Shown here: piece after piece, positions 1-64,000 of the stretch | Numbering within the stretch: position 1 is the stretch's first letter | How the letters are laid out: every line of letters begins with the position of its first letter | Translations under genes and position numbers: made by a program | Assembly: GCA_026388155.1 (NCBI GenBank) | Contig: JAPLKI010000016.1 | Span: forward strand, 198,705-262,704 | From: Elusimicrobiota bacterium | GTDB lineage: Bacteria > Elusimicrobiota > Elusimicrobia > Elusimicrobiales > UBA9959 | DNA: 64,000 nt | Reading direction: 5' to 3' | Notes under the pieces: generated by a model | Database searches by the model: none | What the model saw: the letters and a program-made list of their open reading frames with translations, nothing else | What the model was told of the DNA's origin: nothing

Positions 1-153
1 GTCACGGGTGAGAAGGATGACGCCGGGTTCTCTGGCTTCAAGGAGAATAAGCCCGGTATCGCGTTTGTCATGCGGCACGAAGGCGCAGTCATAGCCCATT
101 ATCCTGAGCCAATTGGCCAGTTTCCCCAGCATGGAATCCGCAATGAATTTCAT
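1..153 (-). CDS. Mut7-C RNase domain protein, N-terminal part (gene runs off the window start)
   Basis: Minus-strand ATG at 153 gives MKFIADSMLGKLANWLRIMGYDCAFVPHDKRD..., the typical N-terminus of Mut7-C/PIN-like RNase domain proteins. It is truncated by the window edge. Confidence 0.5.
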   Translation of the reverse strand, partial: MKFIADSMLGKLANWLRIMGYDCAFVPHDKRDTGLILLEAREPGVILLTRD

Positions 154-222
154 CCCCGCCCCCTTAAATTTACATTTTAGACAATGACAAAAGTGTAAAG
201 TTAAGGGGGTTTTTATGACAAA

Positions 223-255
223 AAGGCTTGAGGTTTCAGCTCAAGCCTTTTTTTA
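223..255 (-). terminator. Rho-independent terminator downstream of the oxidoreductase operon
   Basis: Hairpin AAGGCTTGAG-loop-CTCAAGCCTT flanked by an A-run and a T-run, immediately after the stop at 266. Confidence 0.6.
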
Positions 256-265
256 TCGCCCGCTC

Positions 266-805
266 CTAATTCAGCTTTACTTCCGCGCCGCGTTTCAGGG
301 CTCTTATATTCAGCTCTATAACTTCCGGTTTCAGCTTTTTGTAAACTTTGGGCAGGGCTTTGGCTATTGCGTCTATGGAAATCGCGCCGGTCTGCGCGGC
401 AAAAGCTCCCAGGGCCACCATGTTCATTACTTTGGCGTTGCCCAGTTCTCCGGCTATCTGGTTGCAGGGCACGTAAAGCACCTTTATGTCATTGCGGGAA
501 GCTTTTGAGTGAACGAGACAACTGTTCACTATTAACAGTCCCCCCGGTTTCACCAGCGGTTCGAACTTGGCAAGTGACGGTTCGTTGAGCACTATTACTG
601 TGTCAGGTTCTGAAACTATCGGAGTGGTGACTTCGTCGGAAGATATCACCACCGAACAGTTGGCCGTTCCGCCGCGCATTTCAGCCCCGTATGAAGGGAA
701 GAAGCTTACTTCCCGTCCTTCCAGCATCCCTGAATATGCCAGCAGTACGCCTGCCGAAATAACTCCCTGTCCGCCAAAACCCGAAATTCTTATGCCTTGA
801 TACAT
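266..805 (-). CDS. 2-oxoacid:ferredoxin oxidoreductase, gamma subunit
   Basis: MYQGIRISGFGGQGVISAGVLLA... gamma-subunit signature. Start moved to the ATG at 805 because GGAGGA lies just upstream; the TTG at 823 in the ORF track would include the RBS. Confidence 0.85.
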   Translation of the reverse strand: MYQGIRISGFGGQGVISAGVLLAYSGMLEGREVSFFPSYGAEMRGGTANCSVVISSDEVTTPIVSEPDTVIVLNEPSLAKFEPLVKPGGLLIVNSCLVHSKASRNDIKVLYVPCNQIAGELGNAKVMNMVALGAFAAQTGAISIDAIAKALPKVYKKLKPEVIELNIRALKRGAEVKLN

Positions 806-825
806 GTTAGTTCCTCCTAGCAAAT

Positions 826-891
826 CAGCGTATAGAGACTAGCGGCTAGGGGTTTAGGGAGGAAATTTCCTTCCCTAAACCCTATACGCTG
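826..891. repeat. Imperfect palindromic word element, family W1 (TAGGGG/TTAGGG ... CCCTAA), copy 1
   Basis: CAGCGTATAG..GGGTTTAGGGAGGAAA|TTTCCTTCCCTAAACCCTATACGCTG. Core AAGGRAnnTCCTTCCCTAA is shared with 2741-2835, 17928-18012 and 57474-57568. Confidence 0.7.
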
Positions 892-896
892 TCCGC

Positions 897-1652
897 TTAC
901 CCCTGCTTTTGCGCGTCTTTATAAACTCCCAGCGGGAACACCGGCAGCATCCCCTCGGCCACGAACTTGGTGGCCTCCGACGGATTGTCCAGCCTGGTTC
1001 CCCAGTTTGTCGGGCACATCGAGAGCACTTCCACCATTGAGAAGCCCTTGCAGTCCACCTGGTTCTGGAAGGCTTTCTTTATGGCAGCCTTGGTTTTAAG
1101 CACGCCCGGCGCGGTATGCACCGAGGTGCGTTCAAGGTATGCGGCCCCGTCTATGGTGGCAAGCAGTTCGCACATGCGTATGGGATAGCCCGCCTGTTTT
1201 GCCGTGCGGCCTTCCACACAGGTGGTGGCTTTCTGGCCTATTAAGGTGGTCGGGGCCATCTGGCCGCCGGTCATACCGTAGATGGCGTTGTTAATAAAGA
1301 TCACCGTTATGTTTTCCGAGCGTATGGCCGCATGTACTATTTCCGCCATGCCTATGGAGGCCAGATCGCCGTCGCCCTGGTAGGAGAACACTATAGTGTC
1401 GGGTTTAGACCTTTTAAGGCCCGTTGCGATGGCCGGGCCGCGCCCGTGCGCGCCCTGTATCGTGTCGCAGTTGAAGTAGGCGTCCGCGAATACCGCGCAG
1501 CCCACCGGGGCCACGCATATCGTTCTTGCGCGTATGCCCAGGTCGTCCATTGCCTCCGCTATCAGGCGGTGCACTATGCCGTGCCCGCAGCCCGGGCAGT
1601 AATGCATTTTCAGGTCCAGCAGGGATTCAGGCCTTTTATTTAATAGCTGCAT
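897..1652 (-). CDS. 2-oxoacid:ferredoxin oxidoreductase, beta (TPP-binding) subunit
   Basis: CPGCGHG N-terminal motif and GDGD...N TPP-binding motif (YQGDGDLASIGMAE). Overlaps the alpha gene by 17 nt. Confidence 0.9.
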   Translation of the reverse strand: MQLLNKRPESLLDLKMHYCPGCGHGIVHRLIAEAMDDLGIRARTICVAPVGCAVFADAYFNCDTIQGAHGRGPAIATGLKRSKPDTIVFSYQGDGDLASIGMAEIVHAAIRSENITVIFINNAIYGMTGGQMAPTTLIGQKATTCVEGRTAKQAGYPIRMCELLATIDGAAYLERTSVHTAPGVLKTKAAIKKAFQNQVDCKGFSMVEVLSMCPTNWGTRLDNPSEATKFVAEGMLPVFPLGVYKDAQKQG

Positions 1653-2727
1653 ATTCTTTGGCTCCTTTTTTCATTACGCCTTCAATGGTGGCAAGCACTT
1701 CTTCGGCGGTTATAACCGATCCGCCCGGCTTTGAATGCAGGTAAACCTCACCGCGGCCGTTAAGTGACAGGCGCACATCTTCCACCATCTGCCCCAGGCT
1801 CATCTCAACGGCGATGAATTTCTTTATTCTTCCTGAAAGCTCAATCAGGCGTTTTTTAGGATAAGGCCAAAGCGTGATGGGCCGGAACAGTCCGACTTTA
1901 AGCCCTTTCTCGCGGGCCATTTTCATCGCCGCCATTGAAACCCTGGCGGAAGTACCGTAGGCCACCAGGGCAACCTCGGCGTCCTCAAGCATCTTTTCCT
2001 CATAGAGGACTTCGTTTTCCTCTATCTGCTTGTAGCGTTTCGCGCGTTCCCTGACCATTATTTCAAGGTAGCCTTCGCGCAGGTCGTAAGATTTTACCTG
2101 GCGCTTGGCCCGGCTGTTGTTGACGCCCAGTGCCCAGTCGGGTTCTTTAAGCGTTGTAACATCCACTTCAGGATCTTTGAATTCCACCGGTTCCATCATC
2201 TGGCCTATAATGCCGTCGGCCAGAACCAGGGCCGGTACTCTGTATTTGAAAGCCACCTCATAGCACTTTTGCGGAAAATTACCCATTTCGTTCGCGCCAT
2301 TCGGGGCCATAACGAACAGCCGGTAATCGCCGTGGCCGCCGCCGCGGGTGGACTGCCAGTAGTCGCTCTGCGAGCCCGCGATATTACCCAGCCCCGGGCC
2401 GCCGCGCACTACATTGGCGACTAAAAAGGGAAGGTCCGCGCCGGCGCAGTAGGATATGCCTTCCTGCTTCAGGCTGATGCCGGGGCTGGAAGAAGAGGTC
2501 ATGCAGCGTTTGCCGGTGGCGGCGGCGCCGTAAATCATATTTATTGCCGCTACTTCCGATTCGGACTGTATGAAAGCTCCTCCCACCTGCGGCAGGCGCC
2601 ACGACATGTATTCGGGGACTTCATTTTGCGGGGTTATCGGATAGCCGGCGAAGAACCTGCACCCGGCGCGTACGGCGCCTTCGGCCAGGGCTTCGTTGCC
2701 TTTCATTAATTTTTTTTCAGACATCAT
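1636..2727 (-). CDS. 2-oxoacid:ferredoxin oxidoreductase, alpha subunit
   Basis: LMKGNEALAEGAVRAGCRFFAGYPITPQNE is typical of KorA/PorA/VorA. AAGGAG sits at 2731-2736, so the start is the ATG at 2727 or 2724 rather than the TTG at 2739. Confidence 0.9.
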   Translation of the reverse strand: MMSEKKLMKGNEALAEGAVRAGCRFFAGYPITPQNEVPEYMSWRLPQVGGAFIQSESEVAAINMIYGAAATGKRCMTSSSSPGISLKQEGISYCAGADLPFLVANVVRGGPGLGNIAGSQSDYWQSTRGGGHGDYRLFVMAPNGANEMGNFPQKCYEVAFKYRVPALVLADGIIGQMMEPVEFKDPEVDVTTLKEPDWALGVNNSRAKRQVKSYDLREGYLEIMVRERAKRYKQIEENEVLYEEKMLEDAEVALVAYGTSARVSMAAMKMAREKGLKVGLFRPITLWPYPKKRLIELSGRIKKFIAVEMSLGQMVEDVRLSLNGRGEVYLHSKPGGSVITAEEVLATIEGVMKKGAKEYAAIK

Positions 2728-2740
2728 ATGCTCCTTCAAC

Positions 2741-2835
2741 GTAAGGGTATAGGGGCGAGGGGTTAGCGGTTAGGGTTGAGGTATTAAGGAACTTCTTCCC
2801 TATCCCCTAGTCTCTATCCCCTAGCCCCTGTCACT
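2741..2835. repeat. Word-palindrome element family W1, copy 2
   Basis: GTAAGGGTATAGGGGCGAGGGGTTAGCGGTTAGGG...AAGGAACTTCTTCCCTATCCCCTAGTCTCTATCCCCTAGCCCCTG, between the alpha and delta subunit genes. Confidence 0.7.
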
Positions 2836-3034
2836 TGTAAACCTTTATTGCCAAATCCGGGCAGATGCGCGCGCAACTCTGGCAGGCTATGCAGCAGCCG
2901 ACCTTGGCGTCCAGGGCCGGGTAGTAGCCGGTCTTAGAGAATTTATGGGATTTTTCAATGCACTTCTTGGGGCAGACTTGTATGCAAAGATAGCAGCCCT
3001 TGCACTTATCCACTTCCACTTCCATTTTAGGCAT
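2831..3034 (-). CDS. 2-oxoacid:ferredoxin oxidoreductase delta subunit (2x[4Fe-4S] ferredoxin)
   Basis: Two CxxCxxCxxxCP clusters (CKGCYLCIQVCP, CIACQSCARICP) in 67 aa, first gene of the operon, GGGAGG RBS. Confidence 0.85.
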   Translation of the reverse strand: MPKMEVEVDKCKGCYLCIQVCPKKCIEKSHKFSKTGYYPALDAKVGCCIACQSCARICPDLAIKVYK

Positions 3035-3241
3035 TATAACCTCCCGATATTAGACTATGGATGTGCCGTAAAGGACTGTGTCCGTCGTACGGCCAGGCTT
3101 ATTATGACAGGGCTGCTGTCGCGGTAAAGCTCGATTGCAGCGTTCACTCAGGGTTTCTTTGCGCGGCTGGCAGAGCTCGGCGGGTATGTGTCGGGCTGCC
3201 GGAAGCCGCGTTCTATAAAAAGCCTGTTCTTAAAGTATATC

Positions 3242-3265
3242 AAAAAAAATGGGCGCCTAGCGCCC
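3242..3265 (-). terminator. Rho-independent terminator after the receiver-domain gene
   Basis: GGGCGC-CTA-GCGCCC hairpin preceded on the plus strand by A8, which reads as a U-run on the minus strand. Confidence 0.55.
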
Positions 3266-3293
3266 GTTTTTTGCCGGTTAAAAATCACGGCTT

Positions 3294-3653
3294 TTATTGT
3301 ATTTTCAGTAGTTTCTTGGCTTCGCTTATCAGTGTTTCGGGATTTACCGGTTTTTTGAGTACGCTGACATTGAAGGCTTTCCCCAGTTTCTCAACGCTTT
3401 CGGGCTTGCCGGTTGAAAATATTATGGGGGTGGCCGTTTGTAAAATATTGCGCAGGCGGTCAAAAACTTTCTGGCCGCCGCCCGCCGGCATGTCGACATC
3501 AAGCACCAGAAGATCCGGCTTGAATTGCTGGTAGCGCATGACGGCCGCGCTTGCGTCCTCCGCGGTCTGGATCTCAAAGCCGGCTTTTGTGAAAATTTCC
3601 TTGTAAAGTTCCAATATGCAAAGGTCGTCGTCAATAGCGAGTATTTTAAGCAT
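3294..3653 (-). CDS. Single-domain response regulator (CheY-like receiver)
   Basis: MLKILAIDDD...DLLVLDVDMP...KKP receiver pattern. Start set at the internal ATG at 3653; the upstream extension lies inside a repeat element. Confidence 0.8.
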   Translation of the reverse strand: MLKILAIDDDLCILELYKEIFTKAGFEIQTAEDASAAVMRYQQFKPDLLVLDVDMPAGGGQKVFDRLRNILQTATPIIFSTGKPESVEKLGKAFNVSVLKKPVNPETLISEAKKLLKIQ

Positions 3654-3660
3654 AAACCCC

Positions 3661-3745
3661 CGGGAGAGTCGTGCGTCTGAGGGGCTAAGAGTCAGAGAGT
3701 CGGAGAGTCGGAGAGTTGACTCTGACAATCCGCGCCTCTGAGACT
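3661..3745. repeat. Word-palindrome element (GAGTCRGAGA / CTCTGAGACTC words)
   Basis: AGAGTCAGAGAGTCGGAGAGTCGGAGAGTTGACTCTGAC...CTCTGAGACTCT. Same architecture as W1/W2 but different words. Confidence 0.55.
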
Positions 3746-4930
3746 CTAAGACTTGCCACCGTCCAGTACCTTATTATATAAACTTTTAAGCGAGATGTTC
3801 ATGGCTTCCACGCTGAACTGCGGATATCCGGTATAGTCTTTTTGTAGCACCCAGCGGCGGGCGGCCTCTCCCATGGCGCGTCTTTTGGCTTCGTTGTTAA
3901 GAAGGGGCTCGGCCGCTCCCGCAATAGCGCCCGGATCGGCCGGCGGCACCAGGATCCCGGTTACGCCATCCTTAACCGCATAAGGCAGTCCGCATACCTT
4001 TGAGGCTATCACGGGCAGGCGGGCGTATTGCGCTTCAAGGATGGTGCGCCCCATGGCTTCGTTGAGGGAAGGCTGGACATATATGTCCATGACGCAAAGA
4101 TAGCGGGAAATATCTTTTTGAAAGCCGGTAAAATTTATTTTCTCCCCCAGTGCAAGCTGTCTTGCCAGTGTGCGCAGTTCCGTCGCAAGTCCGCCGTCCC
4201 CGACTACAATAAAACGCAATTTTTTATTTTCCGCTTTGTCAGATATGAGTTTTGCCGCTCTTATGAAATATTCAACTCCCTTAACGGGTTCAAGCCTGGC
4301 CGCCACGCCCATAACCGTCTCGTCCGCGGATAGTCCCATTTCTTTGCGTATTGACGCCCTTTCGGATCCCATGGGCGTAAAACGCACGCCGCTGTGAATA
4401 ACGGTCCATTTTTTCCGCGCGCCCAGGCCGGCAGCCACGGACTCTTCAAGTTCTCCCGGCGTCAGGGCTATAAAGCGGTCTGTCCAACGCGCGGCCAGGC
4501 GTTCGGAGAGCTTGAATATAAATATTTTGAAATGGCCGAAACAGCCGTAGAGAAGGTGACCGTGAGGAGTGTGTATAACCAGGGCTTTTCCGCTTTTCAC
4601 GGAACGATTATAAGCCCTGGCGGCCAAGCGTCCCAAAAAACCTGCTTTTGCGGCGTGGGTATGTATTATTCCGGGCTTAAGCCTTAAAAATATCCGCTTT
4701 AATCCAAAGTAAACTTTCAGGTCGCTTAAAGGTGAAATCCCCCTTTTCAAATCGGGCAGTTCCAGGTATTGCACGTTTTCAGGCAATTCAAGCGCGGCGG
4801 AACAGGGGCCCGCCGCCAGCAATACGTCCCGGTCCTTTGCCTGATAGATGGCGCTGTCAATAACATTGCGCGCCGGGCCGCCCGGTTCAAGCCGGGTTAT
4901 AATGTGAATTATCAGCGTTTTACCCGCCAA
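3746..4930 (-). CDS. Glycosyltransferase family 4 (GT-B, retaining)
   Basis: C-terminal EAMGRTILEAQYARLPVIASKVCGLPYAVKDGVTGILV (E-x7-E motif region). TTG start with AAGGAG upstream. Confidence 0.8.
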   Translation of the reverse strand: MAGKTLIIHIITRLEPGGPARNVIDSAIYQAKDRDVLLAAGPCSAALELPENVQYLELPDLKRGISPLSDLKVYFGLKRIFLRLKPGIIHTHAAKAGFLGRLAARAYNRSVKSGKALVIHTPHGHLLYGCFGHFKIFIFKLSERLAARWTDRFIALTPGELEESVAAGLGARKKWTVIHSGVRFTPMGSERASIRKEMGLSADETVMGVAARLEPVKGVEYFIRAAKLISDKAENKKLRFIVVGDGGLATELRTLARQLALGEKINFTGFQKDISRYLCVMDIYVQPSLNEAMGRTILEAQYARLPVIASKVCGLPYAVKDGVTGILVPPADPGAIAGAAEPLLNNEAKRRAMGEAARRWVLQKDYTGYPQFSVEAMNISLKSLYNKVLDGGKS

Positions 4931-4960
4931 TCAAAGCTCCTTTAAAATTGGAAACAAAAA

Positions 4961-6292
4961 CTACTTTTTTGTTTTTACTTTCTCCGGCTGTTTTTTTGCG
5001 GCGCCTGCAATTGCCTTGCCTATGATATCCAGTCCCTCCGCCAGTTGTTCGTCCGTTATCACAAGGGGAAGTAAAAGGCGGATCACATTCTTGTGCAGTC
5101 CCGCGCCCGCAAGTATTACTCCGTTGTCGCGGGCGTCCTGTATGACTTTTTGGCATATTTCAGTGGCGGGCGACCATGTTTTTTCATCTTCAATGAACTC
5201 AATCGCCAGCATAGCGCCTATACCCCGCACATCTTTTATAACGGGATATTTTTGTTTAAGTTCTTCAAAGTTGCCCCTGATGATCTTCCCCAGGTGAAGA
5301 GCCCTTTCAAGCAGCTTTTCCCCGTCTATCATTTTTATAACTTCTATCGCCGCCGCGCACGCCAGCGGGTTCCCGCCGAAAGTGCTGCCTATCGAGCTTT
5401 TCGGCAGCGCATCAAAATATTTTTTACCTCCGACCACGGCGGACAGCGGCAGCCCCGCCGCGATCGATTTTCCGAGGGTTATAAGGTCGGGTTCCACTCC
5501 CCAGTTTTCAATGGCGAAGAATTTGCCCGTTCTGCCGTAACCCGACTGGACTTCGTCCGCGACCATCAGAATCCCGTATTTTTCGGTGACTCTGCGTATC
5601 TCCTGAAGAAAACCTTCTGGCGGAACGTTAAATCCGCCTTCACCCTGTATCGGCTCGATTATGACCGCCGCGACGTCTTCGGGGCAGACGGTCTCCAGCA
5701 GCAGCTTTTCAAAATCTTTCGGGGAATATTTGTTTTTGCGCGGATTCGGGTATGGCAGCCGGTGAACGTCCGGCGCGGTGCCGAAAATATATTTATACGG
5801 CATAGGCCGCTGCGTCATGGTCATAGTGAGAACCGTGCGCCCGTGGAACGCTCCCTCAAAAACCACTATACTCCTTCTCTTGGTAACGCCCCGCGCTATC
5901 TTGACCGCGTTTTCAACCGCTTCCGCTCCGCTGTTGAAAAATGCGACGGCTTTTTCGGATTTCCCCTGCGCTTTTGTAGCCAGTATTTCCGACAGTTCGA
6001 TCCAAGGCTCGTACGGGATCACGGTGAAGTCGGAATGAAGGTAATTTTCAGCCTGCGCTTTTATAGCCTCAACGACTTTTTTCGGCGAATAACCCGTAAC
6101 AAGGCAGCCCCAGCCGCCGGTAAAATCCAGGAACCTGTTCCCGTCCACATCCTCAATTACCGCGCCGTGGCCTTTTTTTATGTAAAACGGGGCAAGCGAC
6201 TCCATCGGGGAAGCGACGCAGGTTTTTCTTCTTGCGGTCAGTTCCCTGCTTTTCGGCCCGGGTATTTCCGTATGAATAAGTGTGTGTTTCAT
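4961..6292 (-). CDS. Class-III PLP-dependent aminotransferase (GabT/ArgD/LysJ-like)
   Basis: DEVQSGYGRTGKFFA and LGKSIAAGLPLSAV (PLP lysine) motifs, 443 aa. Confidence 0.85.
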   Translation of the reverse strand: MKHTLIHTEIPGPKSRELTARRKTCVASPMESLAPFYIKKGHGAVIEDVDGNRFLDFTGGWGCLVTGYSPKKVVEAIKAQAENYLHSDFTVIPYEPWIELSEILATKAQGKSEKAVAFFNSGAEAVENAVKIARGVTKRRSIVVFEGAFHGRTVLTMTMTQRPMPYKYIFGTAPDVHRLPYPNPRKNKYSPKDFEKLLLETVCPEDVAAVIIEPIQGEGGFNVPPEGFLQEIRRVTEKYGILMVADEVQSGYGRTGKFFAIENWGVEPDLITLGKSIAAGLPLSAVVGGKKYFDALPKSSIGSTFGGNPLACAAAIEVIKMIDGEKLLERALHLGKIIRGNFEELKQKYPVIKDVRGIGAMLAIEFIEDEKTWSPATEICQKVIQDARDNGVILAGAGLHKNVIRLLLPLVITDEQLAEGLDIIGKAIAGAAKKQPEKVKTKK

Positions 6293-6325
6293 ATTATTTT
6301 TTCCTTATATAAGTGAAGTTTTAAT

Positions 6326-6415
6326 GCTGGCGGGCTAGTACGCTGGTATGCTTTCCGAAGTCCCTGAATTAAGCATACAAGCATACTAGCTGGCAATCTT
6401 ACTCGCCTACTAGCC
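6326..6415. repeat. Word-palindrome element (GCTAGTAC / GCATAC words)
   Basis: GGGCTAGTACGCTGGTATGCTT...AAGCATACAAGCATACTAGCTGG...CCTACTAGCC between the aminotransferase and the dehydratase small subunit. Confidence 0.5.
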
Positions 6416-6455
6416 TATGGCTGTGCCGTACCAAGGGCTATGCCCATAAGACGGC

Positions 6456-6959
6456 CTAGCGGTTCACTGTTTCCATCAGTAATTTGCGTGTATAGGAGAC
6501 CAGTCCGCCGGCGTCTATAATAGCCTGGCGCGCCTTCGGGAGCGGCTCGATCGCGAACGATTCGCCGGACGTGCGGTTGAAAACCCTGCCCTGGGCTATT
6601 TCCAGTTCGTCGCCTTCCGCGGCTTCGATCGACGGACAGATCACTATGTCCAGGCCCAGGTTTATCGCGCTCTGCAGGAAAATACGCGCGATGTTCCTGG
6701 CCACTATCGTCAGCTCATGGCCCTTAAGGCAGGATACCGCCTGCTCGCGCGAGGAGCCGCAGCCGAAGTTGTTGCCGCCCAATATAACGCTTCCGGCGGG
6801 GATCCCCCCCGCCTTGAGTTTGCCGTTGAAAGCCGTGTTGTCGGCGAACGCGAACTGCGGTGTTTCGGTGGGCAGCACTGTCGCCATGAACCGGCCGGGA
6901 TAAATGATATCGGTGGACACGTCGTCGCCAACCTTTAGAACAATTTTTTTAGTAGCCAT
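6456..6959 (-). CDS. Aconitase-family dehydratase small subunit (LeuD/HacB-like)
   Basis: DDVSTDIIYPGRF...GGNNFGCGSSREQA swivel-domain motifs. Start at the ATG at 6959 with GGAGG upstream. Confidence 0.8.
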   Translation of the reverse strand: MATKKIVLKVGDDVSTDIIYPGRFMATVLPTETPQFAFADNTAFNGKLKAGGIPAGSVILGGNNFGCGSSREQAVSCLKGHELTIVARNIARIFLQSAINLGLDIVICPSIEAAEGDELEIAQGRVFNRTSGESFAIEPLPKARQAIIDAGGLVSYTRKLLMETVNR

Positions 6960-7013
6960 GTGAAAAATACCTCCAATATTAAATTCTTCTATCTTCAATG
7001 TTTCCTGTTTTGC

Positions 7014-8312
7014 TCATTTTGCAACCAGCGCTCCTCTGGGATCTGTTATTTTGCCCGTGATGGCGCTTGCCGCCGCCACAGCCGGCGAGCACAGATACAC
7101 TTCGGCCTTAGGGTTGCCCATGCGCCCCTTGAAATTACGGTTAGTGGTCGCCAGCGCGGTTTCCCCGTCGCCCAGCGCGCCCTGATGTATGCCGAGGCAC
7201 GGCCCGCAGCCGGGATTACAAACTACCGCGCCGGCTTTTGCCAGCGCGCTTATCGCGCCGCTTTCAAGCGCTTTGTGGTAAATCCGCCACGACGCGGGAA
7301 ACACCAGCATCCGCGTTCCGTCCGCCACGCGGCGGCCTTTCAGTATCTTTGCCGCGATTTCGAGATCGTCCAGCCGCCCGTTGGTGCAGGAGCCGATCAC
7401 GATCTGGTGCAGCTTCTTGCCCGCGACTTCTCCAATCGGTTTAACATTGTCCACCGTGTGCGGGCAGGCTATCTGAGGCTCAAGTTTGGAGGCGTCTATT
7501 TCAAGCACCTGGTCGTAGACGGCGTCCGGATCGGGACCGAAAATATCCAGCGGTTCTTTCACGCCCGCTTCTTCCCGCAGGTAGCGCTGGGTTTCCGCGT
7601 CGGGCGGCACCAGACCCGCGGTGGCGCCGGCTTCAACGCTCATGTTACAGAGCACCAGCCGCCCCGAGGTGGGCATATTGCTGATAGTGTCTCCATAAAA
7701 CTCTATCGCCTTGAAGTTGGCTCCCTGCGCGGTGAGCCGCCCTATCACGTGCAGTATCAGGTCTTTCGGGTAGACATGCTCCTGGAATTTTCCGTTGACT
7801 ATCACTTTTATCGAGCCCGGCACCTCCACATTCAGTATCCTGCCAAGCGTCCATACCGAGGCCATCTCTGTGGCGCCGATGCCGAACGCGAACGCGCCCA
7901 GCGCGCCATGTGTGGTGGTATGGCTGTCGGTGCCCACCAGCACGCTGCCCGGACGCACGTACCCGTTTTCGGCCAGTATCTGGTGGCAGATACCGCCCAC
8001 ATCGCCGCGGATATCGTGGAATTTGCGTATCCCCTGCTTACCCACGAACTCGCGTATCTTCTTCTGGTTGCCCGCGGTCTTTGATGACTCGGCGGGAACG
8101 CGGTGATCAAAGATTATCGCTATGTGGTCCGGATTCCAGACTTTCGCCTCGCGTCCCGTTCCCTTGAATATCTCGTCAAATTGGCTGATCACCAAAGCGC
8201 CGTTTTCATGCGACATTGCCAGGTTGACTTCCGGTTCCAGTACTTCTCCGACCGCCACCTGCGGACGTCCGACTGCCTTTGCCAACAGCTTCTGAACATA
8301 AGTCATGCCCAT
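7014..8312 (-). CDS. Aconitase-family dehydratase large subunit (LeuC/HacA-like)
   Basis: GTDSHTTTHGALGAFAFGIGATE, SCTNGRLDDL and CGPCLG Fe-S ligand motifs. 432 aa, the short LeuC/HacA type. Confidence 0.85.
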   Translation of the reverse strand: MGMTYVQKLLAKAVGRPQVAVGEVLEPEVNLAMSHENGALVISQFDEIFKGTGREAKVWNPDHIAIIFDHRVPAESSKTAGNQKKIREFVGKQGIRKFHDIRGDVGGICHQILAENGYVRPGSVLVGTDSHTTTHGALGAFAFGIGATEMASVWTLGRILNVEVPGSIKVIVNGKFQEHVYPKDLILHVIGRLTAQGANFKAIEFYGDTISNMPTSGRLVLCNMSVEAGATAGLVPPDAETQRYLREEAGVKEPLDIFGPDPDAVYDQVLEIDASKLEPQIACPHTVDNVKPIGEVAGKKLHQIVIGSCTNGRLDDLEIAAKILKGRRVADGTRMLVFPASWRIYHKALESGAISALAKAGAVVCNPGCGPCLGIHQGALGDGETALATTNRNFKGRMGNPKAEVYLCSPAVAAASAITGKITDPRGALVAK

Positions 8313-8351
8313 ATTATTATCTCCTTAATGCTAATTTGAGTAGATATCAAC

Positions 8352-8447
8352 TAGCGACTTGCAAATGGCGAATAGTGAATAGGGTCTGCGGAAGAGATTA
8401 TGTTTTTTAATAAACTATTCGCTATTCGCTGTTCCCTATTCGCTATG
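8352..8447. repeat. Word-palindrome element family W3 (GCGAATAG / CTATTCGC), copy 1
   Basis: GGCGAATAGTGAATAGGG...CTATTCGCTATTCGCTGTTCCCTATTCGCTATG. Related copy at 27821-27905. Confidence 0.6.
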
Positions 8448-8449
8448 CC

Positions 8450-9649
8450 CTACACCACGCCCTTAGCTTTCAGGGCGGCCAATTCGGTTTCATCAACTCC
8501 GAGTTCTTTGAGTATTTCCGCCGTGTCGGCCGAAAGGCGCGGGGGCGGCGCGTTAAGCTGTCCCGGCATCTTTTCAAACTTGGCGGAGAGGTCGAACAGT
8601 TTCAGCGTGCCTATGCCCTCGGCAGACACCTCTTTGAGTATCCCGCGGTGCTTTATCTGCGGCTGGTTAAGCGCAGCTTCAAGTTCCAAAATGGCGCCGC
8701 TCGGCACGCCTTTCGCGTTAAGCAGCTCCACCCACTCGGCGGTCGGCTTTTCGGCAAGCTTCACTTCCAGCAGCGGGGTCAGAAGTTTGCGGTTCTTTTT
8801 ACGGGTGTCCCGCTTTTCGAACCGCGGATCTTTCTTCAGTTCCGGAACTCCCAGAATGTCGCAGAGGGCTTCCCACTGCTCCTGCTTGTTCGCCGCGATA
8901 TTAATATAGCCGTCCCTGGCCTTGAACGTTCCTGACGGCGCGGCGGTTAAATTGTCGTTGCCCATCGGCACCGGATGCTGGCCGCCGATAAGGAGGTTCG
9001 CCGCCACCCAGCCCATAAGGGGCATGATCGAGTCCAGCATCGCTATATCGATAAACTGCCCTTCGCCGGTGCGTTCGCGATGATAGAGCGCCGCTAATAC
9101 GGCAAAGGCCGCGTTGAGCCCGCCCACCGTATCGCATACGGGGAAGCCCGCGCGCAGGGGGTTGAGCCTTTCATCGCCGTTGATGTCCATAACGCCGCTC
9201 AAGCCCTGGATTATCTGGTCGTAGGCGGGTTTGAACGCGTCGGGCCCGGTATGGCCGAAGCCGGAGATGGCGCAGTAGACTAGGCGGGGATTTATTTCGG
9301 AAAGGGATTTATAGCCGAGGCCCAGCCGGTCCATAACGTCGGGCCGGAAGTTCTCCACCAGCACATCCGCATTTTTCACCAGCTTCCGGAAGATCTCTTT
9401 ACCCTCCGGAGTCTTGGTGTTCAGGGTCAGCGACTTTTTGTTCGCGTTCTGGGCCAGGAAACTGGTTCCCATCAACTGGTCGTTCAAAGCCGGCATTATG
9501 CCGAGCTTCCGGGCCAGGTCGCCGTCTTTTGGGTTTTCGATCTTAATTACTTCGGCGCCCAGCAGCGCCAGGTGCAGAGTGGCAAAAGGCCCGGCTAACA
9601 CGTTGGTAAGGTCAAGCACCCGTATTCCCGAGAGGATTGGTTTGCTCAT
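8450..9649 (-). CDS. Family III CoA-transferase (CaiB/BaiF/Frc type)
   Basis: GIRVLDLTNVLAGPFATLHLALLGAEVIKIE N-terminus and conserved Asp region PVCDTVGG, 399 aa. Confidence 0.85.
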   Translation of the reverse strand: MSKPILSGIRVLDLTNVLAGPFATLHLALLGAEVIKIENPKDGDLARKLGIMPALNDQLMGTSFLAQNANKKSLTLNTKTPEGKEIFRKLVKNADVLVENFRPDVMDRLGLGYKSLSEINPRLVYCAISGFGHTGPDAFKPAYDQIIQGLSGVMDINGDERLNPLRAGFPVCDTVGGLNAAFAVLAALYHRERTGEGQFIDIAMLDSIMPLMGWVAANLLIGGQHPVPMGNDNLTAAPSGTFKARDGYINIAANKQEQWEALCDILGVPELKKDPRFEKRDTRKKNRKLLTPLLEVKLAEKPTAEWVELLNAKGVPSGAILELEAALNQPQIKHRGILKEVSAEGIGTLKLFDLSAKFEKMPGQLNAPPPRLSADTAEILKELGVDETELAALKAKGVV

Positions 9650-9654
9650 AAATG

Positions 9655-9850
9655 CTCCTTTAAGCGGCGTTCACGCCGCTGTCACAAGTTGCATGTCACA
9701 TGACAAGTTGCAAGTCTCATGGCCGTTTGTTAGCCATAGGCCCTGATACTGCACTACCATAGGCTTGTCTCAGGTCACAAGTGAAGAATGAGAGTTCGCT
9801 TGAAACTTGATACTAAGCTTGCTTGTGACCTGTGGCGTGTATCCTGTAAC
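9655..9850. repeat. Hairpin-rich spacer (GTCACAAGT words)
   Basis: GCGGCG-TTCA-CGCCGC hairpin, then repeated GTCACAAGT/GACAAGTTGCAAG words. CAGGTCACAAG (9771-9781) pairs with CTTGTGACCTG (9822-9832). Confidence 0.5.
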
Positions 9851-9853
9851 TCG

Positions 9854-10801
9854 CTACTGCTGGCTGACGGTCTGCGACTTGTTAATATGGATGTGTCCGA
9901 TCTTGTAAACGAAGCCCTGCATGTCGCGGCCGAAATGCGCGGCCGCGTCGCGGGCGACGGCGATAAGGAGGCCCAGGCTCACGTCCATGCGCAGGCCCTC
10001 CCTTTGAAGGGCGTGGACAAAATCCTCGGTGGCAACGTTGCCGGCCGCGACTTTTGTGAACGGGCAGCCGCCCAGGCCTGCAAAAGACGTTTCAACTGAA
10101 GTCACACCGGAGCGCATGGCGGCGAAGATGTTCGCCATGCCGAGGCCGTAAGTGTTGTGGAAATGACAGGCGCACTCAACGCCCTTGTCCATCTTGAAAA
10201 TTTCGCCGAAGAGCCGCTCCACCTGCGCCGGATGGGCATGTCCCGCCGTGTCGGCAAGGCTGATGTTGCGCAGGCCCGCTTCAAGGTAGGCCCGCACCAT
10301 ATTGAGTACGCGTTCCTCAGGGATAGCGCCTTCAAACCCGCAGCCGAACGCGGATTGTACCGAGACCTGCACTTTTTTACCGGCGGCTACGGCGGTTTTC
10401 GCGGCGCCGATTATACGCTTTGTGGATTCCTCTGTTCCCATGCCGGTATTCTTTCGGCTGTGGGTCTCGCTGGCCGAAGCGCCCATGCAGAACATCTCAA
10501 CGCCGCAGGCAAGTCCCCGCTCCAAACCTTTCTCATTAAGCACCAGTCCCGAGAGGACGGCCGCGGAAGTCTTTTTCGCTGTCAGCCGGCGGAACAGCTC
10601 GTCCGTGTCCGCCATTTGCGGGACTTTTTCGGGATGCACGAAAGAGCCGACCTGAATGATGTCCAGACCGGACTCCATCAGGTCCCGGAGCCAGGCCTCT
10701 TTCTTCTCAATGGGGACTACCTCCTTCTCCACTTGCAGGCCGTCCCGGGGGCCGACTTCGTGCAGCAGGATGCGCGGCGAATTATTCTGTGTTATATTCA
10801 T
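9854..10801 (-). CDS. HMG-CoA-lyase-like (HMGL family) TIM-barrel oxo-acid lyase
   Basis: LLHEVGPRDGLQ N-terminal motif typical of HMG-CoA lyase. About 315 aa with no LeuA-type C-terminal domain. The ATG at 10801 overlaps the upstream stop (ATGA). Confidence 0.75.
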   Translation of the reverse strand: MNITQNNSPRILLHEVGPRDGLQVEKEVVPIEKKEAWLRDLMESGLDIIQVGSFVHPEKVPQMADTDELFRRLTAKKTSAAVLSGLVLNEKGLERGLACGVEMFCMGASASETHSRKNTGMGTEESTKRIIGAAKTAVAAGKKVQVSVQSAFGCGFEGAIPEERVLNMVRAYLEAGLRNISLADTAGHAHPAQVERLFGEIFKMDKGVECACHFHNTYGLGMANIFAAMRSGVTSVETSFAGLGGCPFTKVAAGNVATEDFVHALQREGLRMDVSLGLLIAVARDAAAHFGRDMQGFVYKIGHIHINKSQTVSQQ

Positions 10802-11943
10802 GTCCGCGCCGGGCCGGCTACTGCGCACTTGTCCGCTATGGCCCGCGCCATATCAAGAGTGCTGGCAGAACCGCCCATATCGTAAGTGCGCACTTTGCCC
10901 TCTTTAATCACCAGGGCGGTTGCGTCCTCTATCGCCTTCGCTTTGTCGGCCTCTCCGAGCCATTCAAGCATCATCTTTGCCGCGAGAATGGTGGCGATGG
11001 GATTGACTTTGTAAAGGCCGGCGTACTTGGGCGCAGAGCCGTGAGAGGGTTCGAACACCGCCAGTTTCTCTCCGATATTGGCCGAGCAGCCGAAACCCAG
11101 TCCCCCCACCAGCTGCGCGCTCAGATCCGAGATTATGTCGCCGTACAGGTTCGGGGCGACCATTACGTCGTAGTTGAACGGGTTCTTGATCAGCCACATG
11201 GTCATGGCGTCAATGTTCGCGTCATCTATCTTTATCTCGGGGTAGTCCTTAGCCACGGCGCGCGCCGCTTCTAAAAACAGCCCGTCTGTCGCGCGTACGA
11301 CATTGGCTTTGTGAACCACCGTTACTTTCTTCCGGTTGAACTTGCGGGCGAACTCAAAGGCGGCCCGGGCAATGCGCTCCGAGCCTTTTTTTGTGTTTAT
11401 CTTGCAGGAAATAGCGTATTCATCGCTCTTTAAGTTCTTAAACGCTTTGAACGGGGGTGAAAGTTTGATAAGCGTGTCGCGAAGTTCGTCCGGCACGGTA
11501 TTGAATTCCACGCCTGAATAGAGGTCCTCTGTGTTTTCGCGGAACACCACTATATCAATGCCCTCTTTGTAGTTGAGAGGGTTGCCGGGGTAGGCTTTGC
11601 AGGGGCGCAGGCAAACATAGAGGTCGAACAGCTGCCTCATGCGCACGATAGGCGAGCGGTAAACCATCCCCTTGCCCTGGAGCGCGGGTATCAGCTCCTT
11701 CTCGGCGGTCTTAACCGGCTTTGAAGTGATGGCCCCGAACAGCGCGGCTTTCACGCTCTTAAGGAGGTCAATGGTGCGCTGCGGGAACGCGTCGCCTTCC
11801 TTGCACCAGAAGTCCCAGCCGATGTCGCCGTGGATGTATTCGGCGTCAAATTCAACGCGGTCAAGGACGATACGCGCCGCTTCCATTACTTCTTTGCCGA
11901 CGCCGTCGCCGGGGAGCCATGCTATCTGATGTTTTTTGCCCAT
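10798..11943 (-). CDS. Isocitrate/isopropylmalate/homoisocitrate dehydrogenase family protein
   Basis: NLYGDIISDLSAQLVGGLGFGCSANIG signature and SPIVRMRQLFDLYVCLRP, 381 aa. Confidence 0.85.
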   Translation of the reverse strand: MGKKHQIAWLPGDGVGKEVMEAARIVLDRVEFDAEYIHGDIGWDFWCKEGDAFPQRTIDLLKSVKAALFGAITSKPVKTAEKELIPALQGKGMVYRSPIVRMRQLFDLYVCLRPCKAYPGNPLNYKEGIDIVVFRENTEDLYSGVEFNTVPDELRDTLIKLSPPFKAFKNLKSDEYAISCKINTKKGSERIARAAFEFARKFNRKKVTVVHKANVVRATDGLFLEAARAVAKDYPEIKIDDANIDAMTMWLIKNPFNYDVMVAPNLYGDIISDLSAQLVGGLGFGCSANIGEKLAVFEPSHGSAPKYAGLYKVNPIATILAAKMMLEWLGEADKAKAIEDATALVIKEGKVRTYDMGGSASTLDMARAIADKCAVAGPART

Positions 11944-12150
11944 ATTGGAACCTCCTGGAGTCTCTTGATCTGAGTCGTTTTTAATGACGGATTTTTTCAG
12001 TAAATAGCCAATTAAAAATGAATGCGTAATAATCTTATCACAAGCCCGCTTTTATTGTCAACAACTTCCCCTTCCTGACTAAAAAAGCGCTTTGGCCTCT
12101 CAATATATTAAACAGGCTCCTTATAAACGGACGCCGCGCCGGATAAGCGT

Positions 12151-12179
12151 TATATTCATCTGAAAAAGTATTGTATAAT
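12151..12179 (+). promoter_or_regulatory. Candidate sigma70-type promoter for the 12252 gene
   Basis: TGTATAAT at 12172-12179 in an AT-rich divergent region. The -35 is weak. Confidence 0.25.
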
Positions 12180-12251
12180 CTGAAAAAGCACTTCTCAGAC
12201 AGGCAACGCGAATCCCTGCCTGTTGAAAAGATGCGGTAAAATGTCCGTACA

Positions 12252-12992
12252 ATGGAGAAAAAAATGATAAAAGCACCCCCTGAAAAGGTCTCGCAGGAAG
12301 TGGTAACCTTCAAAGTCTCTGAACTTGAGCCGTTATTGTGCGGCCCGTCAATGGATATACCGCCTTTTGAGCCGGCGATGGTAAAGCTGAAAACCGGCGA
12401 AACGATGGTGATCCGCCCGATAAAAAGAGAGGAAGCCCCTTTATTCCTTGACTATGTCAAAAAGTTAATGGACATTGACCATGATTTTTACGACATCGTG
12501 GGAGCCCGGGTCTACGCCGAGATTCTCGGCTGGGTCAGGAACCGCCTGAAAGACCCCTATCATCTCGTCGGTGTTATTGACGGACATGTGGTTGCGTTCT
12601 GTAACGGCCGTCTGATGAACGAGAATATCAATATCAGCCTTCATTCTCTGGCTTTCAGAAGAGGATTGCGGGCCGGGGCGATAATGTATTACGCGAAGTG
12701 CGAATACTGTTTCGAAACTTTGAAACAGAAGGAATTCTGGGCGACCTATGAAAGCTATAACGGCCTCAAGAGATGGGGCATAGGAATGGCCCAGCCTTCT
12801 TATCCGTGGCCCGACGTACAGCACGAGCTCGGCGGCGCCAAGGTTTTCTACATTACCCAGAACTATTGGAAAACAACGGTCAAAAAGTATCTGGAAGAGA
12901 TGACCCAGACAAAAATGGTCAGGCCGGTTCCCGCCGCGCTACTGAAGAAGAACGAGAAGCTTATCATGCCGACCAAACTGGAAGAGGATTGA
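12252..12992 (+). CDS. Hypothetical protein (possibly GNAT-like fold)
   Basis: Long ORF. The central region IRPIKREE...VGVIDGHVVAFCNGRL...RRGLRAGAIMYY loosely resembles acetyltransferases. Confidence 0.4.
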   Translation: MEKKMIKAPPEKVSQEVVTFKVSELEPLLCGPSMDIPPFEPAMVKLKTGETMVIRPIKREEAPLFLDYVKKLMDIDHDFYDIVGARVYAEILGWVRNRLKDPYHLVGVIDGHVVAFCNGRLMNENINISLHSLAFRRGLRAGAIMYYAKCEYCFETLKQKEFWATYESYNGLKRWGIGMAQPSYPWPDVQHELGGAKVFYITQNYWKTTVKKYLEEMTQTKMVRPVPAALLKKNEKLIMPTKLEED

Positions 12993-13111
12993 CAGGGAAA
13001 AACACGGAAAAAACGCGACTCCCCCGGACCAGCCGGGGGAGTTTTGCTTATGATGGCCGCTCCGCCAAAGCTCCGGAGCCGTCGGCGGGAAAAAACAGTG
13101 AATTGCCTTAT

Positions 13112-13987
13112 ATGAAAATATGGCTTATAGCCTTTATTCTTTTACTGCCTAAACCGGGCTTTGGCCAGTTTTATGTGGATAACGCCGCGCCTCAGGGCGA
13201 CGAGCCAATAATTGATTTCTGCTCCCAGGGCAGGTTCCTGATCTTCACCGGAAATTGCTCACTGCCGGAAAAATCAAAATTTAAGGATTCGATAACTTTG
13301 AAAGCCTGCACCGATATCCCGGCCTTTCTGAGCCAGGGGCTGGACGCGCTTTACCCTCAGACCAAAACGGAGATATACCAGGACCTGCCGGCCGATTCCG
13401 TTTATGAAACGCTCGCAAAACCGTTCGTGCTCGGTTTTTTCTTTATCGGCGAGGGCGACATCAAGGGCGGCTTTGTGACCGGTCCGAAAAAAGAAAAAGT
13501 TTATCCGGCCATTGAAGCCTGTATTTCCAAATATGACCTTTATGGCGGGTTCACTTCGCATAGCAAGTATTCGCCGGATGTGGCCGCCCCTGCGGCGCTC
13601 CGCGGGCGTATTTTAAGCCGTACGGAGCTGATTTACGGCGGCGCGGGAGCGGCGGCTGCCTCCTGGCCCAAACTCTGCAAGCCGAAGTTAAGTCTGGTTT
13701 ACCCCACCCGCACTTTTGCCGGCAGGATGAAAAGCGACGCGGCGAAGTTTTTTGAAACGCTGAAGGAAGAGAAGAAGAAGCAGGTGTTGAAAACACTGGA
13801 AGGTATTTGTTCCGCCTGCCCTCAGTATATCAAGGCCGGACATCCGCTCGCGCGCCTCTGCCCGCCCAACTCGGATGTGTGTAAAGTTAAAAAGATAATG
13901 CCCGGCACCGAACAGTTCATACTTGAAAATTACTGCCTGGCGATACATCCTGAGTATGGAAGCAGTACGGAAAATAAAAGTTATTGA
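13112..13987 (+). CDS. Secreted hypothetical protein
   Basis: Internal ATG gives MKIWLIAFILLLPKPGFGQ, a signal-peptide-like start. No recognisable domain and no clear RBS. Confidence 0.45.
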   Translation: MKIWLIAFILLLPKPGFGQFYVDNAAPQGDEPIIDFCSQGRFLIFTGNCSLPEKSKFKDSITLKACTDIPAFLSQGLDALYPQTKTEIYQDLPADSVYETLAKPFVLGFFFIGEGDIKGGFVTGPKKEKVYPAIEACISKYDLYGGFTSHSKYSPDVAAPAALRGRILSRTELIYGGAGAAAASWPKLCKPKLSLVYPTRTFAGRMKSDAAKFFETLKEEKKKQVLKTLEGICSACPQYIKAGHPLARLCPPNSDVCKVKKIMPGTEQFILENYCLAIHPEYGSSTENKSY

Positions 13988-14110
13988 AATAACGGTCAAT
14001 CTTTAATATATTAGTGTTGTCAGCCCTTTGGGCCGTGCGCCAGGCTGTAAAAGGCCGGATTTAAATTTTGAACTCAAATGTTAGGCGGCACAAAAGTTAA
14101 GGAGGGTTAA

Positions 14111-15817
14111 ATGTCTGAAAATGCGAAAGGTTTTACCAGTCACATCAATATGCGCAAGCGCGGGATTTTTATGGCACTCGCCTGTGTTTCTCTGGCTGTT
14201 TATTCCGCAACCGAATTACAGGCCGATTCTTACGAGTCAAGAGCGGAGGTTACCCGCCTTACAAAGTCATTGACCGATTCCAACAGCTATAAGCGCAAGG
14301 CAGCCATTGTCGCCCTGGGCGCACTGGGCTCCGACGCCAAAACTGCGGTTCCCGACCTTACAAACGCGTTGGGTGATTCTGATACCGATGTGCGCGCATT
14401 TGCCGCCGACGCTCTGGGTAAAATAGGCCCCGACGCCAAAACCGCGGTTCCCGAACTTGTAAAGGCGTTAAGCGATTCCAATCCCGATGTCCGCGTGGCG
14501 GCGGCCGTTGCCTTGGGTTTAATCGGCCCGGAAGCCAAAACTGCCGTTCCTAAACTTACAAAGCTTTCAAGCTCTTACAATGCCGACATGCGCGGGGAGG
14601 CTACTGTCGCCCTGGCTAAAATAGGCTCTAACACTCTTGCCGATCTCATAAAAGCGTTAAGCGATTCCGAGGAAAAGGTGCGCAGCCGCGCTGTTGCCGC
14701 CTTGGGCAAAATGGGCCTTGAAGCCAAAACCGCCGTCCCCGAACTTACAAAGGCATTGAGCGATTCCGCCGTCGATGTACGCGCATTAGCCGCCGACGCC
14801 CTGGGTAAAATAGGTCCGGAAGCTAAGACCGCCATTGCCGAACTCACAAAGGGATTGGGCGATTTTAATGCGGTGCGCATAAATGCGGCCTGGGCCCTGG
14901 GGAAAATAGGTCCTGACGCCGCACCCGCTGTTCCCGACCTTATCAAATCGTTGAGCGATTCTAATGACGAGGTGCGCATAAGTGCGGCCGGCGCCCTGGG
15001 GAAAATAGGCCCCGAAGCCAAAACCGCGGTTTCTGAACTCGCAAAATCATTAAGCGATTCTAACAACAAAGTGCGCGAAAACGCGGCCGGCGCCCTGGGG
15101 AAAATAGGCCCGGAGGCCAAAAGCGCCGTTCCCGAACTTACAAAGGCGTTGAGTGACTCTAACGATAAACTGCGCAAATTAGCCGCCGGCGCATTAGGTT
15201 TAATAGGCCCTGAGGCCAAAGACGCTGTTCCGGAACTCACCAAACTATTGGGCGATCCTAACGATGAGGCGCGCGCGAATGCCGCCGCCGCCCTGGATAA
15301 AATAAACCCTAAAGCCGAAACCGCCGTTCCTGAAAGCAAAACCACTGTGAGCGAGGCTGAGGATATTGCGCGCAAAGCGTATGCCCAGGCTCCGGATAAA
15401 ACAAGTCCTCAAAACAAAGACGCGGTTACCGAACTTATAAAAGCCTTAAGCGATTCTGACATAGGCGCGCGCACAGCTGCCGCCCGCACCCTGGGTAAAC
15501 TCGGTTCCGGAGCCAAAAACGCGGTTCCTGACCTTGCGCTGGCATTAGGCGATTCCGATGCCGGCGTGCGCAAAGCCGTCGCCCAAGCCCTGGGTAAAAT
15601 AGGCCCCAAGGCCAAAAGCGCCGTTCCTGAACTTATAAAAGCGTTGAGCGATTCAGATGCCGGCGTGCGCATATTAACCGCCCAAGCCCTGGGTAAAATG
15701 GGCACAAAGGCCAAAAGCGCGATCCCTGAACTTAACAAAGCGTTGAACGATTCCGACGCCGGCGTGCGCAAATTTGCCGCCAAAGCCCTGAGTAAAATAA
15801 ATCCGCCGGCTAAATAG
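14111..15817 (+). CDS. HEAT-repeat (PBS-lyase HEAT-like) protein, exported or anchored
   Basis: About 17 tandem ~31-aa units AKTAVPELTKALSDSNxxVRxxAAxALGKIGPE. AAGGAGG RBS. Hydrophobic N-terminal segment. Confidence 0.8.
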   Translation: MSENAKGFTSHINMRKRGIFMALACVSLAVYSATELQADSYESRAEVTRLTKSLTDSNSYKRKAAIVALGALGSDAKTAVPDLTNALGDSDTDVRAFAADALGKIGPDAKTAVPELVKALSDSNPDVRVAAAVALGLIGPEAKTAVPKLTKLSSSYNADMRGEATVALAKIGSNTLADLIKALSDSEEKVRSRAVAALGKMGLEAKTAVPELTKALSDSAVDVRALAADALGKIGPEAKTAIAELTKGLGDFNAVRINAAWALGKIGPDAAPAVPDLIKSLSDSNDEVRISAAGALGKIGPEAKTAVSELAKSLSDSNNKVRENAAGALGKIGPEAKSAVPELTKALSDSNDKLRKLAAGALGLIGPEAKDAVPELTKLLGDPNDEARANAAAALDKINPKAETAVPESKTTVSEAEDIARKAYAQAPDKTSPQNKDAVTELIKALSDSDIGARTAAARTLGKLGSGAKNAVPDLALALGDSDAGVRKAVAQALGKIGPKAKSAVPELIKALSDSDAGVRILTAQALGKMGTKAKSAIPELNKALNDSDAGVRKFAAKALSKINPPAK

Positions 15818-15846
15818 GGGCGGCTGGAAAAGCCAACAGCCCCTTT

Positions 15847-15925
15847 CAGGTATACAGAATTCAGTAGTCAGAATTCAGGATGGCCTGCTTCTGACTGCTG
15901 AATTCTTACTTCTGGCTACCTGAGC
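15847..15925. repeat. Word-palindrome element family W2 (CAGAATTCAG / CTGAATTCTG), copy 1
   Basis: CAGGTATACAGAATTCAGTAGTCAGAATTCAGGA...TTCTGACTGCTGAATTCTTACTTCTGGCTACCTG. Confidence 0.65.
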
Positions 15926-15961
15926 AGTTACGCTGACAGAACAATTACGAGGTAAAGCGCT

Positions 15962-16708
15962 ATGGACATGACAGTGAAAAAAAAGTTCATAGAAGAATGG
16001 AATAAATATTTTAACGGCGCGGAACTCCCTATCGCTTTTTATTACACCGGCACAGGGGATCGCGCCGAGCTGACAGCGCCGCCATCAGGCCGCCAGTGTA
16101 TTATCGGAGCGCTGGCAAAAGTCCGCAAAGGCGCCTCTCTTTGCTTTGAAGCGGGTTCTATCGGCTGCGCCGGCGGCAAAAGATACGCCGGATTTACAAC
16201 GGACCTCGCGCCGAACTTTGAGTATTTCCTGTCATGCGGTATTCCGGACAGGCTTGAAGGCGAGCGCTATAAAAAATCGCCCGAACTGGTCAAAGAGATG
16301 CTCGGGGCAGCTTCAAAGTTCACAGCTCCGGCCAAATATATAGTTTTTAAGCGGTTTGACTTTCTGGAGGAATCGGACTCTCCGGACGCGGTCGTCTTCT
16401 TCGCGACGCCTGATGTCCTGTCGGGTCTTTTTACTCTCGCGAACTACGATGAAGCGGAACCGAACGGGGTTTTCTGTCCTTTTTGCGCCGGCTGCGGCTC
16501 TATTATCCAATACCCCTATCTCGAAAAAGCTTCCGCCCGTCCAAGGGGGGTCATCGGGATGTTCGACGTGTCGGCCAGACCGTATGTACCGAAAGAAACG
16601 CTTACGTTCGCGGCGCCGATGAGTAAATTCCTCCGTATGGCCGCTAATATGGAAGAAAGTTTTCTGATAACCCGATCCTGGGATAAAGTGAGAAACAGGC
16701 TCGGATAG
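15962..16708 (+). CDS. DUF169-like protein
   Basis: The 248-aa sequence (…IGCAGGKRYAGF…FFATPDVLSGLFTLANYDE…) resembles the COG2043/DUF169 family as I recall it. Confidence 0.45.
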   Translation: MDMTVKKKFIEEWNKYFNGAELPIAFYYTGTGDRAELTAPPSGRQCIIGALAKVRKGASLCFEAGSIGCAGGKRYAGFTTDLAPNFEYFLSCGIPDRLEGERYKKSPELVKEMLGAASKFTAPAKYIVFKRFDFLEESDSPDAVVFFATPDVLSGLFTLANYDEAEPNGVFCPFCAGCGSIIQYPYLEKASARPRGVIGMFDVSARPYVPKETLTFAAPMSKFLRMAANMEESFLITRSWDKVRNRLG

Positions 16709-16753
16709 CCATTTGTAAACCATCGGCCCCGCACCCACAGTCTGCTTGCCAAT

Positions 16754-16787
16754 AAAAAAAGCGCCCCCGCAGTGGGGCGCTTTTTTT
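16754..16787. terminator. Bidirectional terminator between convergent genes
   Basis: A7-GCGCCCC-loop-GGGGCGC-T7. Confidence 0.7.
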
Positions 16788-16799
16788 GTCAAAGCGGAG

Positions 16800-17819
16800 C
16801 TATTGCCCGTCGTTCACGTAAATGGAACCGCTCAGGCGGCCTCTGCCGTTTAGATAGACGAAGCTGCCGCTGGGCCAGCCGCTGACATTGATGCTGCCGC
16901 TCATATTAGCGGAGCCGACATATTTGCCGTCCTGGTAAAACTGCGCGGAAACGTTGGGCCACACGGTTTGGAACACATACTGGTTCGGGTGTATCCACAT
17001 GGAGGCCGGCACGGTAATGTACGCCTGATTGGACCGGATCTTGCCGGAGGCGTCGCTGAAGGCGGCCGAGCCGGTGAGATTGACGGTGGTATAGCCGCCG
17101 TTTTGCGGCACAAAGCCGTTGCCGGTCAGGTTTACGTCGCCGGAAACCTGTACGTACTGGCTGGTTTTCGTCTTGGAGGGCTGAGCGGCGGGGGCTGATT
17201 TGTCGGCCTGCACGGCCAGTGCGAACGTGACTACGGCGGCCACGGCGGTTTTTGAATATTGCGTGGTGTCAAAGCTGCCGTTTATTCCGGTCTTGTTTAT
17301 ACTAAGGTTCAGGCCGTAGGAATTAACGTTGAAGGAGAACTCGTCGAAGCTTTTGTACATGGTCAGATTGAGGTATTTGGTCTGGCCGTTTTCAGTCACG
17401 TTGCCTGAAATATTATAGTTTCCCCCCCATTCATCCATACTAAGGAACATGCCCGAGCCGCTCAGCTGGTAGTTTGTATTACCGCTTTTGCGTACCGTGG
17501 CCCATTGGTAATTATTGTCCACTCTGCAGTTCACGTCGAACTGGCTATCAAAAACTTTGCGGACCGTGACGTCTATTCTCGCCATATAATCCTGCGCTTC
17601 CACCTCTTTCATGGAAACATTATTATTGATGTTCATCCAGAGGTTTGTGTATGCCCTGGTCTGCTCGGTTTTTACCGCCGGCTCCGCTTTTTGCGCAACA
17701 GGCGCAGGTACGCTTATTTCCTGTTGTTTAATGTCGGAAGCCTTAAGGGAAACAAGATCCAAAGCATAGGCGTTGGGAGCTATAGTAACGGCAAGTATCA
17801 GATATAGTATATTTTTCAT
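16800..17819 (-). CDS. Secreted hypothetical protein
   Basis: MKNILYLILAVTIAPNAYA signal peptide. No recognised domain. Confidence 0.55.
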   Translation of the reverse strand: MKNILYLILAVTIAPNAYALDLVSLKASDIKQQEISVPAPVAQKAEPAVKTEQTRAYTNLWMNINNNVSMKEVEAQDYMARIDVTVRKVFDSQFDVNCRVDNNYQWATVRKSGNTNYQLSGSGMFLSMDEWGGNYNISGNVTENGQTKYLNLTMYKSFDEFSFNVNSYGLNLSINKTGINGSFDTTQYSKTAVAAVVTFALAVQADKSAPAAQPSKTKTSQYVQVSGDVNLTGNGFVPQNGGYTTVNLTGSAAFSDASGKIRSNQAYITVPASMWIHPNQYVFQTVWPNVSAQFYQDGKYVGSANMSGSINVSGWPSGSFVYLNGRGRLSGSIYVNDGQ

Positions 17820-17927
17820 TATTCACCCCTTAACTTTGCAGAGTCTGTACTTATTAGTATAGCTTACATGAATAGCTTTTTTAAGGGTCCAAAGCCCCCC
17901 CGGAGTATGGGTCTAAAGGCCTATACG

Positions 17928-18012
17928 GCAGCGGATAGGGGCTAGCGGTTAGGGGATTAGGGGATGAATAAGGGACTCCTTCCCTAACCGCTAACCTCTC
18001 TCCTCTATTCTC
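17928..18012. repeat. Word-palindrome element family W1, copy 3
   Basis: GGATAGGGGCTAGCGGTTAGGGGATTAGGGGATGAATAAGGGACTCCTTCCCTAACCGCTAACCTCTCTCC upstream of mntP. Confidence 0.7.
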
Positions 18013-18054
18013 TGGAATTTTAACTCGCCGTCCATTAAATTATACAATCGTATT

Positions 18055-18630
18055 GTGAAAACATTGGAAATATTGCTGATAGCATTGGGGCTTTCCATGG
18101 ACGCTTTTGCGGTGGCGGTGGCAAGCGGGGCCGCTATGAAAAAACTGCATCTGCCCAATGCCGTTAAAATGGGGCTTTTTTTCGGCGGCTTTCAGGCGCT
18201 GATGCCGGCGCTTGGCTGGCTTGCGGGCCTGCGGCTGAAAAATTTTATTTCAGGTTTTGACCATTGGCTGGCCTTCGGCCTGCTTGGTTTTATAGGCGGG
18301 AAAATGATCCATGAGTCTTTCAAAATGAAAGAAGAGCAAACCTGCGGGAGCAAATCCTCCCCCTTTGATACGGGAACCCTTACCCTGCTTTCGATTGCCA
18401 CCAGTATTGACGCTCTGGCCGTGGGTATCACATTTTCCATGCTGACGGTTTCTATAGCCGGCCCCGCGCTTATAATAGGACTGGTGACGTTCGCTCTTTC
18501 TGTTCTTGGCGTGGCGCTGGGCTCAAAAACGGGGCACTTTTTTGAAAACCGGATGGAGGCTCTTGGCGGGCTTATACTGATAGCCATAGGCCTTAAGATC
18601 CTGTTTGAACACCTGGGCTTTATCGGCTGA
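18055..18630 (+). CDS. mntP: Manganese efflux pump MntP
   Basis: LGLSMDAFAVAVASG and SIDALAVGITFS duplicated motifs, six TM segments, GTG start. Confidence 0.85.
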   Translation: MKTLEILLIALGLSMDAFAVAVASGAAMKKLHLPNAVKMGLFFGGFQALMPALGWLAGLRLKNFISGFDHWLAFGLLGFIGGKMIHESFKMKEEQTCGSKSSPFDTGTLTLLSIATSIDALAVGITFSMLTVSIAGPALIIGLVTFALSVLGVALGSKTGHFFENRMEALGGLILIAIGLKILFEHLGFIG

Positions 18631-18680
18631 ACCGGGATTTTAACTATAGGATATACCGTTAAATTTGTAAACTATTACCG

Positions 18681-19196
18681 ATGAAAACCATCTTGAACTA
18701 CAGGATTCGGGTTAACACAGGCTGCGCGGTGCTTTTGTTGGCGCTTCTTTCCCCGGGCGCGCATTGTCAGCAGAAAATTGAAAAACGTCTGACTGGCCTT
18801 GAAGTCAGGGTGGTCAAGGTGGAAAAACGAGTCACCAGGCTTGAAAGCGGAAAAACCGCCCCACGGGCCTCAGATAAAATACCGCCCAAGCCTATAACGG
18901 CGACGTTTATCAAGAAAGAAAATATCATGGGCGGCAACAGGGTGGGCGTGAAGCTTTTTGTGGAACTTGAAAACGTCACGAACCGCCGCTTTGAGTCTTT
19001 CAGCGGCAAGATAGTGTTCATGGACGGCAACGGGCAGTTAATTTACGCTAAAAAATATTCCCGCGAAGAAGTGTTTGAGGGCGGGGAAAGAATAACTCTC
19101 GCCGTGGCCGTCACCGACAGCCGCATGAAGACCTACCTTAAATTACTGAAAGTAAAAGTGATCACTGCCGATTTTACGGAACAGAAATTCAACTAA
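18681..19196 (+). CDS. Secreted hypothetical protein
   Basis: Signal-like N-terminus and a short coiled segment (LTGLEVRVVKVEKRVTRLES). Confidence 0.5.
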   Translation: MKTILNYRIRVNTGCAVLLLALLSPGAHCQQKIEKRLTGLEVRVVKVEKRVTRLESGKTAPRASDKIPPKPITATFIKKENIMGGNRVGVKLFVELENVTNRRFESFSGKIVFMDGNGQLIYAKKYSREEVFEGGERITLAVAVTDSRMKTYLKLLKVKVITADFTEQKFN

Positions 19197-19246
19197 GGCT
19201 ACTGGTTATTACTCAGGGTCACATCTCTATAAAAATTTTGAAACAT

Positions 19247-19582
19247 ATGGAAGACTCCGTCACATCGGCTTGCTGGGCCTGCGCCGGGATAATAGCCCCT
19301 GAGGACAATTATTGCCGTTTCTGCGGAAAGGGGCAGGGAAAGTGTGTTCCCTGGTATTATAAGCACTGGGGTATAATAACGCTGACGTTATTGGCTATGG
19401 GGCCGTTCAGTATTGTTTTTGTTTGGAAATCTCCGCTTTTGTCCCGCCGGGCCAAATGGGCGTATACAGTCGTGATAGCGGCTCTGACATGGTATATAGT
19501 GTCGAAGATCTACGGTTTCTGGTGCATGCTGTCCGGGATGCTGAACCCCGTGATGTATCCTGGCAGCATATTGGGAATTTAA
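19247..19582 (+). CDS. Zinc-ribbon membrane protein, hypothetical
   Basis: CWAC...CRFCG zinc-ribbon followed by two TM helices. Start is ambiguous (TTG 19238 or ATG 19247). Confidence 0.45.
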   Translation: MEDSVTSACWACAGIIAPEDNYCRFCGKGQGKCVPWYYKHWGIITLTLLAMGPFSIVFVWKSPLLSRRAKWAYTVVIAALTWYIVSKIYGFWCMLSGMLNPVMYPGSILGI

Positions 19583-19619
19583 GCTAAAAAATAAACGACC
19601 TTAGCCTTTTCCGGTTTAT

Positions 19620-19652
19620 CCCGCACTTTGGGCTGTCGGAAAAAGTGCGGGG
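19620..19652. repeat. Conserved hairpin CCCGCACTTT-N13-AAAGTGCGGG, copy 1
   Basis: Near-identical hairpin at 62112-62145. Located between convergent genes. Confidence 0.6.
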
Positions 19653-19653
19653 T

Positions 19654-21318
19654 TTACTTTGCCGGCGGGACCAGCTTTTGGGCCTCAGCTTCTATCTTCT
19701 GAATATCTTCCGCGGTTTTTGCCTGCGGCCGGTCAAATCTATAGCTTTCAGGCATTTTCCATGGCTCGCCCCGGACAACGCCGCTTGTAAGGGCGCGCAG
19801 TCCGTGGGCCGGAATAGTGATCGTGAACCTGCCTTTCCCCCTCTTGCCGGCGACAGTGAAGGTCTCGCCGCTATAAAGGTCGATGTAATTGCCCGGAGGC
19901 AGAACGCTCAAAGTGACAGAGGCCCCGTTCTGCTCCTTATTCAGGAACACGAAAACAGATTCTCCGTTATATTCGCGCTTAAAAACATACTGGTCCTTTG
20001 AACCGTACAGCCGGGTCTGAACGCCCTTCTGTAAAGCGGGGTTCGCGCGCCGCACGGCATTGAGCTTTTGCAGATGAAGATAGACCGGGTTCGTTTTTGA
20101 GGCTTTTATTCCGTCCACTCCCAGGTATTTTCTGTTATCCGGGTCGCTGCCCCCCACCATCTGCACTTCGGTGCCGTAATAAACGCAGGGGATGCCGCGC
20201 GCGGTAAAATAAAAATTCAGCCCGTCAAAATACTGCTCGGTCGTTGCCGAACTGCCGTCCCAGCCGGGGCCGTTGAACCGGGGTTTGTCGTGATTGTCCA
20301 GGAAAGTCACCAGGTAAGTGGCGTCCTTGTATTTGGGGTCGTTCCTCAGGACATTGTCCACCTGATTGTAATCCCCGCCCTTGAACACCTGTTCAAACTG
20401 GCCCCACGAGCTCATGGCGGAGCCCGGCATGTCCAGCACGCTCATGGCCGAGTTCATCGGGTCGCCGGGAGCGAGGTTCGTGTAGCTGGCCAGCCAGTTG
20501 AAATCGCCGTTGGTCCACACCTCGCCGAACATAAAAAAATCCTTCCGGTTCTTGTGCATTTCGCCGGTGAAAGTCTTCCAGAATTCCGGCTTCATCCAGG
20601 CTACGGTGTCTATCCTGAAAGCGTCCACGCCCATGTTCTGATAACCCTTGTAGATGTCCACCAGCCATTGCGCTGTTTCCGGATTATCTTCGTTAAGGTC
20701 CAAAAGGTCCGCCACGGTGGGTCCGCCGTGATGGAACCAGTTCTGTTTGTCGTCGTAGAAATCAAACATCTTCCCGAGGCCGAAAACCTTGCCCCTGCTG
20801 TTATGCCATTGTATGGACGGATTCGTGTCTACGCCGTGGCCGTGGTTCGGCACTATATCCTGTATCAATTTCATCCCCTTGGCGTGCACGGCGCTGATAA
20901 GGTCCGCGTAAGAAACATCCTTTGATTCCAGGTGCTGGTCTATCTTTGAAAAATCCCAGCCCCAGTAACCGTGATACCCCGCCGCGTCATAGGAGCCGCT
21001 TGAGTTCATATACCTGCCGGGAGGCTGCATAACAGGCGGGGTAATCCAGACAGCCGTGAATCCCATGTCCTTAATATGGTCCAGGTTTTGTATCAGTCCT
21101 TTAAAGTCGCCTCCCTGATAGTATTTCAGGTTCCCCGGCTGGTATTCATCGCCGTAAATGTTGTTATTGGCCTTGTCGCCGTCCACGAATCTGTCGGTCA
21201 TAACGAAGTAAATGGTTTCGTCCCGGAAGTCCCATTTATTGGCGCGAGCGTCTTTTGAAAAAGCGGGAGCAAGAAAGCCCGCAAGCGATAATAAAACCAG
21301 CAGCGCTTTGTTTTTCAT
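19654..21318 (-). CDS. Secreted alpha-amylase family glycoside hydrolase (GH13)
   Basis: Signal peptide plus GH13 regions DRFVDGD, GFTAVWITPP, VDAFRIDTV, FMFGEVW and FLDNHD. Confidence 0.9.
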   Translation of the reverse strand: MKNKALLVLLSLAGFLAPAFSKDARANKWDFRDETIYFVMTDRFVDGDKANNNIYGDEYQPGNLKYYQGGDFKGLIQNLDHIKDMGFTAVWITPPVMQPPGRYMNSSGSYDAAGYHGYWGWDFSKIDQHLESKDVSYADLISAVHAKGMKLIQDIVPNHGHGVDTNPSIQWHNSRGKVFGLGKMFDFYDDKQNWFHHGGPTVADLLDLNEDNPETAQWLVDIYKGYQNMGVDAFRIDTVAWMKPEFWKTFTGEMHKNRKDFFMFGEVWTNGDFNWLASYTNLAPGDPMNSAMSVLDMPGSAMSSWGQFEQVFKGGDYNQVDNVLRNDPKYKDATYLVTFLDNHDKPRFNGPGWDGSSATTEQYFDGLNFYFTARGIPCVYYGTEVQMVGGSDPDNRKYLGVDGIKASKTNPVYLHLQKLNAVRRANPALQKGVQTRLYGSKDQYVFKREYNGESVFVFLNKEQNGASVTLSVLPPGNYIDLYSGETFTVAGKRGKGRFTITIPAHGLRALTSGVVRGEPWKMPESYRFDRPQAKTAEDIQKIEAEAQKLVPPAK

Positions 21319-21404
21319 TCATTCACCCCTGATCCGCGATATGCAGATTATTCTATTATATTTGACAGCCTTTCGAACTCTCCATAATGACAGATAGAAT
21401 ATTT

Positions 21405-22787
21405 TCACTTTTTTCCTACGGCGATGTCCTTCAGCTGTTTGAAGGCGGGAGAACCGCCGGCGCTTGCAGAAACCGGCTCTGATTTGGCCTGCCGCATGGC
21501 TTTGAGAGCGAGGTCAAGAGCGGCGGAGGATTTCTGCGCCCAGGCGGTGTTGTTCCAGAACCAGTAGCAGCTGGTCTCGGCCATGGCGAAATAATCCCAG
21601 GCCAGGGCTTTCTGCTGTTCCGGGGCAGCGGCCTGAAGGGCGGTCAACTGCTGCCTGACCTGGTTGACTTTGTCCCACATCTGCTTGTGCACCGCGCTGC
21701 TGTCCCAGGTTGAAAGGTCTATGTGCGCGCCACCGACTCCCCAGGAACCGCGCTCTACCGCAATGACGTCGGAAGGAGTATAGACGTTTTTGAGATATTC
21801 GGATATCGTGGCCAGCTTTACCCAGCTGTTCTGCGGGGCCTTCAGCGCGTCCAGAAGATTGGGCCAGAACCAGTCGTAGTAGCCGCCGCCCGCCTGCCTC
21901 ATCCAGCCGTTGTCTCCGTCGGTGACTATTACTACAAGGAAAGGCCTTGCGGGGTCGGTGTTCCATTTCTGTATCTGGGCCAGCTGTTGAAGAAGATAAT
22001 CCGAGCTTATGCCGTCGCTCTGATTGGAGCCCAGCCAGTGTTCGCGCGGTATCACGATGAATTTTACTCCGCCGGAATCGGAAAGATGCGGCCTGAAAGC
22101 GGCCTCCGAGTATTCCCTGCTCCATTTATCCTTGTTCGGCAGGTTCATAATATGGAAACTGTCGAACAGCGACCATTGAAAGCCCAACTCCTTAAGCCAG
22201 GGAGTTATTGAAGTGTCAAAAGCAATTTCAGGCGGGAAGAAGCCTTTTGGAACGGTCTGAAAGCGGTCCTGGACCACCGGCAGCAGTTTTTTTACCTGCA
22301 GCTCCGCGTCCTGTTTGGTTATAAGCGGGAAGATGGGATGATAATAACCGTCCGATATCATCTCAAGGCGGCCGGTCTTTACCGCGGTTTTATAATCGTT
22401 CCATATTCCGTCAAGCGGTGTGCCTTTTGAATTAAAGCCGTTCTTCGCCAGAAAATCCAGCTGTTCTATAAGCGAGCCGGTGAAATGCACGGTGAGTTTG
22501 GCTTCGGGGTTGTTGTTTATTATGGTCGCGGGCCTGCGGTAGCAGAAGCCGGTTTCGTCAAATACCTGCCTGACGCTGAAGTTTGAATCCGGGTCGGTGT
22601 TCATGTTGAAGTAATCCCAGTTGATGGGAACGCCGGGATTATAGATAGGCTGGTGCATATGCAGAACGAACGCCAGATACAGCGGCACCTGAGGCGCGCT
22701 TTGGGCGGAAGCGCCGGTTAACGGCAGGATGGAAAATAGAGCCAGCGGGAAAAGCAGCGATTTTTTTATGGTATTTGTTACACGCAT
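21405..22787 (-). CDS. Secreted GH57-family glycoside hydrolase
   Basis: LHMHQPIY (HQP region), FPPEIAF and VTDGDNGW resemble GH57 conserved regions. Signal peptide present. Confidence 0.65.
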   Translation of the reverse strand: MRVTNTIKKSLLFPLALFSILPLTGASAQSAPQVPLYLAFVLHMHQPIYNPGVPINWDYFNMNTDPDSNFSVRQVFDETGFCYRRPATIINNNPEAKLTVHFTGSLIEQLDFLAKNGFNSKGTPLDGIWNDYKTAVKTGRLEMISDGYYHPIFPLITKQDAELQVKKLLPVVQDRFQTVPKGFFPPEIAFDTSITPWLKELGFQWSLFDSFHIMNLPNKDKWSREYSEAAFRPHLSDSGGVKFIVIPREHWLGSNQSDGISSDYLLQQLAQIQKWNTDPARPFLVVIVTDGDNGWMRQAGGGYYDWFWPNLLDALKAPQNSWVKLATISEYLKNVYTPSDVIAVERGSWGVGGAHIDLSTWDSSAVHKQMWDKVNQVRQQLTALQAAAPEQQKALAWDYFAMAETSCYWFWNNTAWAQKSSAALDLALKAMRQAKSEPVSASAGGSPAFKQLKDIAVGKK

Positions 22788-23015
22788 TCACAAACCTCCA
22801 GTCCGTAAATTATGAACAGCCGGAAGAAGCCCCTTTAAGAAGCCGACTGCGCTGAATACTCGCGCACGGCAGCTATTATTGCAGCCGGCATTATGCCGTT
22901 TATTTTTTTATAGTTTTCCCCCTATATTTACCCAATAGTCTAGCCTGCGCCTTGATCGAAGTCATGGGCCATCGGTCCTACTCACCCGCTGTTTTTGGAC
23001 CTACTTTATGAAGAA

Positions 23016-23070
23016 AGGCTGAAGGCTGAAGACTGAAGGGTGAGGCAAAAAACATCAGTCGTCAGCCGGA
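23016..23070. repeat. Word-palindrome element (GGCTGAAG words)
   Basis: AGGCTGAAGGCTGAAGACTGAAGGGTGAGG...CATCAGTCGTCAGCCGGAAGC. The GGCTGAAG words recur at 35021-35040 and 35467-35475. Confidence 0.5.
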
Positions 23071-23077
23071 AGCGGGT

Positions 23078-23473
23078 TTATGGATCGATTGCGGCGATCT
23101 CATAAGGCCACTTCAGGGGACCTGTTATCGTTGCCATCCCGCCGTTGACCGGCATGGATGTGAAATCGCTCGTTGGCAGCGACACGTAGATATAATGGTT
23201 GCCTTCGCGGCCCTTGGAGTCTATTTCGTAGAGGTTGAGCCTGGTGCAGGGGACCTTATGGCCGTTGACCGTTTTAGTGCCCGAGTGGACATTAGCGACC
23301 ATGCCCGTCACCTGTACTTCCGTGCCTACATACAGCTTTGAGTTGGCGTGGACGGCAGCCACTGTTAAAGCTGTCTGGGCCCGCACTCCGATGAGGATGA
23401 AGAAAACTATGGCTCCCGACAGCCCGCCGATGAGGGCGGTCTTGTACCATGGAATTGAGACTTTTGTTTTCAT
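23078..23473 (-). CDS. Membrane-anchored hypothetical protein
   Basis: ATG at 23473 with GGAGG upstream, one N-terminal TM, then a beta-rich domain. Confidence 0.5.
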   Translation of the reverse strand: MKTKVSIPWYKTALIGGLSGAIVFFILIGVRAQTALTVAAVHANSKLYVGTEVQVTGMVANVHSGTKTVNGHKVPCTRLNLYEIDSKGREGNHYIYVSLPTSDFTSMPVNGGMATITGPLKWPYEIAAIDP

Positions 23474-23621
23474 GAGACCTCCAGTACGATTTATGCGACC
23501 ATTTTCAGGGGACATAAACAATTTAGCGTGAACTTTTCTCCGATACGAGTTCCACTACTTCACCTAAAAGTTGCTGAAACACGCTGCTACCCACTATGAT
23601 AATAAAAAAAACCGGGGGCGT

Positions 23622-25466
23622 TTACAACTTGTGCGCGCTTCCGGAGCAGACGGGGACGCGCGCGGCGGCAAGGAGTTTTTTGTAGCGCGCAAGCGGTTCC
23701 TGAAGGCCTTTTATTGAAGCCTCCCAGAAGGCGGGGCTGCCGAGATCGGCGCCAAGGCTGCGCCGGGCCACGTTTTCCACGGTATCCGAGCCGGTCAGCC
23801 GCAGGAAGGCCTCGTATTTAGGCAGGAAGGACGGGCCTTCGGCCTTGAATTTTCTGAAAAGCGTGGCCGCAAGCAGGAAGCCGAAGGTGTAAGGAAAGTT
23901 ATAAAAAGACACGCCGGTCATATAAAAATGCAGTTTTGAGGCCCAGAACAGCGGGTCTTCCCCGCCTGGCTCAAGCGCGTCACCGAAAACGCGCCGCTGG
24001 GCGGAAGTCATAAGTTCTTTCAGACGCGCCACTGAAACTTCACCTTTGCGCCGTTCTTCGTGGAAGGCCTTTTCAAACTCAAAGCGCACGGTTATATCCA
24101 GTATGGTGACGGCCGCTCCGGTAAGGTATTCGTCCAGCATCATGAGTTTTTGCGTATCGCTTACTTCAGGGTCGGCCTGCACGCCCTCGGCCAGTATATG
24201 TTCGCCGAAAATGGAAGCTGTTTCGGCCAGCGTCATGGGGTATTCCCTGGCCCAGGGCCGCATTTCCTTCAGCAGGTGGCTGTGCCAGGCGTGCCCGATT
24301 TCGTGCGCTATCGTGTTCACGTCGCCCAGCGAACCGTTGAAGGTCATGTAAACCTGCTGCTCCCCGGTTAAATTTGAACCGGTACAAAAAGCGCCGGGCC
24401 GCTTGCCGCCGCGCGACTCGGACTCAAGGCGGCGATGCGCGAGGAAGTCCTTATAGTAGCGGGCGAGTGCCGGATAAGACTGATTAAAAGCCGCCGAAAC
24501 TTTGGCGGAGCCCTCTTCCCAGGTATAGAGTTTGGAATCTTTCATCGGCAGGGGAGCCTCGCGCTCGAAGAAGGCTATTCCCTTGCGGTCCATAGCTCCG
24601 GCTTTAACGCGCAGTATCTCGCGCACGGAATCTATGTTCCTGTATACCGCCGCGTACATGGCGTCAAGGGTGCCGCGCTTTATGCCGGAGCCGAAAAGCG
24701 CCTGATCCAAAAAATGTTTTATCCCGCGATGCCGGTAAAGGGTAAGCCGTGTGCCTGAAATGGCGTTTAAGGCGGCTGCGCAAGTGTCTTCTATGCCGGC
24801 CCAGGCAATGTTTCCCCCCTCAAAAGCGGCGCGGCCCACCTTGCGGTCCGCGTCCGACATAAGGGCGCGCCAGCGCGAGACGGGCAGGCGTTCTTTGCGC
24901 CCGTCGGGCCAGACCATGTCGAACTGAAGTTTGCCTGAAATTTTGCTGTAGAGCCGGTCCCAGGACTGAAAACCGTCCACGCCAAGGTCGGCCGCCAGTT
25001 TTTCCTCGGTCGGGCCCATGGTGTGTTTCGCCTGCTCGCGCACGCGAGCGAGGGAATGCCGCACTGGCGCGAGTTTTTCGCGCTTTGTAAAAGCGGTAAA
25101 AATATTTCCAGGGACATTCTTGAAAGCCCGCAGCAGGTCCACTCCGAATTTTGCATATTCCGCCGCGAGCGAGTATAGTTTTGCGCTTTCAGCTGAGTAT
25201 TCCTCATTGTCCGCGTGAGCGGATTCAAGGCAGGTTACGTAGGAAATAATATGGCCCAGCCGGGTTTCAACATTTTCTGCAGTAAGCAGAAGCTTTTCCC
25301 AGTCAGCGGCGGTTTTTGCCGAGAGCGGGGCCAGTTTTGCCGCTTTTTTCTGCAGCGCGGCCACGTCGGCCGCCAGTTTTTTCTTAAACTTGAGCATTTC
25401 AGGCCCGTTGAATTCAGGGAAATAACTTTTAAGGTCCCATCGCACTCCCTGCGTTATAATTGTCAT
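23622..25466 (-). CDS. pepF: Oligoendopeptidase F family (M3B) metallopeptidase
   Basis: HEIGHAWH zinc motif, 614 aa, overall M3 organisation. Confidence 0.85.
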   Translation of the reverse strand: MTIITQGVRWDLKSYFPEFNGPEMLKFKKKLAADVAALQKKAAKLAPLSAKTAADWEKLLLTAENVETRLGHIISYVTCLESAHADNEEYSAESAKLYSLAAEYAKFGVDLLRAFKNVPGNIFTAFTKREKLAPVRHSLARVREQAKHTMGPTEEKLAADLGVDGFQSWDRLYSKISGKLQFDMVWPDGRKERLPVSRWRALMSDADRKVGRAAFEGGNIAWAGIEDTCAAALNAISGTRLTLYRHRGIKHFLDQALFGSGIKRGTLDAMYAAVYRNIDSVREILRVKAGAMDRKGIAFFEREAPLPMKDSKLYTWEEGSAKVSAAFNQSYPALARYYKDFLAHRRLESESRGGKRPGAFCTGSNLTGEQQVYMTFNGSLGDVNTIAHEIGHAWHSHLLKEMRPWAREYPMTLAETASIFGEHILAEGVQADPEVSDTQKLMMLDEYLTGAAVTILDITVRFEFEKAFHEERRKGEVSVARLKELMTSAQRRVFGDALEPGGEDPLFWASKLHFYMTGVSFYNFPYTFGFLLAATLFRKFKAEGPSFLPKYEAFLRLTGSDTVENVARRSLGADLGSPAFWEASIKGLQEPLARYKKLLAAARVPVCSGSAHKL

Positions 25467-25561
25467 GTAATGTCCCTTTGCGGTAATCTTTCAGTACATA
25501 TAATACAATACTCCCCCGTCCGAAGAAAGTCCATAACAAAACAAAATCGCCCGACTGCTAC

Positions 25562-26040
25562 TAACTTCCGCAATGAGACCCCCTGCTGTTTAAGCGCGAT
25601 TTATGAAAACTTGGCGGGTGGTTATGTTGGGGGCGGTTGGTGTTAAATAAGTCGCGATTCACTATTTGGAGCGGGTGGCGGGGGAGCTGGGTTAGCAAAA
25701 CCGTCCGGAGGCCGAGACTTGCATAAGCGGCGAGGCCGAGGAACGGAAGGGCGGGCACGGTGAGGTCCGGCTTTAGGCCGTCTGATGGGCATAGCCCGTG
25801 AAACGGCACGGCCATAGGCCAGAGCGAAGCATAATTATGCTTCGCGTCCGGGCCGCAAGGGCGGAGGCGGTTCCCTGCGCAGCAGAACCGCCGAGCCGGG
25901 GTCGCGGAAAACAGCTATGCGGTTTATCCGTGACTGTCCCGACCCTGGTTTTGCGTTCCAGTCGCCCGACAGGACCCGCGAACCCTAAATTTGGCTGCGA
26001 GAACACCCAAAACCCAGCATGCTATCGTCGTGAGGACCTT
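25562..26040. other. Large GC-rich noncoding structured element A
   Basis: No credible ORF. Many hairpins, for example the 22-nt palindrome GCGAAGCATAATTATGCTTCGC at 25825-25846. Three collinear blocks are shared with element B in reverse orientation. Confidence 0.6.
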
Positions 26041-26061
26041 TTATTTTCGGAGAGGGCAATT

Positions 26062-27813
26062 TCAATCCAGGTAATCGTCTTTCTTTTTTTTCATGAAGCG
26101 GGCGAACCAGCTTCCCGGCGCCGGTTTTTTTTGCTGTTCCTGGCGGGGCTGTTGCCCTTGGCGTTGTCCGCCGGACTGCCATTCCGGACGCATGCGGCTT
26201 CCGCCCTGGCCGCGGTTGCGGCGGGCAGGCGGGCGCGGGCCGTGCGGGCGGCCATGGCTGCGCGGTTCGTCAAAATAAGGGGAAGCCTCAACACGGTGCC
26301 CGCCCGGCGCGGTAAACCTGAAATTTCCGCTTTGATCTCTGCCCCGCGCTTTTGGGGCAATCTGTTGGTGTGTGGGGTTATAAACGGGGCGACCAGCCCT
26401 GCTTTCTGTGCCAAAAGTGCGGGGCCTGCTCCGCTCGTTTGGAGCGTTATGCGGGCGTGTGTAATTATGGGCGGGGCCTGACTGCCGGCGATAAGGCGCC
26501 GCCGGGGTCCTTGTATTGTCCGAAGGCCTGCGCTGTCCCTGATATTGAGGAGCCCTTTTTTGAAAGTGGCTTTGTGCCGGCGGTCGCGGGGGATTGGGCC
26601 GCTGCGCAGGTTTTGAAACGGGCGCCGACGGATTTAATTGTATGACCGGGGCTTTGGGTTTCGCCGGAGTGCGGGCAATCGGAGCGAGTTTCGGCAGAGG
26701 CAAAACGGGCAGTATAGTCCGGAGAAGCCGTTCTATGGCTTTCAGGTCGCCGCGCTGGTCGGGCGTGGCGAAAGAAATGGCGTGGCCGGGCTGGCCCGCC
26801 CGGCCGGTGCGGCCTATGCGATGAACATAATTTTCATTTTCGTCCGGCAGGTCGTAGTTTATTACCAGCTCGATGCCGATAACGTCTATGCCGCGGGCGG
26901 CAATATCCGTGGCCACCAGCACGCGGTAGCGGCCAGTTTTAAATCCGTCCAGGGCCTCCTTCCGCTGGTTAAGGGAACGGTTGGAATGGATTTCCGCCGC
27001 GTTGTAGCCGCTTTCGCGGATGTTCTGCACTATCCTGTGAGCGCTGCGCTTGGTGCGCACGAAAAGAAGAACGCTGCCGCCGTATTGCCCTAAAATAGTG
27101 GTAAGCAGCGCCGCCTTTTCGGCTTTTGAAACCATGAAAACTTCCTGTTTTGTCTTTTCTATCGCGGTGCCAGGCCTGGCTACTTCCACTCTGAGAGGCA
27201 GTTTCATGCGGGCGGCGGCGAGCTTCATTATCCCGTCGGGCATGGTGGCCGAGAACAGCATTGTCTGGCGGTCTTTGGGCACCTGCTCAAGTATGCGGTT
27301 TATCTGCGGGGCAAAGCCCATGTCGAACATGCGGTCCGCTTCGTCCAGTATGAGCACGCAGACATCGTCAAGGCGCACGGTGCGCTGCTGCATGTGGTCG
27401 ATAAGCCGGCCGGGCGTGGCTATTATCACGCGCGGTTTTTTGCGCAGGTCCTGCTGCTGGCGGCTTATGGACTCTCCGCCGATTATCACGGAAGTCTGGA
27501 TACCCGCGAGCGAAGCGAATTGTTTAAACACCTCGTTTACCTGCAAAGCCAGTTCCCGGGTCGGGACAAGAACAAGGCCCCTGCCTTTAAGTCCCGCCAG
27601 GCGCTGAAGCACGGGTATGGCAAACGCTATGGTCTTGCCCGTGCCGGTCTGGGCGATGCCCACAAGATCCTTTCCTTCAAGGGCGGGCGGGATGGCTCTT
27701 GCCTGTATGGGCGTGGGCGTTTTAAACTTCAGCGCGTCAAGCGCGGCTAAAAGTTTAGGGGCTATTCCAAGCCCGTAGAAACCTGCTGAATCGTTTTTTT
27801 CGTTTTCGGTCAT
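26062..27813 (-). CDS. DEAD-box ATP-dependent RNA helicase with a ~215-aa R/P/Q/G-rich C-terminal tail
   Basis: Q-motif PTPIQ, AQTGTGKT, DEAD, SAT and HRIGRTGRAG. Start at the ATG at 27813. Confidence 0.9.
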   Translation of the reverse strand: MTENEKNDSAGFYGLGIAPKLLAALDALKFKTPTPIQARAIPPALEGKDLVGIAQTGTGKTIAFAIPVLQRLAGLKGRGLVLVPTRELALQVNEVFKQFASLAGIQTSVIIGGESISRQQQDLRKKPRVIIATPGRLIDHMQQRTVRLDDVCVLILDEADRMFDMGFAPQINRILEQVPKDRQTMLFSATMPDGIMKLAAARMKLPLRVEVARPGTAIEKTKQEVFMVSKAEKAALLTTILGQYGGSVLLFVRTKRSAHRIVQNIRESGYNAAEIHSNRSLNQRKEALDGFKTGRYRVLVATDIAARGIDVIGIELVINYDLPDENENYVHRIGRTGRAGQPGHAISFATPDQRGDLKAIERLLRTILPVLPLPKLAPIARTPAKPKAPVIQLNPSAPVSKPAQRPNPPRPPAQSHFQKRAPQYQGQRRPSDNTRTPAAPYRRQSGPAHNYTRPHNAPNERSRPRTFGTESRAGRPVYNPTHQQIAPKARGRDQSGNFRFTAPGGHRVEASPYFDEPRSHGRPHGPRPPARRNRGQGGSRMRPEWQSGGQRQGQQPRQEQQKKPAPGSWFARFMKKKKDDYLD

Positions 27814-27820
27814 AATTAAG

Positions 27821-27905
27821 CGGCAAATACTAAGCAAGCAAATAGCAAATAGTTAATAGTGAACATTAAAGTTTCTCCGGCTGCTACTATTCGCCATTTG
27901 CTTTT
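27821..27905. repeat. Word-palindrome element family W3, copy 2
   Basis: GCAAATAGCAAATAGTTAATAGTGAAC...CTACTATTCGCCATTTGC in the helicase 5' leader. Confidence 0.55.
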
Positions 27906-27926
27906 ATCTTTCCACCTGAACAGTTC

Positions 27927-28391
27927 CTAAGGGTTCAGTTTCCGCAGCAGCTCGGCGGTGACTATAAGGCGATAGCTGTTGAGAGCGGCCGGAGTGCTGT
28001 TGCGGCCCTTGGGGGACACTTTTTCAAAGCCGAAGCGCAAATGACAGCAGGTGGTCACTAAATTCCCGTCCTCGCAGGCGTACCATATTTCCCTGGCCCC
28101 GTTTTCAATGGCGTAGCGGATGCGCGACGCCGTAAGGGCCTTGGCTATGCCGCGCTCTCTCCATTCAGGTTTTACCCGCAGACCGTCCAGCGTCCACCGC
28201 GAGCGCTTTTTATAAACTACCGAGTGTCCCACTATACCGCCGCCGCAATAGGCCGCGAAATAGGCGTGGGGCATGGCAAGGGTGGGCTTTGGCGGAGGAG
28301 AATCGCGGTAAAAGGCGTCAAACTGCTTTTTCCACGCCGCGTCTTCCACGGCCACCCTGCGTATTTCCACTATTTCTTTTTCCGGTTTCAT
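27927..28391 (-). CDS. GNAT family N-acetyltransferase
   Basis: 154 aa. RVKPEWRERGIAKALTASRIRYAIENGAREIW matches the acetyl-CoA-binding R/Q-x-x-G-x-A pattern. Confidence 0.7.
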   Translation of the reverse strand: MKPEKEIVEIRRVAVEDAAWKKQFDAFYRDSPPPKPTLAMPHAYFAAYCGGGIVGHSVVYKKRSRWTLDGLRVKPEWRERGIAKALTASRIRYAIENGAREIWYACEDGNLVTTCCHLRFGFEKVSPKGRNSTPAALNSYRLIVTAELLRKLNP

Positions 28392-28451
28392 AACTTAAGT
28401 ATAGCGGCCCCCGGCCTTAAACGGCTGTGTCAACGGCTCTATTTTGCTTTG

Positions 28452-28732
28452 GGCCTTTAGGGCCCGCAACAGAATAATATGAGCATTTGGAGGCCCAGAT
28501 TTGAGCCGGATGCAAGGCGCGACGAGGGAGCATAGCGGTGTCTATGTGACTGAGGAGCAACGCGGCAGCCGGTTCAAAGATGGGCCTCCCCCTGGGGGCT
28601 GGCCGCTTTTGGGCTGCGCCTTTGCGGCGTTCCGCTAACGTACATGTAGTACGCGTCGCTTCACGCCGCTTCGGCTCGCTCCAAAATCGACTCAGCCAAA
28701 TGTCCATATTATTCTGTTGCGGGCCCCTTAGC
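28452..28732. mobile_element. MITE-like noncoding element C with ~32-bp terminal inverted repeats
   Basis: GGGCCCGCAACAGAATAATATGagCATTTGG (28460-28490) against CCAAATGtcCATATTATTCTGTTGCGGGCCC (28697-28727). GC-rich hairpin-rich interior with no ORF. Confidence 0.55.
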
Positions 28733-28775
28733 TCATGTGTAGTGGGGCCAACGGCTCTTGCGGCTCACTAAAAGG

Positions 28776-30080
28776 CTATTTTGTTCTGTACATGCTGCGG
28801 CGCTTCATGCGGAAGCTGGTGGGCAGGTTTTTGGGGCTTGCTCCGCCTCCGCCTCCCCTGAAACCTCCCCGCCCGCCGGTGTTCTTGGACTGGGGAGGCA
28901 GGCCTATCAGCTTCGCGGCTGGAATTTCGGGATGGGATACTATATTGATCTGCATTCTTATGAGTCGTTCAATATTGCGCAGGTCTGTTTCCTGTTCGGG
29001 GGTCACGAACGAAATGGCGTGGCCCGCCTTACCGGCGCGGCCGGTGCGGCCTATACGGTGCACATAGCTTTCATCGTCGTCGGGCAGGTCGTAATTCAGC
29101 ACTATTTCTATGCCTACTACATCTATGCCGCGCGCGGCTATGTCGGTGGCCACCAGAATGCGGTATTTGCCGGTTTTAAATCCCTCAAGGGCTTCTTTGC
29201 GCTGGCCCAGAGTGCGGTCGGAATGAATTTCCGCCACGCTGTGGCCCATGTCGCGGATATCGCGTGTGATGTCGCACGCGTTATATCGGGTGCGCACGAA
29301 CAGCAGCACGGTGCCCCAATACTTATCCAGCAGCTTTGAAAGCAAAGCCGGCTTGAGGCCGCGGTTGACCACATAAACTTCCTGCACGACATTTTCCACC
29401 ACGGTGCCGGAGCGGGCCACTTCCACGCGGGTGGGAAGCTTCATGTATTTGGCGGCGAGTTTCATTATTTCATCCGGCATGGTGGCGGAGAACAGCATGG
29501 TTTGGCGTTCTTTCGGCACATATTGCAGTATGCGGTTTATCTGAGGGGCGAATCCCATGTCGAACATACGGTCGGCTTCATCCAGAACCAGCACCTGAAC
29601 GTCATCCAGTTTTACCGTGTTCTGCTGAACATGGTCGAGCAGGCGGCCGGGAGTGGCCACAATAACGCGCGGTTTCTTTTTAAGGGCGGTAAGCTGGCCG
29701 GAGATGTTTTCCCCTCCTATAAGCACCACGGAGGTCATTCCCAGAAGCGGAGCGAATTGTTTATACACTTCGTTCACCTGTATGGCCAGTTCGCGCGTGG
29801 GCACAAGTATCAGCCCCTTGCCCGGCTTGGCGGCCAGCGTCTGTATCATCGGAATGGCGAACGCTATGGTTTTGCCGGTACCGGTCTGGGCTATGCCGAC
29901 CATGTCGTTGCCCGAACAGGCTATCGGTATGGCTTGTTTTTGTATGGGGGTGGGTTCCACGAATTTCATACGGTCAAGGGCTTCAAGGAGCTTCGGGGCT
30001 ATGCCCAGCCCGTAAAAGCCCGGAACCGGAACGGAAACCTTGGCTTTTCCTTTCATCATCGAGATAAATCTTTTAATCAT
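28776..30080 (-). CDS. DEAD-box ATP-dependent RNA helicase (paralog) with a short RGG tail
   Basis: Same motif set as the 26062 helicase. C-terminus is GGRGGFRGGGGG. Confidence 0.9.
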   Translation of the reverse strand: MIKRFISMMKGKAKVSVPVPGFYGLGIAPKLLEALDRMKFVEPTPIQKQAIPIACSGNDMVGIAQTGTGKTIAFAIPMIQTLAAKPGKGLILVPTRELAIQVNEVYKQFAPLLGMTSVVLIGGENISGQLTALKKKPRVIVATPGRLLDHVQQNTVKLDDVQVLVLDEADRMFDMGFAPQINRILQYVPKERQTMLFSATMPDEIMKLAAKYMKLPTRVEVARSGTVVENVVQEVYVVNRGLKPALLSKLLDKYWGTVLLFVRTRYNACDITRDIRDMGHSVAEIHSDRTLGQRKEALEGFKTGKYRILVATDIAARGIDVVGIEIVLNYDLPDDDESYVHRIGRTGRAGKAGHAISFVTPEQETDLRNIERLIRMQINIVSHPEIPAAKLIGLPPQSKNTGGRGGFRGGGGGASPKNLPTSFRMKRRSMYRTK

Positions 30081-30145
30081 ATATTACATGATTATACATA
30101 ATTTCGTGAGGATGGTTATGGGAGGCTGATTTGCCGATTTGCGGG

Positions 30146-31366
30146 CTAAAAGGCAAGCGAAGCGCCGGCGTAGCCGTAAAAACCTGAGTGGGAAGGATAT
30201 CCCAGCAGATAACCTTTTGTCTTATATGCGGCCTTTGCGCTCAGCCCGAGCGAGCGGTATAGCGGCATATCCGCCTTTAACTGGAAATTCCGCCCGCTCG
30301 CGCGCAAAGGCAGCTGCGGATCTTTTGCCCCGGGAAAGGTCCAGATATCCAGCGCCGGGGTCAGCTTAAGGCCTGCCAGATCAACAGGGCCGAATTCCGC
30401 TCCGCCCCCTTTTATTTCACCTTCGGGGGTTTTGCCTGTCCGGTAGTAAAGCGAAAGCAGTCTGCCCTTTCCCCCGAGGAAGATATAATAATAGTTCTCA
30501 GGGCCCGAAGGTGTCAGGCTGGCTTTAGGCGCGAAAGCGGCCCCGATCCCCCCTCCCAGGGGGAGCATGGGCGCCGGGGCGTCGCGCCCGCCTGTCAGGA
30601 AATAATGGGCCCACACGTAAAACAGCCAATAAAAACAGGGGTCGAACTTCATGGCGCGGTCCAACGACCGGCGGCTTTTGCCGGCATAGCTTTCAGTGAG
30701 ACCCACTGACGCGCCGTAACGGGTCCTGAAATTACGCAGCCATGAGGTTCCGTCTCCGCCCTCAGTCCTTGCGGGATCCAGCCCGTCCTTCAGATAGGAT
30801 AGGTCCGAATAGGCGGCGCGAAAAATACCGGAATCGTAAACTTTCATCCTGCCCGAGCGGTATATCTCCTTTTCGGCGTCAAGCAGGTAAAGCTGGCTGG
30901 CTCCCGCGCCGGCGGCCAGCCAGAGCTGCTTTTGCTCATAAGTTCCAAGCGCCGTAAGTTTGTCGGAAATGGCATAACTGGGGCGGGGATCGGAAACGAA
31001 CCAGGACCAGCCGTATCGGGCGTCTTTGTAGCCGAATTCCCGTATAACCGAGCCGTGACCGTAATACTCGTGTATTATTTTTTCCGGAGAGGGCAGCAGC
31101 AATATTGAGGCGGGCAGGTTGAGGGGCCGCAGGAACCAGCGGGAATGCACGCCCGCTTTCAGGGCGGCGTAATCATAGCCGTCGTTAAGCAGGGCTTCGG
31201 CGGCCGACAGGGTAACCGCGCCGGATTCCATGGAACCATTACCGGACGGGTCGTAGACAAAACGATAGGTTTGGGAAGCGCCGGCGGGCGGGAGCCCCAA
31301 GAAAACGAGCAGGAGCGCCGCCCCGATGGCCGCTGACATTCTACGGCATTTTTCCTGCCCGCTCAT
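30146..31366 (-). CDS. Outer-membrane beta-barrel-like hypothetical protein
   Basis: Signal peptide after the ATG at 31366 (or 31339). Alternating beta pattern and a C-terminal ...YAGASLAF ending in Phe. Confidence 0.5.
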   Translation of the reverse strand: MSGQEKCRRMSAAIGAALLLVFLGLPPAGASQTYRFVYDPSGNGSMESGAVTLSAAEALLNDGYDYAALKAGVHSRWFLRPLNLPASILLLPSPEKIIHEYYGHGSVIREFGYKDARYGWSWFVSDPRPSYAISDKLTALGTYEQKQLWLAAGAGASQLYLLDAEKEIYRSGRMKVYDSGIFRAAYSDLSYLKDGLDPARTEGGDGTSWLRNFRTRYGASVGLTESYAGKSRRSLDRAMKFDPCFYWLFYVWAHYFLTGGRDAPAPMLPLGGGIGAAFAPKASLTPSGPENYYYIFLGGKGRLLSLYYRTGKTPEGEIKGGGAEFGPVDLAGLKLTPALDIWTFPGAKDPQLPLRASGRNFQLKADMPLYRSLGLSAKAAYKTKGYLLGYPSHSGFYGYAGASLAF

Positions 31367-31382
31367 GCGTTCATTATCCGGG

Positions 31383-32798
31383 TTAAGCCAGATTAAAGGT
31401 TTCCCCCATTTGCGGACAAAAAACATTTTTAAAACCTTCTTCCCCCAGTTTGGCGGACAGAGCGCCGCGCGCCTCATCGTCGCCGTGCACCAGGAAAATT
31501 TTTTTCGGCGCGGGCTTCATGGCTTTTATAAAAGCAAGCAGATCGTTCTTGTCGGCGTGGGATGAGAAACTGTGCAGGGTTTCCACATTGGCCCACACTT
31601 CGTGTTCAAGGCCGAAAATCCTGACCTTTGCCGCGCCGTCCTGCAGGCGGCGGCCCAAAGTGCCTTCCGCCTGATAGCCGACCAGCAGCACCGTGGTGTT
31701 TTCTTTTTCTATGTTGTTGCGCAGGTGATGCAGCACGCGCCCGCCTTCGCACATCCCCGAGGCGGAAATTATGATCATTGGGCCGGGCTTATAGTTAAGC
31801 GTCTGCGACTCCTCCTTGCTGCGCAGGTAGCGTATATAATCAAAGCCGAAAGGGTCGCCGTCCGCGCGGGCGTAATCGCGGAACTTTTCGTCAAAGCAAA
31901 AATCCTCCCGGTGTTTGTTGAAGATCTCGGTGAGGCTTGTCGTCATGGGGCTGTCAACGTATACGGGGATATCCGGCGCGCCTTTAGAACGGCGCAGCTT
32001 GTCCAGTATGAAGATTATTTCCTGGGAACGCTCAAGCGCGAAGCTGGGAATTATTATTTTCCCGTTTTCCTTTACGGCGCGCCTTATCGCATCGGCAAGT
32101 TTGTCTTCAGCGTCGCCAAGCGGCTCGTGCAGGCGGTCGCCGTAGGTGCTTTCTATAACCAGGCAGTCCACGCCTTCCGGCGGCACGGGCGCCTCCATAA
32201 GGAGTGTTTCCGGGCGGCCAAGATCCCCGGTGTAAAGCAGGCGCCGCCGCCCCGCGGGGCCGTCAATGTCAAGCTGCGACATGGCCGAGCCCATTACATG
32301 GCCGGCGTTAAGAAATCTGGCGGATACGCCCGGGATCGGCGCGAACTCCGCGTTACACTCGATCGGGCGCAGATGAGACAGCGCTTTATCGGCGTCTTCC
32401 TCAGTGTAAAGCGGTTCTATCGTCAGGCCTTCGGCTGCGTGTATTTTGTTGTAGAACTGCGCGTCCCCCTCCTGCAGGCGGGCGGAATCGGCCAGCATTA
32501 TGGCGGTAATCTCGGCGGTGGCGGGGGTGGCGTATAGCGGGGCGTCGCAGCCGTTGCGGTAAAGAAGGGGCAGCAGGCCGCAGTGGTCCACATGGGCGTG
32601 GCTTAGCATGACCGCGTCCACCGAGGCGGGCGGAAAACGGAAAGTGCGGTTCTTTGAGTCCGCGTCCGAGCGGTGGCCCTGGAACATGCCGCAGTCAAGC
32701 AGCAGGCTTTTGCCGTTAACTTCCAAAAGGTGCCGTGAGCCGGTAACTTCCCCCGCCGCGCCGTGAAAACTTATAGTGAGCTTATTGTCCGTGGTCAT
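31383..32798 (-). CDS. Beta-CASP family MBL-fold ribonuclease
   Basis: HAHVDHCG metallo-beta-lactamase motif, and C-terminal SSHAD ... LVHGD beta-CASP motifs, 471 aa. Confidence 0.8.
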   Translation of the reverse strand: MTTDNKLTISFHGAAGEVTGSRHLLEVNGKSLLLDCGMFQGHRSDADSKNRTFRFPPASVDAVMLSHAHVDHCGLLPLLYRNGCDAPLYATPATAEITAIMLADSARLQEGDAQFYNKIHAAEGLTIEPLYTEEDADKALSHLRPIECNAEFAPIPGVSARFLNAGHVMGSAMSQLDIDGPAGRRRLLYTGDLGRPETLLMEAPVPPEGVDCLVIESTYGDRLHEPLGDAEDKLADAIRRAVKENGKIIIPSFALERSQEIIFILDKLRRSKGAPDIPVYVDSPMTTSLTEIFNKHREDFCFDEKFRDYARADGDPFGFDYIRYLRSKEESQTLNYKPGPMIIISASGMCEGGRVLHHLRNNIEKENTTVLLVGYQAEGTLGRRLQDGAAKVRIFGLEHEVWANVETLHSFSSHADKNDLLAFIKAMKPAPKKIFLVHGDDEARGALSAKLGEEGFKNVFCPQMGETFNLA

Positions 32799-32866
32799 TT
32801 TTTCCTGCCTTTGGTGCCGGTGGTCTCTGACGCTGTCATCCGGCCAATACTTGTGTAGGTGCCGTA

Positions 32867-33376
32867 TCAGGGCCTATGGCCGTCGGACGGCCTCCTGTAA
32901 AAAACATTGACCGGGGCAATTGTCTTGCGCATTAATAGTTCGTCATGGCCCCGCACGATAAAATCCGCCAGGCGCCCGCATTGCCGGTAGCCCAGCCGCT
33001 TGTAAAACCTTATGGCTTTTTTATTAAAGGAAGAGACGCAGAGAAAAACGTTGGGCGCGCGCGAGAATATTTTTTCTTCCGCGTGTTCCATCATCTGGGC
33101 GCCCAGTCCCCGGTCGCGGAAGGTCTCTGCCACAAAAAGCGATTGTATATAGCCGCGGAAGGTGCCGTACATGGTTATTATCGCAAGGCCGGCGATCTCA
33201 CGCTCGGAGCGCGCTATGTAAACCTCGCGGAACGGAGCGGTCATGGAATTAAGGCAGGCGCGGTAGCCGCGGCCTAGTTTCCGCCAGGGGTCCGAGGCCG
33301 CCATAAGGCGCGCCGCGCGCTTTAAAACCTGCATGGATGAAGTTTTTGAGATTTTGATCTGGGCTTTAACCGGCAT
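32867..33376 (-). CDS. GNAT family N-acetyltransferase
   Basis: FVAETFRDRGLGAQMMEHAE acetyl-CoA-binding motif. Start at the ATG at 33376. Confidence 0.7.
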   Translation of the reverse strand: MPVKAQIKISKTSSMQVLKRAARLMAASDPWRKLGRGYRACLNSMTAPFREVYIARSEREIAGLAIITMYGTFRGYIQSLFVAETFRDRGLGAQMMEHAEEKIFSRAPNVFLCVSSFNKKAIRFYKRLGYRQCGRLADFIVRGHDELLMRKTIAPVNVFYRRPSDGHRP

Positions 33377-33431
33377 AACTAAATGATACAAAATTACTCA
33401 TCTGGGCTGGATTAGTGTAGGTTTTAATAAG

Positions 33432-33631
33432 GAGAGCCGGCGGGTTTTCCGCGCGCTCCTTTTAGGGTTTTAAGTCCGGGGTCTGGAGCAAATCCCTATC
33501 ATTAGGGACGGCGAGGACCATTCAAGCCGGACCGCTGTGCCGGGCCGGCGCGTTCCGGAGCTGGCGGAAGACCCCGGACTTCCTCATTGCAAAACCCGGT
33601 CTTGGAGCGCGCGGAAAACCCGCCGGCTCTC
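33432..33631. repeat. Long extended hairpin element E (28-bp perfect closing stem)
   Basis: GAGAGCCGGCGGGTTTTCCGCGCGCTCC (33432-33459) is the exact reverse complement of 33604-33631. A nested AAGTCCGGGGTCT/AGACCCCGGACTT stem lies inside. Confidence 0.65.
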
Positions 33632-33677
33632 TTAATTGCTGACTTTTTCAGCAGCCCCAATTTAGTAGAATTTTGAA

Positions 33678-33959
33678 ATGGACGATGAGGCTCGGTTAGC
33701 GGCTTTTCAAAAACTGGCGGGGCAAAACCCGTCGGGAGGTTTTTTCGGCTTTTCCCCCTGGGCTATAGCCGTGGGCGTCCTTTTTTCTTTAGTGGGGCTT
33801 TTCTATTTTAAACGCGGCAAACAGGAAATGGATATCCCGACCATATCCGCCGGCATAGCCCTTATGGCTTTTCCTTACTTCGTGTCAGATACGCTTTATA
33901 TGCTGCTTACCGGGGCCGCCATAATGGCCCTGCACTACATGGCGCGGAAATATTGGTAG
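33678..33959 (+). CDS. Small two-TM membrane protein, hypothetical
   Basis: 93 aa with two hydrophobic helices. Confidence 0.45.
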   Translation: MDDEARLAAFQKLAGQNPSGGFFGFSPWAIAVGVLFSLVGLFYFKRGKQEMDIPTISAGIALMAFPYFVSDTLYMLLTGAAIMALHYMARKYW

Positions 33960-34123
33960 CGACAGCCATTAATTCCTTTCTGTTTTTCAATCCCGCTGTT
34001 CTTGTAAACTATTGAATATAGGTCTAAAGGCCTATATTAAACCTAGGTCCTTTGGCCCTTGCCAAATAGGCCTTATGACATAGACTATGGTTGATATCAT
34101 TACGGTTGTGTTTTGGAGGAACT

Positions 34124-35017
34124 TTGAAACGCTTCGTTGTATTATCGGCAGTTCTTGCGGTTCTTCCCTTTTCATCCCTGTCAGCCCAGTTGCCTGCCGT
34201 CCCGCAGTATCCCGCTATTGAAGAACTTAGGGCTTCCGTTTTACCCGCGGCCCTGGAGTTTACCTTTCCTGAACCCGTTGCCGCGAAGGCTAAAGCAGCC
34301 AATATCCCCGCAAATCTTTCAGGTGAACAGCTTTTTCAGTATCTGCACATAAACATAGTCCCGGCCAACCGCGCTTCATCGGGATATTCCGTGGCCAAGG
34401 CCTACATGTATTCCAAGGCCGACAATGTTACCTGTAACGGCGGCCCGGGTATCATAACTTTTTACTCCGAGGTTTGCGTGAACGGTACAAGTGCCAACGG
34501 CAATGACTATATTGAAAAGGGCGACCAGGATAAGGACGGAGTGGCGGGCGATTTTGTGAACGCGGAGCATATCTGGCCGCAGAGTTATTTCAACAGCGCC
34601 TATCCCATGGTGGCGGACCTCCACCAGCTGGCCTCATCCTTTTCCAGCCCCAACGGCCGCCGCGCCAACCTGCGCTTTGCCAAAGTTTCAAACGCCACCT
34701 ACAGCACCTCGTCCGGTTCCAAGCTGGGCAAGGAAGGCTTTGAGCCCGCTGACGCCGTAAAGGGCAATGTGGCCCGTGCCATGCTCTACTTTGTCGTGTG
34801 CTATTACGATCTGGATATAAGCCAGGGCATGAACTACAATGACTTCTGGACCAGCCGCGTGCCCATGCTGCTTGAATGGAATCGTCAAGACCCCCCCGAT
34901 GCCAATGAGCTTCGCCGCAATGACCTGGTGGAAACCTTCCAGGGCAACCGCAATCCCTTTGTGGATGACCCCTCCCTGGCCGACCGCGTAGGCGCGGCGG
35001 TGTTTGCCTCTCACTAG
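34124..35017 (+). CDS. Secreted endonuclease I family nuclease
   Basis: AEHIWPQSYF, GNVARAMLYF and ETFQGNRNPFVDDP motifs. TTG start at 34124, 5 nt after GGAGGA, followed by a signal peptide. Confidence 0.75.
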   Translation: MKRFVVLSAVLAVLPFSSLSAQLPAVPQYPAIEELRASVLPAALEFTFPEPVAAKAKAANIPANLSGEQLFQYLHINIVPANRASSGYSVAKAYMYSKADNVTCNGGPGIITFYSEVCVNGTSANGNDYIEKGDQDKDGVAGDFVNAEHIWPQSYFNSAYPMVADLHQLASSFSSPNGRRANLRFAKVSNATYSTSSGSKLGKEGFEPADAVKGNVARAMLYFVVCYYDLDISQGMNYNDFWTSRVPMLLEWNRQDPPDANELRRNDLVETFQGNRNPFVDDPSLADRVGAAVFASH

Positions 35018-35056
35018 GAGTGCAGGCTGAAGGCTGAAGGTAAAAAATATAACCCG

Positions 35057-35464
35057 AAATCCTTAGTTAACTAAGGATTTCGGGTTAACAGTTTTCCCGG
35101 CTTCCGCAGGCCCCCTAAAAATCACCGTCTCTTCATTAGCAACCCTCTTGAAATCCGGGTGCCTCACGGGTAAGAGGGAGGAATGTTTTTTATCCGGCAG
35201 CCGGCCTTACGGGTTTGCGGGGCCTGCCGCCGGACCGGAACGCGGGGACAGCCGTCCACACCGTGGCCGGCTTCCATGACTCACCTTCGGCGCTTGCGTA
35301 AGCCTCAGGTTCGCGAAGGCCCCGCTAACCCGGCTCCGGCGGCACCCGCTCCATTTATTCAAGGGAGAAACTTGTTGTAAAAAAGGGAAGAGTCAAAGCG
35401 CCGGCGCCCGTTCCCGCAAGATACGCGGGCGTAAGGGTGCCTCATTGCGGAAGTCAGGAGACTT
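35057..35464. mobile_element. GC-rich noncoding element B (homolog of A, opposite orientation), bracketed by 27-bp direct repeats
   Basis: Direct repeats AAGGCTGAAGrTAAAAAATATAACCCG at 35030-35056 and 35465-35491. Termini CTTCCGCA (35101) and TGCGGAAG (35447) are inverted. No ORF is conserved with A. Confidence 0.6.
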
Positions 35465-35501
35465 AAGGCTGAAGATAAAAAATATAACCCGGGAAGACAA
35501 T

Positions 35502-35532
35502 AAAAAAAGGCCCCGTTAAAAGGGCCTTTTTT
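35502..35532. terminator. Bidirectional rho-independent terminator (the original carboxypeptidase terminator)
   Basis: A7-GGCCC-loop-GGGCC-T6. Confidence 0.65.
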
Positions 35533-35550
35533 ATTGCGCGCGTTACGCTT

Positions 35551-35702
35551 TAGTTGAGCAGCTTATACGGGTTGTCGGTCACGCTTAGCATGTAGAGCGC
35601 GGCTTTGATGTTGGCGGAAACAGCGTGGTCTATTATCGCGACTCCCGGATAGAAGCCGTTACCTTCAAGCTCGGTGGTGAAGGCGAATATTCCCGCCGCG
35701 GC
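35551..35702 (-). pseudogene. Orphan 3' fragment (about 50 codons plus stop) of the M14 carboxypeptidase gene
   Basis: 152 bp nearly identical to 40411-40562, with 2 mismatches in the 145-bp core and more at the stop-proximal edge. It keeps its own stop (…YKLLN* versus …YKLLQ*) and terminator. Confidence 0.8.
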
Positions 35703-35874
35703 CGACTAAACTCCCCTAAGCCACCCGCATTTTGCCTGGCTTTTCCCCCGCCCGGCTGGCCGCTATTTTTGATATTATACCTCTAATGACCGTTGCGGCA
35801 AAATTTTTTGTGCGATTTTAGCGGCTCAACCTGTTCTGCTGAATTGTGCTCCGCACCCACTATAATCTTGCAGT

Positions 35875-36318
35875 ATGTTTCCTACATTTTCCAAAAAGGT
35901 GGCAGCGAGCGATATGAAGAACTGTCCAAAATGCGGAGCTATCAATGCGGATAATACTGAAAAGTGTCCCAATTGCGATGCGGAGAAAGCGGGAACCTCT
36001 GTCGCAGCAGTCCCGGTGAACGATTTTGCAGCAAGCCGGTGGAAAGCGGTACTCTTATCCGTGTTCTGGTGCGGCGGAGGGCAATTTTATAAAAGGGAAT
36101 GGCTCAAGGGGGGCCTTATGTTCCCTGTTAACCTGCTTTTTTATCCCATGACCCTTTTCGCCCTCATGTCCATAGGTGACTACGAGCACCCCGGTGCCGC
36201 GGCCAAGATACTTCCCATCTACATCAAGGTTCTTTGTGTAACCGCTCCGGTCTGGGTTTGGGGGCTGGTTGATTCTTACAGGTGCCCGGCATCTTCAACC
36301 GGCGATAAAGGGCGCTGA
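35875..36318 (+). CDS. Zinc-ribbon / TM2-like membrane protein
   Basis: CPKCG...CPNC zinc ribbon followed by a WCGGGQFY TM2-like segment. Confidence 0.5.
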   Translation: MFPTFSKKVAASDMKNCPKCGAINADNTEKCPNCDAEKAGTSVAAVPVNDFAASRWKAVLLSVFWCGGGQFYKREWLKGGLMFPVNLLFYPMTLFALMSIGDYEHPGAAAKILPIYIKVLCVTAPVWVWGLVDSYRCPASSTGDKGR

Positions 36319-36390
36319 GAGGAATTCGGAACGAATTTTCAAAAGAAAAGGCAGCGGGAGCTTTTTTAATCCTATTCAGCCAGCTCAGCG

Positions 36391-37320
36391 TTATTCTTTT
36401 ACTCCGAACCCCACGTTTAACGTGACTTTATGCATAACCTCGCCAAGGTTGCCCGCGGGCTGAAAAGCGTAATCCAAACCTACGCCGCCGAAGTTAAATC
36501 CTGCGCCCGCAGTAAAACTCGTTTCTTTTTCGGCGCCGCCCGCGCGTTTCATCCCGCCGCGTAAAGACAGACCCGCCACATTGTATTCCACGCCCGCGCC
36601 GAGGTTAACATCAGCATCCGCCGGTTTTTGCGCTTCAACTCCTATTATCGCGTTGTTCTTGCCCAGATCCAGCCTGTATCCCGCACCGGCGCGTATTACG
36701 CGCAGCAGCGGATCCCCCACGGTTTTATATTTCAGCTCGCCGGTTATGTTCTGCACACCCGCGCCAAGCGTAAATCTGTCGCTTATTTTAAACATTATTC
36801 CGGCGTCAAAGGTAAGAGCGTCGGCGGTGTATTTCTCCGCAAGCTTGCTTGTGACGGATTTTACCTGGCCGCCGATAAAAAGCCAATCTGCAGCATGCAG
36901 TCCTAAACCCGCCGAAAGCGCGCTGTCGGATTCAAATTTCACATTGCCGGTCTGCGTTCCGTTCGTATCATATACCTTATCGCTCCCGCTGGCATATCCC
37001 AGATATCCGAAGCCCAGCGCTCCCAGCCCGCCCAGTTTCAGCGCCGCATATCCGAAGCTGTAAGTTCCTACTGCGGCAACGTCTTTCCAAGCGGATGCGG
37101 CCAAGCGTACATTGCCTGTCATGTTGCCCAGCAAGGCGGGGTTGATATACATCGCGCCAGGGTCATTTGCCGCCAGCAGGGACACTCCTCCAAGCGCGGA
37201 AACGCGCGCCGATGGTTCATCGGTAAGAAAAAGCCCGGACTGAGCGTCCGCCCCTCCGGCAAAAGACAAAACGGGGAACACTATCGCGAGAAGCAGTAAA
37301 AGAGTTGATTTTCTTTTCAT
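36391..37320 (-). CDS. PorV/PorQ-like outer-membrane beta-barrel protein
   Basis: Signal peptide, then ARVSALGGVSLLAANDPGAMYINPALLG, the motif typical of the PorV/PorQ family. The start lies 1 nt from the Kelch gene stop. Confidence 0.55.
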   Translation of the reverse strand: MKRKSTLLLLLAIVFPVLSFAGGADAQSGLFLTDEPSARVSALGGVSLLAANDPGAMYINPALLGNMTGNVRLAASAWKDVAAVGTYSFGYAALKLGGLGALGFGYLGYASGSDKVYDTNGTQTGNVKFESDSALSAGLGLHAADWLFIGGQVKSVTSKLAEKYTADALTFDAGIMFKISDRFTLGAGVQNITGELKYKTVGDPLLRVIRAGAGYRLDLGKNNAIIGVEAQKPADADVNLGAGVEYNVAGLSLRGGMKRAGGAEKETSFTAGAGFNFGGVGLDYAFQPAGNLGEVMHKVTLNVGFGVKE

Positions 37321-37321
37321 A

Positions 37322-40204
37322 TTATTTCACCACCATTACGCGCTTGGTTTTGCTGATTCCCGGTCCTTCCACACGCACCAGGTATATGCCGCTGCCCACG
37401 ATTTTACCTTCTTCGTTCTTGCCGTTCCACTGGTCCGAGTAATCGCCGGTGTTCCGGCTGCCCTCGAACAAGGTGCGCACTAAACGCCCCTTCAGGTCAT
37501 AAACCTTCACCGAAACCCTGCCCGAAGCCGACAACTGGGTGTCCACATAGGTCTTACCGCCGCTTGCGGGATCAAAAAGATTATTGCGGACCTGCACCTG
37601 CGGCGAATCCCTCATAGCATCGGATATAACGGTAAAGCCGTCGGTCAATTGGACCGGCGATTGCCCGGGGATGGTGACAACCACACTCCATTTTCCTGCG
37701 GCAGCGCCTGTCAGATTGAAAGTGCATGTGATTTGATTCGCGCTTACGACAGTGACGTTTGAGGCATTTATGTCTGTTTGCCCTGACTTCGTTATTTTCA
37801 CCGTTGCCCCGCTGGCAAAGCCGGTTCCCGCAACCGTTATACCGCTTGCGTTGTTGAATCCGGAATTTGGCGTTATTGATGTAATAGTCGCTCCCACCAG
37901 GGTAGCAGTGGAACCAAGTGCCGTGTACGCCGTTATTATTCCATCGCCGTTTATGGCCGCTACGCGGGCGTAATAGACAGTATTATCCGATAGGCCCGGT
38001 AAAACCGCGCTAAAATTATAGGTGTCGGAAGACGCCGCCACCGTGCCAAAGGCTGAATCAACAGACGCCTGCGCCCGGTATAAGGTTGTACCGGAGGGAT
38101 TACCGTTTTGAGTCCAGTTAACCGTGACGGAGTTCGGGTTGGCGCCTGTAAAAGCCGGAATTGCGGCAATCGGGACGGCTGCCAGCGTATAGGTAGAAAC
38201 CGTCGGGCTTTCGGCTGTTTCCACACCGCTTGAATCGCGGGCCTTGGCTGTGAAGCTGTACTGCGTATTGGGCGTCAGCGCGGTAAACGACGCCGTCACG
38301 CCGGGGTCGTATTCTTCGTTGGTGTTCCAACCACTCCCATCATCCCCCCCCACGGCATACAGCTTGCCGCCAATTACCCCGGCAGACAAACTATAACGAA
38401 CCGTGGGCATTACTGCTTTTGTACTCCATGTATTACTTGCAGGGTCATACTCCTCGTTGGTATTCAAATTGCTCACATCATTCCATCCCCCCACAGCATA
38501 CAGCTTGCCGCCTATGACTCCCGCTGACAAACAAACACGGGCCGTGGGCATTATTGCTTTTGTCGCCCAGGTATTGGCCGCGGGGTCATACTCTTCGTTG
38601 GTATCCAACCGACTTCCATTATTTCCACCCACGACATAAAGCTTGCCGTAGATTACTCCGGCAGACATTCCGTCACGGGCCGTGGGCATTGCAGCTTTTG
38701 TCGCCCACGTATTTGCCACGGAGTCAAACTCCTCGTTGGTGTTCAACCAACTCCCATTACCACCCCCTACGGCATACAGCTTGCCGCCGATTACTCCGGT
38801 AACACATGCGCTACGGCCCGTGGGCATTACCGTTTTTGTCTCCCAGGTATTGGCCGCGGGATCATACTCCTCGTTGGTATTCAAGTCACTACCATTAGTT
38901 CCCCCCATAGCATACAGCTTGCCGCCGATTACTCCGACAGACAAATTATAACGGGCTGTGGGCATTGCCGCTTTTGTCGCCCACATATTCGCCACGGGGT
39001 CAAACTCCTCGTTGGTGTTCACATAACTCCCATTCCAGCCCCCCACAGCATACAGCTTACCACCTATTACTCCCGCCGATAAAGCATCCTGGGCCGTGAG
39101 CATTCCCGCTTTTGTGGTCCATTTATTTCCATTTCGCCAGGTTGAATACGTTCCATCTTTTGCCACGTTTACGCCGGCTGAGCCTGTCTCAAGTCCGGTA
39201 AACGCAGGCGTGGCGGCGTAGCCTGAAGCGGTTATTGAATTACTTGAGACTTCGTCGAATACAACGCTCGTCGGCGTTTCAATTCCGGAAGTTGCTGGAT
39301 TGTACACGTTAAGAGTGGTTGTGGATCCTGCGGTAACGTATAGCTTGTTATCGATAACACCCGAAGAAAAAGAATTGTTCGCCACGGGCATTGACTCCCC
39401 CAAACTCCACGAGTCGGTGGACGGATCGTAGATTTGAACTATGTCAGTTTTTCCGGTGCCTGTAACGCCGCCGAGCAGATATATCTTGTTGTTAATCACT
39501 TCAGCCCTCGAGTCTTTCACGGGTGTTGGCAATGACGCCATACTGGTCCATGTGTCGGAGGCGGGATTATACGCTTCAACACTGCCCATAATGCTGCCGG
39601 AGATTTCCCATCCCCCGAAAGCATAAAATTTACCGTTATAGACCGCCATCGCGGCATCGGAGTGGTAGTTTACTGGCTGTGTTTTTTCAGTCCAGGCGTT
39701 TGTGTCAGGGTCATATACATAAAAATATTTATCCAGACCGCTATAACCATCAGCCGTATCAAGCACGTAGAATTTGCGGTCTATCACACCGCCCTGGTTA
39801 GAGCCGTTGAGGATGGGCATACTGGCGCCGGTGGTCCAGGTGTTTGAGGCTGGGTCGTAAATCTTCAGCAAATCATTAGGGATTGATGAAGACCAGCCAC
39901 CGACGATGTAAAGTTTATTGTCAATTATTCCGGCCGCGCCCAAATATTCAGGATAGTTCATGGCGGCTTTTGTGCTCCAGGTATCGGTGTTCGGGTTATA
40001 CGCATCAACCTCGGTTATTAGACCGGATGGTCCGCTGGTGGTCCCGCCGGCCACATATAAAACACCGTTAATAACACCTGATTGACAGTCTGATCTTGGA
40101 GTCGGCAAAGGCGCCTTTGTTGACCAGCCCGCATAACCGCTTTGGGCAGCCAGAAAGAAAAACATGCCAAAGGCCGCACAAACCTTAAAGTGTTTGGTTT
40201 TCAT
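37322..40204 (-). CDS. Secreted Kelch-repeat (double beta-propeller) protein with FN3/Ig-like domains and a FlgD-Ig/T9SS-type C-terminal domain
   Basis: About 12 Kelch blades (GGKLYAVGG...NTNEEYDP). The six in the second propeller are near-identical, with ~144-bp DNA periodicity over 38330-39130. C-terminal ...VKVYDLKGRLVRTL...GIYLVRVEG... sorting-domain-like sequence. Confidence 0.75.
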   Translation of the reverse strand: MKTKHFKVCAAFGMFFFLAAQSGYAGWSTKAPLPTPRSDCQSGVINGVLYVAGGTTSGPSGLITEVDAYNPNTDTWSTKAAMNYPEYLGAAGIIDNKLYIVGGWSSSIPNDLLKIYDPASNTWTTGASMPILNGSNQGGVIDRKFYVLDTADGYSGLDKYFYVYDPDTNAWTEKTQPVNYHSDAAMAVYNGKFYAFGGWEISGSIMGSVEAYNPASDTWTSMASLPTPVKDSRAEVINNKIYLLGGVTGTGKTDIVQIYDPSTDSWSLGESMPVANNSFSSGVIDNKLYVTAGSTTTLNVYNPATSGIETPTSVVFDEVSSNSITASGYAATPAFTGLETGSAGVNVAKDGTYSTWRNGNKWTTKAGMLTAQDALSAGVIGGKLYAVGGWNGSYVNTNEEFDPVANMWATKAAMPTARYNLSVGVIGGKLYAMGGTNGSDLNTNEEYDPAANTWETKTVMPTGRSACVTGVIGGKLYAVGGGNGSWLNTNEEFDSVANTWATKAAMPTARDGMSAGVIYGKLYVVGGNNGSRLDTNEEYDPAANTWATKAIMPTARVCLSAGVIGGKLYAVGGWNDVSNLNTNEEYDPASNTWSTKAVMPTVRYSLSAGVIGGKLYAVGGDDGSGWNTNEEYDPGVTASFTALTPNTQYSFTAKARDSSGVETAESPTVSTYTLAAVPIAAIPAFTGANPNSVTVNWTQNGNPSGTTLYRAQASVDSAFGTVAASSDTYNFSAVLPGLSDNTVYYARVAAINGDGIITAYTALGSTATLVGATITSITPNSGFNNASGITVAGTGFASGATVKITKSGQTDINASNVTVVSANQITCTFNLTGAAAGKWSVVVTIPGQSPVQLTDGFTVISDAMRDSPQVQVRNNLFDPASGGKTYVDTQLSASGRVSVKVYDLKGRLVRTLFEGSRNTGDYSDQWNGKNEEGKIVGSGIYLVRVEGPGISKTKRVMVVK

Positions 40205-40409
40205 TAGTGATTTCCCCCCACTAAACATCCATTTTTATGCTTTGGTGTTAAGCATTATGGAATTACCGTAAACCGTATCACTTAATATATTATTATGTCA
40301 AGACGATTTTAATCACAGGTTATGTTTGCAAGAATTAATGGTGTAAATCTTTGCCACCGGGAAACGGAAATACAGGCAAGTCCGGCGGACAGGCAGGAAT
40401 GATAATTTT

Positions 40410-41735
40410 TTATTGCAGCAGCTTATACGGGTTGTCGGTCACGCTTAGCATGTAGAGCGCGGCTTTGATGTTGGCGGAAACAGCGTGGTCTATTATCGCG
40501 ACTCCCGGATAGAAGCCGTTGCCTTCCAGCTCGGTGGTGAAGGCGAATATTCCCGCCGCGGCGTATGCCCAGTCGCAGGTGTCGCCGGTGGCCACATACA
40601 GATCGCTGGCCTGCTCGGGCTTGTAACCGGTAAAACCGGCCATAGCCGCGCCCATCTTCTCAAAAACCTGCCTGTCCCTGGCGTTTTCCACAGGCACAGC
40701 TTTGCCCCCCCAGGGGTAAAGCAAAAGGCTGGAATAGGAGTGGTAACTCATCAGGGTTTTAAGATTCCCTCGGGCTTCCGCGAATTTTTTTACGGCCTGC
40801 GTTTCCGGCTCGGAAAAGGCCGATGGGCCGCAATAAGTTTCAGCCGACGGGGAATGCGAGGCGCCGCCCTTACACCAAAGCGCGTCGTAGTTGCGGTTCA
40901 GGTCCACGCCGATGGATTTATCCGGGTTGACGCGCGTGTTTTTGCGCTGCCAGCGGTATTTGCCGGCGGCTATATCATACTCCACCCCGTCGCCGTTAAG
41001 CATGGGAACAATGTATATGTCCAAAGCGGACAGATAGCTTTTAATATCGGCGTCGTTCCTGTGTTCAAGCAAATAGGCAGCGAACAATAAAGGAACCTCG
41101 TTGGAAAGATGCTCGCGGGCGTGATGGTTGCCTATGTAAAAAGCGCCGGGCTTTGAGCTTGCGGCGTCGCCTTTGGCAGAAGTGTTAAGGCGCAGACACC
41201 ATATGTCGCGGCCTTCCACGGTTTTGCCGATGGAAAAAAGTGAAGCGATATCCTGGTTGGCGGCGGCCAGCTGTTTGAGCACATCTGCCGTTTCTTTGTA
41301 GTTATGGTAAGCGGAGTCGGCGGCGGGAAAATCTTTAAGGTATTGTCTGGCATAGTCGTATATGCTTTGCCTGCTCAGGACCACATAACCCTTTTCTGAA
41401 AGTGTGTCCAGCCCCTGTTTATGAATAAAACCTGAAACAGTTTTGTCATTGACTTCCGCTATATCCAGGCCGATTTCAAGAAGCGCGGTGCGCGCGTATT
41501 TATCGGAGGCCGAAACGGTCACCCAGAACCTGTCGTCGTTTTTAAGGTCTTCCAGGGCGGCCATTTCAACCCCGGGTTCCGGCAGGCTGATGTCTTTTAA
41601 TATCCCGCCTGTAAGCCGGTTCAGAAGCTGTTCAAAGGAGACATTCACCGCCTTCTCCGGAGACCTGTCCCCGGCGGCCATTAATGTTCCGGCCCAGAAT
41701 ACCGGAAGAATAATATAAATTGACAATTTTTTCAT
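40410..41735 (-). CDS. Secreted M14 family zinc carboxypeptidase
   Basis: GNHHAREHLS (HxxE zinc ligands) and SYHSYSSLLLYPWG, with a signal peptide. Confidence 0.85.
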   Translation of the reverse strand: MKKLSIYIILPVFWAGTLMAAGDRSPEKAVNVSFEQLLNRLTGGILKDISLPEPGVEMAALEDLKNDDRFWVTVSASDKYARTALLEIGLDIAEVNDKTVSGFIHKQGLDTLSEKGYVVLSRQSIYDYARQYLKDFPAADSAYHNYKETADVLKQLAAANQDIASLFSIGKTVEGRDIWCLRLNTSAKGDAASSKPGAFYIGNHHAREHLSNEVPLLFAAYLLEHRNDADIKSYLSALDIYIVPMLNGDGVEYDIAAGKYRWQRKNTRVNPDKSIGVDLNRNYDALWCKGGASHSPSAETYCGPSAFSEPETQAVKKFAEARGNLKTLMSYHSYSSLLLYPWGGKAVPVENARDRQVFEKMGAAMAGFTGYKPEQASDLYVATGDTCDWAYAAAGIFAFTTELEGNGFYPGVAIIDHAVSANIKAALYMLSVTDNPYKLLQ

Positions 41736-41745
41736 TGGTCAAAGT

Positions 41746-42507
41746 CTATTGTATCGCGTCAAGGGCGTTGTTTTGCTGCTCCTTAAGCAGCTTTTCGTTT
41801 TGCTTCGCTTCCTCTTCTTTCCTTTGCGCTAAGGCATGCGTGGAATCGTTTTTGAATTCCCCGAAAATATCCGCGCTCAGGTATGTGATCTCATAATTGA
41901 TTTCCGGCTCCGGACCGGGAAACAGCTTTTCCGTGCCCAGAACAATTATGGTTTTCTTTTTCTCCCATATCTCCAGGTTATAAGAGCCGGTCACCTTGTT
42001 GTCAGCGGGGTCGGTGTCCTGAAACGAGAGATTGCGCGAGCTGCCGCCGTGGATGGATACTATTTTTTGTTTATAGTCAGAGACCGGCAGGATTTTATCA
42101 AGGCCGCCCGTGTAGGCGAAAAAACGGTCTTTATAAAAGCCGAATACCGCTTCCTGCCGCGCGCTGTAAAACCATTCCAGATCGTCGCCCAGCAGATCGT
42201 CGGGATCGGTTTCGGAAACGCCTATTAAGCGCAGTATTTCCCAGGGCAGATCTGTGATGGAATTGTGCGGTTCGGAGCGCGAAAAATCAATATTCAGGCT
42301 GGCTTTGACTTCATCTTTTGAAATTCCCCAGGCGGCCTGTTTATAGCCGCTCAATTCCGTCCCGGAAGCCGGGGCGCTTTTAACCGGCTGCGCGGCGTCT
42401 TTCACGGCCCCGGCGGCGGAGCGCGTTGAAACCGTCTGGGCGTGAGATATATACGGAAAGACACTAAGCAACAGCAAAATTAACACCGAATTAGATAGTT
42501 TAAGCAT
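41746..42507 (-). CDS. Secreted hypothetical protein
   Basis: ATG at 42507 after GGAGGC gives MLKLSNSVLILLLLSVFPYISHA, a signal peptide. Confidence 0.5.
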   Translation of the reverse strand: MLKLSNSVLILLLLSVFPYISHAQTVSTRSAAGAVKDAAQPVKSAPASGTELSGYKQAAWGISKDEVKASLNIDFSRSEPHNSITDLPWEILRLIGVSETDPDDLLGDDLEWFYSARQEAVFGFYKDRFFAYTGGLDKILPVSDYKQKIVSIHGGSSRNLSFQDTDPADNKVTGSYNLEIWEKKKTIIVLGTEKLFPGPEPEINYEITYLSADIFGEFKNDSTHALAQRKEEEAKQNEKLLKEQQNNALDAIQ

Positions 42508-42745
42508 ACCGCCTCCGAATCCCGGTTCAATATTGTTCCTGCCCGGGAAGCCGCAGGAACAAGGTAAGCGTTGTTTGAAGTCCATGTAGCGCTGACTTTT
42601 TAGATTATATATTAAATTGTCAAAAATCGTAAGGGCCTGGAACATTCCCGGAACATTAGAGCATTTTAATTCTGTTTTAATCCTATATTAATGGATTTTC
42701 CGCTATACTATCCTAAGAAGTAAACTAGTCAAGGAGAAGCTGAAA

Positions 42746-43759
42746 ATGAAAAGTTCAAAATCACTTATACTGGGTTTTGCTTTGCTGCTGCCGGCCTTTG
42801 CCTCGGCGCAGGATCAATCCCCGGCAAGTAATACTCCCGCGGCGTCGGCCACGCCTGCCGTAACCTCCGCCGCCCCGGCCACACCCGCTGCTGCCCCCGT
42901 AACAACGCCAGCTGCCAGTCCCGCTGTCGCTCCTGCGGCTCAGGCTGTCCCTGCCGCCCCGGCCACTCCCTCTGTCGCGCCCGAAACAGCGCCAGCTGCC
43001 AGTCCCGCTGTCGCCCCTGCGGCTCAGGCTGCGCCTGCCGCCCCGGCCACTCCCGCTGTAGCTCCAGTAACGCCGGCTGTCCCTGTTGCCCCGGCCACGC
43101 CCGCTGTTGCCCCTGCGACACCGCCCGTCTCCCCCGCGACAGCCGAGATCGCCGCTAAAGTAGAGCAGGCTGTCATGGATACCGCATGCAAAGCCGATAA
43201 AGACAAGTTCTGCAAAGATGTAAAGCACGGCGGCGGCGCTACCGGCAAGTGTTTGAGAGAACATAAGGACGAACTTTCCGACCCCTGCAAGCAGTTAATG
43301 GAAGCGCGCGAAAAGAAACAGCAGGCTGAATTACAGGAAAAACAGCGGCAGGAAAAAAGGGAAGCCTGGATCGCGGCTTGCGGCGCTGATAAAGACAAGC
43401 TCTGCAAAGATGTGAAATCCGGCGTCGGCGCTACCAGCAAGTGTTTGAAGGAACATAAAGACGAACTTTCCGCCTCCTGCAAGCAATACCTTGAAGCGCG
43501 CGACAAGAAACAGCAGGCTGAATTAGAGGAAAAACAGAAACAGGAAAAAAAAGATGCCTGGAATACGGCGTGCGGCGCCGATATGGACAAGTTCTGCAAA
43601 GATGTAAAGGCCGGCCATGGCGAGAAAGCGAAATGCCTTAAAGCGCATGAAGCCGAACTTTCCCAGGTCTGTAAAGATAAACTAGCCGAAAAGAAAGAGA
43701 CAAAAGAAGAAAAAAAGGAAGAGAAAAAGGAAGAATCCAAGCCTGCGGATAAAAAATAG
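42746..43759 (+). CDS. Secreted protein with an Ala/Pro-rich linker and three cysteine-rich repeats
   Basis: Signal peptide, (A/P/T/V)-rich tandem segment, then 3x ~60-aa C-x-x-DKDKFCKDVK-x-G-x-G-x3-KCLKEHKDELS-x2-C units separated by KKQQAEL-EKQ coiled segments. Confidence 0.7.
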   Translation: MKSSKSLILGFALLLPAFASAQDQSPASNTPAASATPAVTSAAPATPAAAPVTTPAASPAVAPAAQAVPAAPATPSVAPETAPAASPAVAPAAQAAPAAPATPAVAPVTPAVPVAPATPAVAPATPPVSPATAEIAAKVEQAVMDTACKADKDKFCKDVKHGGGATGKCLREHKDELSDPCKQLMEAREKKQQAELQEKQRQEKREAWIAACGADKDKLCKDVKSGVGATSKCLKEHKDELSASCKQYLEARDKKQQAELEEKQKQEKKDAWNTACGADMDKFCKDVKAGHGEKAKCLKAHEAELSQVCKDKLAEKKETKEEKKEEKKEESKPADKK

Positions 43760-43776
43760 TAATCCCCCTGCAATAT

Positions 43777-43812
43777 AAAAGAGGCGTCCGCTTATAGCGG
43801 ACGCCTCTTTTT
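43777..43812. terminator. Bidirectional terminator
   Basis: AAGAGGCGTCCGC-TTATA-GCGGACGCCTCTT followed by a T-run, between convergent genes. Confidence 0.75.
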
Positions 43813-43858
43813 ACACCCCTGCGACTTTCGGGTTTATAATGGCAATTTTACCTGGCGG

Positions 43859-46800
43859 CTATTTTCCCCCCTCCGGTTTCATCTCGCCCAGCTCAATGAG
43901 AGCCTGCTTCAGGTCTTTCTCATGGCTGCGGCTTTCAAGTTTGGCCATCAGGCTGTAGGCGCATGGCACCACCAGCAGCGTAAGGAAGGTGGAAAACAGC
44001 ACCCCGCCTATGACCACCAGCGCCATAGGGATGCGGGTTTCCGCCCCCGGGCCAAGGCCCAGCGCCGGAGGAATAGCCGCCGCGATAGTGGCAAAAGACG
44101 TCATCAAAATAGGCCTTAGCCTGATAGGGCAGGCTTCAAGCAGCGCGTCGGTAACGTTCATTCCTTTCTCGCGCCTCCTGTTGTTGGTAAACTCCACCAG
44201 CAGGATGGAATTCTTCTTTACTATACCCATCAGCAGTATCATGCCTATCATGCTGTAGATATTCAGGGACTGGTGCCCGATGAGCAGCGCGATGAAAGCG
44301 CCGGTAATGCTGAACGGCAGCGCCAGAAGCACAGTTACCGGGTGGATAAAGCTGTTGAACTGCGAGGCCAGCACCATGTAGGCCACAAAGATACCGAACA
44401 CCAGCGCCGTGATCAGACTGCCGAAAGAGTCCTGGAAAGTCTGGGAGCTTCCTGACAGCACTATACGGTAACCGTCGGGCAGCAGCTCCTTGGCCTCCTT
44501 CTGCAGCTCGGTCAGCGCCTCGCCCTGCGATACGCCAGGGGCGGGATTTGCGAAAACGCCGATGGCGCGTTCCCTGTTGCGCCGCGAGATTGAAAGCAGG
44601 GTGGGTTTCTCCGTTATCTTCATAACCTCGGACAAGCGTATAAGTTCGCCCCGGTTGTTGCGCACCCAGATCTTGCCGATATCGGACGGGGTCCTGCGAT
44701 CCTTGTCCACCAGGCGGATGCGGATGTCATAGCGCTTTCCGTTCTTCGTGAATTTTCCCACGCGCACGCCGCCTATCATTGAGTTGACGGCGTCGCCTAT
44801 GGAAGCTATGTTCACTCCGCGCGCGGCGGCTTTTTCACGGTCCGGTATCACCTGCACCTCGGGCATACCGGCCTGGTAGTCGGTGTCCACATCCACCATC
44901 TTGCCCGAGTCAGCCATGCGCTTCATCAGCGCCTGGTCCAGCTCGGCGAGCTTATCCCAGTCCGGGCCGCGCAGGCTTATCTCCACCGGATAGCCGCGTT
45001 TGGCTGTGAAGCCGGCCTGCGACGGGTCCTGTATTGAAACCCGGTCCAGCTCCTTTATCTGCTTAAGGGATTTACGCGTGTAAACCATTAATTCCTGCTG
45101 GGTGGGTTTTTTCTTTCCTTTTCCGAGTGCTACGCGGTCAGCCGGCTGTTTGAGCGAAATAAACATCATGCCGCCGTTGACGCTGCCTCCGCCTACGGAA
45201 CCGAAATACCGGTCTATATTCGGCTCTTTCATCGCCCAGGCTTCCACTTTTTTGAACACTGTGTCCGTATATTCAAAAGAAGAGCCTATGGGGGTCTGCA
45301 GGCGCACCATGAACTGGCTTTGGTCCTGCGAAGGCGTAAATTCCATCGGCAGCTTAAGGGCTATCAACAGGGAGCCGGCGAATACCAGCGCCGCGGCCCC
45401 TATGGTCTTCCAGCGGTGCTGCAGGATGCGCCCGAGCAGCCGCTTGTAAAGTTCCGCGACGCGGATAAAAGCCTTGTCCATCCAGATCCCCATGGCGGTA
45501 GTGCGCCCGGAATCCACGAACTGGGAACAGCGCATGGGCGAGAGCGTCAGCGCTTCCAGCAGCGACAGCAGCACCGCGGCCGACATCGTTACCCCGAACT
45601 GGAAGAAGAACTTGCCGATGATCCCTTTCATGAAGATGACCGGCACGAATATCGCGAGTATGGCTATGGAGGCGGCCATGGCCGGGAAGGTTATTTCCCT
45701 CGCTCCCACAAGCGCGGATTTTACACGCCCATAACCCATTTCATTGTACCGCACGATATTCTCAAGCATCATTATGGCGTCGTCCACAACTATGCCTATG
45801 GCGAGCGACAGGCCCAGAAGCGTGAAGGTGTTCAGCGTGAACCCCATGAAATAGAGTATAAGGAAAGCGCCGATGATGGATGTCGGGATGGCCAGCAGCA
45901 CGTTCAGCGTGGAGGACCAGGAGCCCAGGAACAGCCAGCAGACTATCCCGGTCAGAATGGCGGAAAGGATAAGAGTGAAGTTCAGTTCATGTGTGGAAGC
46001 TTCTATAAAGCGCGTGGAATCATTGACCACGGTAAGGTCCATGCCGCTGGGGAGGCCTTTCTGCAGCTCGGCCACCCTTGCGCGCACCGCCTTGGCCACG
46101 GACACGGCGTTCGAGCCGCGCTGCTTCATTACGCCGATGCCCACCGAAAGTTTGCCGTTGGTGCGCGCTATGCGCCGTATATCGTTAAGGCCGTCCTCCA
46201 CCTCCGCCACGTCCTTTATGCGGAAGGTTTTCCAGATGGCGGCCCCGCCGCGCCCGGTTATGACCAGGTTCGCGAATTGTTCGGGTGTGGTGGCCTCGCC
46301 CATCACGCGCACGTTCATTTCCTTGTTGCCGGAGCTGATATAGCCCGCGGGCATCTCGGCGTGCTGGTTGCTCACTGTGTTCATTACATCTTCCACTGTA
46401 AGCTGCTTCGCGTTGAGCTGGTCGGTGTTCACCCAGATGCGCAGGTTGGGGTCCACAAAACCCCCCATGTCCACGTCGCCAACCCCGGCGATGGTGGTAA
46501 ACTTGTCCTTTAGGAAGTCATTGGCGAAGGCCATCAGGTCCTTAAGCGGCCTGTCGCCGGTAAGGGCCACGCGCACGATAGGCTGGTCTTCCGGGTTGGT
46601 CTTGCTTATGGTCGGCGGGTCTATGTCGCGAGGGAGGTCATGCGCCGCCTGCGAGATCTTAGCCTGCACTTCCTGCATAGCCACGTCTATGTCGCGGCCC
46701 AGATCGAATTCTATGGTTATATTGCATTGTCCGCGCTTGGAATTCGAGGAGACGTCCTTGATCCCCTGTATGCTCATAACCACGCCTTCCAGTACGTCGG

Positions 46801-46990
46801 CCACCTGGGTTTCCATAACCTCGGGGGCGGCGCCTTGCAGGGATACGGAAACGTTGACAACGGGGTAGTCCACGTCCGGCATCTGGCTTATACCCATGTT
46901 GGAAAAGCCTATCCAGCCGAAAACAATAAGGCCCAGCATCAGCATCCAGGCGAAAACCGGGTTTTTTATGGCGACGTCTGAAAGTGTCAT
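43859..46990 (-). CDS. RND (HAE1/AcrB-type) efflux permease
   Basis: 1043 aa with 12-TM RND organisation. N-terminus is AIKNPVFAWMLMLGLIVFG. Confidence 0.9.
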   Translation of the reverse strand: MTLSDVAIKNPVFAWMLMLGLIVFGWIGFSNMGISQMPDVDYPVVNVSVSLQGAAPEVMETQVADVLEGVVMSIQGIKDVSSNSKRGQCNITIEFDLGRDIDVAMQEVQAKISQAAHDLPRDIDPPTISKTNPEDQPIVRVALTGDRPLKDLMAFANDFLKDKFTTIAGVGDVDMGGFVDPNLRIWVNTDQLNAKQLTVEDVMNTVSNQHAEMPAGYISSGNKEMNVRVMGEATTPEQFANLVITGRGGAAIWKTFRIKDVAEVEDGLNDIRRIARTNGKLSVGIGVMKQRGSNAVSVAKAVRARVAELQKGLPSGMDLTVVNDSTRFIEASTHELNFTLILSAILTGIVCWLFLGSWSSTLNVLLAIPTSIIGAFLILYFMGFTLNTFTLLGLSLAIGIVVDDAIMMLENIVRYNEMGYGRVKSALVGAREITFPAMAASIAILAIFVPVIFMKGIIGKFFFQFGVTMSAAVLLSLLEALTLSPMRCSQFVDSGRTTAMGIWMDKAFIRVAELYKRLLGRILQHRWKTIGAAALVFAGSLLIALKLPMEFTPSQDQSQFMVRLQTPIGSSFEYTDTVFKKVEAWAMKEPNIDRYFGSVGGGSVNGGMMFISLKQPADRVALGKGKKKPTQQELMVYTRKSLKQIKELDRVSIQDPSQAGFTAKRGYPVEISLRGPDWDKLAELDQALMKRMADSGKMVDVDTDYQAGMPEVQVIPDREKAAARGVNIASIGDAVNSMIGGVRVGKFTKNGKRYDIRIRLVDKDRRTPSDIGKIWVRNNRGELIRLSEVMKITEKPTLLSISRRNRERAIGVFANPAPGVSQGEALTELQKEAKELLPDGYRIVLSGSSQTFQDSFGSLITALVFGIFVAYMVLASQFNSFIHPVTVLLALPFSITGAFIALLIGHQSLNIYSMIGMILLMGIVKKNSILLVEFTNNRRREKGMNVTDALLEACPIRLRPILMTSFATIAAAIPPALGLGPGAETRIPMALVVIGGVLFSTFLTLLVVPCAYSLMAKLESRSHEKDLKQALIELGEMKPEGGK

Positions 46991-48246
46991 TTTTCCTCCA
47001 TGTTAACGGCCGGCCCTCCGCCGGCCACTTCCAGCTGGATACCCGCCAGGCAGGTCTGGGCGTGCGCCTGTTCAAGCCGCAGTTTAGTCTGAAGAAGCGT
47101 ATTCTGGGCATTCAGCACATCCAGGTTGGTCACCAGTCCCAGTGTGTAGTCCCTCGACTGAAATTTTGCGTTCTCGTCGGCCAGCTTAATGGCTTTTCTT
47201 AACGATTCAAGAACGGCTATAGAATGGATCAGTGTGGAATAAGACTGCTTTACCTCCGTGTCGGCCTGGCGTATGGCCAGCTTTAAAGCGAACTCGGCGG
47301 CCGTCTGTTTTGCGGAAGCCTGGTCAATGGAGGCGTCCGTGGAGCCGCCGGTATAAAGAGGTATTTTGAGAGTAAGGACGCCGGCCCAATGTGAATCCTG
47401 ATTGGGAGAAGGACGCTTCAAATAGTAATCCGCGTCCAGGTACAGGGACGGCCAGGCAAGATTTTCAGCTATCTCCGCGTCCAGCCGGGCCGCCTCAAGG
47501 GCTTTGCGCGCGGCCTCCACGTCAAAACGCCGCGCCGCTCCGGCCAGGTACGGATCTATGTGTTGGTTTTCCGGCAGGCGCAGATGGTCAGGCGCGATGT
47601 CCTCATTAAGCCCGGTCAGGAAGCGCAGTTCGAACTGGGCCAGACTTTCCCGGCTCCGCGCGCTTTGGAGATCGGCGTCGTCCGAGGCGAGCTGCGCCTG
47701 GGCGGCCACCACCTCGCTTTCACGGGAGCGGCCTATCTTCTCGCGGTCCTGGAGCTCTTTAATTCTGGAATTACTAACGGCAAGCTGTTCCTGCCGCACG
47801 GAGATCTCCTGCCTGATCTCAACGAGATCTATATACGCCAGCGCCACATCCTGATAAAGCGCCTGCCGGGCGCGGGCGAATTCGAGCCTGGCCGATCCGG
47901 TCACAAGGCCGGCCGCTTTTGCCGCGATATAATCGCGCATGCCGTCGAAGATCGAGTAGCTGAGGCTCACGGCCGACTGGAATTTCCCCGTCTGCGCGGC
48001 ATTGAGCGTTTCCGATGTGTTAAGGTTAAGGGAGGGCAGGAAATACGACTTTATCTGGCGTTCGGCGGCTTCAAGCTGTTTTATGCCTTCCGCGCTTGAG
48101 GCCAGGGTTTCGCTTTTTGCCAGCGTCAGTTTAAAAGCCTGGTCCAGGGATATAGGCAAGCCGGGCGCCGGCGCGGTTGAAAGGTTTTGAGCGTAACCCG
48201 CGGACACTAATAAGGAAAGAAGGAGCGCCAGCAAAAGATGTCTCAT
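46987..48246 (-). CDS. TolC-family outer-membrane efflux protein
   Basis: Signal peptide and duplicated coiled alpha/beta TolC pattern. ATGA overlap with the RND gene. Confidence 0.8.
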   Translation of the reverse strand: MRHLLLALLLSLLVSAGYAQNLSTAPAPGLPISLDQAFKLTLAKSETLASSAEGIKQLEAAERQIKSYFLPSLNLNTSETLNAAQTGKFQSAVSLSYSIFDGMRDYIAAKAAGLVTGSARLEFARARQALYQDVALAYIDLVEIRQEISVRQEQLAVSNSRIKELQDREKIGRSRESEVVAAQAQLASDDADLQSARSRESLAQFELRFLTGLNEDIAPDHLRLPENQHIDPYLAGAARRFDVEAARKALEAARLDAEIAENLAWPSLYLDADYYLKRPSPNQDSHWAGVLTLKIPLYTGGSTDASIDQASAKQTAAEFALKLAIRQADTEVKQSYSTLIHSIAVLESLRKAIKLADENAKFQSRDYTLGLVTNLDVLNAQNTLLQTKLRLEQAHAQTCLAGIQLEVAGGGPAVNMEEK

Positions 48247-48827
48247 TTTTTTCTCCTAATACCGTCAAGATATATTGCAATGACCCTGTCGGTTTTTTCG
48301 CCGGCGCTGAGCGTCCGGCCGGCGCCCCTTGCGTAGGCAAATGAGCCCCTGCAAAGCCCGAAAAGGGCGGAAGCCATGTAAAGCGGGTCTTCAAGCGTGA
48401 CCAGCCCGTCGGCGGCGCATTTTTCAAGTATATCCTTAAGAGCGCCCAGTACCGCCGGCTTTTTTGCCCGCAGTTGCGGCGGGCAGCCGCCGCCGGTTCC
48501 GGGACGTTTTTCCCCCAAAGCGTCCATAAGCCCGGTCTTCCTGGCCAGATGCTCAACTACCGACTTGACGGCGGCGCGAAGAAGCGCCTCGCCGCGCAGG
48601 CCCGAGTCGCGGACCGATTCCAGGTCGGCGACAAAAGTTTTCATTAGGTCGGAGTGAACGGCGGCAAGCAGGGCGTCTTTGCTAGGGTAATAAAGGAAAA
48701 GGGTGCCTTTGGCCACGCCGGCCTCAGCGGCTATGCGGTCCATAGTCGCGCCTGCCGGATCCGAGGCCGCCAGCACCCTGCGCGCGGCCTCCAGTATGGT
48801 TTTTTGTTTCAAAATTTTAACTTTCAT
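48243..48827 (-). CDS. TetR/AcrR family transcriptional regulator
   Basis: N-terminal HTH ILEAARRVLAASDPAGATMDRIAAEAGVAKGTLFLYYPSKDAL. ATGA overlap with the TolC gene. Confidence 0.85.
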   Translation of the reverse strand: MKVKILKQKTILEAARRVLAASDPAGATMDRIAAEAGVAKGTLFLYYPSKDALLAAVHSDLMKTFVADLESVRDSGLRGEALLRAAVKSVVEHLARKTGLMDALGEKRPGTGGGCPPQLRAKKPAVLGALKDILEKCAADGLVTLEDPLYMASALFGLCRGSFAYARGAGRTLSAGEKTDRVIAIYLDGIRRKK

Positions 48828-48883
48828 GCGGTTGCCTTTGTGCGTCTAACCCGAATCCGGCAGTTCAATATGGTTCTCATTGA

Positions 48884-49030
48884 GAAAATCAGGGAACAGA
48901 AATATTGCAGGATTCCCCGCAGTAGCGGGTCGCTGACCAAGCGCTACGCGCGCCAGGTCAGCGAGGGTGTATGCCGCGCGAAGCGCACCTGAGCTCCGCG
49001 AAGGGAAAGTTTTAACTGAAACTTTCAGGC
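48884..49030. ncRNA. Candidate structured RNA motif D, copy 1
   Basis: Aligns to 50582-50731 with compensatory changes in at least four helices. Strand unresolved. Confidence 0.55.
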
Positions 49031-49414
49031 CAAATATGACTGACCGGTCAGTCATAATTATAACACATAGAACCGGAGGGGTTGCAAGCGGTTTTTTGGG
49101 TAATGGTTTTCAGCCCGAAAGCTGCGTTCAACTGCAACTTTCGCCCCAGAGGGGCCGCCCTTTTCCGATGCTGAGTTACGCCGGTGCAAGCAAAATGCGG
49201 AACGAACAGGAATATACACTCAATAATTGCACTATGGCCGTAAAAGGGCGGGGCAACCCAGCCCTTTTGCCCAATGATTCACAAATCATTGGGCAAAAGA
49301 GCTGCCCTTCGGGCGAATCCTTCAACTGAAGGATTCGGGTCAGGCGGGAACAATGCCCGGGGAGGATACATTATTTATAAGGGGAGCAGCCGGCCGAGGC
49401 GGACGGGGTTACGC

Positions 49415-50449
49415 CTATTTATTCAGTATCATCAGCAGAAGCGTTTTGGTAAACCTGCATCTGTCAAATTTCAATACCGTATCCTCCGACATCACCGTCA
49501 CCATGTGGTCCACGCCCGGCAGTTTAATGTAGTCGGAGCCCGGCAGCACGGCGCTTTCCACCGGCACCAGGCCGTCGTTGGCGAGCCCCTGCTTCAGCAT
49601 GTAATCTCTTGGCAGTTCAAGCAGCGTGTCCAGCTTATTAGGTTCATCCTCTTTCCAGGAAGCGAAAGATATCATGTTGACCCCGGATATTATTTCCCGG
49701 ATGGGGCCGCGGTTCGACTGCTGGAACATGGCCCTTTCTCCGGGGGTAAGATTCAGCAGCGAGTCTATTGTCCCGCCGAAATGACCGAGGAGCTTCGCCA
49801 TCGCTTCGGACAGGTATTTATGACCTTTTATATATTCGGCGACCGGAGTGCCGCCAAACGGGGCCTGGAGCGAAATAAACCCGCGCACCCTGGGGAGAAG
49901 GTCCTTATGGACCGTAAGAGCCTGTAAAACGTACATGCCGCCGTCGCTATGGGAAATTATGATAACGGGCTTATCCGAATCTCTTATGTCTTTCGCCGCT
50001 ATTTCCGCGTTGTGCGCGGGCGGCATGGTCGAGTCTACATCCACCACCTTAAACTCCACGCCCATTTCCTTCAGCAGCTTGATCTGATCGTTAAAGTAAG
50101 GCCCTGTCCAGATCTTTTTGCCGAAAATATTTATGGGCTGCACATAGGCCCCGGTAAGGAATCCGCGCACAAGCAGCACTTTGTAATTAGTGAGTTCGGT
50201 TTTTTCCCTTTCACCAAGCTTTAGGTCCGCCGTAGCCCATGTCAGATTGAAATTTTCGGTTAGATCACGGCCCGCTCTTTCGGGTTCGGCCGTAACCGGA
50301 ATCTCTACGGAAGCGGCATTATCGCCGGATAACGCGGTGGTCCGGGCCAGTTCCTGAAAAGACCCTCCCCCCGCGTCCGGGGCGGCGCAGTAAGCGTTCA
50401 ATGATAAAGCGGTCAGAATTAGAACCAACTGCGTTGTGCGGTACATCAT
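49415..50449 (-). CDS. Secreted alpha/beta-hydrolase (lipase/esterase-like)
   Basis: Signal peptide, nucleophile elbow IISHSDGG, and later NDGLV and DHM, candidate Asp and His residues. Confidence 0.65.
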   Translation of the reverse strand: MMYRTTQLVLILTALSLNAYCAAPDAGGGSFQELARTTALSGDNAASVEIPVTAEPERAGRDLTENFNLTWATADLKLGEREKTELTNYKVLLVRGFLTGAYVQPINIFGKKIWTGPYFNDQIKLLKEMGVEFKVVDVDSTMPPAHNAEIAAKDIRDSDKPVIIISHSDGGMYVLQALTVHKDLLPRVRGFISLQAPFGGTPVAEYIKGHKYLSEAMAKLLGHFGGTIDSLLNLTPGERAMFQQSNRGPIREIISGVNMISFASWKEDEPNKLDTLLELPRDYMLKQGLANDGLVPVESAVLPGSDYIKLPGVDHMVTVMSEDTVLKFDRCRFTKTLLLMILNK

Positions 50450-50581
50450 ATGTGCTTATATCATACATCGCGCGTAAACATCGGCCAAGTGAATATAGGC
50501 CCATATGACCCCCATATTATGGCCTATACGGGTTTGGGCCTTTATTATCCTGAATCCTGCAGTCCATTGTGGTTTCCATAG

Positions 50582-50731
50582 AAAAATCAGGTGAACAATA
50601 AAATGCAGGATTCCCCGTAGCAACGGGTCGAAAACCAAGCGCAATGCGCGACAGGTTTTCGAAGGTGTATGCCGCGCGAAGCGCACCTTGAGCTCTGCGA
50701 AAGGGAAAGTTGCAACTGCAACTTTCAGGCT
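50582..50731. ncRNA. Candidate structured RNA motif D, copy 2
   Basis: See copy 1. Located between the satP stop and the lipase start. Confidence 0.55.
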
Positions 50732-50887
50732 ATTGAAGACTGGCGGGCTACTATGATCAGGCGTGAGAAAAAAACAGGGACACCGTTTTTCATCGCTAAA
50801 ACGGTATCCCTTGTTCTTCCAAAAAGGCTCTTTTCAAAAGAGAGCAGCCGCGCCTTCTCACTCGCGCCTGACGCGGGGGCGGCTGAA

Positions 50888-51466
50888 TTACAGCGGCAGG
50901 ACGGTTTTTCCGTAGACTTCGTTCAGTATCTGGGCCAGCGCCGCATACATGGCCGATAACCCGCAGAAGACGCCTTCATAGCCGGCAAATATTTTAACAC
51001 CGCCGCTCCCTGAAAAGTCGCTGAAAGCCAAAAGGAAGAAAAGCGCCGCCAGCGAACCGAAAACAACCCGCAGCGCCCGGCTCAGTTTCAGCGTGCCGAC
51101 GAACATCACGGCCGTGAAAACGCCCCAGACAGTAAGATAACAGCCCATCGCGAAAGCGGAGGGCGCGTCGCCCAGGCCCATTTTCGGGAAAACCAGCAGG
51201 CCGACCAGGGAAAGCCAGAAAAATCCGTAGAGGGTAAACGCGGCGGTGCCGAAAGTGTTTTTCTTCTTCCACTCCATGACGCCCGCTATAACCTGCGCTA
51301 TGCCGCCGATGAATACTCCCATGGCAAGGATCATCGTATCCATGCCGCTGAAGCCCGCGTTATGGATGTTCAGAAGTACGGTGGTCATGCCAAAGCCTAA
51401 AAGCCCCAGCGGGGCGGGATTGGCGGTGGAATCGGTTAAAGTTATAACGGAAGCGGGTTCGGCCAT
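50888..51466 (-). CDS. satP: Acetate/succinate uptake transporter, GPR1/FUN34/YaaH family
   Basis: [18 protein letters not shown] family signature, six TM. Confidence 0.85.
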
Positions 51467-51560
51467 TGTTTGTCTCCTTTGTGGATTTTTTAAATTATAC
51501 TATTTTACCCTGTGCCGGACTTTCTCACGGAACCGGTTTTGCCCTGCCATCTATAATGGA

Positions 51561-53126
51561 CTAAACCTCCATCGCCGACATTTCAGCCTGGGTTTTGATG
51601 TGGCGGGTGCCTTTGAAAAACGCTATAAGAGGCATCGCGAGTATCGCGGTATAGGCCAGCCATCTGAAGCAATCCATGAAAGAGAGCATGACCGACTGCA
51701 CGACCACCGCTTTATAGGCCAGCCCGTAAGCCGCCATAGGGTTGGAAACAAGGCGCCCGACCTGGGCGGACCAGACCTGGAATTGATAACCGTACGGTGA
51801 AATATTGGCGGCCAGTACCGACTGGTGCACCTGCGCCATGCGCGCCTGCATGGTGAACATCAGCGAGATGCCTACGCTCGCGCCTATGTTCCTGAGCAGG
51901 CTGAATATGCCGCTGGCCTGCTGCATATCGGACTGGCGGATGTTAGCCATAGTGAGCGTGGTCAGCGGCACGAAGGTGAAACCCATAACAAGCCCGTTAA
52001 AGAACAACGGAGCCATAATATTCGAGCGGGCGATGCTGAGGTTGAGCCCGGAAAATATCAGCATGGTAATTGCCAGGCCGAGGAAGCCGAAGACTATCAT
52101 GAGCCGGTTCCCGAACTTTGAAACCAGCCTGCTTATTATGAGCATGGATATCATCGAGCCTATTCCGCGCGGCACCATGGCCAGGCCGCTCTGGAAGGCC
52201 GGGTAACCAAGCAGATTCTGCATAAAGATAGGAAGCATGGAGGTGGACCCCATCATTACGGCGCCTTGTATAGCCATGATAGCCGTGCCGATGGCCAGGT
52301 TCCGGCTTTTCAGCAGGCGCAGGTTCATGAACGGGTGCTGCCGCCGCAGTTCCCACCAGGCGAACAGCGGCATGGCCAGCGCAAAGATGAACGTGCCGGC
52401 GCGTATCCACAAGTCGGCGAACCATTCCACATCCTGGCCTTTGTCTATCACCAGCTGGAACGCTCCCAGGCCGATAACCATCAGCGCCAGGCCGAAATAA
52501 TCCACCGTGGCCGCCGTGCTCCGTTTAAGGTAAGGAGGGTCCTCAAGGAACATTTGCTGCATTATCAGCCCGAATATTCCTATCGGCACATTGATATAGA
52601 ATATCCACCGCCAGGAATAATTATCCGTTATCCAGCCGCCGAGTATCGGGCCGATTATCGGCGCCACTATTATGCCCATGCCGTAAGCGGCCATGGCCTG
52701 GGTCCTCTTTTCCTGCGGGAAACTTTCCAGCAGTATGGCCTGCGCCATCGGCTGGAGACCGCCGCCGCCGATGCCCTGCAGTATACGCGCTAGTATCAGC
52801 TGTGGCAGACTGTGCGCCATTCCGCACAGCATTGAAGAAACAGTGAACATAGCCACCGAGATGGCCATATAGCGTTTGCGGCCTATGAACGAGCTGAGCC
52901 AGCCGGAGGCGGCCAGCACTATCGCGCTTGCCACAATATAGCTGGTGAGCACCCACGACACCTCGTGCGTGGAGGCGGACAGCCCTCCAGCTATGTGCGG
53001 GAGCGAGACGTTGGCCACCGAGGTGTCCAGCACCTGCATGAACGTGGTCAGCAGCACGGAGAACGCGACCAGCCAGGGCGAATGGCTGGGCCGCCAGAAT
53101 CCGGGTTGATGACTTTTTGGGTCCAT
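51561..53126 (-). CDS. emrB: MFS DHA2 (EmrB/QacA, 14-TMS) efflux permease
   Basis: MQVLDTSVANVSLPHIAGGL is typical of EmrB-type transporters, 521 aa. Confidence 0.85.
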   Translation of the reverse strand: MDPKSHQPGFWRPSHSPWLVAFSVLLTTFMQVLDTSVANVSLPHIAGGLSASTHEVSWVLTSYIVASAIVLAASGWLSSFIGRKRYMAISVAMFTVSSMLCGMAHSLPQLILARILQGIGGGGLQPMAQAILLESFPQEKRTQAMAAYGMGIIVAPIIGPILGGWITDNYSWRWIFYINVPIGIFGLIMQQMFLEDPPYLKRSTAATVDYFGLALMVIGLGAFQLVIDKGQDVEWFADLWIRAGTFIFALAMPLFAWWELRRQHPFMNLRLLKSRNLAIGTAIMAIQGAVMMGSTSMLPIFMQNLLGYPAFQSGLAMVPRGIGSMISMLIISRLVSKFGNRLMIVFGFLGLAITMLIFSGLNLSIARSNIMAPLFFNGLVMGFTFVPLTTLTMANIRQSDMQQASGIFSLLRNIGASVGISLMFTMQARMAQVHQSVLAANISPYGYQFQVWSAQVGRLVSNPMAAYGLAYKAVVVQSVMLSFMDCFRWLAYTAILAMPLIAFFKGTRHIKTQAEMSAMEV

Positions 53127-53140
53127 TATTGTTGTAACCT

Positions 53141-53238
53141 AAGTAGACAGAATTCAGGAGCCAGAATTCAGAATAGCCGTAATGTTCAGGCCATCGCCTT
53201 TACATCTTCTGGCTTCTGACTTCTGGCTTCTGACTACA
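53141..53238. repeat. Word-palindrome element family W2, copy 2
   Basis: GTAGACAGAATTCAGGAGCCAGAATTCAGAA...TTCTGGCTTCTGACTTCTGGCTTCTGACTAC between emrA and emrB. Confidence 0.65.
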
Positions 53239-53248
53239 AGTTCCCTCG

Positions 53249-54139
53249 TTATTTCAGATGCACTGTGGGAACTACGGACATGCCGGGCACCAGCATCAGG
53301 TCGCCGACGGGTTCGTCGAAAACTATCTTGACCGGCACGCGCTGCACCACCTTCACAAAATTGCCGGTGGCGTTCTCGGCCGGCAGCAGGCTGAAGCGGG
53401 CGCCGGTGCCTGACTGTATGCTGTCTATGTGGCCTTTAAAATCCCTGCTTGGGAAAGAGTCGATCTCTATAGTGACCTTCTGCCCCGGATGCATGCGCGT
53501 AAGCTGGGTTTCCTTGAAATTGGCTATTATCCAGACGTCGTCCATCACTATGGCCAGCAGCGGCTGGCCCACCTGCACATAGGCGCGCTGTTCGGCGTTC
53601 TTTTTTGTGACCTTGCCGGCCTCGGGCGCGGTTATGCGGGTGTATGAAAGATCCAGTTCAGCGGCGGCGGTCTTCTTTTCCGCCAACAGAGCCCTGGCTT
53701 TCAGCACTTCGGCGTCAGCCACGGCTTTGTCGAACGCCTGGCTGGAAAGGTCGTCCTGTTTAAAAAGCTGTCTGGCGCGCTCGGCGTCCACAGCCGCGCG
53801 CTGGGCGTCCGCTTTCGCGGCTGAAAACTCGGCGCGGGCCTGGTCCAGCTTTACCTGGTAGTCGCGCGGGTCTATTTCTATGAGCGGCGCGCCCTTTTCC
53901 ACGTGCTGGTTATCTTCCACGCTAATGGTCTGTATCTGGCCGGATACTTTTGCGCTTATAGGAATGACATGCGTTTCTATAGCGGCGTCGTCAGTGCTTT
54001 CATGACCCTGCGCGTAATGCCAGTAGGCGGCCGCGGCGGCCAGCACAAGGATGCCGCCTGTAATCAGCACCCCCCAATGCGGCCTTTTGATCCTTGATCT
54101 TTTGGGAACGGGGTTCGTGGTGGTAATATTTTCAGTCAT
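53249..54139 (-). CDS. emrA: HlyD/EmrA-family membrane fusion protein
   Basis: N-terminal TM, coiled-coil hairpin, and C-terminal barrel GNFVKVVQRVPVKI typical of EmrA. Confidence 0.85.
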   Translation of the reverse strand: MTENITTTNPVPKRSRIKRPHWGVLITGGILVLAAAAAYWHYAQGHESTDDAAIETHVIPISAKVSGQIQTISVEDNQHVEKGAPLIEIDPRDYQVKLDQARAEFSAAKADAQRAAVDAERARQLFKQDDLSSQAFDKAVADAEVLKARALLAEKKTAAAELDLSYTRITAPEAGKVTKKNAEQRAYVQVGQPLLAIVMDDVWIIANFKETQLTRMHPGQKVTIEIDSFPSRDFKGHIDSIQSGTGARFSLLPAENATGNFVKVVQRVPVKIVFDEPVGDLMLVPGMSVVPTVHLK

Positions 54140-54176
54140 GGTGTCCTTGGATAAGCTGGAACTTGTTACTGCATTG

Positions 54177-54270
54177 GAAGACAGAATTCAGTAGTCAGAA
54201 TCCAGAATATGGAACTTACTTATTGTCAGCGTCACAATTCTGGCTCCTGAATTCTGACTTCTGGCTACTT
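54177..54270. repeat. Word-palindrome element family W2, copy 3
   Basis: GAAGACAGAATTCAGTAGTCAGAATCCAGAA...AATTCTGGCTCCTGAATTCTGACTTCTGGCTAC between the TolC gene and emrA. Confidence 0.65.
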
Positions 54271-54279
54271 GCGTAGTTC

Positions 54280-55590
54280 TTAAAACTTCAGATCTTTCAT
54301 CCGGCCTAGCGCGAGCGTCAGCCGTATGTTAGCTTCCTTGTGCCTGGACAAGGCATCCACACGGTTGTCCCGGGCGCGGGACAGAGCGGTCTGGGCGTTC
54401 ACCAGCTCCTCATTGTCCCCCACCCCGGCGGAGAAGCGGTTGCGGGACATCTCCAGCTCCTGCTCCGCCAGCGTTATGGTCATCGAGGCGGTTTCAACCT
54501 CTTCCGCTGAGGCTTTAAGCCGGTAAATGGCGATTCTTACTTCCTCCTCCACCTGCACCGACGCGTCGTTGAGGCGGCTTTCGGACTGGGTCTTTAAAGC
54601 TGAAGCCGCGTCTATGCCGGCATCAATGCGGCCTCCGGCGAAAAGCGGCAGCCTGGCCGATATCCCTACGTCGCCGACGAGTTTGACTTCATTATCGGGG
54701 TTCTGGCCGCTCATCGCGGCCGAGCCGGAAACATTTACCGAGGGCAGGCGGGCTCCTTTTGCCGCATCCAGAACATATTCTCCGGCGGAAACTTCCGTCT
54801 TCGCTATCGCTATTTCAAGCCGTGCCGTCAGCGCGTAATTTACCGCCTTGCCCGGGTCAAATGGACGGGCAGGTGAAAAGGACAGTTCTTCTGTAAGGCT
54901 TATTTCTTCGGCCAGAGGCAGGCCGAGTATATGTTTCAAGCGCAGGCGGGCTTCTTCCAAAGCGGTCCGGGCCCGGATTACCCTAAGACTCTCTTCCGCC
55001 TCGCGTGTCTTGGCCCTTACCACGTCCAGGCCGGTGGCGGTGCCGGCATAGTGCTTGTTCTCCGCCAGCGTCCTCAGGCTTGCGGCCATATCCCGTCCGG
55101 CGGCGGCCGAGTTCTCCGCCGCGGCGGAGCGCAGAACATCCAGGTAGGCAAGGGCGGCTGCGGCTGTTACCTGTTCTTTAACCAATTCCAGCCGCAGGGC
55201 GGCGATTTTCTCCTCTTCTTTTTTAGACCGGGCCAGGCCCCGGGACGAAAGATCCAGAACGCTCGCCACCAGGCGCAGCCGCGCGTCGAAAGTGTTAAAA
55301 GGGCCCATCAGGTATGCCCCTCCGCCGGGCGCGGCGCCGAAGCCCAGGGCGGTAAGGTTTTCCTTGAACGTGCGCTCCTGCGACAGCGAAAATTCCACCT
55401 GAGGCAGAAGCCTGGCCGCGGCAGCCAGTGCCGCGGCTCTCTGAGCGTCTCCGGAGGCGGCGGCCAGCTTTACGTAAAGATTGTTCTTCAGCGCCAGGTC
55501 TATGCTTTGCGTGATATCCAACCCGGGGGCGGCGTGGACCGGCGCGCACAAGAGCGGCGTAATAAAGAGAATAAATATAATATTTTTCAT
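54280..55590 (-). CDS. TolC-family outer-membrane efflux protein
   Basis: Signal peptide and TolC repeat pattern. ATGA overlap with the MarR gene. Confidence 0.8.
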   Translation of the reverse strand: MKNIIFILFITPLLCAPVHAAPGLDITQSIDLALKNNLYVKLAAASGDAQRAAALAAAARLLPQVEFSLSQERTFKENLTALGFGAAPGGGAYLMGPFNTFDARLRLVASVLDLSSRGLARSKKEEEKIAALRLELVKEQVTAAAALAYLDVLRSAAAENSAAAGRDMAASLRTLAENKHYAGTATGLDVVRAKTREAEESLRVIRARTALEEARLRLKHILGLPLAEEISLTEELSFSPARPFDPGKAVNYALTARLEIAIAKTEVSAGEYVLDAAKGARLPSVNVSGSAAMSGQNPDNEVKLVGDVGISARLPLFAGGRIDAGIDAASALKTQSESRLNDASVQVEEEVRIAIYRLKASAEEVETASMTITLAEQELEMSRNRFSAGVGDNEELVNAQTALSRARDNRVDALSRHKEANIRLTLALGRMKDLKF

Positions 55591-56108
55591 ATTTTCCTGA
55601 AAGCGGGTATATTGGAGTTTATCTTGTCGAGAAAGCTTACCAGCGTTTTCCGTTCAGCCTCCGACAGGCAGGACATCAGCTTCGCCACGCGGCGCAGACG
55701 CCCCGGCGCCAGAGAATCCACAAGACGCGCACCCTGCGGGGTGAGGGCCACCATTATGGAGCGGCGGTCGCCTTCAAAAGGCAGGCGTTTCGCCAACCTC
55801 TCGCGTTCTATTCCGTCGATCAGGCCGGTAACCGAGGCCCGCTCTATGCCCAGTTTTTCCGCAAGTTCCCTGGGATGCAGGCCGCGCCACCCGGCCTGCC
55901 GCAGGCGCATCAGCAGGCGGAAGCGGGCCTGCGAAATGCCGTGCTTTGCCAGCGTAAAATTCACGGCCGACAGGAGCTCGGCGGACATGCTCAGCAGAGC
56001 GCTGAAAACTTCCATGGCCGAAGCGTCCGTTTCCGGGTAGACGGCGGCCAGATCGTCGAGACCCGGGCCGCGAGGCATGTTTTTGAGAAGGAATTTATGT
56101 TGTGCCAT
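55587..56108 (-). CDS. MarR family transcriptional regulator
   Basis: Winged-helix region ISQARFRLLMRL...HPRELAEKLGIERASVTGLIDGIERERL. Confidence 0.8.
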   Translation of the reverse strand: MAQHKFLLKNMPRGPGLDDLAAVYPETDASAMEVFSALLSMSAELLSAVNFTLAKHGISQARFRLLMRLRQAGWRGLHPRELAEKLGIERASVTGLIDGIERERLAKRLPFEGDRRSIMVALTPQGARLVDSLAPGRLRRVAKLMSCLSEAERKTLVSFLDKINSNIPAFRKI

Positions 56109-56339
56109 AAGGGTTCGCGACAGAATAGTTAGGAACCATATTATATGGTTTCTAACTACCCCGTGTCAAATCCTGAACCTGCGGGTAAATTCAGGCTATG
56201 CCGGCGCCTCCGGAAGGTTATGCCGCGCCGGGGAATATCGGGCTTAAGCCGGAACGCGCTTGAAAAGCGCGAGTGTATAATATAAACTGAAAACCTGCGG
56301 CCGTTCTTACGGCGATTTTTGGATATCAGGGGGATTGTC

Positions 56340-57476
56340 ATGAAAAATATAACTGCATTAATATTGTTTTTTTCCTGCGGCCTGCTTTGCGCCGGGGAAC
56401 GGGCGCCGGACCTCGGCATAAAGATCGGGCAGTTTGAGCGCGGCAGATATGACGCCATCACAGATGTGGCGGGCGTTAAGGTAGGGCATGCAACTCTGAT
56501 TTCCGGGAAAGGCGCGCTTGAGCAGGGAAAGGGTCCGGTAAGAACCGGCGTCACCGTTATCATCCCCGCCGAAGGGGACATCTGGAACTCAAAAGTCGCC
56601 GCGGGGTCTTTCGTGCTGAACGGCAACGGCGAGGCGACGGGGCTTATGTGGGTGCAGGAATCGGGAATATTGGAAACCCCGATCGCGCTGACCAATACGC
56701 TCAGCGTCGGGAACGTTCAAAGGGGCCTTGTGGAATGGATGCTGCAAAACCATCCCGCCGTAGGCATTTCTGACGATACCCTTACCCCCGTGGTTTTTGA
56801 ATGCGATGACAGCTCGCTTAACGACATACGCGGAATGCATGTGAAGCCGGAGCATGTTTTTGAAGCCATTGCCAAAGCCTCCTCCGGCCCGGTAACGGAA
56901 GGGGCTGTGGGCGCGGGAACAGGCATGATCTCTTACGAATTTAAGGGCGGGATCGGAACCGCCTCCAGGAAAGTGCCGAAGCCCGCTTATGTTGTGGGGG
57001 TGCTTGTGAACGCGAACCACGGCATCAGGGAAAACCTGCGCATAAACGGCATTCCGGTGGGACGGAAAATAGCCGACCTTAAACCGAAGCTCAGGCAGGA
57101 CGGCTCTATCGTGGTGATAGTGGCGACCGACGCCCCCCTGGATGCCCGCCAGCTTTCGCGGCTGGCAAAAAGGGCGATGCTTGGCGTGGCCAGAACAGGG
57201 GCTGTCGCCTACCACGGCAGCGGCGATGTGGCGCTTGCTTTTTCAACCGCGAACAGAATTCCGCATTATCCCAAGGTCCCTGTTATGAACATGGCTGTGC
57301 TGTCGGATTTCTGGATCGACGACCTGTTTGAAGCTACCGCCGACGCCGCGGAAGAAGCGGTAATAAACGTTCTTCTTTCCGCCGAAACCGTTGAGGGCAG
57401 GGATGGAAATACCGCCTACGCGCTTCCTCACGACCGCCTTAAAGAATTGCTGAAGAAATATGGGGATGGAGAGTAG
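56340..57476 (+). CDS. P1/DmpA-family (S58) aminopeptidase, exported
   Basis: DAITDVAGVKVGH N-terminal motif and GAGTG...FKGGIGTAS self-processing region. ATG at 56340 after AGGGGG. Confidence 0.7.
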   Translation: MKNITALILFFSCGLLCAGERAPDLGIKIGQFERGRYDAITDVAGVKVGHATLISGKGALEQGKGPVRTGVTVIIPAEGDIWNSKVAAGSFVLNGNGEATGLMWVQESGILETPIALTNTLSVGNVQRGLVEWMLQNHPAVGISDDTLTPVVFECDDSSLNDIRGMHVKPEHVFEAIAKASSGPVTEGAVGAGTGMISYEFKGGIGTASRKVPKPAYVVGVLVNANHGIRENLRINGIPVGRKIADLKPKLRQDGSIVVIVATDAPLDARQLSRLAKRAMLGVARTGAVAYHGSGDVALAFSTANRIPHYPKVPVMNMAVLSDFWIDDLFEATADAAEEAVINVLLSAETVEGRDGNTAYALPHDRLKELLKKYGDGE

Positions 57477-57568
57477 GGGCGAGCGGCTAGTGGCGGGAGG
57501 CTGGGGAGAGGGTGCAGAAATAAGGAATTCCTTCCCTAAACCCTAGCCCCTAGTCTCTAGCCCCTGCC
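57474..57568. repeat. Word-palindrome element family W1, copy 4
   Basis: GTAGGGGCGAGCGGCTAGTGG...ATAAGGAATTCCTTCCCTAAACCCTAGCCCCTAGTCTCTAGCCCCTG. Confidence 0.7.
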
Positions 57569-57569
57569 T

Positions 57570-58661
57570 TCACCTGCCGCAGTCCTGCGGGCAGCGGCCC
57601 GGGTGCGCTCTTTCAAAGGCGTCGCATATCCCGTCCCCGCAGTAGCCGTGCTGCCGCACCGGTCTGGTCCAGCGGATACGCCGTATGGAAGGTACTATAT
57701 CGGCCTGGCTGAAGTGAATCGGCTTAAGCCGGGGGATTTGCGTTCTTTGGTCTTCGGGCAACGCGGGCTTATATGGTTTTTCCACTCCGACATCCGGTTT
57801 TTTGGGGCCTGCCATGGCTTTTTTTTCAGGCAGAATTTTTTCTTCCACTATCCCCGCCACGGTACGGCTGCGCAGGCCCTCAGGGTCCAGGTCTTTCAGG
57901 AAACCCAGCCAGGCGTAGAAGGCCCCGAATTCCGAAGGGGAACTTTTGAACGACGCGCAGTAAGCGCCGCTCTCCATTCCGGAAAAAGCTTTTTTTGAAG
58001 CTTCGATCCCGGCTTTGTCGGCCGGATGAGAGCATGAAAGCCGCTTTTTTCCCTTTCCGGGTCCGCCGGCGCTGGCCAGAAATTCATTTACACCTTCAAA
58101 AACCTTACCCGCCTTTCCCGCGCCGGCCATTTTCATGTCCGGGCCAGGACAGGCTTCGTATTCCGGCGCGGCAGCCAGGAACTTTTTGTCCACCTTGTCC
58201 ATCATGCAGCCCGTCTTTATTTCCGCAGCCAGGCGGCTTAGAGCGGCGAAATAGTCGAGGTGGGTGCCCGCATGTTCAGTTGTTTTTGCTCTTTTCCGCT
58301 CCAGCTCCAATGCCTCTCCCGTCAGGTCGCAATAACCATCCCAGGCCTTTGTGTCCGGGCCCTGATGAAAAGCTCCTATCTCATGTCCGGTTTGTTTCCA
58401 GCTCTCCAGTTCCGTCAGCCGGACCGGGTCGGAAGAAATATAATCCGCGTATTGCGCGCTGAACATAAGCGTCAGTCGCACATGCCGCGCGTCCGCCAGT
58501 TTGACCATTTCCCGGAGCACCTTATGAGAGTCCTCCAGTTGTTCCATACCGCCCTTGAAATTATAAGCGCCGTTCTGCACTTCTATAAAATAATAGGGCC
58601 GGGCCCCGCCGGCGCGCGCCGCGGCCGGAAGCAGAAATATCAGTATGAGAATTATTCGCAT
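57570..58661 (-). CDS. Secreted hypothetical protein with a Cys-rich C-terminus
   Basis: Signal peptide. C-terminal CGDGICDAFERAHPGRCPQDCG. No domain recognised. Confidence 0.5.
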   Translation of the reverse strand: MRIILILIFLLPAAARAGGARPYYFIEVQNGAYNFKGGMEQLEDSHKVLREMVKLADARHVRLTLMFSAQYADYISSDPVRLTELESWKQTGHEIGAFHQGPDTKAWDGYCDLTGEALELERKRAKTTEHAGTHLDYFAALSRLAAEIKTGCMMDKVDKKFLAAAPEYEACPGPDMKMAGAGKAGKVFEGVNEFLASAGGPGKGKKRLSCSHPADKAGIEASKKAFSGMESGAYCASFKSSPSEFGAFYAWLGFLKDLDPEGLRSRTVAGIVEEKILPEKKAMAGPKKPDVGVEKPYKPALPEDQRTQIPRLKPIHFSQADIVPSIRRIRWTRPVRQHGYCGDGICDAFERAHPGRCPQDCGR

Positions 58662-58673
58662 ATTTTTACATAA

Positions 58674-58708
58674 AAAAGGCCCGCGGTTAAGCGGGCCTCT
58701 TTTTTTAG
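58674..58708 (-). terminator. Terminator of the cold-shock gene
   Basis: AGGCCCGC-loop-GCGGGCCT flanked by A6 and T7. Confidence 0.7.
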
Positions 58709-58720
58709 GCAGGAGTTACT

Positions 58721-58924
58721 TTAAAGTTTGACAACTTTAGTGGCCTTGGGGCCTTTTTCACTCTGCGTCACTTCGAACTCCACTGCCTGGCCCTCCGCGA
58801 GCGTTTTGAAACCCTCGCCGGGGATGTCCTGATGATGCACAAATAGATCCTTCCCGCCGTCGTCCGGGGTAATGAATCCGTAACCTTTCTGATCGTTAAA
58901 CCACTTCACTTTTCCTTTAGGCAT
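58721..58924 (-). CDS. cspA: Cold-shock protein (CspA family)
   Basis: [15 protein letters not shown] (RNP1) and VHH (RNP2), 67 aa. Confidence 0.95.
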
Positions 58925-59187
58925 TGTATTATTTTCCTTAACTGCTCTTTAACTTCAGCGCCACTTCTTTCTGCGCTGTAGTTATATTATACCCTTATTC
59001 CGTGAGGATTGATACGATTTTTATTAAAAGACGCATTCAAGGTGCCAGTGCAACAAAACTACCAAAGACTTCTGCCGGTGTTCTAACGCCCTAGCAAAAC
59101 CCGTGATTTTTTTAAATAAGGAAAATTATTTTGATATAATTAACACATCAATATTCCCCGGTAGCTCAATGGTGGAGCGATCGGCTG

Positions 59188-59728
59188 TAGACAAAAGCGG
59201 GGACTGATGCGGGACAAGCGGCGATATAGTGACCGCAGAGAATACCTTATAGAAGCTGTCAGAAAGCGGAGAAGGAAAATCCGGGAAATGGCGGTGGATT
59301 ATAAGGGCGGCAAATGCCGGCTGTGCGGTTACAATAAGTGCAGCGAAGCGCTTGAGTTTCATCATCTTGACTCTTCCGTTAAAGACTTTGGGATATCACA
59401 CAAGGGATATACCAGAGGCTGGAAAAGGGTCAAAATGGAACTTGATAAATGCGTAATGCTGTGCGCCAATTGTCACAGAGAGGTTCACGCCGGAAAGCAG
59501 CTTCTACGGGAAACCGTAGTTGAAAAACCAGGTGAACTCAGGGAAACCCTTAAAAAATAAGGGCAATCCTGAGCCAAGCCGCGAACAACATCGCGGAAGG
59601 TGCAGAGACTATCCCGAAAGGGAGTACTGTCCTTCGCAGTTAAGGATGGGAAGCGCCTGGGTCCGTAAAGAGCGAGTGTTCCACGGATATGATATAGTCC
59701 AAGCTCTGAAGCAATTCAGAGGCTCTTG
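59188..59728 (+). ncRNA. Group I intron, IC3-like (tRNA-intron type)
   Basis: Follows a U and ends in G. Core blocks CTCAGGGAAACC, GGCAATCCTGAGCCAAGCC and GGAAGGTGCAGAGACTA, plus GAAA- and GCAA-tetraloop hairpins, as in cyanobacterial tRNA-Leu introns. Confidence 0.85.
59207..59560 (+). CDS. HNH homing endonuclease (intron-encoded)
   Basis: CRLCGY...LEFHHLD...N...CVMLCANCHREVH HNH/zinc motif, 117 aa, lies wholly within the intron. Confidence 0.8.
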   Translation: MRDKRRYSDRREYLIEAVRKRRRKIREMAVDYKGGKCRLCGYNKCSEALEFHHLDSSVKDFGISHKGYTRGWKRVKMELDKCVMLCANCHREVHAGKQLLRETVVEKPGELRETLKK

Positions 59729-59766
59729 TAACCGATAGGTTGTAGGTTCGAGTCCTACCCGGGGAG

Positions 59767-59810
59767 AAAAAATTTAGGCCACCTTTAATTTACGGTGGCC
59801 TAAATTTTTT
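59767..59810 (+). terminator. Terminator after the tRNA gene (bidirectional form)
   Basis: AAATTTAGGCCACC-loop-GGTGGCCTAAATTT followed by a T-run. Confidence 0.7.
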
Positions 59811-60035
59811 CTCCCTTGTTGCTCGAGCCTCTTCCCAGGTTCGTGTGCGACTTTACATCTCGCGTTTCCCCAAGGAGCCGCGCGGAGCGCCGTCCTACCA
59901 CCCAGTAAGGCCGCCTTTAATTTAGGGCGGCCTTAAATTTTCCCCCCTGTCGATTCGAACCTCCTCCCAGGTTCGTGTGCGACTTCGCATCTCGCGTTTC
60001 CCCAAGGAGCCGCGCGGTGCGCGTGTCCTACTCAA
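59776..60035. repeat. Two tandem ~125-bp units (hairpin plus an 85-bp conserved block)
   Basis: Unit 1 is about 59776-59895 and unit 2 about 59897-60035. The hairpin changes GGCCaCC/GGtGGCC to GGCCgCC/GGcGGCC, which is compensatory. Confidence 0.65.
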
Positions 60036-60088
60036 AAGGCCCCTTTACGGAGCTTTTTAATTCCCCGCCCTGTTAACCACAAAGTGCT

Positions 60089-60793
60089 TTATTTCTCGCT
60101 CTTTTTCAGGTCAAACTTTATTTTTACGCGCTCCCCGTCTATTTCCATCTTGCCGGTATTGGCCGCGGCCTCCTCCGGGATCGGCAGTATTTTTACGTAG
60201 CTTTGAGAGGACTCTTTTTTTATTATTCCGCCCGCGCTTTTTTCCTCGGAGGAGATTTTCGCGCTGAACGATAATTTTATGCGGTCATTTGTTATATCGA
60301 TATCTGCGATCTTGGCGATCAGACCGGGCACATATATGATAAGCGTCACATCCCTGTTCGCCCTCAGAATATCCACTTTAAATTCTTCAATGCCCAGCCT
60401 TTGCGCGAACCATTTATCCCAGTAATTATCAAAAAGGGTCTTTTTAGGCCCCGCGAACACATCCCGCATTTGCCGGTGTATATGCTCCATCTCGGTAAAA
60501 GGGTTGTAATCCCTTGAAAAGAACCGGTCGTTAAAGAAAACGTCAAAATCCCGCTCCTGCAGGGGAGTGCCCAGGTTAAGCTGCCCCTTAATTTTGTCGC
60601 GCCACGTTTCAAATTCCTCCCATCGCGAATCAGAGGCTTTTTCGGCGTGAAAACTTTTCTGGATCTCCGGCCGTAAAGGCTGCTGTTCAAGATCCTCTGT
60701 GGCGGCCAGGCTGTGCTTGTGTATGAAACGCGCCTGCCCGAGGGTTAAGACCACAAGAACTGCGATAGCAAGCCATAGGTATTTTTCCCGCAT
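60089..60793 (-). CDS. Membrane-anchored protein with a C-terminal Hsp20/alpha-crystallin-like domain
   Basis: N-terminal TM. The C-terminal pattern FKVDIL...IIYVPGL...DIDITNDRIKLSF...ILPIP...GERVKIKF resembles an ACD. Confidence 0.45.
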   Translation of the reverse strand: MREKYLWLAIAVLVVLTLGQARFIHKHSLAATEDLEQQPLRPEIQKSFHAEKASDSRWEEFETWRDKIKGQLNLGTPLQERDFDVFFNDRFFSRDYNPFTEMEHIHRQMRDVFAGPKKTLFDNYWDKWFAQRLGIEEFKVDILRANRDVTLIIYVPGLIAKIADIDITNDRIKLSFSAKISSEEKSAGGIIKKESSQSYVKILPIPEEAAANTGKMEIDGERVKIKFDLKKSEK

Positions 60794-61111
60794 AGCTGTT
60801 TCCTCCTTGCGTTCTGCCGTCCTCGGACAGAATTATCAAAAACGCAAATATTCATCCGCAACCGACATTCTATACCCTTTTCAGCGTAAAAATCAATTAT
60901 TTTTTGAGCAAAAAAAATTTTTATGCGGCATATTGACACCTTATTCCATTTTTAAGGAAAAAAATAACAAGAGGAGAACATGCGGTTTCCCCTTATGGCG
61001 GAAGGACAATTGTCTGCCCTCTGGGTTTTATAATTATCTGCTTCCGGGAAACTCAATAGCGAGCGCAAAAAACATATAATAATTATCGGGCAGCACTCAA
61101 TTTGCGGATTT

Positions 61112-62110
61112 ATGACAAAGATATCATTGCTCGTTATTTTATTTCTCGCTCCGGCGGCAGCGCGCGCCGGGGAGGAGCGCGGCGCAGTTAAAGCCGAAGC
61201 GCTTATTCCTTCTTCTATTCCCGTTGACAAGCCGGCCCAGCCGGGGCTTACAGCGGAACTGCGCCAGAAGGTTAAGACCCTCGGATTTAACGGTTTGGGG
61301 ATTCCCGGCGGAGCGGTGTCGCGCGCGCTGCTGTTGCTGCCTAACGACCGCGCCCGGGCCGGTATTATTAATTTTGAGATCGAGGCCGGCAGCCGGGCCG
61401 GGGTTTACCAGTGCGAGGCATTGGGCCGCGGCCTTACCTCAACCGCCCCTGTGGCCGGCTGGCAGCAGGGCCTGCTGGGAAGCGCCACGGTCTATTACGC
61501 GCCAAAGGATTCCTCCGACGGCGCCACGATGCCCGGCGTTTACGACTTGCGTAATATTTCCCCCGACCGCTACGAGATAGCCCTGCTGGGCAGCCCGGGC
61601 ACTCCGGAGGAGGAAGCTGCTGTTCTGGCCAAAACTCAAATTAAAGACGCGGAACGCCGTCCGTTTTTTTCAGGCGTATGGCGGGATTGGTATCCGGCGG
61701 GCGTCGCACTTATGCCGGTGGATCTGGTCTGGGCTGAGAATTTTCAGGCCGGTTCCCAGGGTGAGGGCGTGCCGTTCTTCGAGCGCCGCCCCGTGCCGTC
61801 TGGCCCTGCGTCCAAAGCCAGGCAGGCGGCGCAGTTGGACCATAACCCTAAATATTATTACGGCCCGTACGGACGCTCCGGTTTCGCCGTGCATACCGAC
61901 GTCTGGGACGACCCTGTAACTCACACCGACCCTGAATACGCCGGGCGGCCCGAGCTTTCGGATTTCCGCTGGCGCGACACCTACGGCTGCGTAAAACTGC
62001 GGCCCGGCTGCCTGGCCCTGCTGAACGAATTTATAGCGGAACAGGCGGCGCTGGGCCGCCGCGTGCAGCTGGAGGTGAGAGAAACCGGGCTGCTGGACAA
62101 ACTGCCGTAA
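61112..62110 (+). CDS. Secreted hypothetical protein, possibly L,D-transpeptidase-like (YkuD fold)
   Basis: Signal peptide. C-terminal GFAVHTD...TYGCVKLR resembles the H...(S/T)xGC(I/V)(R/K) catalytic motif. Confidence 0.35.
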   Translation: MTKISLLVILFLAPAAARAGEERGAVKAEALIPSSIPVDKPAQPGLTAELRQKVKTLGFNGLGIPGGAVSRALLLLPNDRARAGIINFEIEAGSRAGVYQCEALGRGLTSTAPVAGWQQGLLGSATVYYAPKDSSDGATMPGVYDLRNISPDRYEIALLGSPGTPEEEAAVLAKTQIKDAERRPFFSGVWRDWYPAGVALMPVDLVWAENFQAGSQGEGVPFFERRPVPSGPASKARQAAQLDHNPKYYYGPYGRSGFAVHTDVWDDPVTHTDPEYAGRPELSDFRWRDTYGCVKLRPGCLALLNEFIAEQAALGRRVQLEVRETGLLDKLP

Positions 62111-62111
62111 A

Positions 62112-62145
62112 CCCCGCACTTTGGCCCTCTCGGAAAAAGTGCGGG
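62112..62145. repeat. Conserved hairpin CCCCGCACTTT-N13-AAAGTGCGGGG, copy 2
   Basis: Matches 19620-19652. Confidence 0.6.
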
Positions 62146-62199
62146 GCAAATCGGGAATATTGCAGGATATGGGCAACAACGCAAAGGGGAAAGTATAAA

Positions 62200-62397
62200 A
62201 TGAAAAGACTTTACAGAAGCAGTGAAAACAAGGTGTTTGCCGGCGTGCTTGGCGGACTGGGAGAGTATTTCAACGTTGACCCGGTGCTGTTAAGGCTGTG
62301 CTATGTTTTTCTGGTGATTTTTACGGCCATCATACCGGGCCTCATCGCCTACGTCGTGTCCATCTTCGTGGTCCCCGAAAAACCTGCCACACCTTAA
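62200..62397 (+). CDS. PspC domain-containing membrane protein
   Basis: RLYRSSENKVFAGVLGGLGEYFNVDPVLLRL PspC signature, 65 aa. Confidence 0.8.
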   Translation: MKRLYRSSENKVFAGVLGGLGEYFNVDPVLLRLCYVFLVIFTAIIPGLIAYVVSIFVVPEKPATP

Positions 62398-62448
62398 AGA
62401 TCCGCCGCTTTTTGAGTGGCGGGTTTTAAAAATGTAAGATATCAACTG

Positions 62449-62955
62449 ATGGAAAAGCAGAATTTAAACGTCTCGGCTGATAATGCGCGACCGTATCAGA
62501 CCAAGATCTCTTTCGGCATCACGTCCGCTGTCATCACGAGCCTGGCGCTTATTACCGGCCTGGATACGCTGACACATCCGAAATCAGGCATTATAGGCAG
62601 CATACTGGTAATAGCCCTGGCGGACAACCTGTCCGATTCAATGGGGATACATTTCTATCTGGAATCGGAGCACATCCAAGGCAAAGAGGTCTGGCTTTCT
62701 ACGCTGACCAATTTTTTGGCGCGGTTGGGCGTATCTCTCAGCTTTATTTTGCTTATCGGCTTCCTGCCGATACGAACGGCGGTCAATTGTTCCATTATCT
62801 GGGGGTTGGCCATATTGGCCGGGTTGAGCTACGCCATAGAACACAAGCGGGGGACGAACCCGTTTCACGAAGCTTTCGTGCATCTGAGCCTTGCCGTTCT
62901 GGTAATAACCGGAAGCCATTTTGCCGGAAGTTTTCTCATAGATAAATTCAAATAG
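62449..62955 (+). CDS. VIT1/CCC1-like integral membrane protein
   Basis: Multi-TM. GITSAVITSLALITGL and LADNLSDSMGIH segments resemble the VIT family. Start is the ATG at 62449 (GTG at 62416 is possible). Confidence 0.4.
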   Translation: MEKQNLNVSADNARPYQTKISFGITSAVITSLALITGLDTLTHPKSGIIGSILVIALADNLSDSMGIHFYLESEHIQGKEVWLSTLTNFLARLGVSLSFILLIGFLPIRTAVNCSIIWGLAILAGLSYAIEHKRGTNPFHEAFVHLSLAVLVITGSHFAGSFLIDKFK

Positions 62956-62984
62956 CGCGCGCGGTTTTTTTGTAGAATATCCGT

Positions 62985-63359
62985 ATGGTAAAAAATATTC
63001 AGGAATATTACCAATGCATACTGGACAACCTTACCGGCGGACTTGTAAGCGTGGACATGAGCGGAAAGGTGGTTTATATAAATCCCACCGCCGGCCGGAT
63101 ACTTCACCTTGAAAGTGTTCCCGGCTGCCTGGATAAGAAATACGACTCCGCTTTTGAAAGTTTCCCCGCGCTCAGGGATGTTATACGCGAAACCATTGAA
63201 ACCGGAAAAACCGTGCGGCGCGCTGAGATTTCCATCATGCACGCCAGCACCCCCCTTATAATCGGTTACAGCACCATGCAAGTGCGCGGCGCCGACGGCA
63301 AGGAAATGGGAGTTACCGTTATTTTTCAGGACATTTCTTTTGTGGCCGCAAAAAAATAG
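62985..63359 (+). CDS. Stand-alone PAS domain protein
   Basis: YQCILDNLTGGLVSVDMSGKVVYINPTAGRILHL is a typical PAS N-terminal segment, 124 aa. Confidence 0.6.
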   Translation: MVKNIQEYYQCILDNLTGGLVSVDMSGKVVYINPTAGRILHLESVPGCLDKKYDSAFESFPALRDVIRETIETGKTVRRAEISIMHASTPLIIGYSTMQVRGADGKEMGVTVIFQDISFVAAKK

Positions 63360-63361
63360 CC

Positions 63362-63676
63362 ATGACCAAAAGACATAAGGAGCCTAAAAGCCCCCATAAC
63401 CCCGCGCAGCCTTCCGCCGCCGCGGCCAACGCCGGGCAGAGTCAGTATCAGCAAGATCAAGCGGTACCTCCACAAACCCAGAACGATTCCGCGCCCGCGC
63501 CGGCTCCTTCCATGAAGAAGCCGTTGTTGGTTTTTTGGAGTGCGGTGATACTTGCCGTGGCCGTTTCATGGACGCTTGAACATTTCATGCCTTTGGCGCA
63601 CGAATACATAATTGAACGCTGTGTAATGCTTGTTTTCGGCGGCTTTCTGGCCGTTTTCCTCTTCTTCCTGAAATAG
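63362..63676 (+). CDS. Small membrane protein, hypothetical
   Basis: Disordered Q/P-rich N-terminus followed by two TM helices. Confidence 0.4.
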   Translation: MTKRHKEPKSPHNPAQPSAAAANAGQSQYQQDQAVPPQTQNDSAPAPAPSMKKPLLVFWSAVILAVAVSWTLEHFMPLAHEYIIERCVMLVFGGFLAVFLFFLK

Positions 63677-63685
63677 GATAACTAC

Positions 63686-63808
63686 TCAGGTAGACAGTGG
63701 GCCGTTTGATGGCCAGAGGCCTTTGAGACGGCACCTCCAAAGGATTGTCAGAATTCAGTAGTCAGAAGCAGGAATTCTGAATTCTGCATTCTAAATTCTG
63801 TCTCCTGC
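63686..63808. repeat. Word-palindrome element family W2, copy 4
   Basis: CAGGTAGACAG...GTCAGAATTCAGTAGTCAGAAGCAGGAATTCTGAATTCTGCATTCTAAATTCTGTCTCCTG. Confidence 0.65.
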
Positions 63809-63817
63809 CCTTTGACT

Positions 63818-64000
63818 ATGCCCCCAAAATACATCAACTACTATTCTGTTCTTGGCGTGTCCAAAACCGCCTCCGGGGCCGAAATAAAGTCGGCCTATCG
63901 AAAGCTTGCCCTCAAACATCATCCCGACCGCAACCCGGGAAACAAAACCGCCGAGGCTAAATTCAAGGAAATAAACGAGGCCAACGAAGTTCTGTCGGAC
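63818..64000 (+). CDS. J-domain protein (DnaJ/CbpA-like), N-terminal part, truncated by the window end
   Basis: [32 protein letters not shown], including the HPD motif. Confidence 0.85.

Follow-up and report, generated by a model that had tools for sequence, protein, structure and literature searches.

Heptanucleotide repeats called STRR were reportedly described in heterocystous cyanobacteria by Mazel et al. in 1990. Rehm et al. (2015) reported G-rich heptameric simple-sequence repeats, with the unit GGGAATC in Xanthomonas and GGGGAYT in Nostoc/Anabaena (PMC4692102). In Xanthomonas, 70-75 cases of convergent inverted heptamer arrays were found per genome, and a regulatory G-quadruplex (G4) role was proposed for the GGGAATC repeats (PMC4692102). 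The REP/BIME/REPIN elements are GTAG- or CGTC-tagged palindromes of 20-40 nt each that are mobilised by RAYT transposases (PMC3733652, PMC3116915). Of the known repeats, those G-rich heptamers of Xanthomonas and Nostoc come closest to the element presented here, W1.

W1 is a previously undescribed small palindromic repeat dispersed in the intergenic gaps of uncultivated groundwater Elusimicrobia. It is probably a non-autonomous, selfish or neutral family of palindromic intergenic repeats with MITE/REP-like genomic behaviour, specific to the groundwater Elusimicrobia clade. Four copies were found in the window, the whole 64-kb stretch of DNA that was analysed:

826-891: W1 copy c1, between the beta stop codon (897-899) and the gamma ribosome binding site (RBS, 812-818) and start (805)
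2743-2830: W1 copy c2, abutting the delta stop codon (2831-2833) and ending approximately 6 nt short of the alpha RBS (2732-2737)
17929-18014: W1 copy c3, between the divergent genes of a 339-aa ORF (unknown; 16800-17819, minus strand) and MntP (18055-18630, plus strand)
57474-57566: W1 copy c4, filling the gap between the convergent genes of a Peptidase_S58 (56319-57476, plus strand) and an ORF (57570-58661, minus strand)

An initial annotation had pointed out four such spacers, and their positions were recovered to within a few bases. In each, a shared conserved centre lies between G-rich and C-rich 7-base words, and the arms do fold into the long imperfect hairpins that had been predicted (-37 to -55 kcal/mol; element-level z = -1.8 to -5.8; whole-spacer z = -5.6 to -8.2 for c1, c2 and c4). 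The pattern AAGGRANTYCTTCCCTAWNCNCTA was matched exactly in c2, c3 and c4, that is, three times in the window compared to 0.00 expected from 100 shuffles. The looser 10-mer core alone (TCCTTCCCTA, one mismatch) occurred four times in the window compared to 3.5 expected, which is not significant, and therefore the longer pattern was required. The centre of c1 is the variant AGGAAATTTCCTT (860-872), with 3 nt instead of 1 nt in the middle, and this copy was recovered by the family HMM (E = 1.7e-6); its ends form a perfect 10-bp inverted pair, CAGCGTATAG/CTATACGCTG, and its left arm carries a 14-nt bulge word block. The apex is AAGGAACTTCTT in c2 (2786-2797), AAGGGACTCCTT in c3 (17970-17981) and AAGGAATTCCTT in c4 (57522-57533). 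The last is a near-consensus copy in which GCAGAAAT precedes the apex and the first word is the TAG stop codon of the Peptidase_S58 gene. The words of the window copies are degenerate (TAGGGGC, TAGCGGC, CGAGGGG, TTAGGGG), with no near-perfect iteration of one unit, and eight lag-7 tracts were counted in the window against 0-2 at lags 5, 6, 8 and 9. The exact core matches, the HMM and the multi-genome census given below establish the four spacers as a genuine repeat family, as had been claimed.

W1 is a discrete element of approximately 67-111 nt. The 24 full-length copies are colinear and have defined, inverted ends, (C/A)AGGGTAKAGGG ... TACCCT(G/T), i.e. CCCTMTACCCT(G/T) at the right. From the left end, the order is an arm of TAG-anchored G-rich heptamers, the 8-nt asymmetric unpaired segment GCAGAAAT, the 12-nt apex palindrome AAGGAACTCCTT and finally a C-rich heptamer arm complementary to the first. 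Conservation is highest at the apex, with 11-12 of the 12 positions retained in most HMM-found copies, and the arms are variable; some metagenome copies have near-perfect (TAGAGGG)n arms. When the left arm of one copy was compared with the right arm of another, the copy-specific signal of complementarity was weak (p = 0.019) and partly due to subfamilies. Some copies have no left arm and one has non-complementary arms, features that count against a selfish repeat. No match to W1 at the gathering score of Rfam 15 was found in the window and three W1 loci, and a permissive Rfam search returned only sub-threshold hairpins resembling miRNA precursors (25-27 bits compared to the 80-97 needed). Integron attC sites were dropped by inspection, the conserved part of W1 being at the apex and not at the base, and its hosts being conserved operons and not cassette arrays.

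Two of the window copies lie within an operon encoding a four-subunit 2-oxoacid:ferredoxin oxidoreductase (kor) of an Elusimicrobia metagenome-assembled genome (MAG), in the order delta-alpha-beta-gamma. The genes were assigned by Pfam and the two sites by a signal scan:

266-3034, minus strand: host kor operon
266-805, minus strand: gamma (POR)
897-1652, minus strand: beta (TPP_enzyme_C), stop codon 897-899
1636-2724, minus strand: alpha (POR_N/PFOR_II)
2831-3034, minus strand: delta (2x4Fe-4S), stop codon 2831-2833
3128-3101: promoter-like site upstream of delta
3265-3251: canonical terminator-like site after a response-regulator gene, upstream of the kor operon

The earlier placement of two spacers between the gamma and beta genes and between the alpha and delta genes is thus correct by Pfam. 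They had also been said to be necessarily co-transcribed with the subunit genes. This is very probably so, because neither the c1 nor the c2 spacer holds a terminator-like or promoter-like signal, the promoter-like site is upstream of delta, and the alpha and beta genes overlap. Two functional readings of the W1 spacers were dropped: an intrinsic (Rho-independent) terminator, in that a GC-rich stem followed by a U tract was looked for and there is no U tract, and a promoter, in that no promoter-like site lies within the spacers.

The source genome has several families of heptamer-word hairpins, W1 among them. The others in the window are:

8348-8456: GAATAGY/CTATTCG word hairpin lacking the W1 apex, flanked by CoA-transferase and aconitase genes
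53143-53247: CAGAATT/AATTCTG word hairpin within an efflux operon, flanked by its MFS and HlyD genes
15850-15929, 54177-54278 and 63744-63809: sister copies of the CAGAATT family

The site orthologous to 8348-8456 holds the same type of word in two other loci (L001 and L002), heavily remodelled.

The exact core pattern was searched in one genome per species of 185,579 species. There were 25 exact matches, compared to approximately 2 expected by chance in a rough calculation, and 19 of them were in four Elusimicrobia MAGs (8, 6, 3 and 2 copies). In the 8-kb flanks of the census loci, approximately 152 kb altogether, the family HMM found approximately 13 further, diverged copies. Among 120 metagenome matches to the 17-nt apex, approximately 30 lay within the same heptamer arms; the other 90 had no common context, and therefore no gene is the source of the apex. 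The unique HMM matches collected numbered 69, approximately 60 of them in Elusimicrobia or in heptamer-arm contexts. W1 is represented by about 60 distinct copies from at least five Elusimicrobia genomes and from metagenomes, at a density of about one copy per 12-16 kb, and no match was found in viral, plasmid and phage collections. Lag-7 tracts were present in all W1-bearing Elusimicrobia loci and lag 7 was the commonest period in nearly all, the exception being one locus (L025) with more lag-8 tracts; no lag-7 tract was found in 35 kb of the L003 and L004 loci or in the three chance matches of the core pattern. Heptamer periodicity is thus a trait at the genome level. Pattern matches in the cyanobacterium Floridaenema were not counted as members, since their arms are non-complementary, with 8-mers on the left and 7-mers on the right; CCCCTAA arrays are abundant there, and the matches may have formed by chance at junctions next to them. 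Copies of one genome had more arm 7-mers in common than copies of different genomes (Jaccard 0.089 vs 0.051, p = 0.0002), suggesting that the arms are homogenised within each genome.

The kor operons of relatives differ at both W1 sites. In L003 and L004, whose KorA is 81% identical, the gaps are only 12 and 14 nt and W1 is absent. The kor operon of Elusimicrobia UBA9634 has a W1 copy orthologous to c2 in the delta-alpha spacer and none in the beta-gamma spacer. A decayed W1 is found in the beta-gamma spacer of L031, and other hairpins made of unrelated words occupy these sites in L001, L030 and L032. Because orthologous operons hold 12-14 nt gaps, W1 or unrelated word hairpins at the same site, the W1 spacers are, as judged from the aligned operons, insertions and not an original part of the operon, in agreement with what the initial annotation had considered. 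It had further taken unrelated spacers of similar length in orthologous operons to mean that there is no repeat family; such spacers do exist in some of these operons, yet the family is established independently, so that this part of the annotation was mis-specified. A hairpin could be selected at positions where close relatives hold unrelated hairpins, which counts against a selfish repeat.

Both kor copies lie precisely in the gap from a stop codon to the following Shine-Dalgarno sequence, and neither covers the RBS. Selection could act on these intercistronic hairpins as RNA, whether as REP/BIME-like elements or as RNase III sites, so that the delta, alpha-beta and gamma cistrons would differ in stability or processing. 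The initial annotation had proposed such a difference by analogy with REP/BIME elements; we regard this reading as rather unlikely. In the expanded relatives both kor spacers always hold a hairpin, of unrelated sequence; W1 is also placed between nuoL, nuoM and nuoN in three genomes, and CAGAATT hairpins lie between efflux-operon genes. Moreover, across lineages the delta-alpha W1 is kept at approximately 85% identity, compared to only 78% for korA DNA of the same genomes. However, this reading is opposed by the kor operons without any spacer (L003 and L004) or without the beta-gamma one (UBA9634). The orientation of W1 is also random with respect to transcription: of 52 classifiable copies, 42 lie between co-directional ORFs, and these are 22 sense and 20 antisense. 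The transcribed strand does not fold better than the opposite strand (p = 0.68), and the same element is present between convergent and between divergent genes. In a covariation test of 18 full-length copies with RNAalifold, almost all of the 12 pairs obtained were invariant, which makes the test uninformative. A Shine-Dalgarno/anti-Shine-Dalgarno reading of the apex (AAGGAG/CUCCUU) was dropped on the same random orientation.

The apex and GCAGAAAT are conserved far beyond what a decaying selfish element would require and, together with the excess of delta-alpha W1 identity over that of korA, this hints at selection or ongoing gene conversion. At the nuoM-nuoN site of three genomes, the aligned identity of W1 is 78-90%, near that of the flanking genes, with 28-84 gapped positions, which shows that the copies vary in unit number and is consistent with vertical inheritance. 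When filled and empty sites were compared by eye, a possible TGA...TGA was seen at the delta-alpha site and nothing at the beta-gamma site or at c4; the lack of a consistent target-site duplication counts against a selfish repeat. The same applies to the enzymes of mobility: none of the approximately 60 ORFs of the window is a transposase or other mobilising enzyme, including Y1_Tnp, and no autonomous parent with W1-type ends was found in 1.1 Mb of loci, where the single pair of such ends 0.4-4 kb apart brackets nuoM and not a transposase.

A purely local origin would dispense with a dispersed element: heptamers would arise in place by polymerase slippage and the array would then be copied by fold-back (template-switch) synthesis. 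The strict 7-nt periodicity, the unit-number indels at orthologous sites, the half elements without a left arm and the different words at the same site in relatives are consistent with it. So is one intergenic hairpin that is wholly remodelled between assemblies with 100% identical flanks, and heptamer simple-sequence repeats have been ascribed to slippage (PMC4692102). Against this, a non-repetitive core of approximately 20 nt, specific ends and colinear arms are common to approximately 60 copies at unrelated loci of at least five genomes. A shared core, ends and colinear arms are beyond the reach of independent slippage, and we consider a purely local origin quite improbable. A hybrid, in which W1 is dispersed as a unit and then changed by slippage, is likely and is included in the preferred reading.

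The G-rich words also suggest G-quadruplex or i-motif elements, in which the G-rich arm would form a G4 in DNA or RNA and modulate transcription or translation of the neighbouring genes. The arm words do hold G3-4 tracts at 7-nt spacing, and left arms most often have four G3+ tracts (22 of 60 copies), echoing the four-unit preference in Xanthomonas and Nostoc (PMC4692102). However, a canonical G4 motif (loops of 1-7 nt) was found in only 21 of the 60 copies, the sister families CAGAATT and GAATAGC have the same architecture with no G tracts, and pairing with the complementary arm in a hairpin would compete with a G4 for the G tracts. We consider this explanation highly improbable in general; it was dropped for the window copies, none of which (0 of 4) has the motif.

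The best conserved part of W1 could alternatively be a protein recognition site, with GCAGAAAT and AAGGAACTCCTT presented at the tip of a hairpin or cruciform, the arms as scaffolding, and a nucleoid protein, a regulator or a strand-specific nuclease or recombinase as the partner. The conservation of the apex over variable arms points that way, as does its occurrence on arms of very different words (GAATAGC, GGCACAAA, CACAAGT) and the intrinsic strand asymmetry in fold stability (-43.0 vs -46.1 kcal/mol, p = 0.0003). However, no candidate protein was found, conservation and asymmetry may be simply inherited because the copies descend from common masters, and, among the four window copies, c1, c2 and c3 have a degraded apex or no GCAGAAAT. 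A recognition site is, in our judgement, very unlikely. There is a somewhat better, still small, chance that the apex of approximately 20 nt is the true unit, a strand-specific module for a putative enzyme that seeds or regenerates the flanking heptamer arrays, one conceivable route being fold-back synthesis at the palindromic apex. Word palindromes would then be actively produced and rapidly remodelled, and would not be decaying transposon copies. This would explain one apex on arms of unrelated words, the half elements, the hairpin remodelled between otherwise identical assemblies, and the similar apex beside heptamer arrays in Floridaenema.

For a selfish or neutral repeat, the preferred reading, the following course is envisaged. 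W1 copies would have spread to many intergenic sites and been inherited vertically thereafter. Their arms would grow, shrink and diverge by whole heptamer units, presumably by slippage as in simple-sequence repeats. Copies would survive only where harmless; within operons, this would be the short stretch that follows a stop codon and precedes the next Shine-Dalgarno sequence, as for c1 and c2. Two stem-loops (about -37 to -45 kcal/mol) would then be present in the kor mRNA, one immediately upstream of the alpha RBS and the other immediately upstream of the gamma RBS; they might be passive barriers to 3'-exonucleases or substrates of RNase III. The kor operon does not need these hairpins, as orthologous operons work without any spacer; by analogy, W1 might act on mRNA as REPs do.

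A lineage of a candidate phylum that has been seen solely in metagenomes thus carries dense, structured intergenic repeats even inside the kor and nuo operons of energy metabolism. If W1 hairpins affect mRNA fate, they would form a lineage-specific layer of operon regulation. For annotators, W1 elements explain inflated intercistronic gaps and mark likely assembly break points, and they explain shifted stop codons because their TAG words can supply the stop.

Like REP/BIME/REPIN elements, W1 is a high-copy intergenic palindrome, often inside operons downstream of stop codons, that occurs in both orientations and forms RNA hairpins once transcribed; REPs lack a target-site duplication, and no consistent one was seen for W1. 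In contrast to REPs, it is 67-111 nt long instead of 20-40 nt, has arms of tandem heptamers and carries no terminal, unpaired GTAG or CGTC tag, its ends being paired, (C/A)AGGG...CCCT(G/T). No RAYT gene was found near W1 in the 64 kb searched. The initial annotation was therefore right that these are not REPs, and its impression of an unfamiliar construction holds in part only, since inverted arrays of G-rich heptamers are known from Xanthomonas and Nostoc (PMC4692102). Bacterial MITEs (Correia/NEMIS, Nezha, ERIC) are likewise non-coding, dispersed elements of approximately 100 nt with terminal inverted repeats, whose sites are insertion-polymorphic between relatives and which are co-transcribed with their neighbours. 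W1 differs in that no consistent target-site duplication was seen and no parent IS with matching ends turned up in the 1.1 Mb of loci; its full length folds into a single hairpin, and the periodic arms gain and lose units. Elhai et al. 2008 (Genome Res 18:1484) are said to have described small dispersed repeats (SDR) of 21-27 nt in Nostoc punctiforme, which the approximately 20-nt W1 apex may resemble as a tiny conserved module set in hairpin or heptamer contexts of differing sequence.

With the Xanthomonas and Nostoc heptamers, W1 shares a 7-nt unit with a G3-4 tract dispersed in non-coding DNA, a location mostly between co-directional ORFs near stop or start codons, unit number and sequence that vary widely at the same sites in close relatives, a preference for four G tracts, and the frequent inverted, convergent arrangement of arrays capable of forming stem-loops (PMC4692102). 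In contrast to their near-perfect iterations, the W1 units are degenerate (TAGGGGC, TAGCGGC, TAGAGGG), and W1 has a non-repetitive conserved apex of approximately 20 nt and inverted ends, so that it is a discrete colinear element and not two arrays. Moreover, the host phylum is Elusimicrobia, and several unrelated word families with the same architecture are found in one genome. W1 thereby joins two literatures that are usually separate, those of heptamer simple-sequence repeats and of MITE/REP-like palindromes, and since a conserved apex, defined ends and unit-number arms are combined in one element, it offers a tractable case for the origin of heptamer palindromes.

The kor operon, which encodes a four-subunit 2-oxoacid:ferredoxin oxidoreductase, and the four copies of the palindromic heptamer-word repeat W1 (c1 to c4) lie in the window as follows.

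266-805, minus strand: kor gamma, Pfam POR
897-1652, minus strand: kor beta, Pfam TPP_enzyme_C
1636-2724, minus strand: kor alpha, Pfam POR_N and PFOR_II
2831-3034, minus strand: kor delta, Pfam, two 4Fe-4S clusters
3128-3101: promoter-like site upstream of delta
3265-3251: canonical terminator after the preceding response-regulator gene
826-891: c1, between kor beta and gamma
2743-2830: c2, between kor delta and alpha
17929-18014: c3
57474-57566: c4

The order delta-alpha-beta-gamma is that of a four-subunit 2-oxoacid:ferredoxin oxidoreductase operon, and the alpha subunit was 100% identical to an Elusimicrobia MAG protein named VorB at NCBI. The Pfam-identified subunits on the minus strand confirm the initial annotation, which had placed two copies between the gamma and beta genes and between the alpha and delta genes. 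Alpha and beta share a 17-nt overlap, delta has a promoter-like site upstream, the preceding gene is followed by a terminator, and no promoter-like or terminator-like site was found in either the c1 or the c2 spacer; on these good grounds we infer that c1 and c2 are co-transcribed with the kor genes, as had been proposed. If the operon is a single transcript, both hairpins are necessarily part of the kor mRNA.

The common centre described for the four spacers was present in all of them. In each copy, G-rich 7-nt words (TAGGGGC, TAGCGGC, CGAGGGG, TTAGGGG) make up the 5′ arm; the centre AAGGRA-N-TYCTT and then a 3′ arm of complementary C-rich words follow. Copies c2, c3 and c4 matched exactly a 24-nt pattern made of the centre plus the two right-arm words next to it (0.00 matches expected from shuffles); c1, whose centre has 3 nt compared to 1 nt in the pattern, was still found by the family HMM (E = 1.7e-6). 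The four copies aligned in heptamer register with 70% mean column identity (MAFFT). The long imperfect hairpins read earlier from the complementary words were recovered in c1 to c4, whichever strand was folded, at -37 to -55 kcal/mol, values that almost no shuffles equalled, and the whole-spacer z-scores for c1, c2 and c4 were -8.2, -5.6 and -5.7, respectively. Copy c2 follows the delta stop codon immediately and extends to approximately 6 nt from the alpha Shine-Dalgarno; c1 begins 5 nt past the stop of beta and extends to 7 nt from the gamma Shine-Dalgarno. This tight placement would result if purifying selection left surviving operon copies only in the few bases that separate a stop codon from the following ribosome-binding site. 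In c4, the TAG of the first word (57474-57476) serves as stop codon for the Peptidase_S58 gene, and the other end of the copy is 3 nt away from the stop of a convergent gene. In TAG-anchored heptamers, each of the three reading frames meets a stop codon within about 21 nt.

The orthologous kor operons of six relatives were fetched and compared with the window.

Spacers of orthologous kor operons (identity of KorA, the alpha subunit; delta-alpha spacer; beta-gamma spacer)
L003 and L004: 81%; 12 nt, stop, ribosome-binding site and start only; 14 nt, likewise
UBA9634 (L034): 81%; W1; 14 nt, empty
L030: 87%; GC-rich non-heptamer hairpin; as L031
L031: 87%; not W1 (see L030); decayed W1, recognisably orthologous to c1
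L032: 88%; TAGAATA/CAGAATA word palindrome; not covered
L001 and L002 (two assemblies of one population): 91%; GATTACAGTG word palindrome, z = -9.3; GGGAGTCN 8-mer array

The 12-nt and 14-nt gaps of L003 and L004 and the empty beta-gamma site of UBA9634 bear out the view that the spacers are insertions. Whether relatives carry the same element at these sites had a mixed answer: W1 occupies the delta-alpha site of UBA9634 and the beta-gamma site of L031, and unrelated hairpins or arrays were found in L001/L002, L030 and L032. The UBA9634 copy has the boundaries and orientation of c2 and 88% mean column identity to it including short flanks (an estimated 85% for the element alone), and by korA this genome groups with the empty-site genome L003. 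Such varied and empty sites show that the kor spacers are additions restricted to certain lineages and subject to heavy turnover, and the compared sequences indicate that the operon functions without them. No lag-7 tracts (self-similarity at 7 nt) were detected in 35 kb of L003 and L004; the heptamer trait follows the genome. In L001, the beta gene extends into the repeat array (11818-11852), giving 259 amino acids compared to 251-253.

A short-period scan of the window found eight lag-7 tracts compared to 0-2 at lags 5, 6, 8 and 9, and heptamer-word hairpins occupied approximately 11 of the 45 or so intergenic regions of at least 45 nt. Besides W1 these included CAGAATT/AATTCTG (15850, 53143, 54177, 63744), GAATAGC/GCTATTC (8348, 27833) and GAAGGCT (23008) hairpins. 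Because they are this frequent, and CAGAATT copies also separate MFS, HlyD and OEP in an efflux operon, intercistronic word-hairpins are a trait of the genome rather than a peculiarity of kor. A GAATAGT-type hairpin that separates the CoA-transferase gene from the aconitase gene was wholly different in L001 (2129-2220) and L002 (2232-2374); sequence and length both differed over the full interval from the stop codon to the start codon, with flanks 100% identical over 2.1 kb upstream and approximately 99.5-100% over 10 kb downstream. The site is either hypervariable or has undergone an allelic replacement.

Other repeats were also observed. The dispersed GGCCTATGGC...GCCATAGGCC type (6410-6458, 25774-25822, 9721-9754, 32859-32892; 82-88% mutual complementarity) is distinct from the heptamer-word hairpins, and the GC-rich delta-alpha hairpin of L030 resembles it. 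A non-heptamer inverted repeat at 33426-33637 (34-nt arms, 94% complementary, 144 nt apart) lies in a 286-nt divergent spacer (33392-33677, z = -9.0), a 30+30-nt non-heptamer palindrome with a perfect centre lies at 35039-35098 (spacer z = -7.7), and a 154-nt direct repeat, 97% identical, starts at 35549 and 40409. Long in-frame tandem repeats occur inside genes at 14207-15852, 38258-39127 and 42869-43674: 99-nt HEAT units in a 568-aa protein, 138-nt Kelch units in a 968-aa protein, and 84-nt and 192-nt units in a Cys-rich repeat protein. At 59157-59763 (plus strand), a tRNA gene is apparently split by a group I intron (Rfam Intron_gpI, 59445-59721, 82.9 bits), with a 5′ half resembling acceptor and D arm from near 59157 and a T arm (GGTTCGAGTCC) and 3′ acceptor at approximately 59740-59763. 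The intron may measure about 530 nt and contain the ORF 59207-59560; ARAGORN found no tRNA in the window, nor did simple in-silico splicing of this segment recover one.

When one genome for each of 185,579 species was scanned with the 24-nt pattern, 25 exact matches were obtained, 19 of them in four Elusimicrobia MAGs (UBA9634, 8; OS_PC_MetaG.mb.28, 6; GWA2_51_34, 3; NC_groundwater_1548, 2), compared to approximately two expected by chance in a rough calculation. This census supports a repeat family. Three matches were singletons lacking heptamer context. The other three, in the cyanobacterium Floridaenema (L011, L019, L024), lie where AAGGGAATTCTT joins an array of (GGGGAGCA)n 8-mers to one of (CCCCTAA/CCCCTAC)n heptamers; their arms are non-complementary, and they may represent a chance junction or convergent architecture. 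An HMM built from the core-match copies found about 13 further diverged copies in the 8-kb flanks, a density of roughly one W1 per 12 kb in the scanned flanks and one per 16 kb in the window. The 17-nt apex was found at no fewer than 120 metagenome loci; among those listed, approximately 30 had the same heptamer arms and the surroundings of the other 90 had nothing in common, which shows that the apex was not taken from some common gene.

Anatomy was derived from approximately 60 copies. Full-length W1 is colinear, 67-111 nt long, with ends (C/A)AGGGTAKAGGG and CCCTMTACCCT(G/T), A/T-rich flanks, arms of TAG-anchored heptamers, an unpaired 8-nt GCAGAAAT that has no partner on the opposite side, and a 12-nt apex, AAGGAACTCCTT, which is the best conserved part. 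In some copies the apex sits on arms of other words (GAATAGC, GGCACAAA), a few have the right arm only, and one has non-complementary arms. Arm 7-mers were shared more within genomes than between them (Jaccard 0.089 and 0.051, respectively; p = 0.0002), so that every genome has an arm dialect of its own; this indicates amplification or gene conversion within genomes. Copies also stand between the nuoL/nuoM and nuoM/nuoN genes for antiporter-like subunits of Complex I (L068 2049-3653; L015 ~466; L018 ~3414). Three genomes share an orthologous nuoM-nuoN copy, whose aligned identity (78-90%) is similar to that of the flanking genes, with 28-84 gapped positions that are mainly differences in heptamer-unit number, which shows that arms change by whole units.

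Within the mRNA, the two kor hairpins could passively protect the cistrons upstream of them or serve as RNase III cleavage sites. The high conservation of the apex leaves scope for a function or active maintenance, as does a delta-alpha W1 approximately 85% identical between the window and UBA9634 where korA DNA is only 78% identical. Three results speak against a selected role. Some orthologous operons lack any spacer, and orientation showed no preference: neighbors of 52 classifiable copies were co-directional in 42 cases, convergent in five and divergent in five, and the asymmetric core was sense in 22 of the co-directional cases and antisense in 20. Nor did the transcribed strand fold better than its complement (-44.5 and -44.9 kcal/mol, respectively; p = 0.68). 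The strand complementary to the core gave the more stable RNA fold whatever the direction of host transcription (-46.1 vs -43.0 kcal/mol, p = 0.0003; approximately 60 non-independent copies). Only 21 of 60 left arms, and none in the window, had a canonical G-quadruplex motif, the commonest number of G tracts being four. Covariation was uninformative, nearly all pairs being invariant, and no Rfam family matched W1. Two paralogous DEAD-box helicase genes (26062-30080 and 31383-32798; approximately 74% DNA identity over several hundred bases; repeat families D5, D6, D13 and D17) lie close to a gene of beta-CASP/RMMBL (RNase J-like) type; the products are enzymes of RNA remodelling and decay, in a genome where structured intergenic RNA abounds.

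These data are consistent with a dispersed, non-autonomous palindromic repeat whose genome-level behavior is MITE- or REP-like and whose arms behave like heptamer simple-sequence repeats. No W1 match was found in plasmid, phage and viral-contig collections, and no transposase domain among about 60 window ORFs; the only pair of W1-type ends 0.4-4 kb apart in the fetched loci brackets nuoM, not a transposase. W1 cannot be filed as a MITE, as target duplication and a parent IS were not found in the loci compared. Size and end tag rule out REP/REPIN (PMC3733652, PMC3116915), in agreement with the earlier remark that the word-repeat construction is unlike REP families. A full-text literature search found no such repeats described in Elusimicrobia. 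The construction is not without precedent: the closest description is that of inverted G-rich heptamer arrays in Xanthomonas (GGGAATC) and Nostoc (GGGGAYT), with 70-75 convergent, stem-loop-capable inverted pairs per genome and no known function (Rehm et al., PMC4692102). W1 shares with these the heptamer with a G tract, the intergenic position, mostly between co-directional ORFs and near stop and start codons, four as the commonest number of units, strong variation of the same sites between close relatives, and convergent inverted arrays able to form stem-loops (PMC4692102). W1 differs from them in its degenerate words, its conserved non-repetitive apex and defined ends, the several word families within one genome, and its different host phylum.

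Follow-up and report, generated by a model that had tools for sequence, protein, structure and literature searches.

The window, the whole 64,000-nucleotide stretch of Elusimicrobiota DNA analysed here, carries on its minus strand (6456-11943) a five-gene core in which a dehydrogenase (DH) and isomerase subunits (LC and LD) of the LeuB/LeuCD type are teamed with an HMG-CoA-lyase-type enzyme (LY) and a family III CoA-transferase (CT). This teaming, first proposed in the first-pass annotation, proved to be a real and strongly conserved operon. We tentatively read it, with a confidence somewhat short of even, as an alpha-aminoadipate module running in reverse, in which 2-oxoadipate, CO2, and NADPH would yield homoisocitrate, then homocitrate and homocitryl-CoA, and finally acetyl-CoA and 2-oxoglutarate. 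Together with an aminotransferase (AT), the core makes up the six minus-strand genes of the annotation, all of which were found and assigned by Pfam and NCBIfam profile matches to the families given there (Table 1).

Table 1. Features of the gene string and its surroundings in the window
Feature	Position	Strand	Description
DH	10798-11943	-	381 aa; Pfam Iso_dh, 306 bits, E 5e-91
LY	9854-10801	-	315 aa from ATG; Pfam HMGL-like
CT	8450-9649	-	399 aa; CoA_transf_3 full-length, 416 bits, E 1.5e-124
LC	7014-8312	-	432 aa; Aconitase family; large subunit, LeuC/HacA-type [4Fe-4S] hydro-lyase/isomerase
LD	6456-6959	-	167 aa; isomerase small subunit; GRFMAT loop
AT	4961-6292	-	GabT-like class-III aminotransferase
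Promoter-like site	12032-12061	-	TTGACA, 18 nt, TAAGAT, with TG; upstream of the DH gene
GT4 glycosyltransferase	3746-4930		between AT and the oxidoreductase genes
Response regulator	3294-3728		between AT and the oxidoreductase genes
Terminator-like hairpin and T-run	3251-3265	-	strong; GGGCGCTAGGCGCCC then ATTTTTTTTG; directly after the response-regulator gene
2-Oxoacid:ferredoxin oxidoreductase genes	delta 2831-3034, then alpha, beta, gamma to 266		

To judge the conservation of the neighbourhood, we collected 164 non-duplicate related loci, 89 of which were long enough for gene order to be assessed. All five core genes are colinear on one strand in 81 of these 89 (91%), and the loci span more than 12 phylum-level groups, including Elusimicrobia, Eisenbacteria, Gemmatimonadota, and Acidobacteriota. 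The core proteins are 64-95% identical among loci while the flanks are unrelated, and even a more distant lyase (48% identical) is still accompanied by the same four partner families. The five-gene arrangement is therefore far beyond chance, with LY and CT taking the position expected of the condensing synthase in a leu-like operon.

LY is predicted to be a DRE-TIM hydroxyacyl-CoA lyase of the HMG-CoA-lyase type. Its ATG overlaps the stop codon of DH as ATGA (...ACATGAATATA...), the coupling that had been claimed; a longer GTG open reading frame reaching 10828 was rejected as the gene. HMGL-like is the sole Pfam match, no LeuA/CimA C-terminal domain was found in the protein, and the motifs EVGPRDGLQ, HFHNTYG, and GLGGCPF are all present. 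LY scores 263 against the NCBIfam HMG-CoA lyase subfamily model (cut-off, 246) and at most 72 bits against the LeuA, NifV, and CimA models, whose cut-offs exceed 400, so that Pfam, motifs, and NCBIfam bear out the earlier description of an HMG-CoA-lyase-type enzyme of about 315 aa lacking that domain. The protein is ∼40% identical to HMG-CoA lyases of solved structure and retains the catalytic R-D, H-x-H, and GLGGC(P) motifs. It nevertheless belongs to a tight and distinct clade (identity of at least 64% inside and at most 48% outside) with active-site changes of its own and is not an ordinary member of the leucine-catabolic HMG-CoA lyases against which it was to be placed. Among the clade-invariant changes, Gln replaces Glu72 (human) and the loop behind the catalytic Cys carries a Lys; this loss and gain would fit a substrate more anionic than HMG-CoA.

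CT can be assigned from its sequence to the CaiB/Frc/SUGCT-type family III CoA-transferases. Its best NCBIfam match is succinate-glutarate CoA-transferase (311 bits, under the cut-off of 750) and its best PDB match is the succinate-hydroxymethylglutarate CoA-transferase 9br6 (278 bits). Its nearest relatives, SUGCT and succinate-glutarate enzymes, act on C5-C6 dicarboxylates, which supports the reverse alpha-aminoadipate reading.

DH belongs to the isocitrate/isopropylmalate/homoisocitrate family of beta-decarboxylating dehydrogenases and is predicted to depend on NADP(H). It falls under the cut-off of every NCBIfam equivalog (best, AksF2 with 355 and LEU3_arch with 331), and its best PDB match is the homoisocitrate dehydrogenase (HICDH) of T. 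thermophilus (240 bits). Neither the cofactor motif HGSAPKYAG..KVNP nor the substrate helix YRSPIVRMRQ varies across the clade. The K-Y...V of the cofactor motif, likewise invariant, aligns with D-I in NAD-dependent HICDH and IPMDH, and we take it to correspond to the NADP determinants Lys344, Tyr345, and Val351 of E. coli IDH, which were reportedly established by Chen, Dean, and co-workers. In the substrate helix, Asn115 of IDH is replaced by Ile, Arg85 of T. thermophilus HICDH by Val, and the position of Glu87 in IPMDH is occupied by Arg. A methylene chain with a terminal carboxylate would fit such a helix, but the Ile/Val pocket also suits isopropylmalate or methylmalate, which counts against 2-oxoadipate.

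LC passes the NCBIfam cut-offs of PRK00402, IPMI_arch, and hacA_fam and keeps the three cluster cysteines, in GSCTNG and CGPC. Both subunits are slightly nearer to the IPM/citramalate isomerase of M. jannaschii than to its homoaconitase (415 versus 386 bits for LC against the large subunits in the PDB, 104 versus 84 bits for LD), which counts against homocitrate. The true start of LD is the ATG at 6959, preceded by GGAGG, and its invariant specificity loop, YPGR[F/Y]MATVLP, contains the GRFMAT sequence noted earlier as unusual. Here an Ala stands in place of Arg26 of the methanogen homoaconitase (YLRT) and the Val of IPM isomerase (YLVY), whereas the fourth loop residue, Thr, is shared with loops of the homoaconitase type (YLRT and YNLT). 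The Arg so replaced binds a carboxylate; the Ala also counts against homocitrate, and the substrate residues of the module appear compatible with citramalate or isopropylmalate as well.

The promoter-like site upstream of DH is the top-scoring match within positions 1-12400 (10/12), a consensus match only, and is likely the start of the operon. At the other end, the terminator-like hairpin closes a co-directional string running from DH through AT to the glycosyltransferase and the response regulator. Because of this hairpin and the two intervening genes, the oxidoreductase genes form their own transcription unit, and the tie drawn between them and the gene string in the first-pass annotation is not supported. 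AT, claimed as a member of the cluster, likewise lies outside the conserved core; its adjacency to LD is limited to the window and to loci L008/L091, L010, L030, and L171, and it extends the operon in a lineage-specific way in some Elusimicrobia. It is nearest to GABA transaminases (476 bits, under the cut-off) and scores 365 bits against the NCBIfam 2-aminoadipate transaminase model, making it a candidate 2-aminoadipate or omega-amine transaminase.

A link to lysine is seen in the Elusimicrobia, where the core is co-transcribed with lysine-to-aminoadipate genes. In five lineages, the genes after LD, spaced by 8-bp gaps or overlapping, encode first a homolog of the lysine-ketoglutarate reductase domain of AASS (PDB 8e8u, 283 bits) and then a saccharopine dehydrogenase/reductase (PDB 2axq, 334 bits). 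Behind these comes either an aminoadipate-semialdehyde (AASA) dehydrogenase (L040) or a tungsten-type aldehyde:ferredoxin oxidoreductase (AOR). The L040 enzyme matches the NCBIfam equivalog for AASA/piperideine-6-carboxylate dehydrogenase, NF050084, at 786 (cut-off, 730), and scores 559 bits against Pcd in the PDB and 501 bits against human ALDH7A1. In five other lineages, including that of the window, this place is taken by a GabT-like transaminase, with an AOR next in two of them (L030 and L171). Judged by their families, these genes make up a pathway that degrades lysine as far as 2-aminoadipate. Enzymes of the ALDH7 type, such as the irreversible AASA dehydrogenase, physiologically oxidise the aldehyde to the acid, and the upstream steps would therefore run catabolically. 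The link was observed in one phylum only and the module stands alone elsewhere, which counts against a role in lysine metabolism. Just upstream of the core, 11 non-duplicate Elusimicrobia loci carry a mostly co-directional 3-oxoacid CoA-transferase A/B (AtoDA-like) pair, separated from DH in L088 and L171 by an opposite-strand gene.

We infer that the core would be a thioester-conserving form of the classical 2-oxoacid C2-elongation sequence, with CT and the hydroxyacyl-CoA lyase substituting for the irreversible LeuA/CimA/homocitrate synthase-type enzyme; the sequence would be reversible because no thioester is hydrolysed. In the chain-shortening direction it would form the final part of lysine catabolism. 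Lysine would first reach 2-aminoadipate, either through the saccharopine enzymes with AASA dehydrogenase or AOR, or through a transaminase with AOR, and transamination would give 2-oxoadipate. DH would then carboxylate 2-oxoadipate reductively with NADPH to homoisocitrate, which LC/LD would convert via cis-homoaconitate to homocitrate. CT would activate free homocitrate with CoA from succinyl-CoA or acetyl-CoA, and LY would cleave homocitryl-CoA to acetyl-CoA and 2-oxoglutarate, the latter giving back part of the amino acceptor spent upstream.

As to direction, the first-pass annotation had a biosynthetic, thioester-conserving synthase as its main reading and a catabolic module as its alternative. 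It is the alternative that is favoured, by the co-transcribed lysine genes, the ALDH7-type enzyme, and the NADP-type motif. 2-Oxoadipate and 2-oxoglutarate in lysine catabolism were not among the readings given there. A CoA-transferase paired with a lyase usually serves cleavage, and a rough free-energy estimate without thioester hydrolysis (textbook values, citrate analogues) favours cleavage, not synthesis, at millimolar concentrations. Against the reverse module, we know of no physiological precedent for reductive carboxylation by a homoisocitrate-type dehydrogenase. Many carriers belong to phyla, such as Gemmatimonadota, whose cultured representatives are known as aerobes, and low CO2 in such settings makes this step harder. 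Full-text literature searches found no description of this route.

Among the rival explanations, a split thioester-conserving synthase for branched-chain amino acids is unlikely but deserves some weight. LY would condense acetyl-CoA with pyruvate or 2-oxoisovalerate, CT would free (R)-citramalate or 2-isopropylmalate while passing the CoA on, and LC/LD and DH would complete the route to 2-oxobutyrate or 2-oxoisocaproate. This agrees with LY and CT holding the leuA position, with the top scores of LC and LD, with the absence of the homoaconitase Arg from the LD loop, with Ile/Val in DH where IPMDH has Leu/Leu, and with a core free of transporters and regulators, as is typical of biosynthetic operons. 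Characterised IPMDHs, however, are known as NAD users, and DH has an NADP-type motif where its solved NAD-type relative aligns with D-I. Condensation without hydrolysis is thermodynamically weak by our own estimate, the high identity over many phyla between unrelated flanks has the look of a transferred accessory module and not of core biosynthesis, and the operon partners in Elusimicrobia are genes of lysine catabolism and not ilv/leu genes. Neither a T-box nor any other riboswitch, lysine riboswitch included, was found upstream of the operon, which counts against the biosynthetic rivals. In favour of a split synthase, a review (PMC8307300) has put forward Ccl and Sct as an indirect way to make (R)-citramalate. 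Catabolism of hydrophobic alkyl-malates or alkyl-maleates ((R)-citramalate, citraconate, or 2-isopropylmalate) has a smaller chance; LC/LD would hydrate or isomerise the substrate, CT would activate it, LY would release acetyl-CoA and pyruvate or 2-oxoisovalerate, and DH would act on the 3-alkylmalate isomer. Chloroflexus reportedly has, from the work of Friedmann et al. in 2006/2007, an (R)-citramalyl-CoA lyase of the HMG-CoA lyase family together with a family III succinyl-CoA:(R)-citramalate CoA-transferase. The EC numbers of this Sct/Ccl pair are quoted in PMC8307300. By analogy the pair may serve as a precedent, and the likeness of LC/LD to IPM/citramalate isomerase and the hydrophobic Ile/Val in DH point the same way, but co-transcription with lysine-to-aminoadipate genes would be left unexplained, DH would be reduced to a side branch although it opens the operon and is invariant in it, and the module has no associated transporter.

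The remaining rivals are less probable again. If CT and LY truly used HMG, converting it via HMG-CoA into acetoacetate plus acetyl-CoA as mammalian SUGCT and HMGCL do, with the AtoDA-like transferase activating acetoacetate in Elusimicrobia, this would explain the subfamily score of LY, the closest solved relative of CT, and the upstream pair in the 11 loci. We think this improbable: the LeuCD/LeuB-like genes would serve another purpose, leaving no role for three genes whose linkage is invariant, and conserved active-site positions of bona fide HMG-CoA lyases, the Glu72 equivalent among them, are changed in LY. HMG, whose carbinol carbon bears no carboxylate, is also an implausible substrate for the aconitase family. 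Marginally less probable is forward lysine biosynthesis of the fungal saccharopine type, in which the module would make 2-oxoadipate from 2-oxoglutarate and the transaminase, AOR as acid reductase, saccharopine reductase, and saccharopine dehydrogenase would lead on to lysine. The Elusimicrobia operons do match every fungal enzyme type except the ATP-dependent aminoadipate reductase, and AORs can reduce acids under excess reduced ferredoxin, but in L040 the AOR is replaced by an ALDH7-type AASA dehydrogenase incapable of acid reduction, and a lyase with a transferase is a poor synthase substitute for biosynthesis. Diaminopimelate-type peptidoglycan, and with it the DAP route, would also be expected in the carrier phyla. 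Very improbable, finally, is a citrate/isocitrate version, in which 2-oxoglutarate, CO2, and NADPH would give isocitrate, citrate, citryl-CoA, and then acetyl-CoA and oxaloacetate, an ATP-citrate-lyase-independent cleavage serving, for example, glutamate catabolism or a reductive variant of the TCA cycle. Of the analogues of HMG-CoA, citryl-CoA is the closest, and the DH motifs YRS....RQ..DLY.CLRP and SAPKYAGQ.KVNP are much like those of E. coli NADP-IDH. On the other hand, the Asn that binds the gamma-carboxylate of isocitrate is Ile in all DH members, the equivalent of aconitase Arg580 is absent from the LD loop, ordinary TCA enzymes would be expected in the carrier phyla, and lysine genes would have no connection to such a pathway.

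If the reverse alpha-aminoadipate reading is true, a leucine-type elongation module equipped with a CoA-transferase and a lyase would be a route for the breakdown of the lysine product 2-oxoadipate.

Both ORF and profile analysis agree with the six minus-strand genes that the first-pass annotation had described and with the families that it assigned to them. The ATGA overlap between the stop codon of the dehydrogenase gene (DH) and the start codon of the lyase gene (LY) is seen in the sequence, and LY was rightly said to lack the C-terminal domain of LeuA, CimA and NifV, as the protein stops after the TIM barrel. The small isomerase subunit (LD) starts with an ATG nine bases past a GGAGG. Catalytic residues are kept in LY (R-D, H-x-H, and GLGGCP), in the large isomerase subunit LC (three cluster cysteines), and in DH (the family Tyr, Lys, and Asp). 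Rfam models matched nothing in the region preceding the operon, neither in the window nor in seven related loci. We found no amino acid biosynthesis genes in the rest of the 64-kb window, and neither the window nor the fetched flanks contained a second copy of any core gene, a LeuA-like gene, or a further HMGL-domain gene.

Features of the gene string and of the neighboring oxidoreductase unit in the window
Feature	Position	Strand	Description
Promoter-like site	12032-12061		just upstream of DH; best-scoring of the region
DH	10798-11943	-	381 aa; isocitrate/isopropylmalate-family dehydrogenase
LY	9854-10801	-	315 aa; HMGL-like protein
CT	8450-9649	-	399 aa; family III CoA-transferase
LC	7014-8312	-	432 aa; LeuC/HacA-like large subunit
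LD	6456-6959	-	167 aa; LeuD-like small subunit
AT	4961-6292	-	443 aa; class-III aminotransferase
Hairpin + T-run	3251-3265		terminator-like; 3' of response regulator gene
2-Oxoacid:ferredoxin oxidoreductase	266-3034	-	four subunits, complete; own promoter-like site
Oxidoreductase delta	2831-3034	-	67 aa, 2x[4Fe-4S]
Oxidoreductase alpha	1636-2739	-	VorB-like; NCBIfam 501 versus cut-off 399
Oxidoreductase beta	897-1652	-	
Oxidoreductase gamma	266-823	-	

Two parts of the earlier reading did not hold. The aminotransferase AT adjoins LD in some Elusimicrobia only and falls outside the core. The 2-oxoacid:ferredoxin oxidoreductase, which had been read as a possible source or sink of the 2-oxoacid, is a separate unit because it is located behind the hairpin/T-run terminator; a GT4 glycosyltransferase gene and then a response regulator gene lie between AT and the hairpin, and on account of the terminator and these two unrelated genes we rejected the oxidoreductase as a pathway member in the window. 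A VorB-like oxidoreductase is nevertheless found again within a few kilobases of the module in Elusimicrobia and in an Ignavibacteria-like lineage. In most Ignavibacteria-like loci, a 46-51% identical oxidoreductase lies convergent to the module, ∼2.3-2.5 kb downstream (L084, L151, L153, L161, and L170; within a few kilobases also in L059 and L067), preceded in at least L161 by an Rrf2 regulator. Its presence beside the module in two phyla may reflect a loose functional link, for example in 2-oxoadipate or 2-oxoglutarate oxidation.

Elsewhere in the window, a 568-aa protein made almost wholly of HEAT/PBS-lyase-type repeats (14111-15817, plus strand) is followed by a DUF169 protein (15962-16708, plus strand). 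On the minus strand, two closely spaced genes for DEAD-box helicases (26062-27837 and 28776-30080) are followed by a beta-CASP/RMMBL ribonuclease gene (31383-32798), and the three could form an RNA-degradation gene group. Also on the minus strand (36391-40228), a PorP/SprF-like membrane protein is encoded next to a protein of 968 aa that has many Kelch repeats, a stretch resembling fn3, and, at its C terminus, an FlgD-Ig-like domain; the pair resembles a type IX secretion cargo with its partner, in this case from an Elusimicrobia genome.

Close relatives of LY were detected in 313 genomes in a scan with one genome per species and in more than 537 stretches in a metagenome scan. The best 80 genome loci carry labels from Elusimicrobia, Eisenbacteria, Gemmatimonadota, Ignavibacteria/Chlorobi, Fibrobacterota, Zixibacteria, Latescibacterota, Krumholzibacteriia, Omnitrophota, Myxococcota, Planctomycetia, Opitutaceae, and some Proteobacteria, and they include Acidobacteriota (Holophagae, Thermoanaerobaculia, Vicinamibacteria, and Terriglobia). 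Metagenome-assembled genomes labelled Gemmatimonas, Mesoterricola, and Haliangium also contain relatives. In tblastn searches with the proteins of the window, 89 non-duplicate loci were of sufficient length, and 81 of them had DH-LY-CT-LC-LD colinear on one strand, which answers positively the neighborhood check proposed by the first-pass annotation. All five core proteins are 64-95% identical to the copies in the window, and the flanks of the module vary from locus to locus. A more distant LY relative, 48% identical, also adjoins genes with Iso_dh, CoA_transf_3, Aconitase, and Aconitase_C domains. Since the five genes stay together across loci, even beside this relative, we consider the core a single functional unit, and its high cross-phylum identity amid unrelated flanks suggests that the module spread by horizontal transfer. 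Outside Elusimicrobia no recurrent neighbors were found beyond lineage synteny, although neighbor analysis is weak in high-GC loci, where our simple ORF caller took antisense ORFs.

Several loci depart from the compact arrangement. Unrelated genes are inserted within the operon, with gene order kept, in L059 (8932-10608), L067 (1055-2320), and L090 (6395-9175 and 11403-11873) and between DH and LY in L006, L018, and L021; they encode secreted-looking proteins, one of which (in L090) has a Por_Secre_tail T9SS-type domain, a methyltransferase, a DUF6933 protein, and a response regulator. LY and the CoA-transferase CT occur alone in two Thermoanaerobaculia loci (L076, 7992-12637, and L082), followed by a 267-aa protein without assigned function and a 563-aa FAD_binding_2 flavoprotein resembling fumarate reductase and TcuA. 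A related flavoprotein and an FMN-dependent 2-hydroxyacid dehydrogenase lie divergently upstream of a full module in L004 (5765-8496), and these flavoprotein variants might hint at an alternative entry to the LY/CT substrate. Divergent from DH and just upstream of it, at ∼5.7-6.6 kb in locus coordinates, five loci from Acidobacteriota-like and other lineages (L054, L056, L063, L065, and L087) encode a protein with an N-terminal helix-turn-helix that looks LysR-like by eye; the corresponding gene of an Elusimicrobiales locus (L171, 8254-9183) has Pfam HTH_1 and LysR_substrate domains, making this protein a candidate regulator of the module.

The only domain of LY is Pfam HMGL-like (residues 21-292). 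The protein passes the NCBIfam HMG-CoA lyase subfamily model NF004283 (263, cut-off 246) and falls far below the LeuA, CimA, NifV, and homocitrate synthase models (at most 72 bits, cut-offs of 413-950). No NCBIfam model for (R)-citramalyl-CoA lyase (Ccl) was among its matches. LY shares with its clade the conserved motifs EVGPRDGLQ, HFHNTYG, GLGGCPF, and ...AAGN, and with them, in human numbering, the catalytic and metal-binding set of Arg41-Asp42, His233-x-His235, Cys266 in GLGGCP, and Asn275. The equivalent of Glu72, however, is Gln in 100% of the 84 clade members; among 114 other HMGL proteins, 72% have Glu there. Further invariant differences occur at positions 155, 237 (Glu replacing Asp), 250, and 251; GCGFEG replaces GCPYEG, and T-K-V-A-A follows the catalytic Cys where other HMGL proteins have A-P-G-A-S. 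When a library clustered at 50% identity is used, a single representative, 64% identical to LY, stands for the whole clade; the next relative is the 48% protein, and ordinary HMG-CoA lyases are 33-44% identical. These invariant differences make it improbable that LY is an ordinary HMG-CoA lyase. The lost negative charge, together with a Lys (Lys250) gained close to the active-site loop, would be in keeping with a substrate more anionic than HMG-CoA. Source databases name LY relatives only "hydroxymethylglutaryl-CoA lyase," and the names of both LY and DH relatives are generic.

For DH, the best solved relative is the homoisocitrate dehydrogenase of Thermus thermophilus (240 bits). The best NCBIfam match is AksF2 (355, below the cut-off of 540); scores were 212 for the leuB model TIGR00169 (cut-off 353) and 271 for PRK03437 (cut-off 393), and the isocitrate dehydrogenase equivalogs were far under their cut-offs. 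The substrate helix YRSPIVRMRQ is invariant in the clade. All members have Ile at the position of isocitrate dehydrogenase Asn115, which argues against isocitrate as the substrate, and keep the equivalent of Ser113. Val occupies the position of Arg85 of the T. thermophilus enzyme, and the R85V variant of the latter is still active on homoisocitrate. DH has an Arg at the position of Glu87 of 3-isopropylmalate dehydrogenase, which lies on the helix face of the conserved substrate Arg and precedes it by seven residues. Apart from the Ile, a pocket read in this way agrees with a hydrophobic side chain as well as with a methylene chain bearing a terminal carboxylate. We rejected LeuB (3-isopropylmalate dehydrogenase) as an assignment on the basis of the equivalog scores, the SAPKYAG motif, and a helix reading R-S-P-I-V instead of Glu-x-x-Leu-Leu. 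The cofactor motif is SAPK[Y/H]AG..K[V/A]NP without exception in the clade, as opposed to SAPDIAG in the NAD-type homoisocitrate dehydrogenase, and corresponds to the Lys344/Tyr345/Val351 signature of the Escherichia coli NADP-isocitrate dehydrogenase. Known dehydrogenases of the biosynthetic leucine and lysine routes use NAD, whereas an enzyme of reductive carboxylation would be expected to use NADPH.

CT matches Pfam PF02515 (CoA_transf_3) over its full length (residues 6-376, profile positions 1-366 of 366, 416 bits). Its score for NF052585, the succinate-glutarate/succinate-HMG CoA-transferase model, is 311 with a cut-off of 750, and every other equivalog is likewise below cut-off. LC passes the cut-offs of PRK00402, IPMI_arch, and hacA_fam and has its cluster cysteines in GSCTNG and CGPC; LD scores 105 for LEUD_arch, just below the cut-off of 109. 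Both subunits are closer to the isopropylmalate (IPM)/citramalate isomerase of Methanocaldococcus jannaschii (415 bits for LC and 104 for LD) than to the homoaconitase of the same organism (386 and 84 bits). The specificity loop of LD is YPGR[F/Y]MATVLP in nearly all clade members, and its FMAT (YMAT in some) aligns with YLVY of the IPM/citramalate isomerase, YLRT of the homoaconitase, and YNLT of a Pyrococcus horikoshii protein. LD thus has Ala where methanogen homoaconitase has its carboxylate-binding Arg, and Thr as the fourth loop residue, shared with both homoaconitase-type loops. Methanogen-type homoaconitase (HacAB) was rejected as an assignment, given the missing YLRT Arg and scores below cut-off for HacA (480, cut-off 550) and HacB (85-106, cut-off 230). 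The Arg of homoaconitase is dispensable for activity, and the R26V variant is reportedly still active. As far as residues can tell, the substrate positions of LD and DH appear compatible with both homoisocitrate and isopropylmalate/methylmalate and do not decide between them.

In Elusimicrobia, the core sits within a longer run of co-directional genes. In 11 non-duplicate loci it is preceded by genes for a family I CoA-transferase of the 3-oxoacid/acetate type, whose A and B subunits both exceed NCBIfam subfamily cut-offs; in most of these loci the two genes point the same way as the core, and in L088 and L171 an opposite-strand gene lies between them and DH. Downstream of LD, five lineages (L088/L011/L095, L019, L089/L023, L024, and L040) carry genes for a lysine-ketoglutarate reductase (LKR) and a saccharopine dehydrogenase (SDH), separated from LD by 8-bp gaps or joined to it by overlapping codons. 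The LKR homolog matches the LKR domain of human AASS over its full length (8e8u, 283 bits), and the SDH homolog scores 334 bits to yeast Lys9 (2axq) and 306 bits to the AASS SDH domain. After LKR-SDH come a tungsten-type aldehyde:ferredoxin oxidoreductase (AOR) and a ThiS/MoaD-like gene in L088, L095, and L019, and an aldehyde dehydrogenase in L040. The latter passes NF050084, the equivalog for L-piperideine-6-carboxylate (aminoadipate-semialdehyde) dehydrogenase (786, cut-off 730), and Pcd (559 bits) and human ALDH7A1 (501 bits) are among its best solved relatives. By homology, the saccharopine genes together encode the conversion of lysine via saccharopine and aminoadipate semialdehyde to 2-aminoadipate. 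ALDH7-type enzymes run in the direction from aldehyde to acid, so the direction of the lysine genes is catabolic.

Five other lineages (the window, L008/L091, L010, L030, and L171) have a GabT-like transaminase in the place of LKR-SDH, with a gap of 2 bp between LD and this gene in L171 and an AOR directly after it in L030 and L171; in L037, the AOR directly follows LD. The transaminase scores 365-369 bits, below cut-off, for the NCBIfam 2-aminoadipate transaminase model and is a candidate either for forming 2-oxoadipate or for acting on an omega-amine. Genes for LKR, SDH, and aminoadipate-semialdehyde dehydrogenase are absent from the 64-kb window. The lysine context is found in one phylum only, the module standing alone elsewhere. 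Next to the operon promoter of the window and divergent from it are two ORFs of ∼242 and 332 aa (12252-13987, plus strand) with no Pfam match, and a homolog of the second is found near the module in seven Elusimicrobia loci.

From gene content, conservation, motifs, and neighbors, we infer a substrate, a direction, and a CoA donor for the module, which is a synthase-free, probably degradative version of 2-oxoacid elongation. We propose a reverse alpha-aminoadipate sequence because only a 2-oxoacid C2 sequence uses all five enzymes linearly, and chose 2-oxoadipate because it is the sole 2-oxoacid that joins the module to its neighbors. DH would carboxylate 2-oxoadipate with CO2 and NADPH to homoisocitrate, LC/LD would convert this through cis-homoaconitate to homocitrate, CT would form homocitryl-CoA with succinyl- or acetyl-CoA as the donor, and LY would cleave homocitryl-CoA to acetyl-CoA and 2-oxoglutarate. 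The 2-oxoglutarate would refill part of the amino acceptor spent upstream, and the upstream family I transferase might, speculatively, recycle the CoA donor. Since a transferase and a lyase stand in for a hydrolysing synthase, the sequence is reversible. In our own rough estimate from textbook values of citrate analogues, CoA-ester cleavage contributes ∼-17 kJ/mol at millimolar concentrations, reverse isomerisation ∼-7, CoA transfer ∼0, and, provided that the NADP pool is reduced, reductive carboxylation +5 to +10, so that shortening would be favorable overall and elongation unfavorable. The full proposal, that bacteria of many phyla degrade lysine through the reversed first half of the alpha-aminoadipate pathway with an NADPH-dependent DH, a CoA-transferase, and a "homocitryl-CoA lyase," is a tentative one, to which we give slightly less than an even chance.

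The first-pass annotation favored a split, thioester-conserving biosynthetic synthase made of LY and CT and offered a catabolic module as its alternative. The catabolic lysine genes beside the module in Elusimicrobia, including the ALDH7-type gene of L040, turn the balance toward that alternative. A split synthase for isoleucine or leucine is a less likely reading, as is a citramalate-type catabolic pair of the kind known from Chloroflexus; both would fit an isomerase that is marginally nearer the leucine/citramalate type and a DH pocket that would accept an alkyl group too. A forward alpha-aminoadipate route to lysine is disfavored, the ALDH7-type gene speaking against it. CT and LY as a true HMG-utilisation pair would leave the three linked genes unexplained, and a citrate version of the module conflicts with the missing Asn in DH.

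Reversed alpha-aminoadipate chemistry would share its three reaction types with the first half of that pathway in Thermus, archaea, and fungi, which has the same isomerase (LeuC/LeuD-type) and dehydrogenase superfamilies. That pathway, however, has a homocitrate synthase where the module has a family III CoA-transferase and an HMGL-type lyase; its dehydrogenase motif is NAD-type rather than NADP-type, and its setting is lysine biosynthesis, whereas the module adjoins lysine catabolic genes and its proposed direction is degradative. Citrate cleavage, by citrate lyase (CitDEF) or by citryl-CoA synthetase and citryl-CoA lyase with an NADP-isocitrate dehydrogenase, reverses a synthase by the same strategy: a hydroxy acid is activated as a thioester and cleaved by a lyase, with feed by NADPH-dependent reductive carboxylation of a 2-oxoacid one carbon shorter. 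Those systems use CitE/CitF or citrate-synthase-like enzymes instead of a family III CoA-transferase and an HMGL protein, and the DH pocket, unlike that of their dehydrogenase, has no isocitrate-binding Asn.

The closest solved relatives of CT and LY are mammalian SUGCT (9br6, 278 bits) and HMG-CoA lyases (∼40% identity), and SUGCT with HMGCL shares the logic of acid activation followed by retro-aldol/Claisen cleavage. Unlike HMGCL, LY forms a separate clade in which conserved HMGL positions have changed, and its gene is accompanied by those for an aconitase-type isomerase and for a beta-decarboxylating dehydrogenase, neither of which has a role in HMG metabolism. Among lysine routes, saccharopine catabolism (AASS and ALDH7A1) has homologs of its lysine-to-2-aminoadipate steps adjoining the module in Elusimicrobia, and the Pseudomonas HglS route likewise ends in 2-oxoglutarate, the proposed product of the module. 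The proposed fate of 2-oxoadipate, carboxylation and C2 cleavage, differs from the known oxidative decarboxylation to glutaryl-CoA and from the HglS-type conversion to 2-hydroxyglutarate.

In Chloroflexus aurantiacus, succinyl-CoA:(R)-citramalate CoA-transferase (Sct) and Ccl pair a family III CoA-transferase with an HMG-CoA-lyase-family enzyme and cleave a 2-hydroxy-2-substituted succinyl-CoA to acetyl-CoA and a 2-oxoacid. We know of no description of this pair alongside a LeuCD/LeuB-type isomerase and dehydrogenase. The pairing of CT and LY is the same at the level of enzyme families, and the substrate of Sct/Ccl is citramalate where we propose homocitrate. Sct and Ccl are EC 2.8.3.20 and EC 4.1.3.46, respectively (PMC8307300), and a review raises them, as a hypothesis only, as an indirect citramalate route (PMC8307300). 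None of these closest known systems combines all five core functions, and our full-text literature search found no description of the DH-LY-CT-LC-LD gene set, the parts of which belong to well-known superfamilies.

If true, our proposal would add a lysine/2-oxoadipate catabolic route that bypasses glutaryl-CoA dehydrogenase and returns 2-oxoglutarate, with two new activities, homocitrate CoA-transferase and homocitryl-CoA lyase. It would be a second natural case, beside citrate cleavage in the reductive tricarboxylic acid cycle, of reversing a synthase-locked elongation and, more generally, would show how synthase-driven 2-oxoacid elongation can be turned around; a C2 elongation/shortening module that is both ATP-neutral and reversible would also be interesting for pathway engineering. 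Should the substrate be citramalate or isopropylmalate instead, a widespread synthase-free pathway variant would still be new. With homocitrate as the substrate, the genes now called "HMG-CoA lyase" and "3-isopropylmalate dehydrogenase/dehydratase" would need renaming in hundreds of genomes, as their current names, those of leucine or ketone-body enzymes, would mislead metabolic reconstructions of uncultivated phyla toward leucine metabolism.

Follow-up and report, generated by a model that had tools for sequence, protein, structure and literature searches.

A predicted branched RNA of about 145 nt, matching no Rfam 15 model, on small dispersed cassettes of Elusimicrobia

The window analyzed here, the whole stretch of 64,000 nt, contains two related intergenic elements in inverted orientation. 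Element A lies in the gap between pepF and a helicase gene and element B lies beside an endonuclease I gene; the genes facing the two elements are convergent in both cases. An earlier note, made from the sequence alone, had described A and B as homologous members of a family of large noncoding elements. Comparison of the pepF-helicase gap with the whole window by blastn recovered the three shared blocks of that note: 25667-25765 matched 35353-35256 on the minus strand (99 nt, 70.7%, E 1.4e-6, covering blocks 2 and 3), and 25558-25584 matched 35460-35434 (27 nt, 85%, block 1). A fourth collinear block, absent from the earlier note, links 25953-25985 with 35243-35211 (33 nt, 79%). The homology is therefore real, but its proposed extent of 400-500 nt is not, as the conserved unit is a core of about 145 nt. 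The features are listed below, with predicted RNA helices named P1 to P5 and the two members of head-to-head pairs called type 1 and type 2.

25558..26071, plus strand: element A, whole cassette (right boundary approximate), made up of left terminus, AT-rich upstream region, type-1 RNA core (interrupted) and 3' flank
25564..25577, plus strand: block 1 (ACTTCCGCAATGAG), cassette left terminus, 14/14 identical to 35454-35441
25667-25984, plus strand: core of A, split by 172 nt in a hairpin loop
25667..25762, plus strand: 5' part of the A core, with the 5' strands of P1, P2 and P3, the P4 hairpin and the 5' strand of P5 up to the loop (…GGGCACGGTG)
25763..25934, plus strand: nested insertion in the P5 loop of A, 172 nt, two dispersed repeats unrelated to the RNA
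25935..25984, plus strand: 3' part of the A core, with the 3' strands of P5, P3, P2 and P1 (TGTCCCGACCCTGGTTTTGCGTTCCAGTCGCCCGACAGGACCCGCGAACC)
35030..35056, no strand: first copy of the direct repeat flanking B (AAGGCTGAAGGTAAAAAATATAACCCG), 26/27 identical to 35465-35491 (E 2.6e-9)
35050..35087, minus strand: intrinsic-terminator-like hairpin, a 17-bp stem and a T run, downstream of B on the RNA strand
35057..35464, minus strand: element B, whole cassette, bounded on either side by a direct repeat
35212..35353, minus strand: core of B, an intact 142-nt type-1 RNA
35465..35491, no strand: second copy of the direct repeat flanking B, counterpart of 35030..35056
35490..35600, minus strand: empty target site for the pair cassette of the sister genome L080, uninterrupted in the window (by alignment)

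We scored the window with a covariance model built solely from B and the copies of other genomes. It found A in two parts (59.3 and 17.8 bits), B at full length (129.9 bits, E 2.5e-25) and nothing else significant. A weak match at 63281-63424 was rejected because it sits in apparent coding sequence. Element E (33426-33638), which the earlier note had tied to B through the string GCGTTCCGG..GGCGG, scored 9.8 bits (E 2.4), and the string is not kept in the homologue of E in L022. Rfam assigned no family to E, which belongs to a separate hairpin-repeat family and is not counted as a member of the A/B family.

The 5' part of the A core, which gave the 59.3-bit match, was aligned with L050, L010, L007 and L058 and is 98.6% identical to L010 across 74 nt. 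The alignment places the insertion gap between GGGCACGGTG and TGTCCCGACCC. Beyond the gap, the 3' part pairs with the 5' part again, GCAAAACC with GGTTTTGC being one instance. The hairpin-dense middle of A, previously read as diverged homologous sequence, consists instead of two unrelated dispersed repeats that are nested in the core as an insertion. The first is a k-loop-like 47-nt repeat (25776-25822) that recurs at 6410-6458, 9721-9764 and 32859-32893 and in L007, L039 and L082, with no RNA copy at these places. The second is a 112-nt repeat (25824-25934) holding the perfect 22-nt palindrome (25824-25845) and the GGCGGTTC/GAACCGCC hairpin, both correctly noticed before; it also occurs outside RNA copies at L050 563-674 (92%) and L025 8034-8147 (79%). 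Other mini-repeats are plentiful in the same genomes.

The left end of A aligns with that of B and also with the 3' flanks of the type-2 copies in L080 and L012; the reverse complement of block 1 aligns with these flanks as ..GGGTGyCyCA..TsCGGAAGTCAGGA. Block 1 appears to be the left terminus of the cassette and, at the same time, what is left of the 3' end of a type-2 half since lost. By eye, the right flank of A (GAGAACACCCAAAACCC...GGGCAATTTCAATCCAGG) looks like the consensus of the B-type 3' flanks, which ends in CGGAAGTCAGG; the formal alignment is weak here. As two mini-repeats sit inside its P5 loop and neither a terminator nor a flanking direct repeat is detectable, A is probably decaying. 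Logan contigs carrying pepF all end within the 5' part of A, at or just before the conserved core.

The B core shares 92% identity with L080 683-823 and 90-93% with the copies of L008, L009 and L012. In the minimum free energy fold of 35040-35465 (z = -5.9), the left terminus CUUCCGCA (35452-35445) pairs with UGCGGAAG (35108-35101). B looks functional, because its core is intact and followed by a terminator-like hairpin; alternatively or additionally, this hairpin may terminate the convergent endonuclease I gene. No sigma-70-like promoter was found upstream of A or B.

Pattern scans and the covariance model yielded 58 family matches (54 model matches at E<=0.01 in related loci, A, B and two in L080), so that copies beyond the window are numerous in other Elusimicrobia. 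They come from four to six genome loci, all in Elusimicrobia MAGs, and about 40 metagenome loci. The pattern scan of viral_contigs gave 0 matches, and blastn of B against plasmid and phage collections gave none. Within the collections searched, this candidate RNA is found only in Elusimicrobia, with several copies per genome.

Comparison with known RNAs agreed with the earlier view that no known class can be assigned. With gathering thresholds, Rfam 15 (4227 models) detected only a group I intron (59445-59721) in the whole window; at E<=10 there was nothing plausible on A and nothing overlapping the B core on its strand. A search of 18 related loci returned only a group II intron and tRNA, and ARAGORN predicted no tRNA or tmRNA genes in the window. 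6S RNA is a rod of ~180 nt with a large central bubble mimicking an open promoter; we rejected this identity, as our consensus runs as a continuous rod to a three-way junction, has no central bubble and lacks an Rfam match. Y RNA binds Ro/Rsr via a conserved bulged stem and its gene adjoins rsr. The Rfam models Y_RNA and YrlA gave no match, and no TROVE-domain gene is among the neighbours of the copies. The elements contain no credible ORF, and our literature search on Elusimicrobia ncRNA or RNA motifs found nothing relevant. A and B are, on this evidence, copies of a predicted structured RNA family without a counterpart among the Rfam 15 models.

The family core spans 141-146 nt, with pairing 5' and 3' ends. 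In the consensus fold, a long closing rod of stacked helices P1-P3 is capped by a tight three-way junction with hairpins P4 and P5. The rod has conserved asymmetric internal loops (UUA opposite GU, plus an AGG bulge). P4 has a UU bulge, ends in a tri- or tetraloop and contains tandem G·A pairs, which resemble a kink-turn signature in most members, and the tip of P5 is CACGGUGUG; some members have GNRA-type tips. Peripheral inserts are optional and occur at fixed places in the fold, such as the hairpin GGGUGGAGC...CUGGGCCC. An outer helix P0 is not general, being present in only ~7/50 copies. Loops and junctions are conserved more than stems.

Covariation analyses supported this fold. Paired cells reached 93.5%, versus 34-48% in slid controls, and compensatory changes were found in 22/48 pairs (209 cells). 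The observed covariation score was reached by 0/500 shuffles. RNAalifold independently recovered the rod and the junction. The compensatory changes are maintained even between deeply diverged subfamilies that come from different genera-level MAGs. Stem variation is compensatory and not codon-like, which bears out the earlier suggestion that conservation is at the RNA or DNA level rather than the protein level. The suggested dispersed structured family (MITE, REP/BIME-like or ncRNA) likewise exists, but its core is a branched RNA of 141-146 nt and no REP/BIME-type palindrome. G·U pairs (110 cells) far outnumber A·C pairs (18 cells), and this fixes the strand of the RNA as plus for A and minus for B. 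In principle, selection for a structure that tolerates G·T wobble might operate on single-stranded DNA in the course of transposition instead of on RNA.

Kink-turns occur in box C/D RNAs, U4 snRNA, SAM-I and T-box. P4 of most type-1 members (UCCG-GA-GCCU / AGGC-GAG-GA-CGGG) has the canonical kink-turn signature NC-stem-GA-C-stem / C-stem-GAG-GA-NC-stem, at the level of sequence only. However, the motif is not universal: the P4 of B, L008, L009 and L012 has GAG-UG and lacks the signature, with UG or UC replacing the second GA in the B subfamily. We know of no L7Ae-type partner for the Elusimicrobia RNA.

Type-1 and type-2 copies form head-to-head pairs, 32-380 nt apart, in L012, L032, L036, L066, L057, L022 and L080, and a further pair was recognized by eye in L017. 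The partners are only ~50-55% identical and differently looped, so no REPIN-like hairpin forms between the halves. In L080 the two 5' ends are just 32 nt apart; this spacing is tight for two promoters.

Divergently encoded RNA pairs are known from type I toxin-antitoxin loci such as tisB/istR-1, shoB/ohsC and zor/orz, and the Elusimicrobia units share with them two head-to-head RNAs from a unit of ~0.5 kb that is repeated in the genome. We considered a similar module, in which a tiny ORF (MGHPKAKRLSS...) just after the type-1 core would be repressed by the complementary 3' tail of the type-2 RNA. An ATG, TTG or GTG at the same post-core position opens a short ORF in L008, L012, L080, L009, L032 and B, and the type-2 3' tail (UUUGGGUGUCCC) is complementary to codons 2-5. 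The partners of B-type units thus have short trans complementarity (10-13 nt), and the boxes co-vary between units (TGAGGCACCC twice in B, GGGACACCCAAA twice in L012 and L080). Yet the complementarity is confined to one subfamily, and the ORF is no convincing toxin: its length varies from 9 to 33 or more codons, substitutions among L008, L012 and L080 fall mostly at codon positions 1 and 2 with no third-position bias, and the peptide, being basic and hydrophilic, does not resemble membrane toxins. Other subfamilies do not have the ORF, and A has no start codon. The module would also leave unexplained the covarying 145-nt fold common to both RNAs, which are homologous structured RNAs, unlike the partners of type I loci. 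We give it very little chance of being correct.

Analysis of the genomic neighbourhood revealed no association with particular genes. The downstream gene is convergent with the RNA in 24 cases and co-oriented in 22, and all-vs-all clustering of 268 flanking ORFs gave no recurrent neighbour family, just synteny of near-identical contigs and generic matches to response regulators and NiFe-hydrogenase. The lack of a conserved neighbour and of an orientation bias argues against a leader or riboswitch. Some copies do directly precede a co-oriented gene with a Shine-Dalgarno sequence (L015, L044, L029), but orientation is random overall, the downstream genes are unrelated, and A and B both face convergent genes. 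A decayed protein gene would account for the mechanical ORFs that overlap A, but not for stem variation that is compensatory instead of codon-like. The chance that the elements are cis-regulatory leaders, or remnants of a protein gene, is close to negligible.

Neither a transposase nor a reverse transcriptase adjoins the copies (~45 units), and no autonomous transposase-encoding partner with the same termini was found near any of them. The 443-aa ORF at 30146-31477 was rejected as a transposase; it has no Pfam match, is unrelated to the other 443-aa ORF (aminotransferase-like) and is missing in L080.

Relatives of the window revealed both presence/absence polymorphism and target duplications, two features for which the earlier note had proposed comparing sister genomes. 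Locus-specific direct repeats of 27 nt (B), ~33 nt (L080), 24 nt (L032), 27 nt (L017) and ~35 nt (L012) flank the units, and were clear in just 5 of ~45 units. The window is collinear with the left junction of the L080 pair cassette to its end (..GCGCCAATAG) and with the right junction from AAACTGACGG on, and L080 has a ~33-bp duplication around a 455-nt insert. Element A is missing from the syntenic intergenic region of L080 (pepF 88% identical); a clean empty site for A is not definable, as the pepF-helicase region of L080 is alignable at its edges only.

The cassette ends are heterogeneous. Terminal inverted repeats (CTGACTTCCG...CGGAAGTCAG) mark the B-type units, one subfamily ends CCAAATCCTCCGC...GCGGAGGATTTGG, and L017 has neither; in general, flanking inverted repeats are significant in few subfamilies only. 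The terminus lies 0-7 nt from the direct repeat at the better-defined cassette end and 1-77 nt from it at the other. Because the termini vary among subfamilies and their distance to the repeat ranges over 0-77 nt, defined-end transposition is not demonstrated. An unrelated 4.7-kb insertion in the window is likewise flanked by long direct repeats (154 bp), so the duplications may reflect a host process rather than one specific to the element.

These data could also describe a MITE- or REPIN-like DNA repeat, mobilized by a transposase encoded elsewhere, in which the fold is a single-stranded DNA structure or functionless and the RNA has no cellular role. Like ERIC, Correia/NEMIS, RUP, REP/BIME and REPIN repeats, the units are short, protein-less, multi-copy, intergenic and dispersed in either orientation, among other mini-repeats that are abundant in the same genomes. 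They also share presence/absence polymorphism, flanking duplications with empty sites, terminal inverted repeats in some members (the B-type units) and head-to-head doublets reminiscent of REPINs. The duplications of 24-35 bp are atypical for MITEs (2-10 bp) but have a precedent in IS1202-group elements, which are 1.5 kb long and have a TnsB-like transposase, 5'-TGT...ACA-3' ends, 24-26-bp inverted repeats and target-site duplications of 16-28 bp (PMC10132070). The cassettes resemble that group in the long duplications, but not in size, and its transposase, TGT/ACA ends and inverted repeats were not seen in them; TGT/ACA is absent beside the direct repeats of B, L080, L032, L017 and L012. The core, moreover, is not a simple palindrome but a rod of 145 nt with a three-way junction, whose loops and junctions are better conserved than its stems and whose compensatory changes persist across deeply diverged subfamilies. 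REP, BIME and REPIN units are palindromes of 20-40 nt that associate with a RAYT transposase and whose doublets fold into one long hairpin, whereas this one is a branched unit of 141-146 nt with no RAYT-like or other transposase linked to it. With termini that differ among subfamilies, no transposase beside any of ~45 units and pair halves too dissimilar for a REPIN-like hairpin, we regard a purely DNA-level repeat as unlikely.

Retroposition would offer another route of spread. Here, a reverse transcriptase encoded at another locus (e.g., in a group II intron) would copy the transcript of a SINE-like element into DNA and insert it at staggered nicks, with the RNA fold as the recognition handle. 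This agrees with the variable duplication length (24-35 bp), the lack of terminal repeats conserved across subfamilies, the strand-specific, RNA-level selection and the better definition of one cassette end (0-7 nt versus 1-77 nt from the duplication). The genomes also contain group II introns, one of which lies inside an RNA copy in L025. However, two divergent RNA genes and a spacer per unit are awkward for a single RNA intermediate, a poly-A or other 3' tail is absent, and no copy is linked to a reverse transcriptase. We also know of no precedent for SINE-like retroposition in bacteria, and consider it very improbable here. A selfish element made of RNA only, or a prokaryotic analogue of SINEs, is a somewhat better but still quite doubtful idea: in this novel type of bacterial mobile element, the homologous RNA pair would be the only cargo and would itself direct the insertion that duplicates 24-35 bp. 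The RNAs would serve as guides, as ribozymes or as handles recognized by an enzyme that is either the host's own or encoded in trans.

The reading we prefer, with a probability of roughly 0.6, is that A and B are small protein-less cassettes restricted to Elusimicrobia whose selected payload is the structured RNA of 141-146 nt. The RNA would be transcribed from the given strand (plus in A, minus in B) as a stand-alone gene with its own AT-rich upstream region. Complete cassettes would carry the two diverged paralogues head-to-head; A and B would have lost the type-2 core and kept its terminal ~25 nt. Insertion of a cassette would take place between genes and leave 24-35 bp of target duplicated. 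Of this reading, our analyses show the homology, the fold and its strand, the dispersed, paired, multi-copy arrangement and the insertion polymorphism with long duplications. We infer transcription of the RNA, and also a role in trans in which it would be a scaffold for proteins (RNP) and not work through base pairing; protein binding is suggested by conservation in junctions and internal loops, together with helices that covary and peripheral hairpins that come and go. Our best guess at the function is a trans-acting, protein-binding RNA on a mobile cassette.

Such an RNA would join the orphan structured ncRNAs of bacteria (raiA, ROOL, GOLLD, HEARO and the phylum-named motifs). Like these, it is a stand-alone intergenic RNA in the range of 100-600 nt, defined by covariation and lineage-restricted, with variable peripheral hairpins and no function assigned at discovery. 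It differs from them in riding an insertable cassette with long target duplications, in its usual head-to-head arrangement with a diverged paralogue and in matching none of the 4227 Rfam 15 models.

Hardly any experimental work exists on Elusimicrobia, and the literature we searched contained no lineage-specific RNA for them. For this strongly covarying RNA of 145 nt, our analyses supply an alignment together with a consensus structure and a covariance model. The cassette repeats break short-read assemblies and should be modelled when Elusimicrobia MAGs are binned and annotated. If the RNA is needed for the spread of the cassettes, it would represent a new mobility mechanism with unusually long target duplications. 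If it is instead the RNA of a trans-acting RNP, it would point to an unrecognised cellular machine in Elusimicrobia.

We compared the 595-nt gap between pepF and a DEAD-box helicase gene with the whole window using blastn.

23622-25466, minus strand, pepF
26062-27837, minus strand, DEAD-box helicase (Pfam)

Three collinear matches on the opposite strand bore out the inverted homology that the earlier note had proposed, from three shared blocks, between element A in this gap and element B near 35 kb. The best (25667-25765 versus 35353-35256; 99 nt, 70.7%, E 1.4e-6) spans blocks 2 and 3 of that proposal, a second (25558-25584 versus 35460-35434; 27 nt, 85%) is its block 1, and a third (25953-25985 versus 35243-35211; 33 nt, 79%) is an extra block absent from its list. 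The A/B similarity is real and exceeds chance.

At gathering thresholds, the sole Rfam 15 match in the whole window was a full-length group I catalytic intron at 59445-59721, plus strand (RF00028, 82.9 bits, E 1.4e-19). Searching Rfam at E<=10 gave no credible match on A or on the core of B, and ARAGORN detected no tRNA or tmRNA in the window. The earlier failure to place the elements in a known class is therefore upheld: the A/B family is real, has no Rfam 15 match, and no mention of it was found in the searchable literature.

A degenerate pattern from block 2, GGAGCGGGTG-N5-GGAGC-N-GGGTTAGC, was scanned against one genome per GTDB species and matched six loci with unrelated flanks, all within four Elusimicrobia MAGs. 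A looser pattern matched 67 metagenome stretches, of which about 40 are genuine, and gave no match in viral contigs; blastn of B against plasmid and phage collections likewise yielded nothing. The conserved core has a sharp start at TGGAGCGGGTG and runs to CCCGCGAACC (141-146 nt), and the AT-rich sequence upstream is conserved among close relatives only. R1, a covariance model of this core, had 54 matches at E<=0.01 in related loci, many of which carry two or three copies; A, B and two copies in the sister genome L080 bring the total to 58. No copy was found in about 69 kb of sequence from four other relatives (L081-L084). The family is restricted to Elusimicrobia, and these matches, together with a covarying fold, confirm the idea of a dispersed, multi-copy family of structured elements.

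From 6 distinct members, and later from 35, RNAalifold recovered a long closing helix together with two distal hairpins. The full structure was drawn by hand on a 144-nt member and scored on the 35-sequence alignment. There, 93.5% of cells were paired, versus 34-48% when partners were slid by 1-3 columns, and two-sided changes occurred in 22 of 48 pairs (209 cells). None of 500 shuffles reached the observed covariation score. Helix P3 is GCAAAACC/GGUUUUGC in A, L007 and L050 and GCGGGGCC/..CCCCGC in B, L008 and L012, and in P5 GGCCAC/GUGGCC interchanges with GGGCAC/GUGCCC among members. G·U cells far outnumber A·C cells (110 versus 18), so selection acts on the given strand, plus for A and minus for B. 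A strand-specific fold is strongly supported. Its 5' and 3' ends pair in P1-P2-P3, with conserved UUA/GU and AGG irregularities, and beyond P3 lies a tight three-way junction bearing P4 and P5. In P4, tandem G·A pairs occur together with a UU bulge and a variable loop of three or four nucleotides; the P4 sequence is a canonical k-turn signature in most members, but B's subfamily lacks this signature. The P5 tip is CACGGUGUG. Extra hairpins occur at three fixed sites (the P4 tip, the P4-P5 interval and the P5 tip), a pattern that functional structured RNAs typically show.

An unfiltered run of R1 over the window gave no significant match besides A and B. B is an intact member (129.9 bits over its full length at 35212-35353, minus strand); A, an interrupted member, was matched in two pieces (59.3 bits at 25667-25804 and 17.8 bits at 25857-25984). 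Alignment with L050, L010, L007 and L058 revealed A to be an otherwise normal copy whose P5 loop, between GGGCACGGTG and TGTCCCGACCC, holds a 172-nt insertion (25763-25934). This insert consists of two other dispersed mini-repeats. The 22-nt palindrome and other hairpins described in the gap are present, and the hairpin density there comes mostly from these nested repeats. A terminator-like hairpin with a 17-bp stem lies downstream of B on its own strand; none was found for A.

47-nt hairpin repeat, window: 25776-25822, plus strand
47-nt hairpin repeat, window: 6410-6458, minus strand
47-nt hairpin repeat, window: 9721-9764, plus strand
47-nt hairpin repeat, window: 32859-32893, minus strand
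47-nt hairpin repeat, outside the window: L007 2064-2097; L039 5879-5925; L082 13950-13983
112-nt repeat: 25824-25934; L050 563-674 (92%); L025 8034-8147 (79%)

The first is a dispersed intergenic hairpin of about 47 nt, GGCCGUCUGAUGGGCAUAGCCCnUGAUACGGCAC.GCCAUAGGC, with one copy nested within A's P5 loop. Its symmetric UGAU/UGAU internal loop, equivalent to tandem G·A pairs, resembles a box D'/C' k-loop, and no Rfam family matches it. The 112-nt repeat opens with the perfect palindrome GCGAAGCATAATTATGCTTCGC and includes a GGCGGTTC...GAACCGCC hairpin; its L050 copy, in another MAG, lies outside any RNA gene.

Element E (33426-33638; 213 nt), which the earlier note had linked to B, is not a relative of it, as R1 scores it at 9.8 bits (E-value 2.4) and it has homologues of its own. 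It carries a terminal stem of about 30 bp and has a fold z of -10.8 on either strand. A homologue (L022 793-977) shows compensatory changes and occupies the spacer separating two RNA copies, and a fragment in L010 (199-239) precedes an A-like copy by about 100 nt. E forms a repeat family of its own and tends to be found alongside the cassettes carrying the RNA.

L080 is fully syntenic with the window from pepF (88% identical protein) to endonuclease I. Its pepF-helicase spacer is 262 nt and has no RNA copy, so A is polymorphic. L080 carries a pair of diverged RNA paralogues, type 1 and type 2, just past the stop codon of an M14 peptidase gene, as a 455-nt insert bracketed by a duplication of about 33 bp, and the window holds the uninterrupted version of this exact site. 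Besides this presence/absence polymorphism, target-site duplications, also suggested as a check, were found as direct repeats of 24-35 bp at five units: L080 and, each locus-specific, B (27 nt, 26/27, E 2.6e-9), L032 (24 nt), L017 (27 nt) and L012 (about 35 nt, 29/35).

The paired layout is recurrent, with a high-scoring type-1 copy head-to-head with a diverged type-2 copy (46-92 bits) and 32-380 nt separating their 5' ends. Type 2 shares its architecture and P1 region with type 1 but differs in the loops. The 3' flanks of both RNAs in B-type units finish with CGGAAGTCAG, giving the unit inverted termini, and within these units a 10-13-nt box present twice in direct orientation renders the two RNAs complementary in their 3' tails. 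The sequence of this box varies between units (TGAGGCACCC in B, at 35444-35435 and 35166-35157; GGGACACCCAAA in L012 and L080). Block 1 is this cassette terminus: read as the reverse complement, it lines up with the 3' flanks of the type-2 copies in L080 and L012, indicating that A and B lost the type-2 core and kept its end. Subfamilies differ in their termini, which also lie at varying distances from the direct repeat.

These comparisons establish insertion polymorphism with long duplications and a multi-copy, dispersed, paired arrangement. The leading alternative to a transcribed RNA is a MITE or REPIN-like element at the DNA level. A SINE-like retroelement is less likely. Neither a transposase nor a reverse transcriptase was found near the RNA copies. 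IS1202-group elements generate 16-28-bp duplications (PMC10132070), but their TGT/ACA ends are missing from the RNA cassettes. A 154-bp direct repeat (35549-35702 and 40409-40562, 96.8%), the 3' end of an M14 peptidase gene, brackets an unrelated 4.7-kb segment encoding a zinc-ribbon protein, a PorP/SprF-like protein and a 968-aa Kelch-repeat protein. This segment, a large insertion missing from the syntenic L080 locus, has a very long target duplication, so the length of such duplications may be a host property.

Two further observations concern individual copies. In L025 (64-435, minus strand) an RNA copy (299-435) is broken in the P3 3' strand by a group II intron that begins GTGCG directly after ..GTTTTCG (RF02001 match at 64-236, 136 bits). 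Among six Logan contigs with identical pepF (L001-L006), five end at about 25674, inside A's conserved 5' block, and L002 ends about 55 nt earlier (about 25619), shortly before the core. Such breaks in the assembly would be expected if these samples contained additional near-identical copies.

Flanking ORFs share no common family, save for synteny of near-identical contigs. The next downstream gene is convergent in 24 cases and co-oriented in 22, and both A and B face convergent genes, which rules out a leader or riboswitch. A cis-regulatory or protein-coding origin of the RNA is excluded. A type-I-TA-like module is also less likely, since the short ORF after B-type cores varies in length and lacks a codon-like substitution pattern. 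Between A and B (26062-32798) lie two DEAD-box helicases, a beta-CASP/RMMBL ribonuclease and two GNAT acetyltransferases, with endonuclease I next. This gene order is syntenic in L080 with or without the RNA, so the closeness of RNA-metabolism genes is probably coincidental. A 443-aa ORF (30146-31477, minus strand) between a DEAD-box helicase and the beta-CASP RNase gene has no Pfam match; at the same site in L080 it is missing and a short spacer of about 80-160 nt stands.

Two GGGCGGG boxes, 29-31 nt apart (CCGGGCGGG-N22-GGGCGGGAACA), lie about 40-100 nt upstream of some RNA copies.

Paired GGGCGGG boxes: L017 689-735
Paired GGGCGGG boxes: L025
Paired GGGCGGG boxes: L074
Paired GGGCGGG boxes: L012 2533-2577
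Paired GGGCGGG boxes: L032 2640-2680

Of 52 upstream regions, 14 contain GGCGGG, versus 6% of random 110-nt windows, and the boxes may be a promoter or regulator site. We infer that the RNA is transcribed as a stand-alone unit, based on AT-rich sequence upstream, the terminator-like hairpin that follows B and an outer helix, P0, found in a subset of copies. The invariant nucleotides in junctions and internal loops, the covarying helices and the optional peripheral hairpins suggest that this RNA would act in trans and bind protein.
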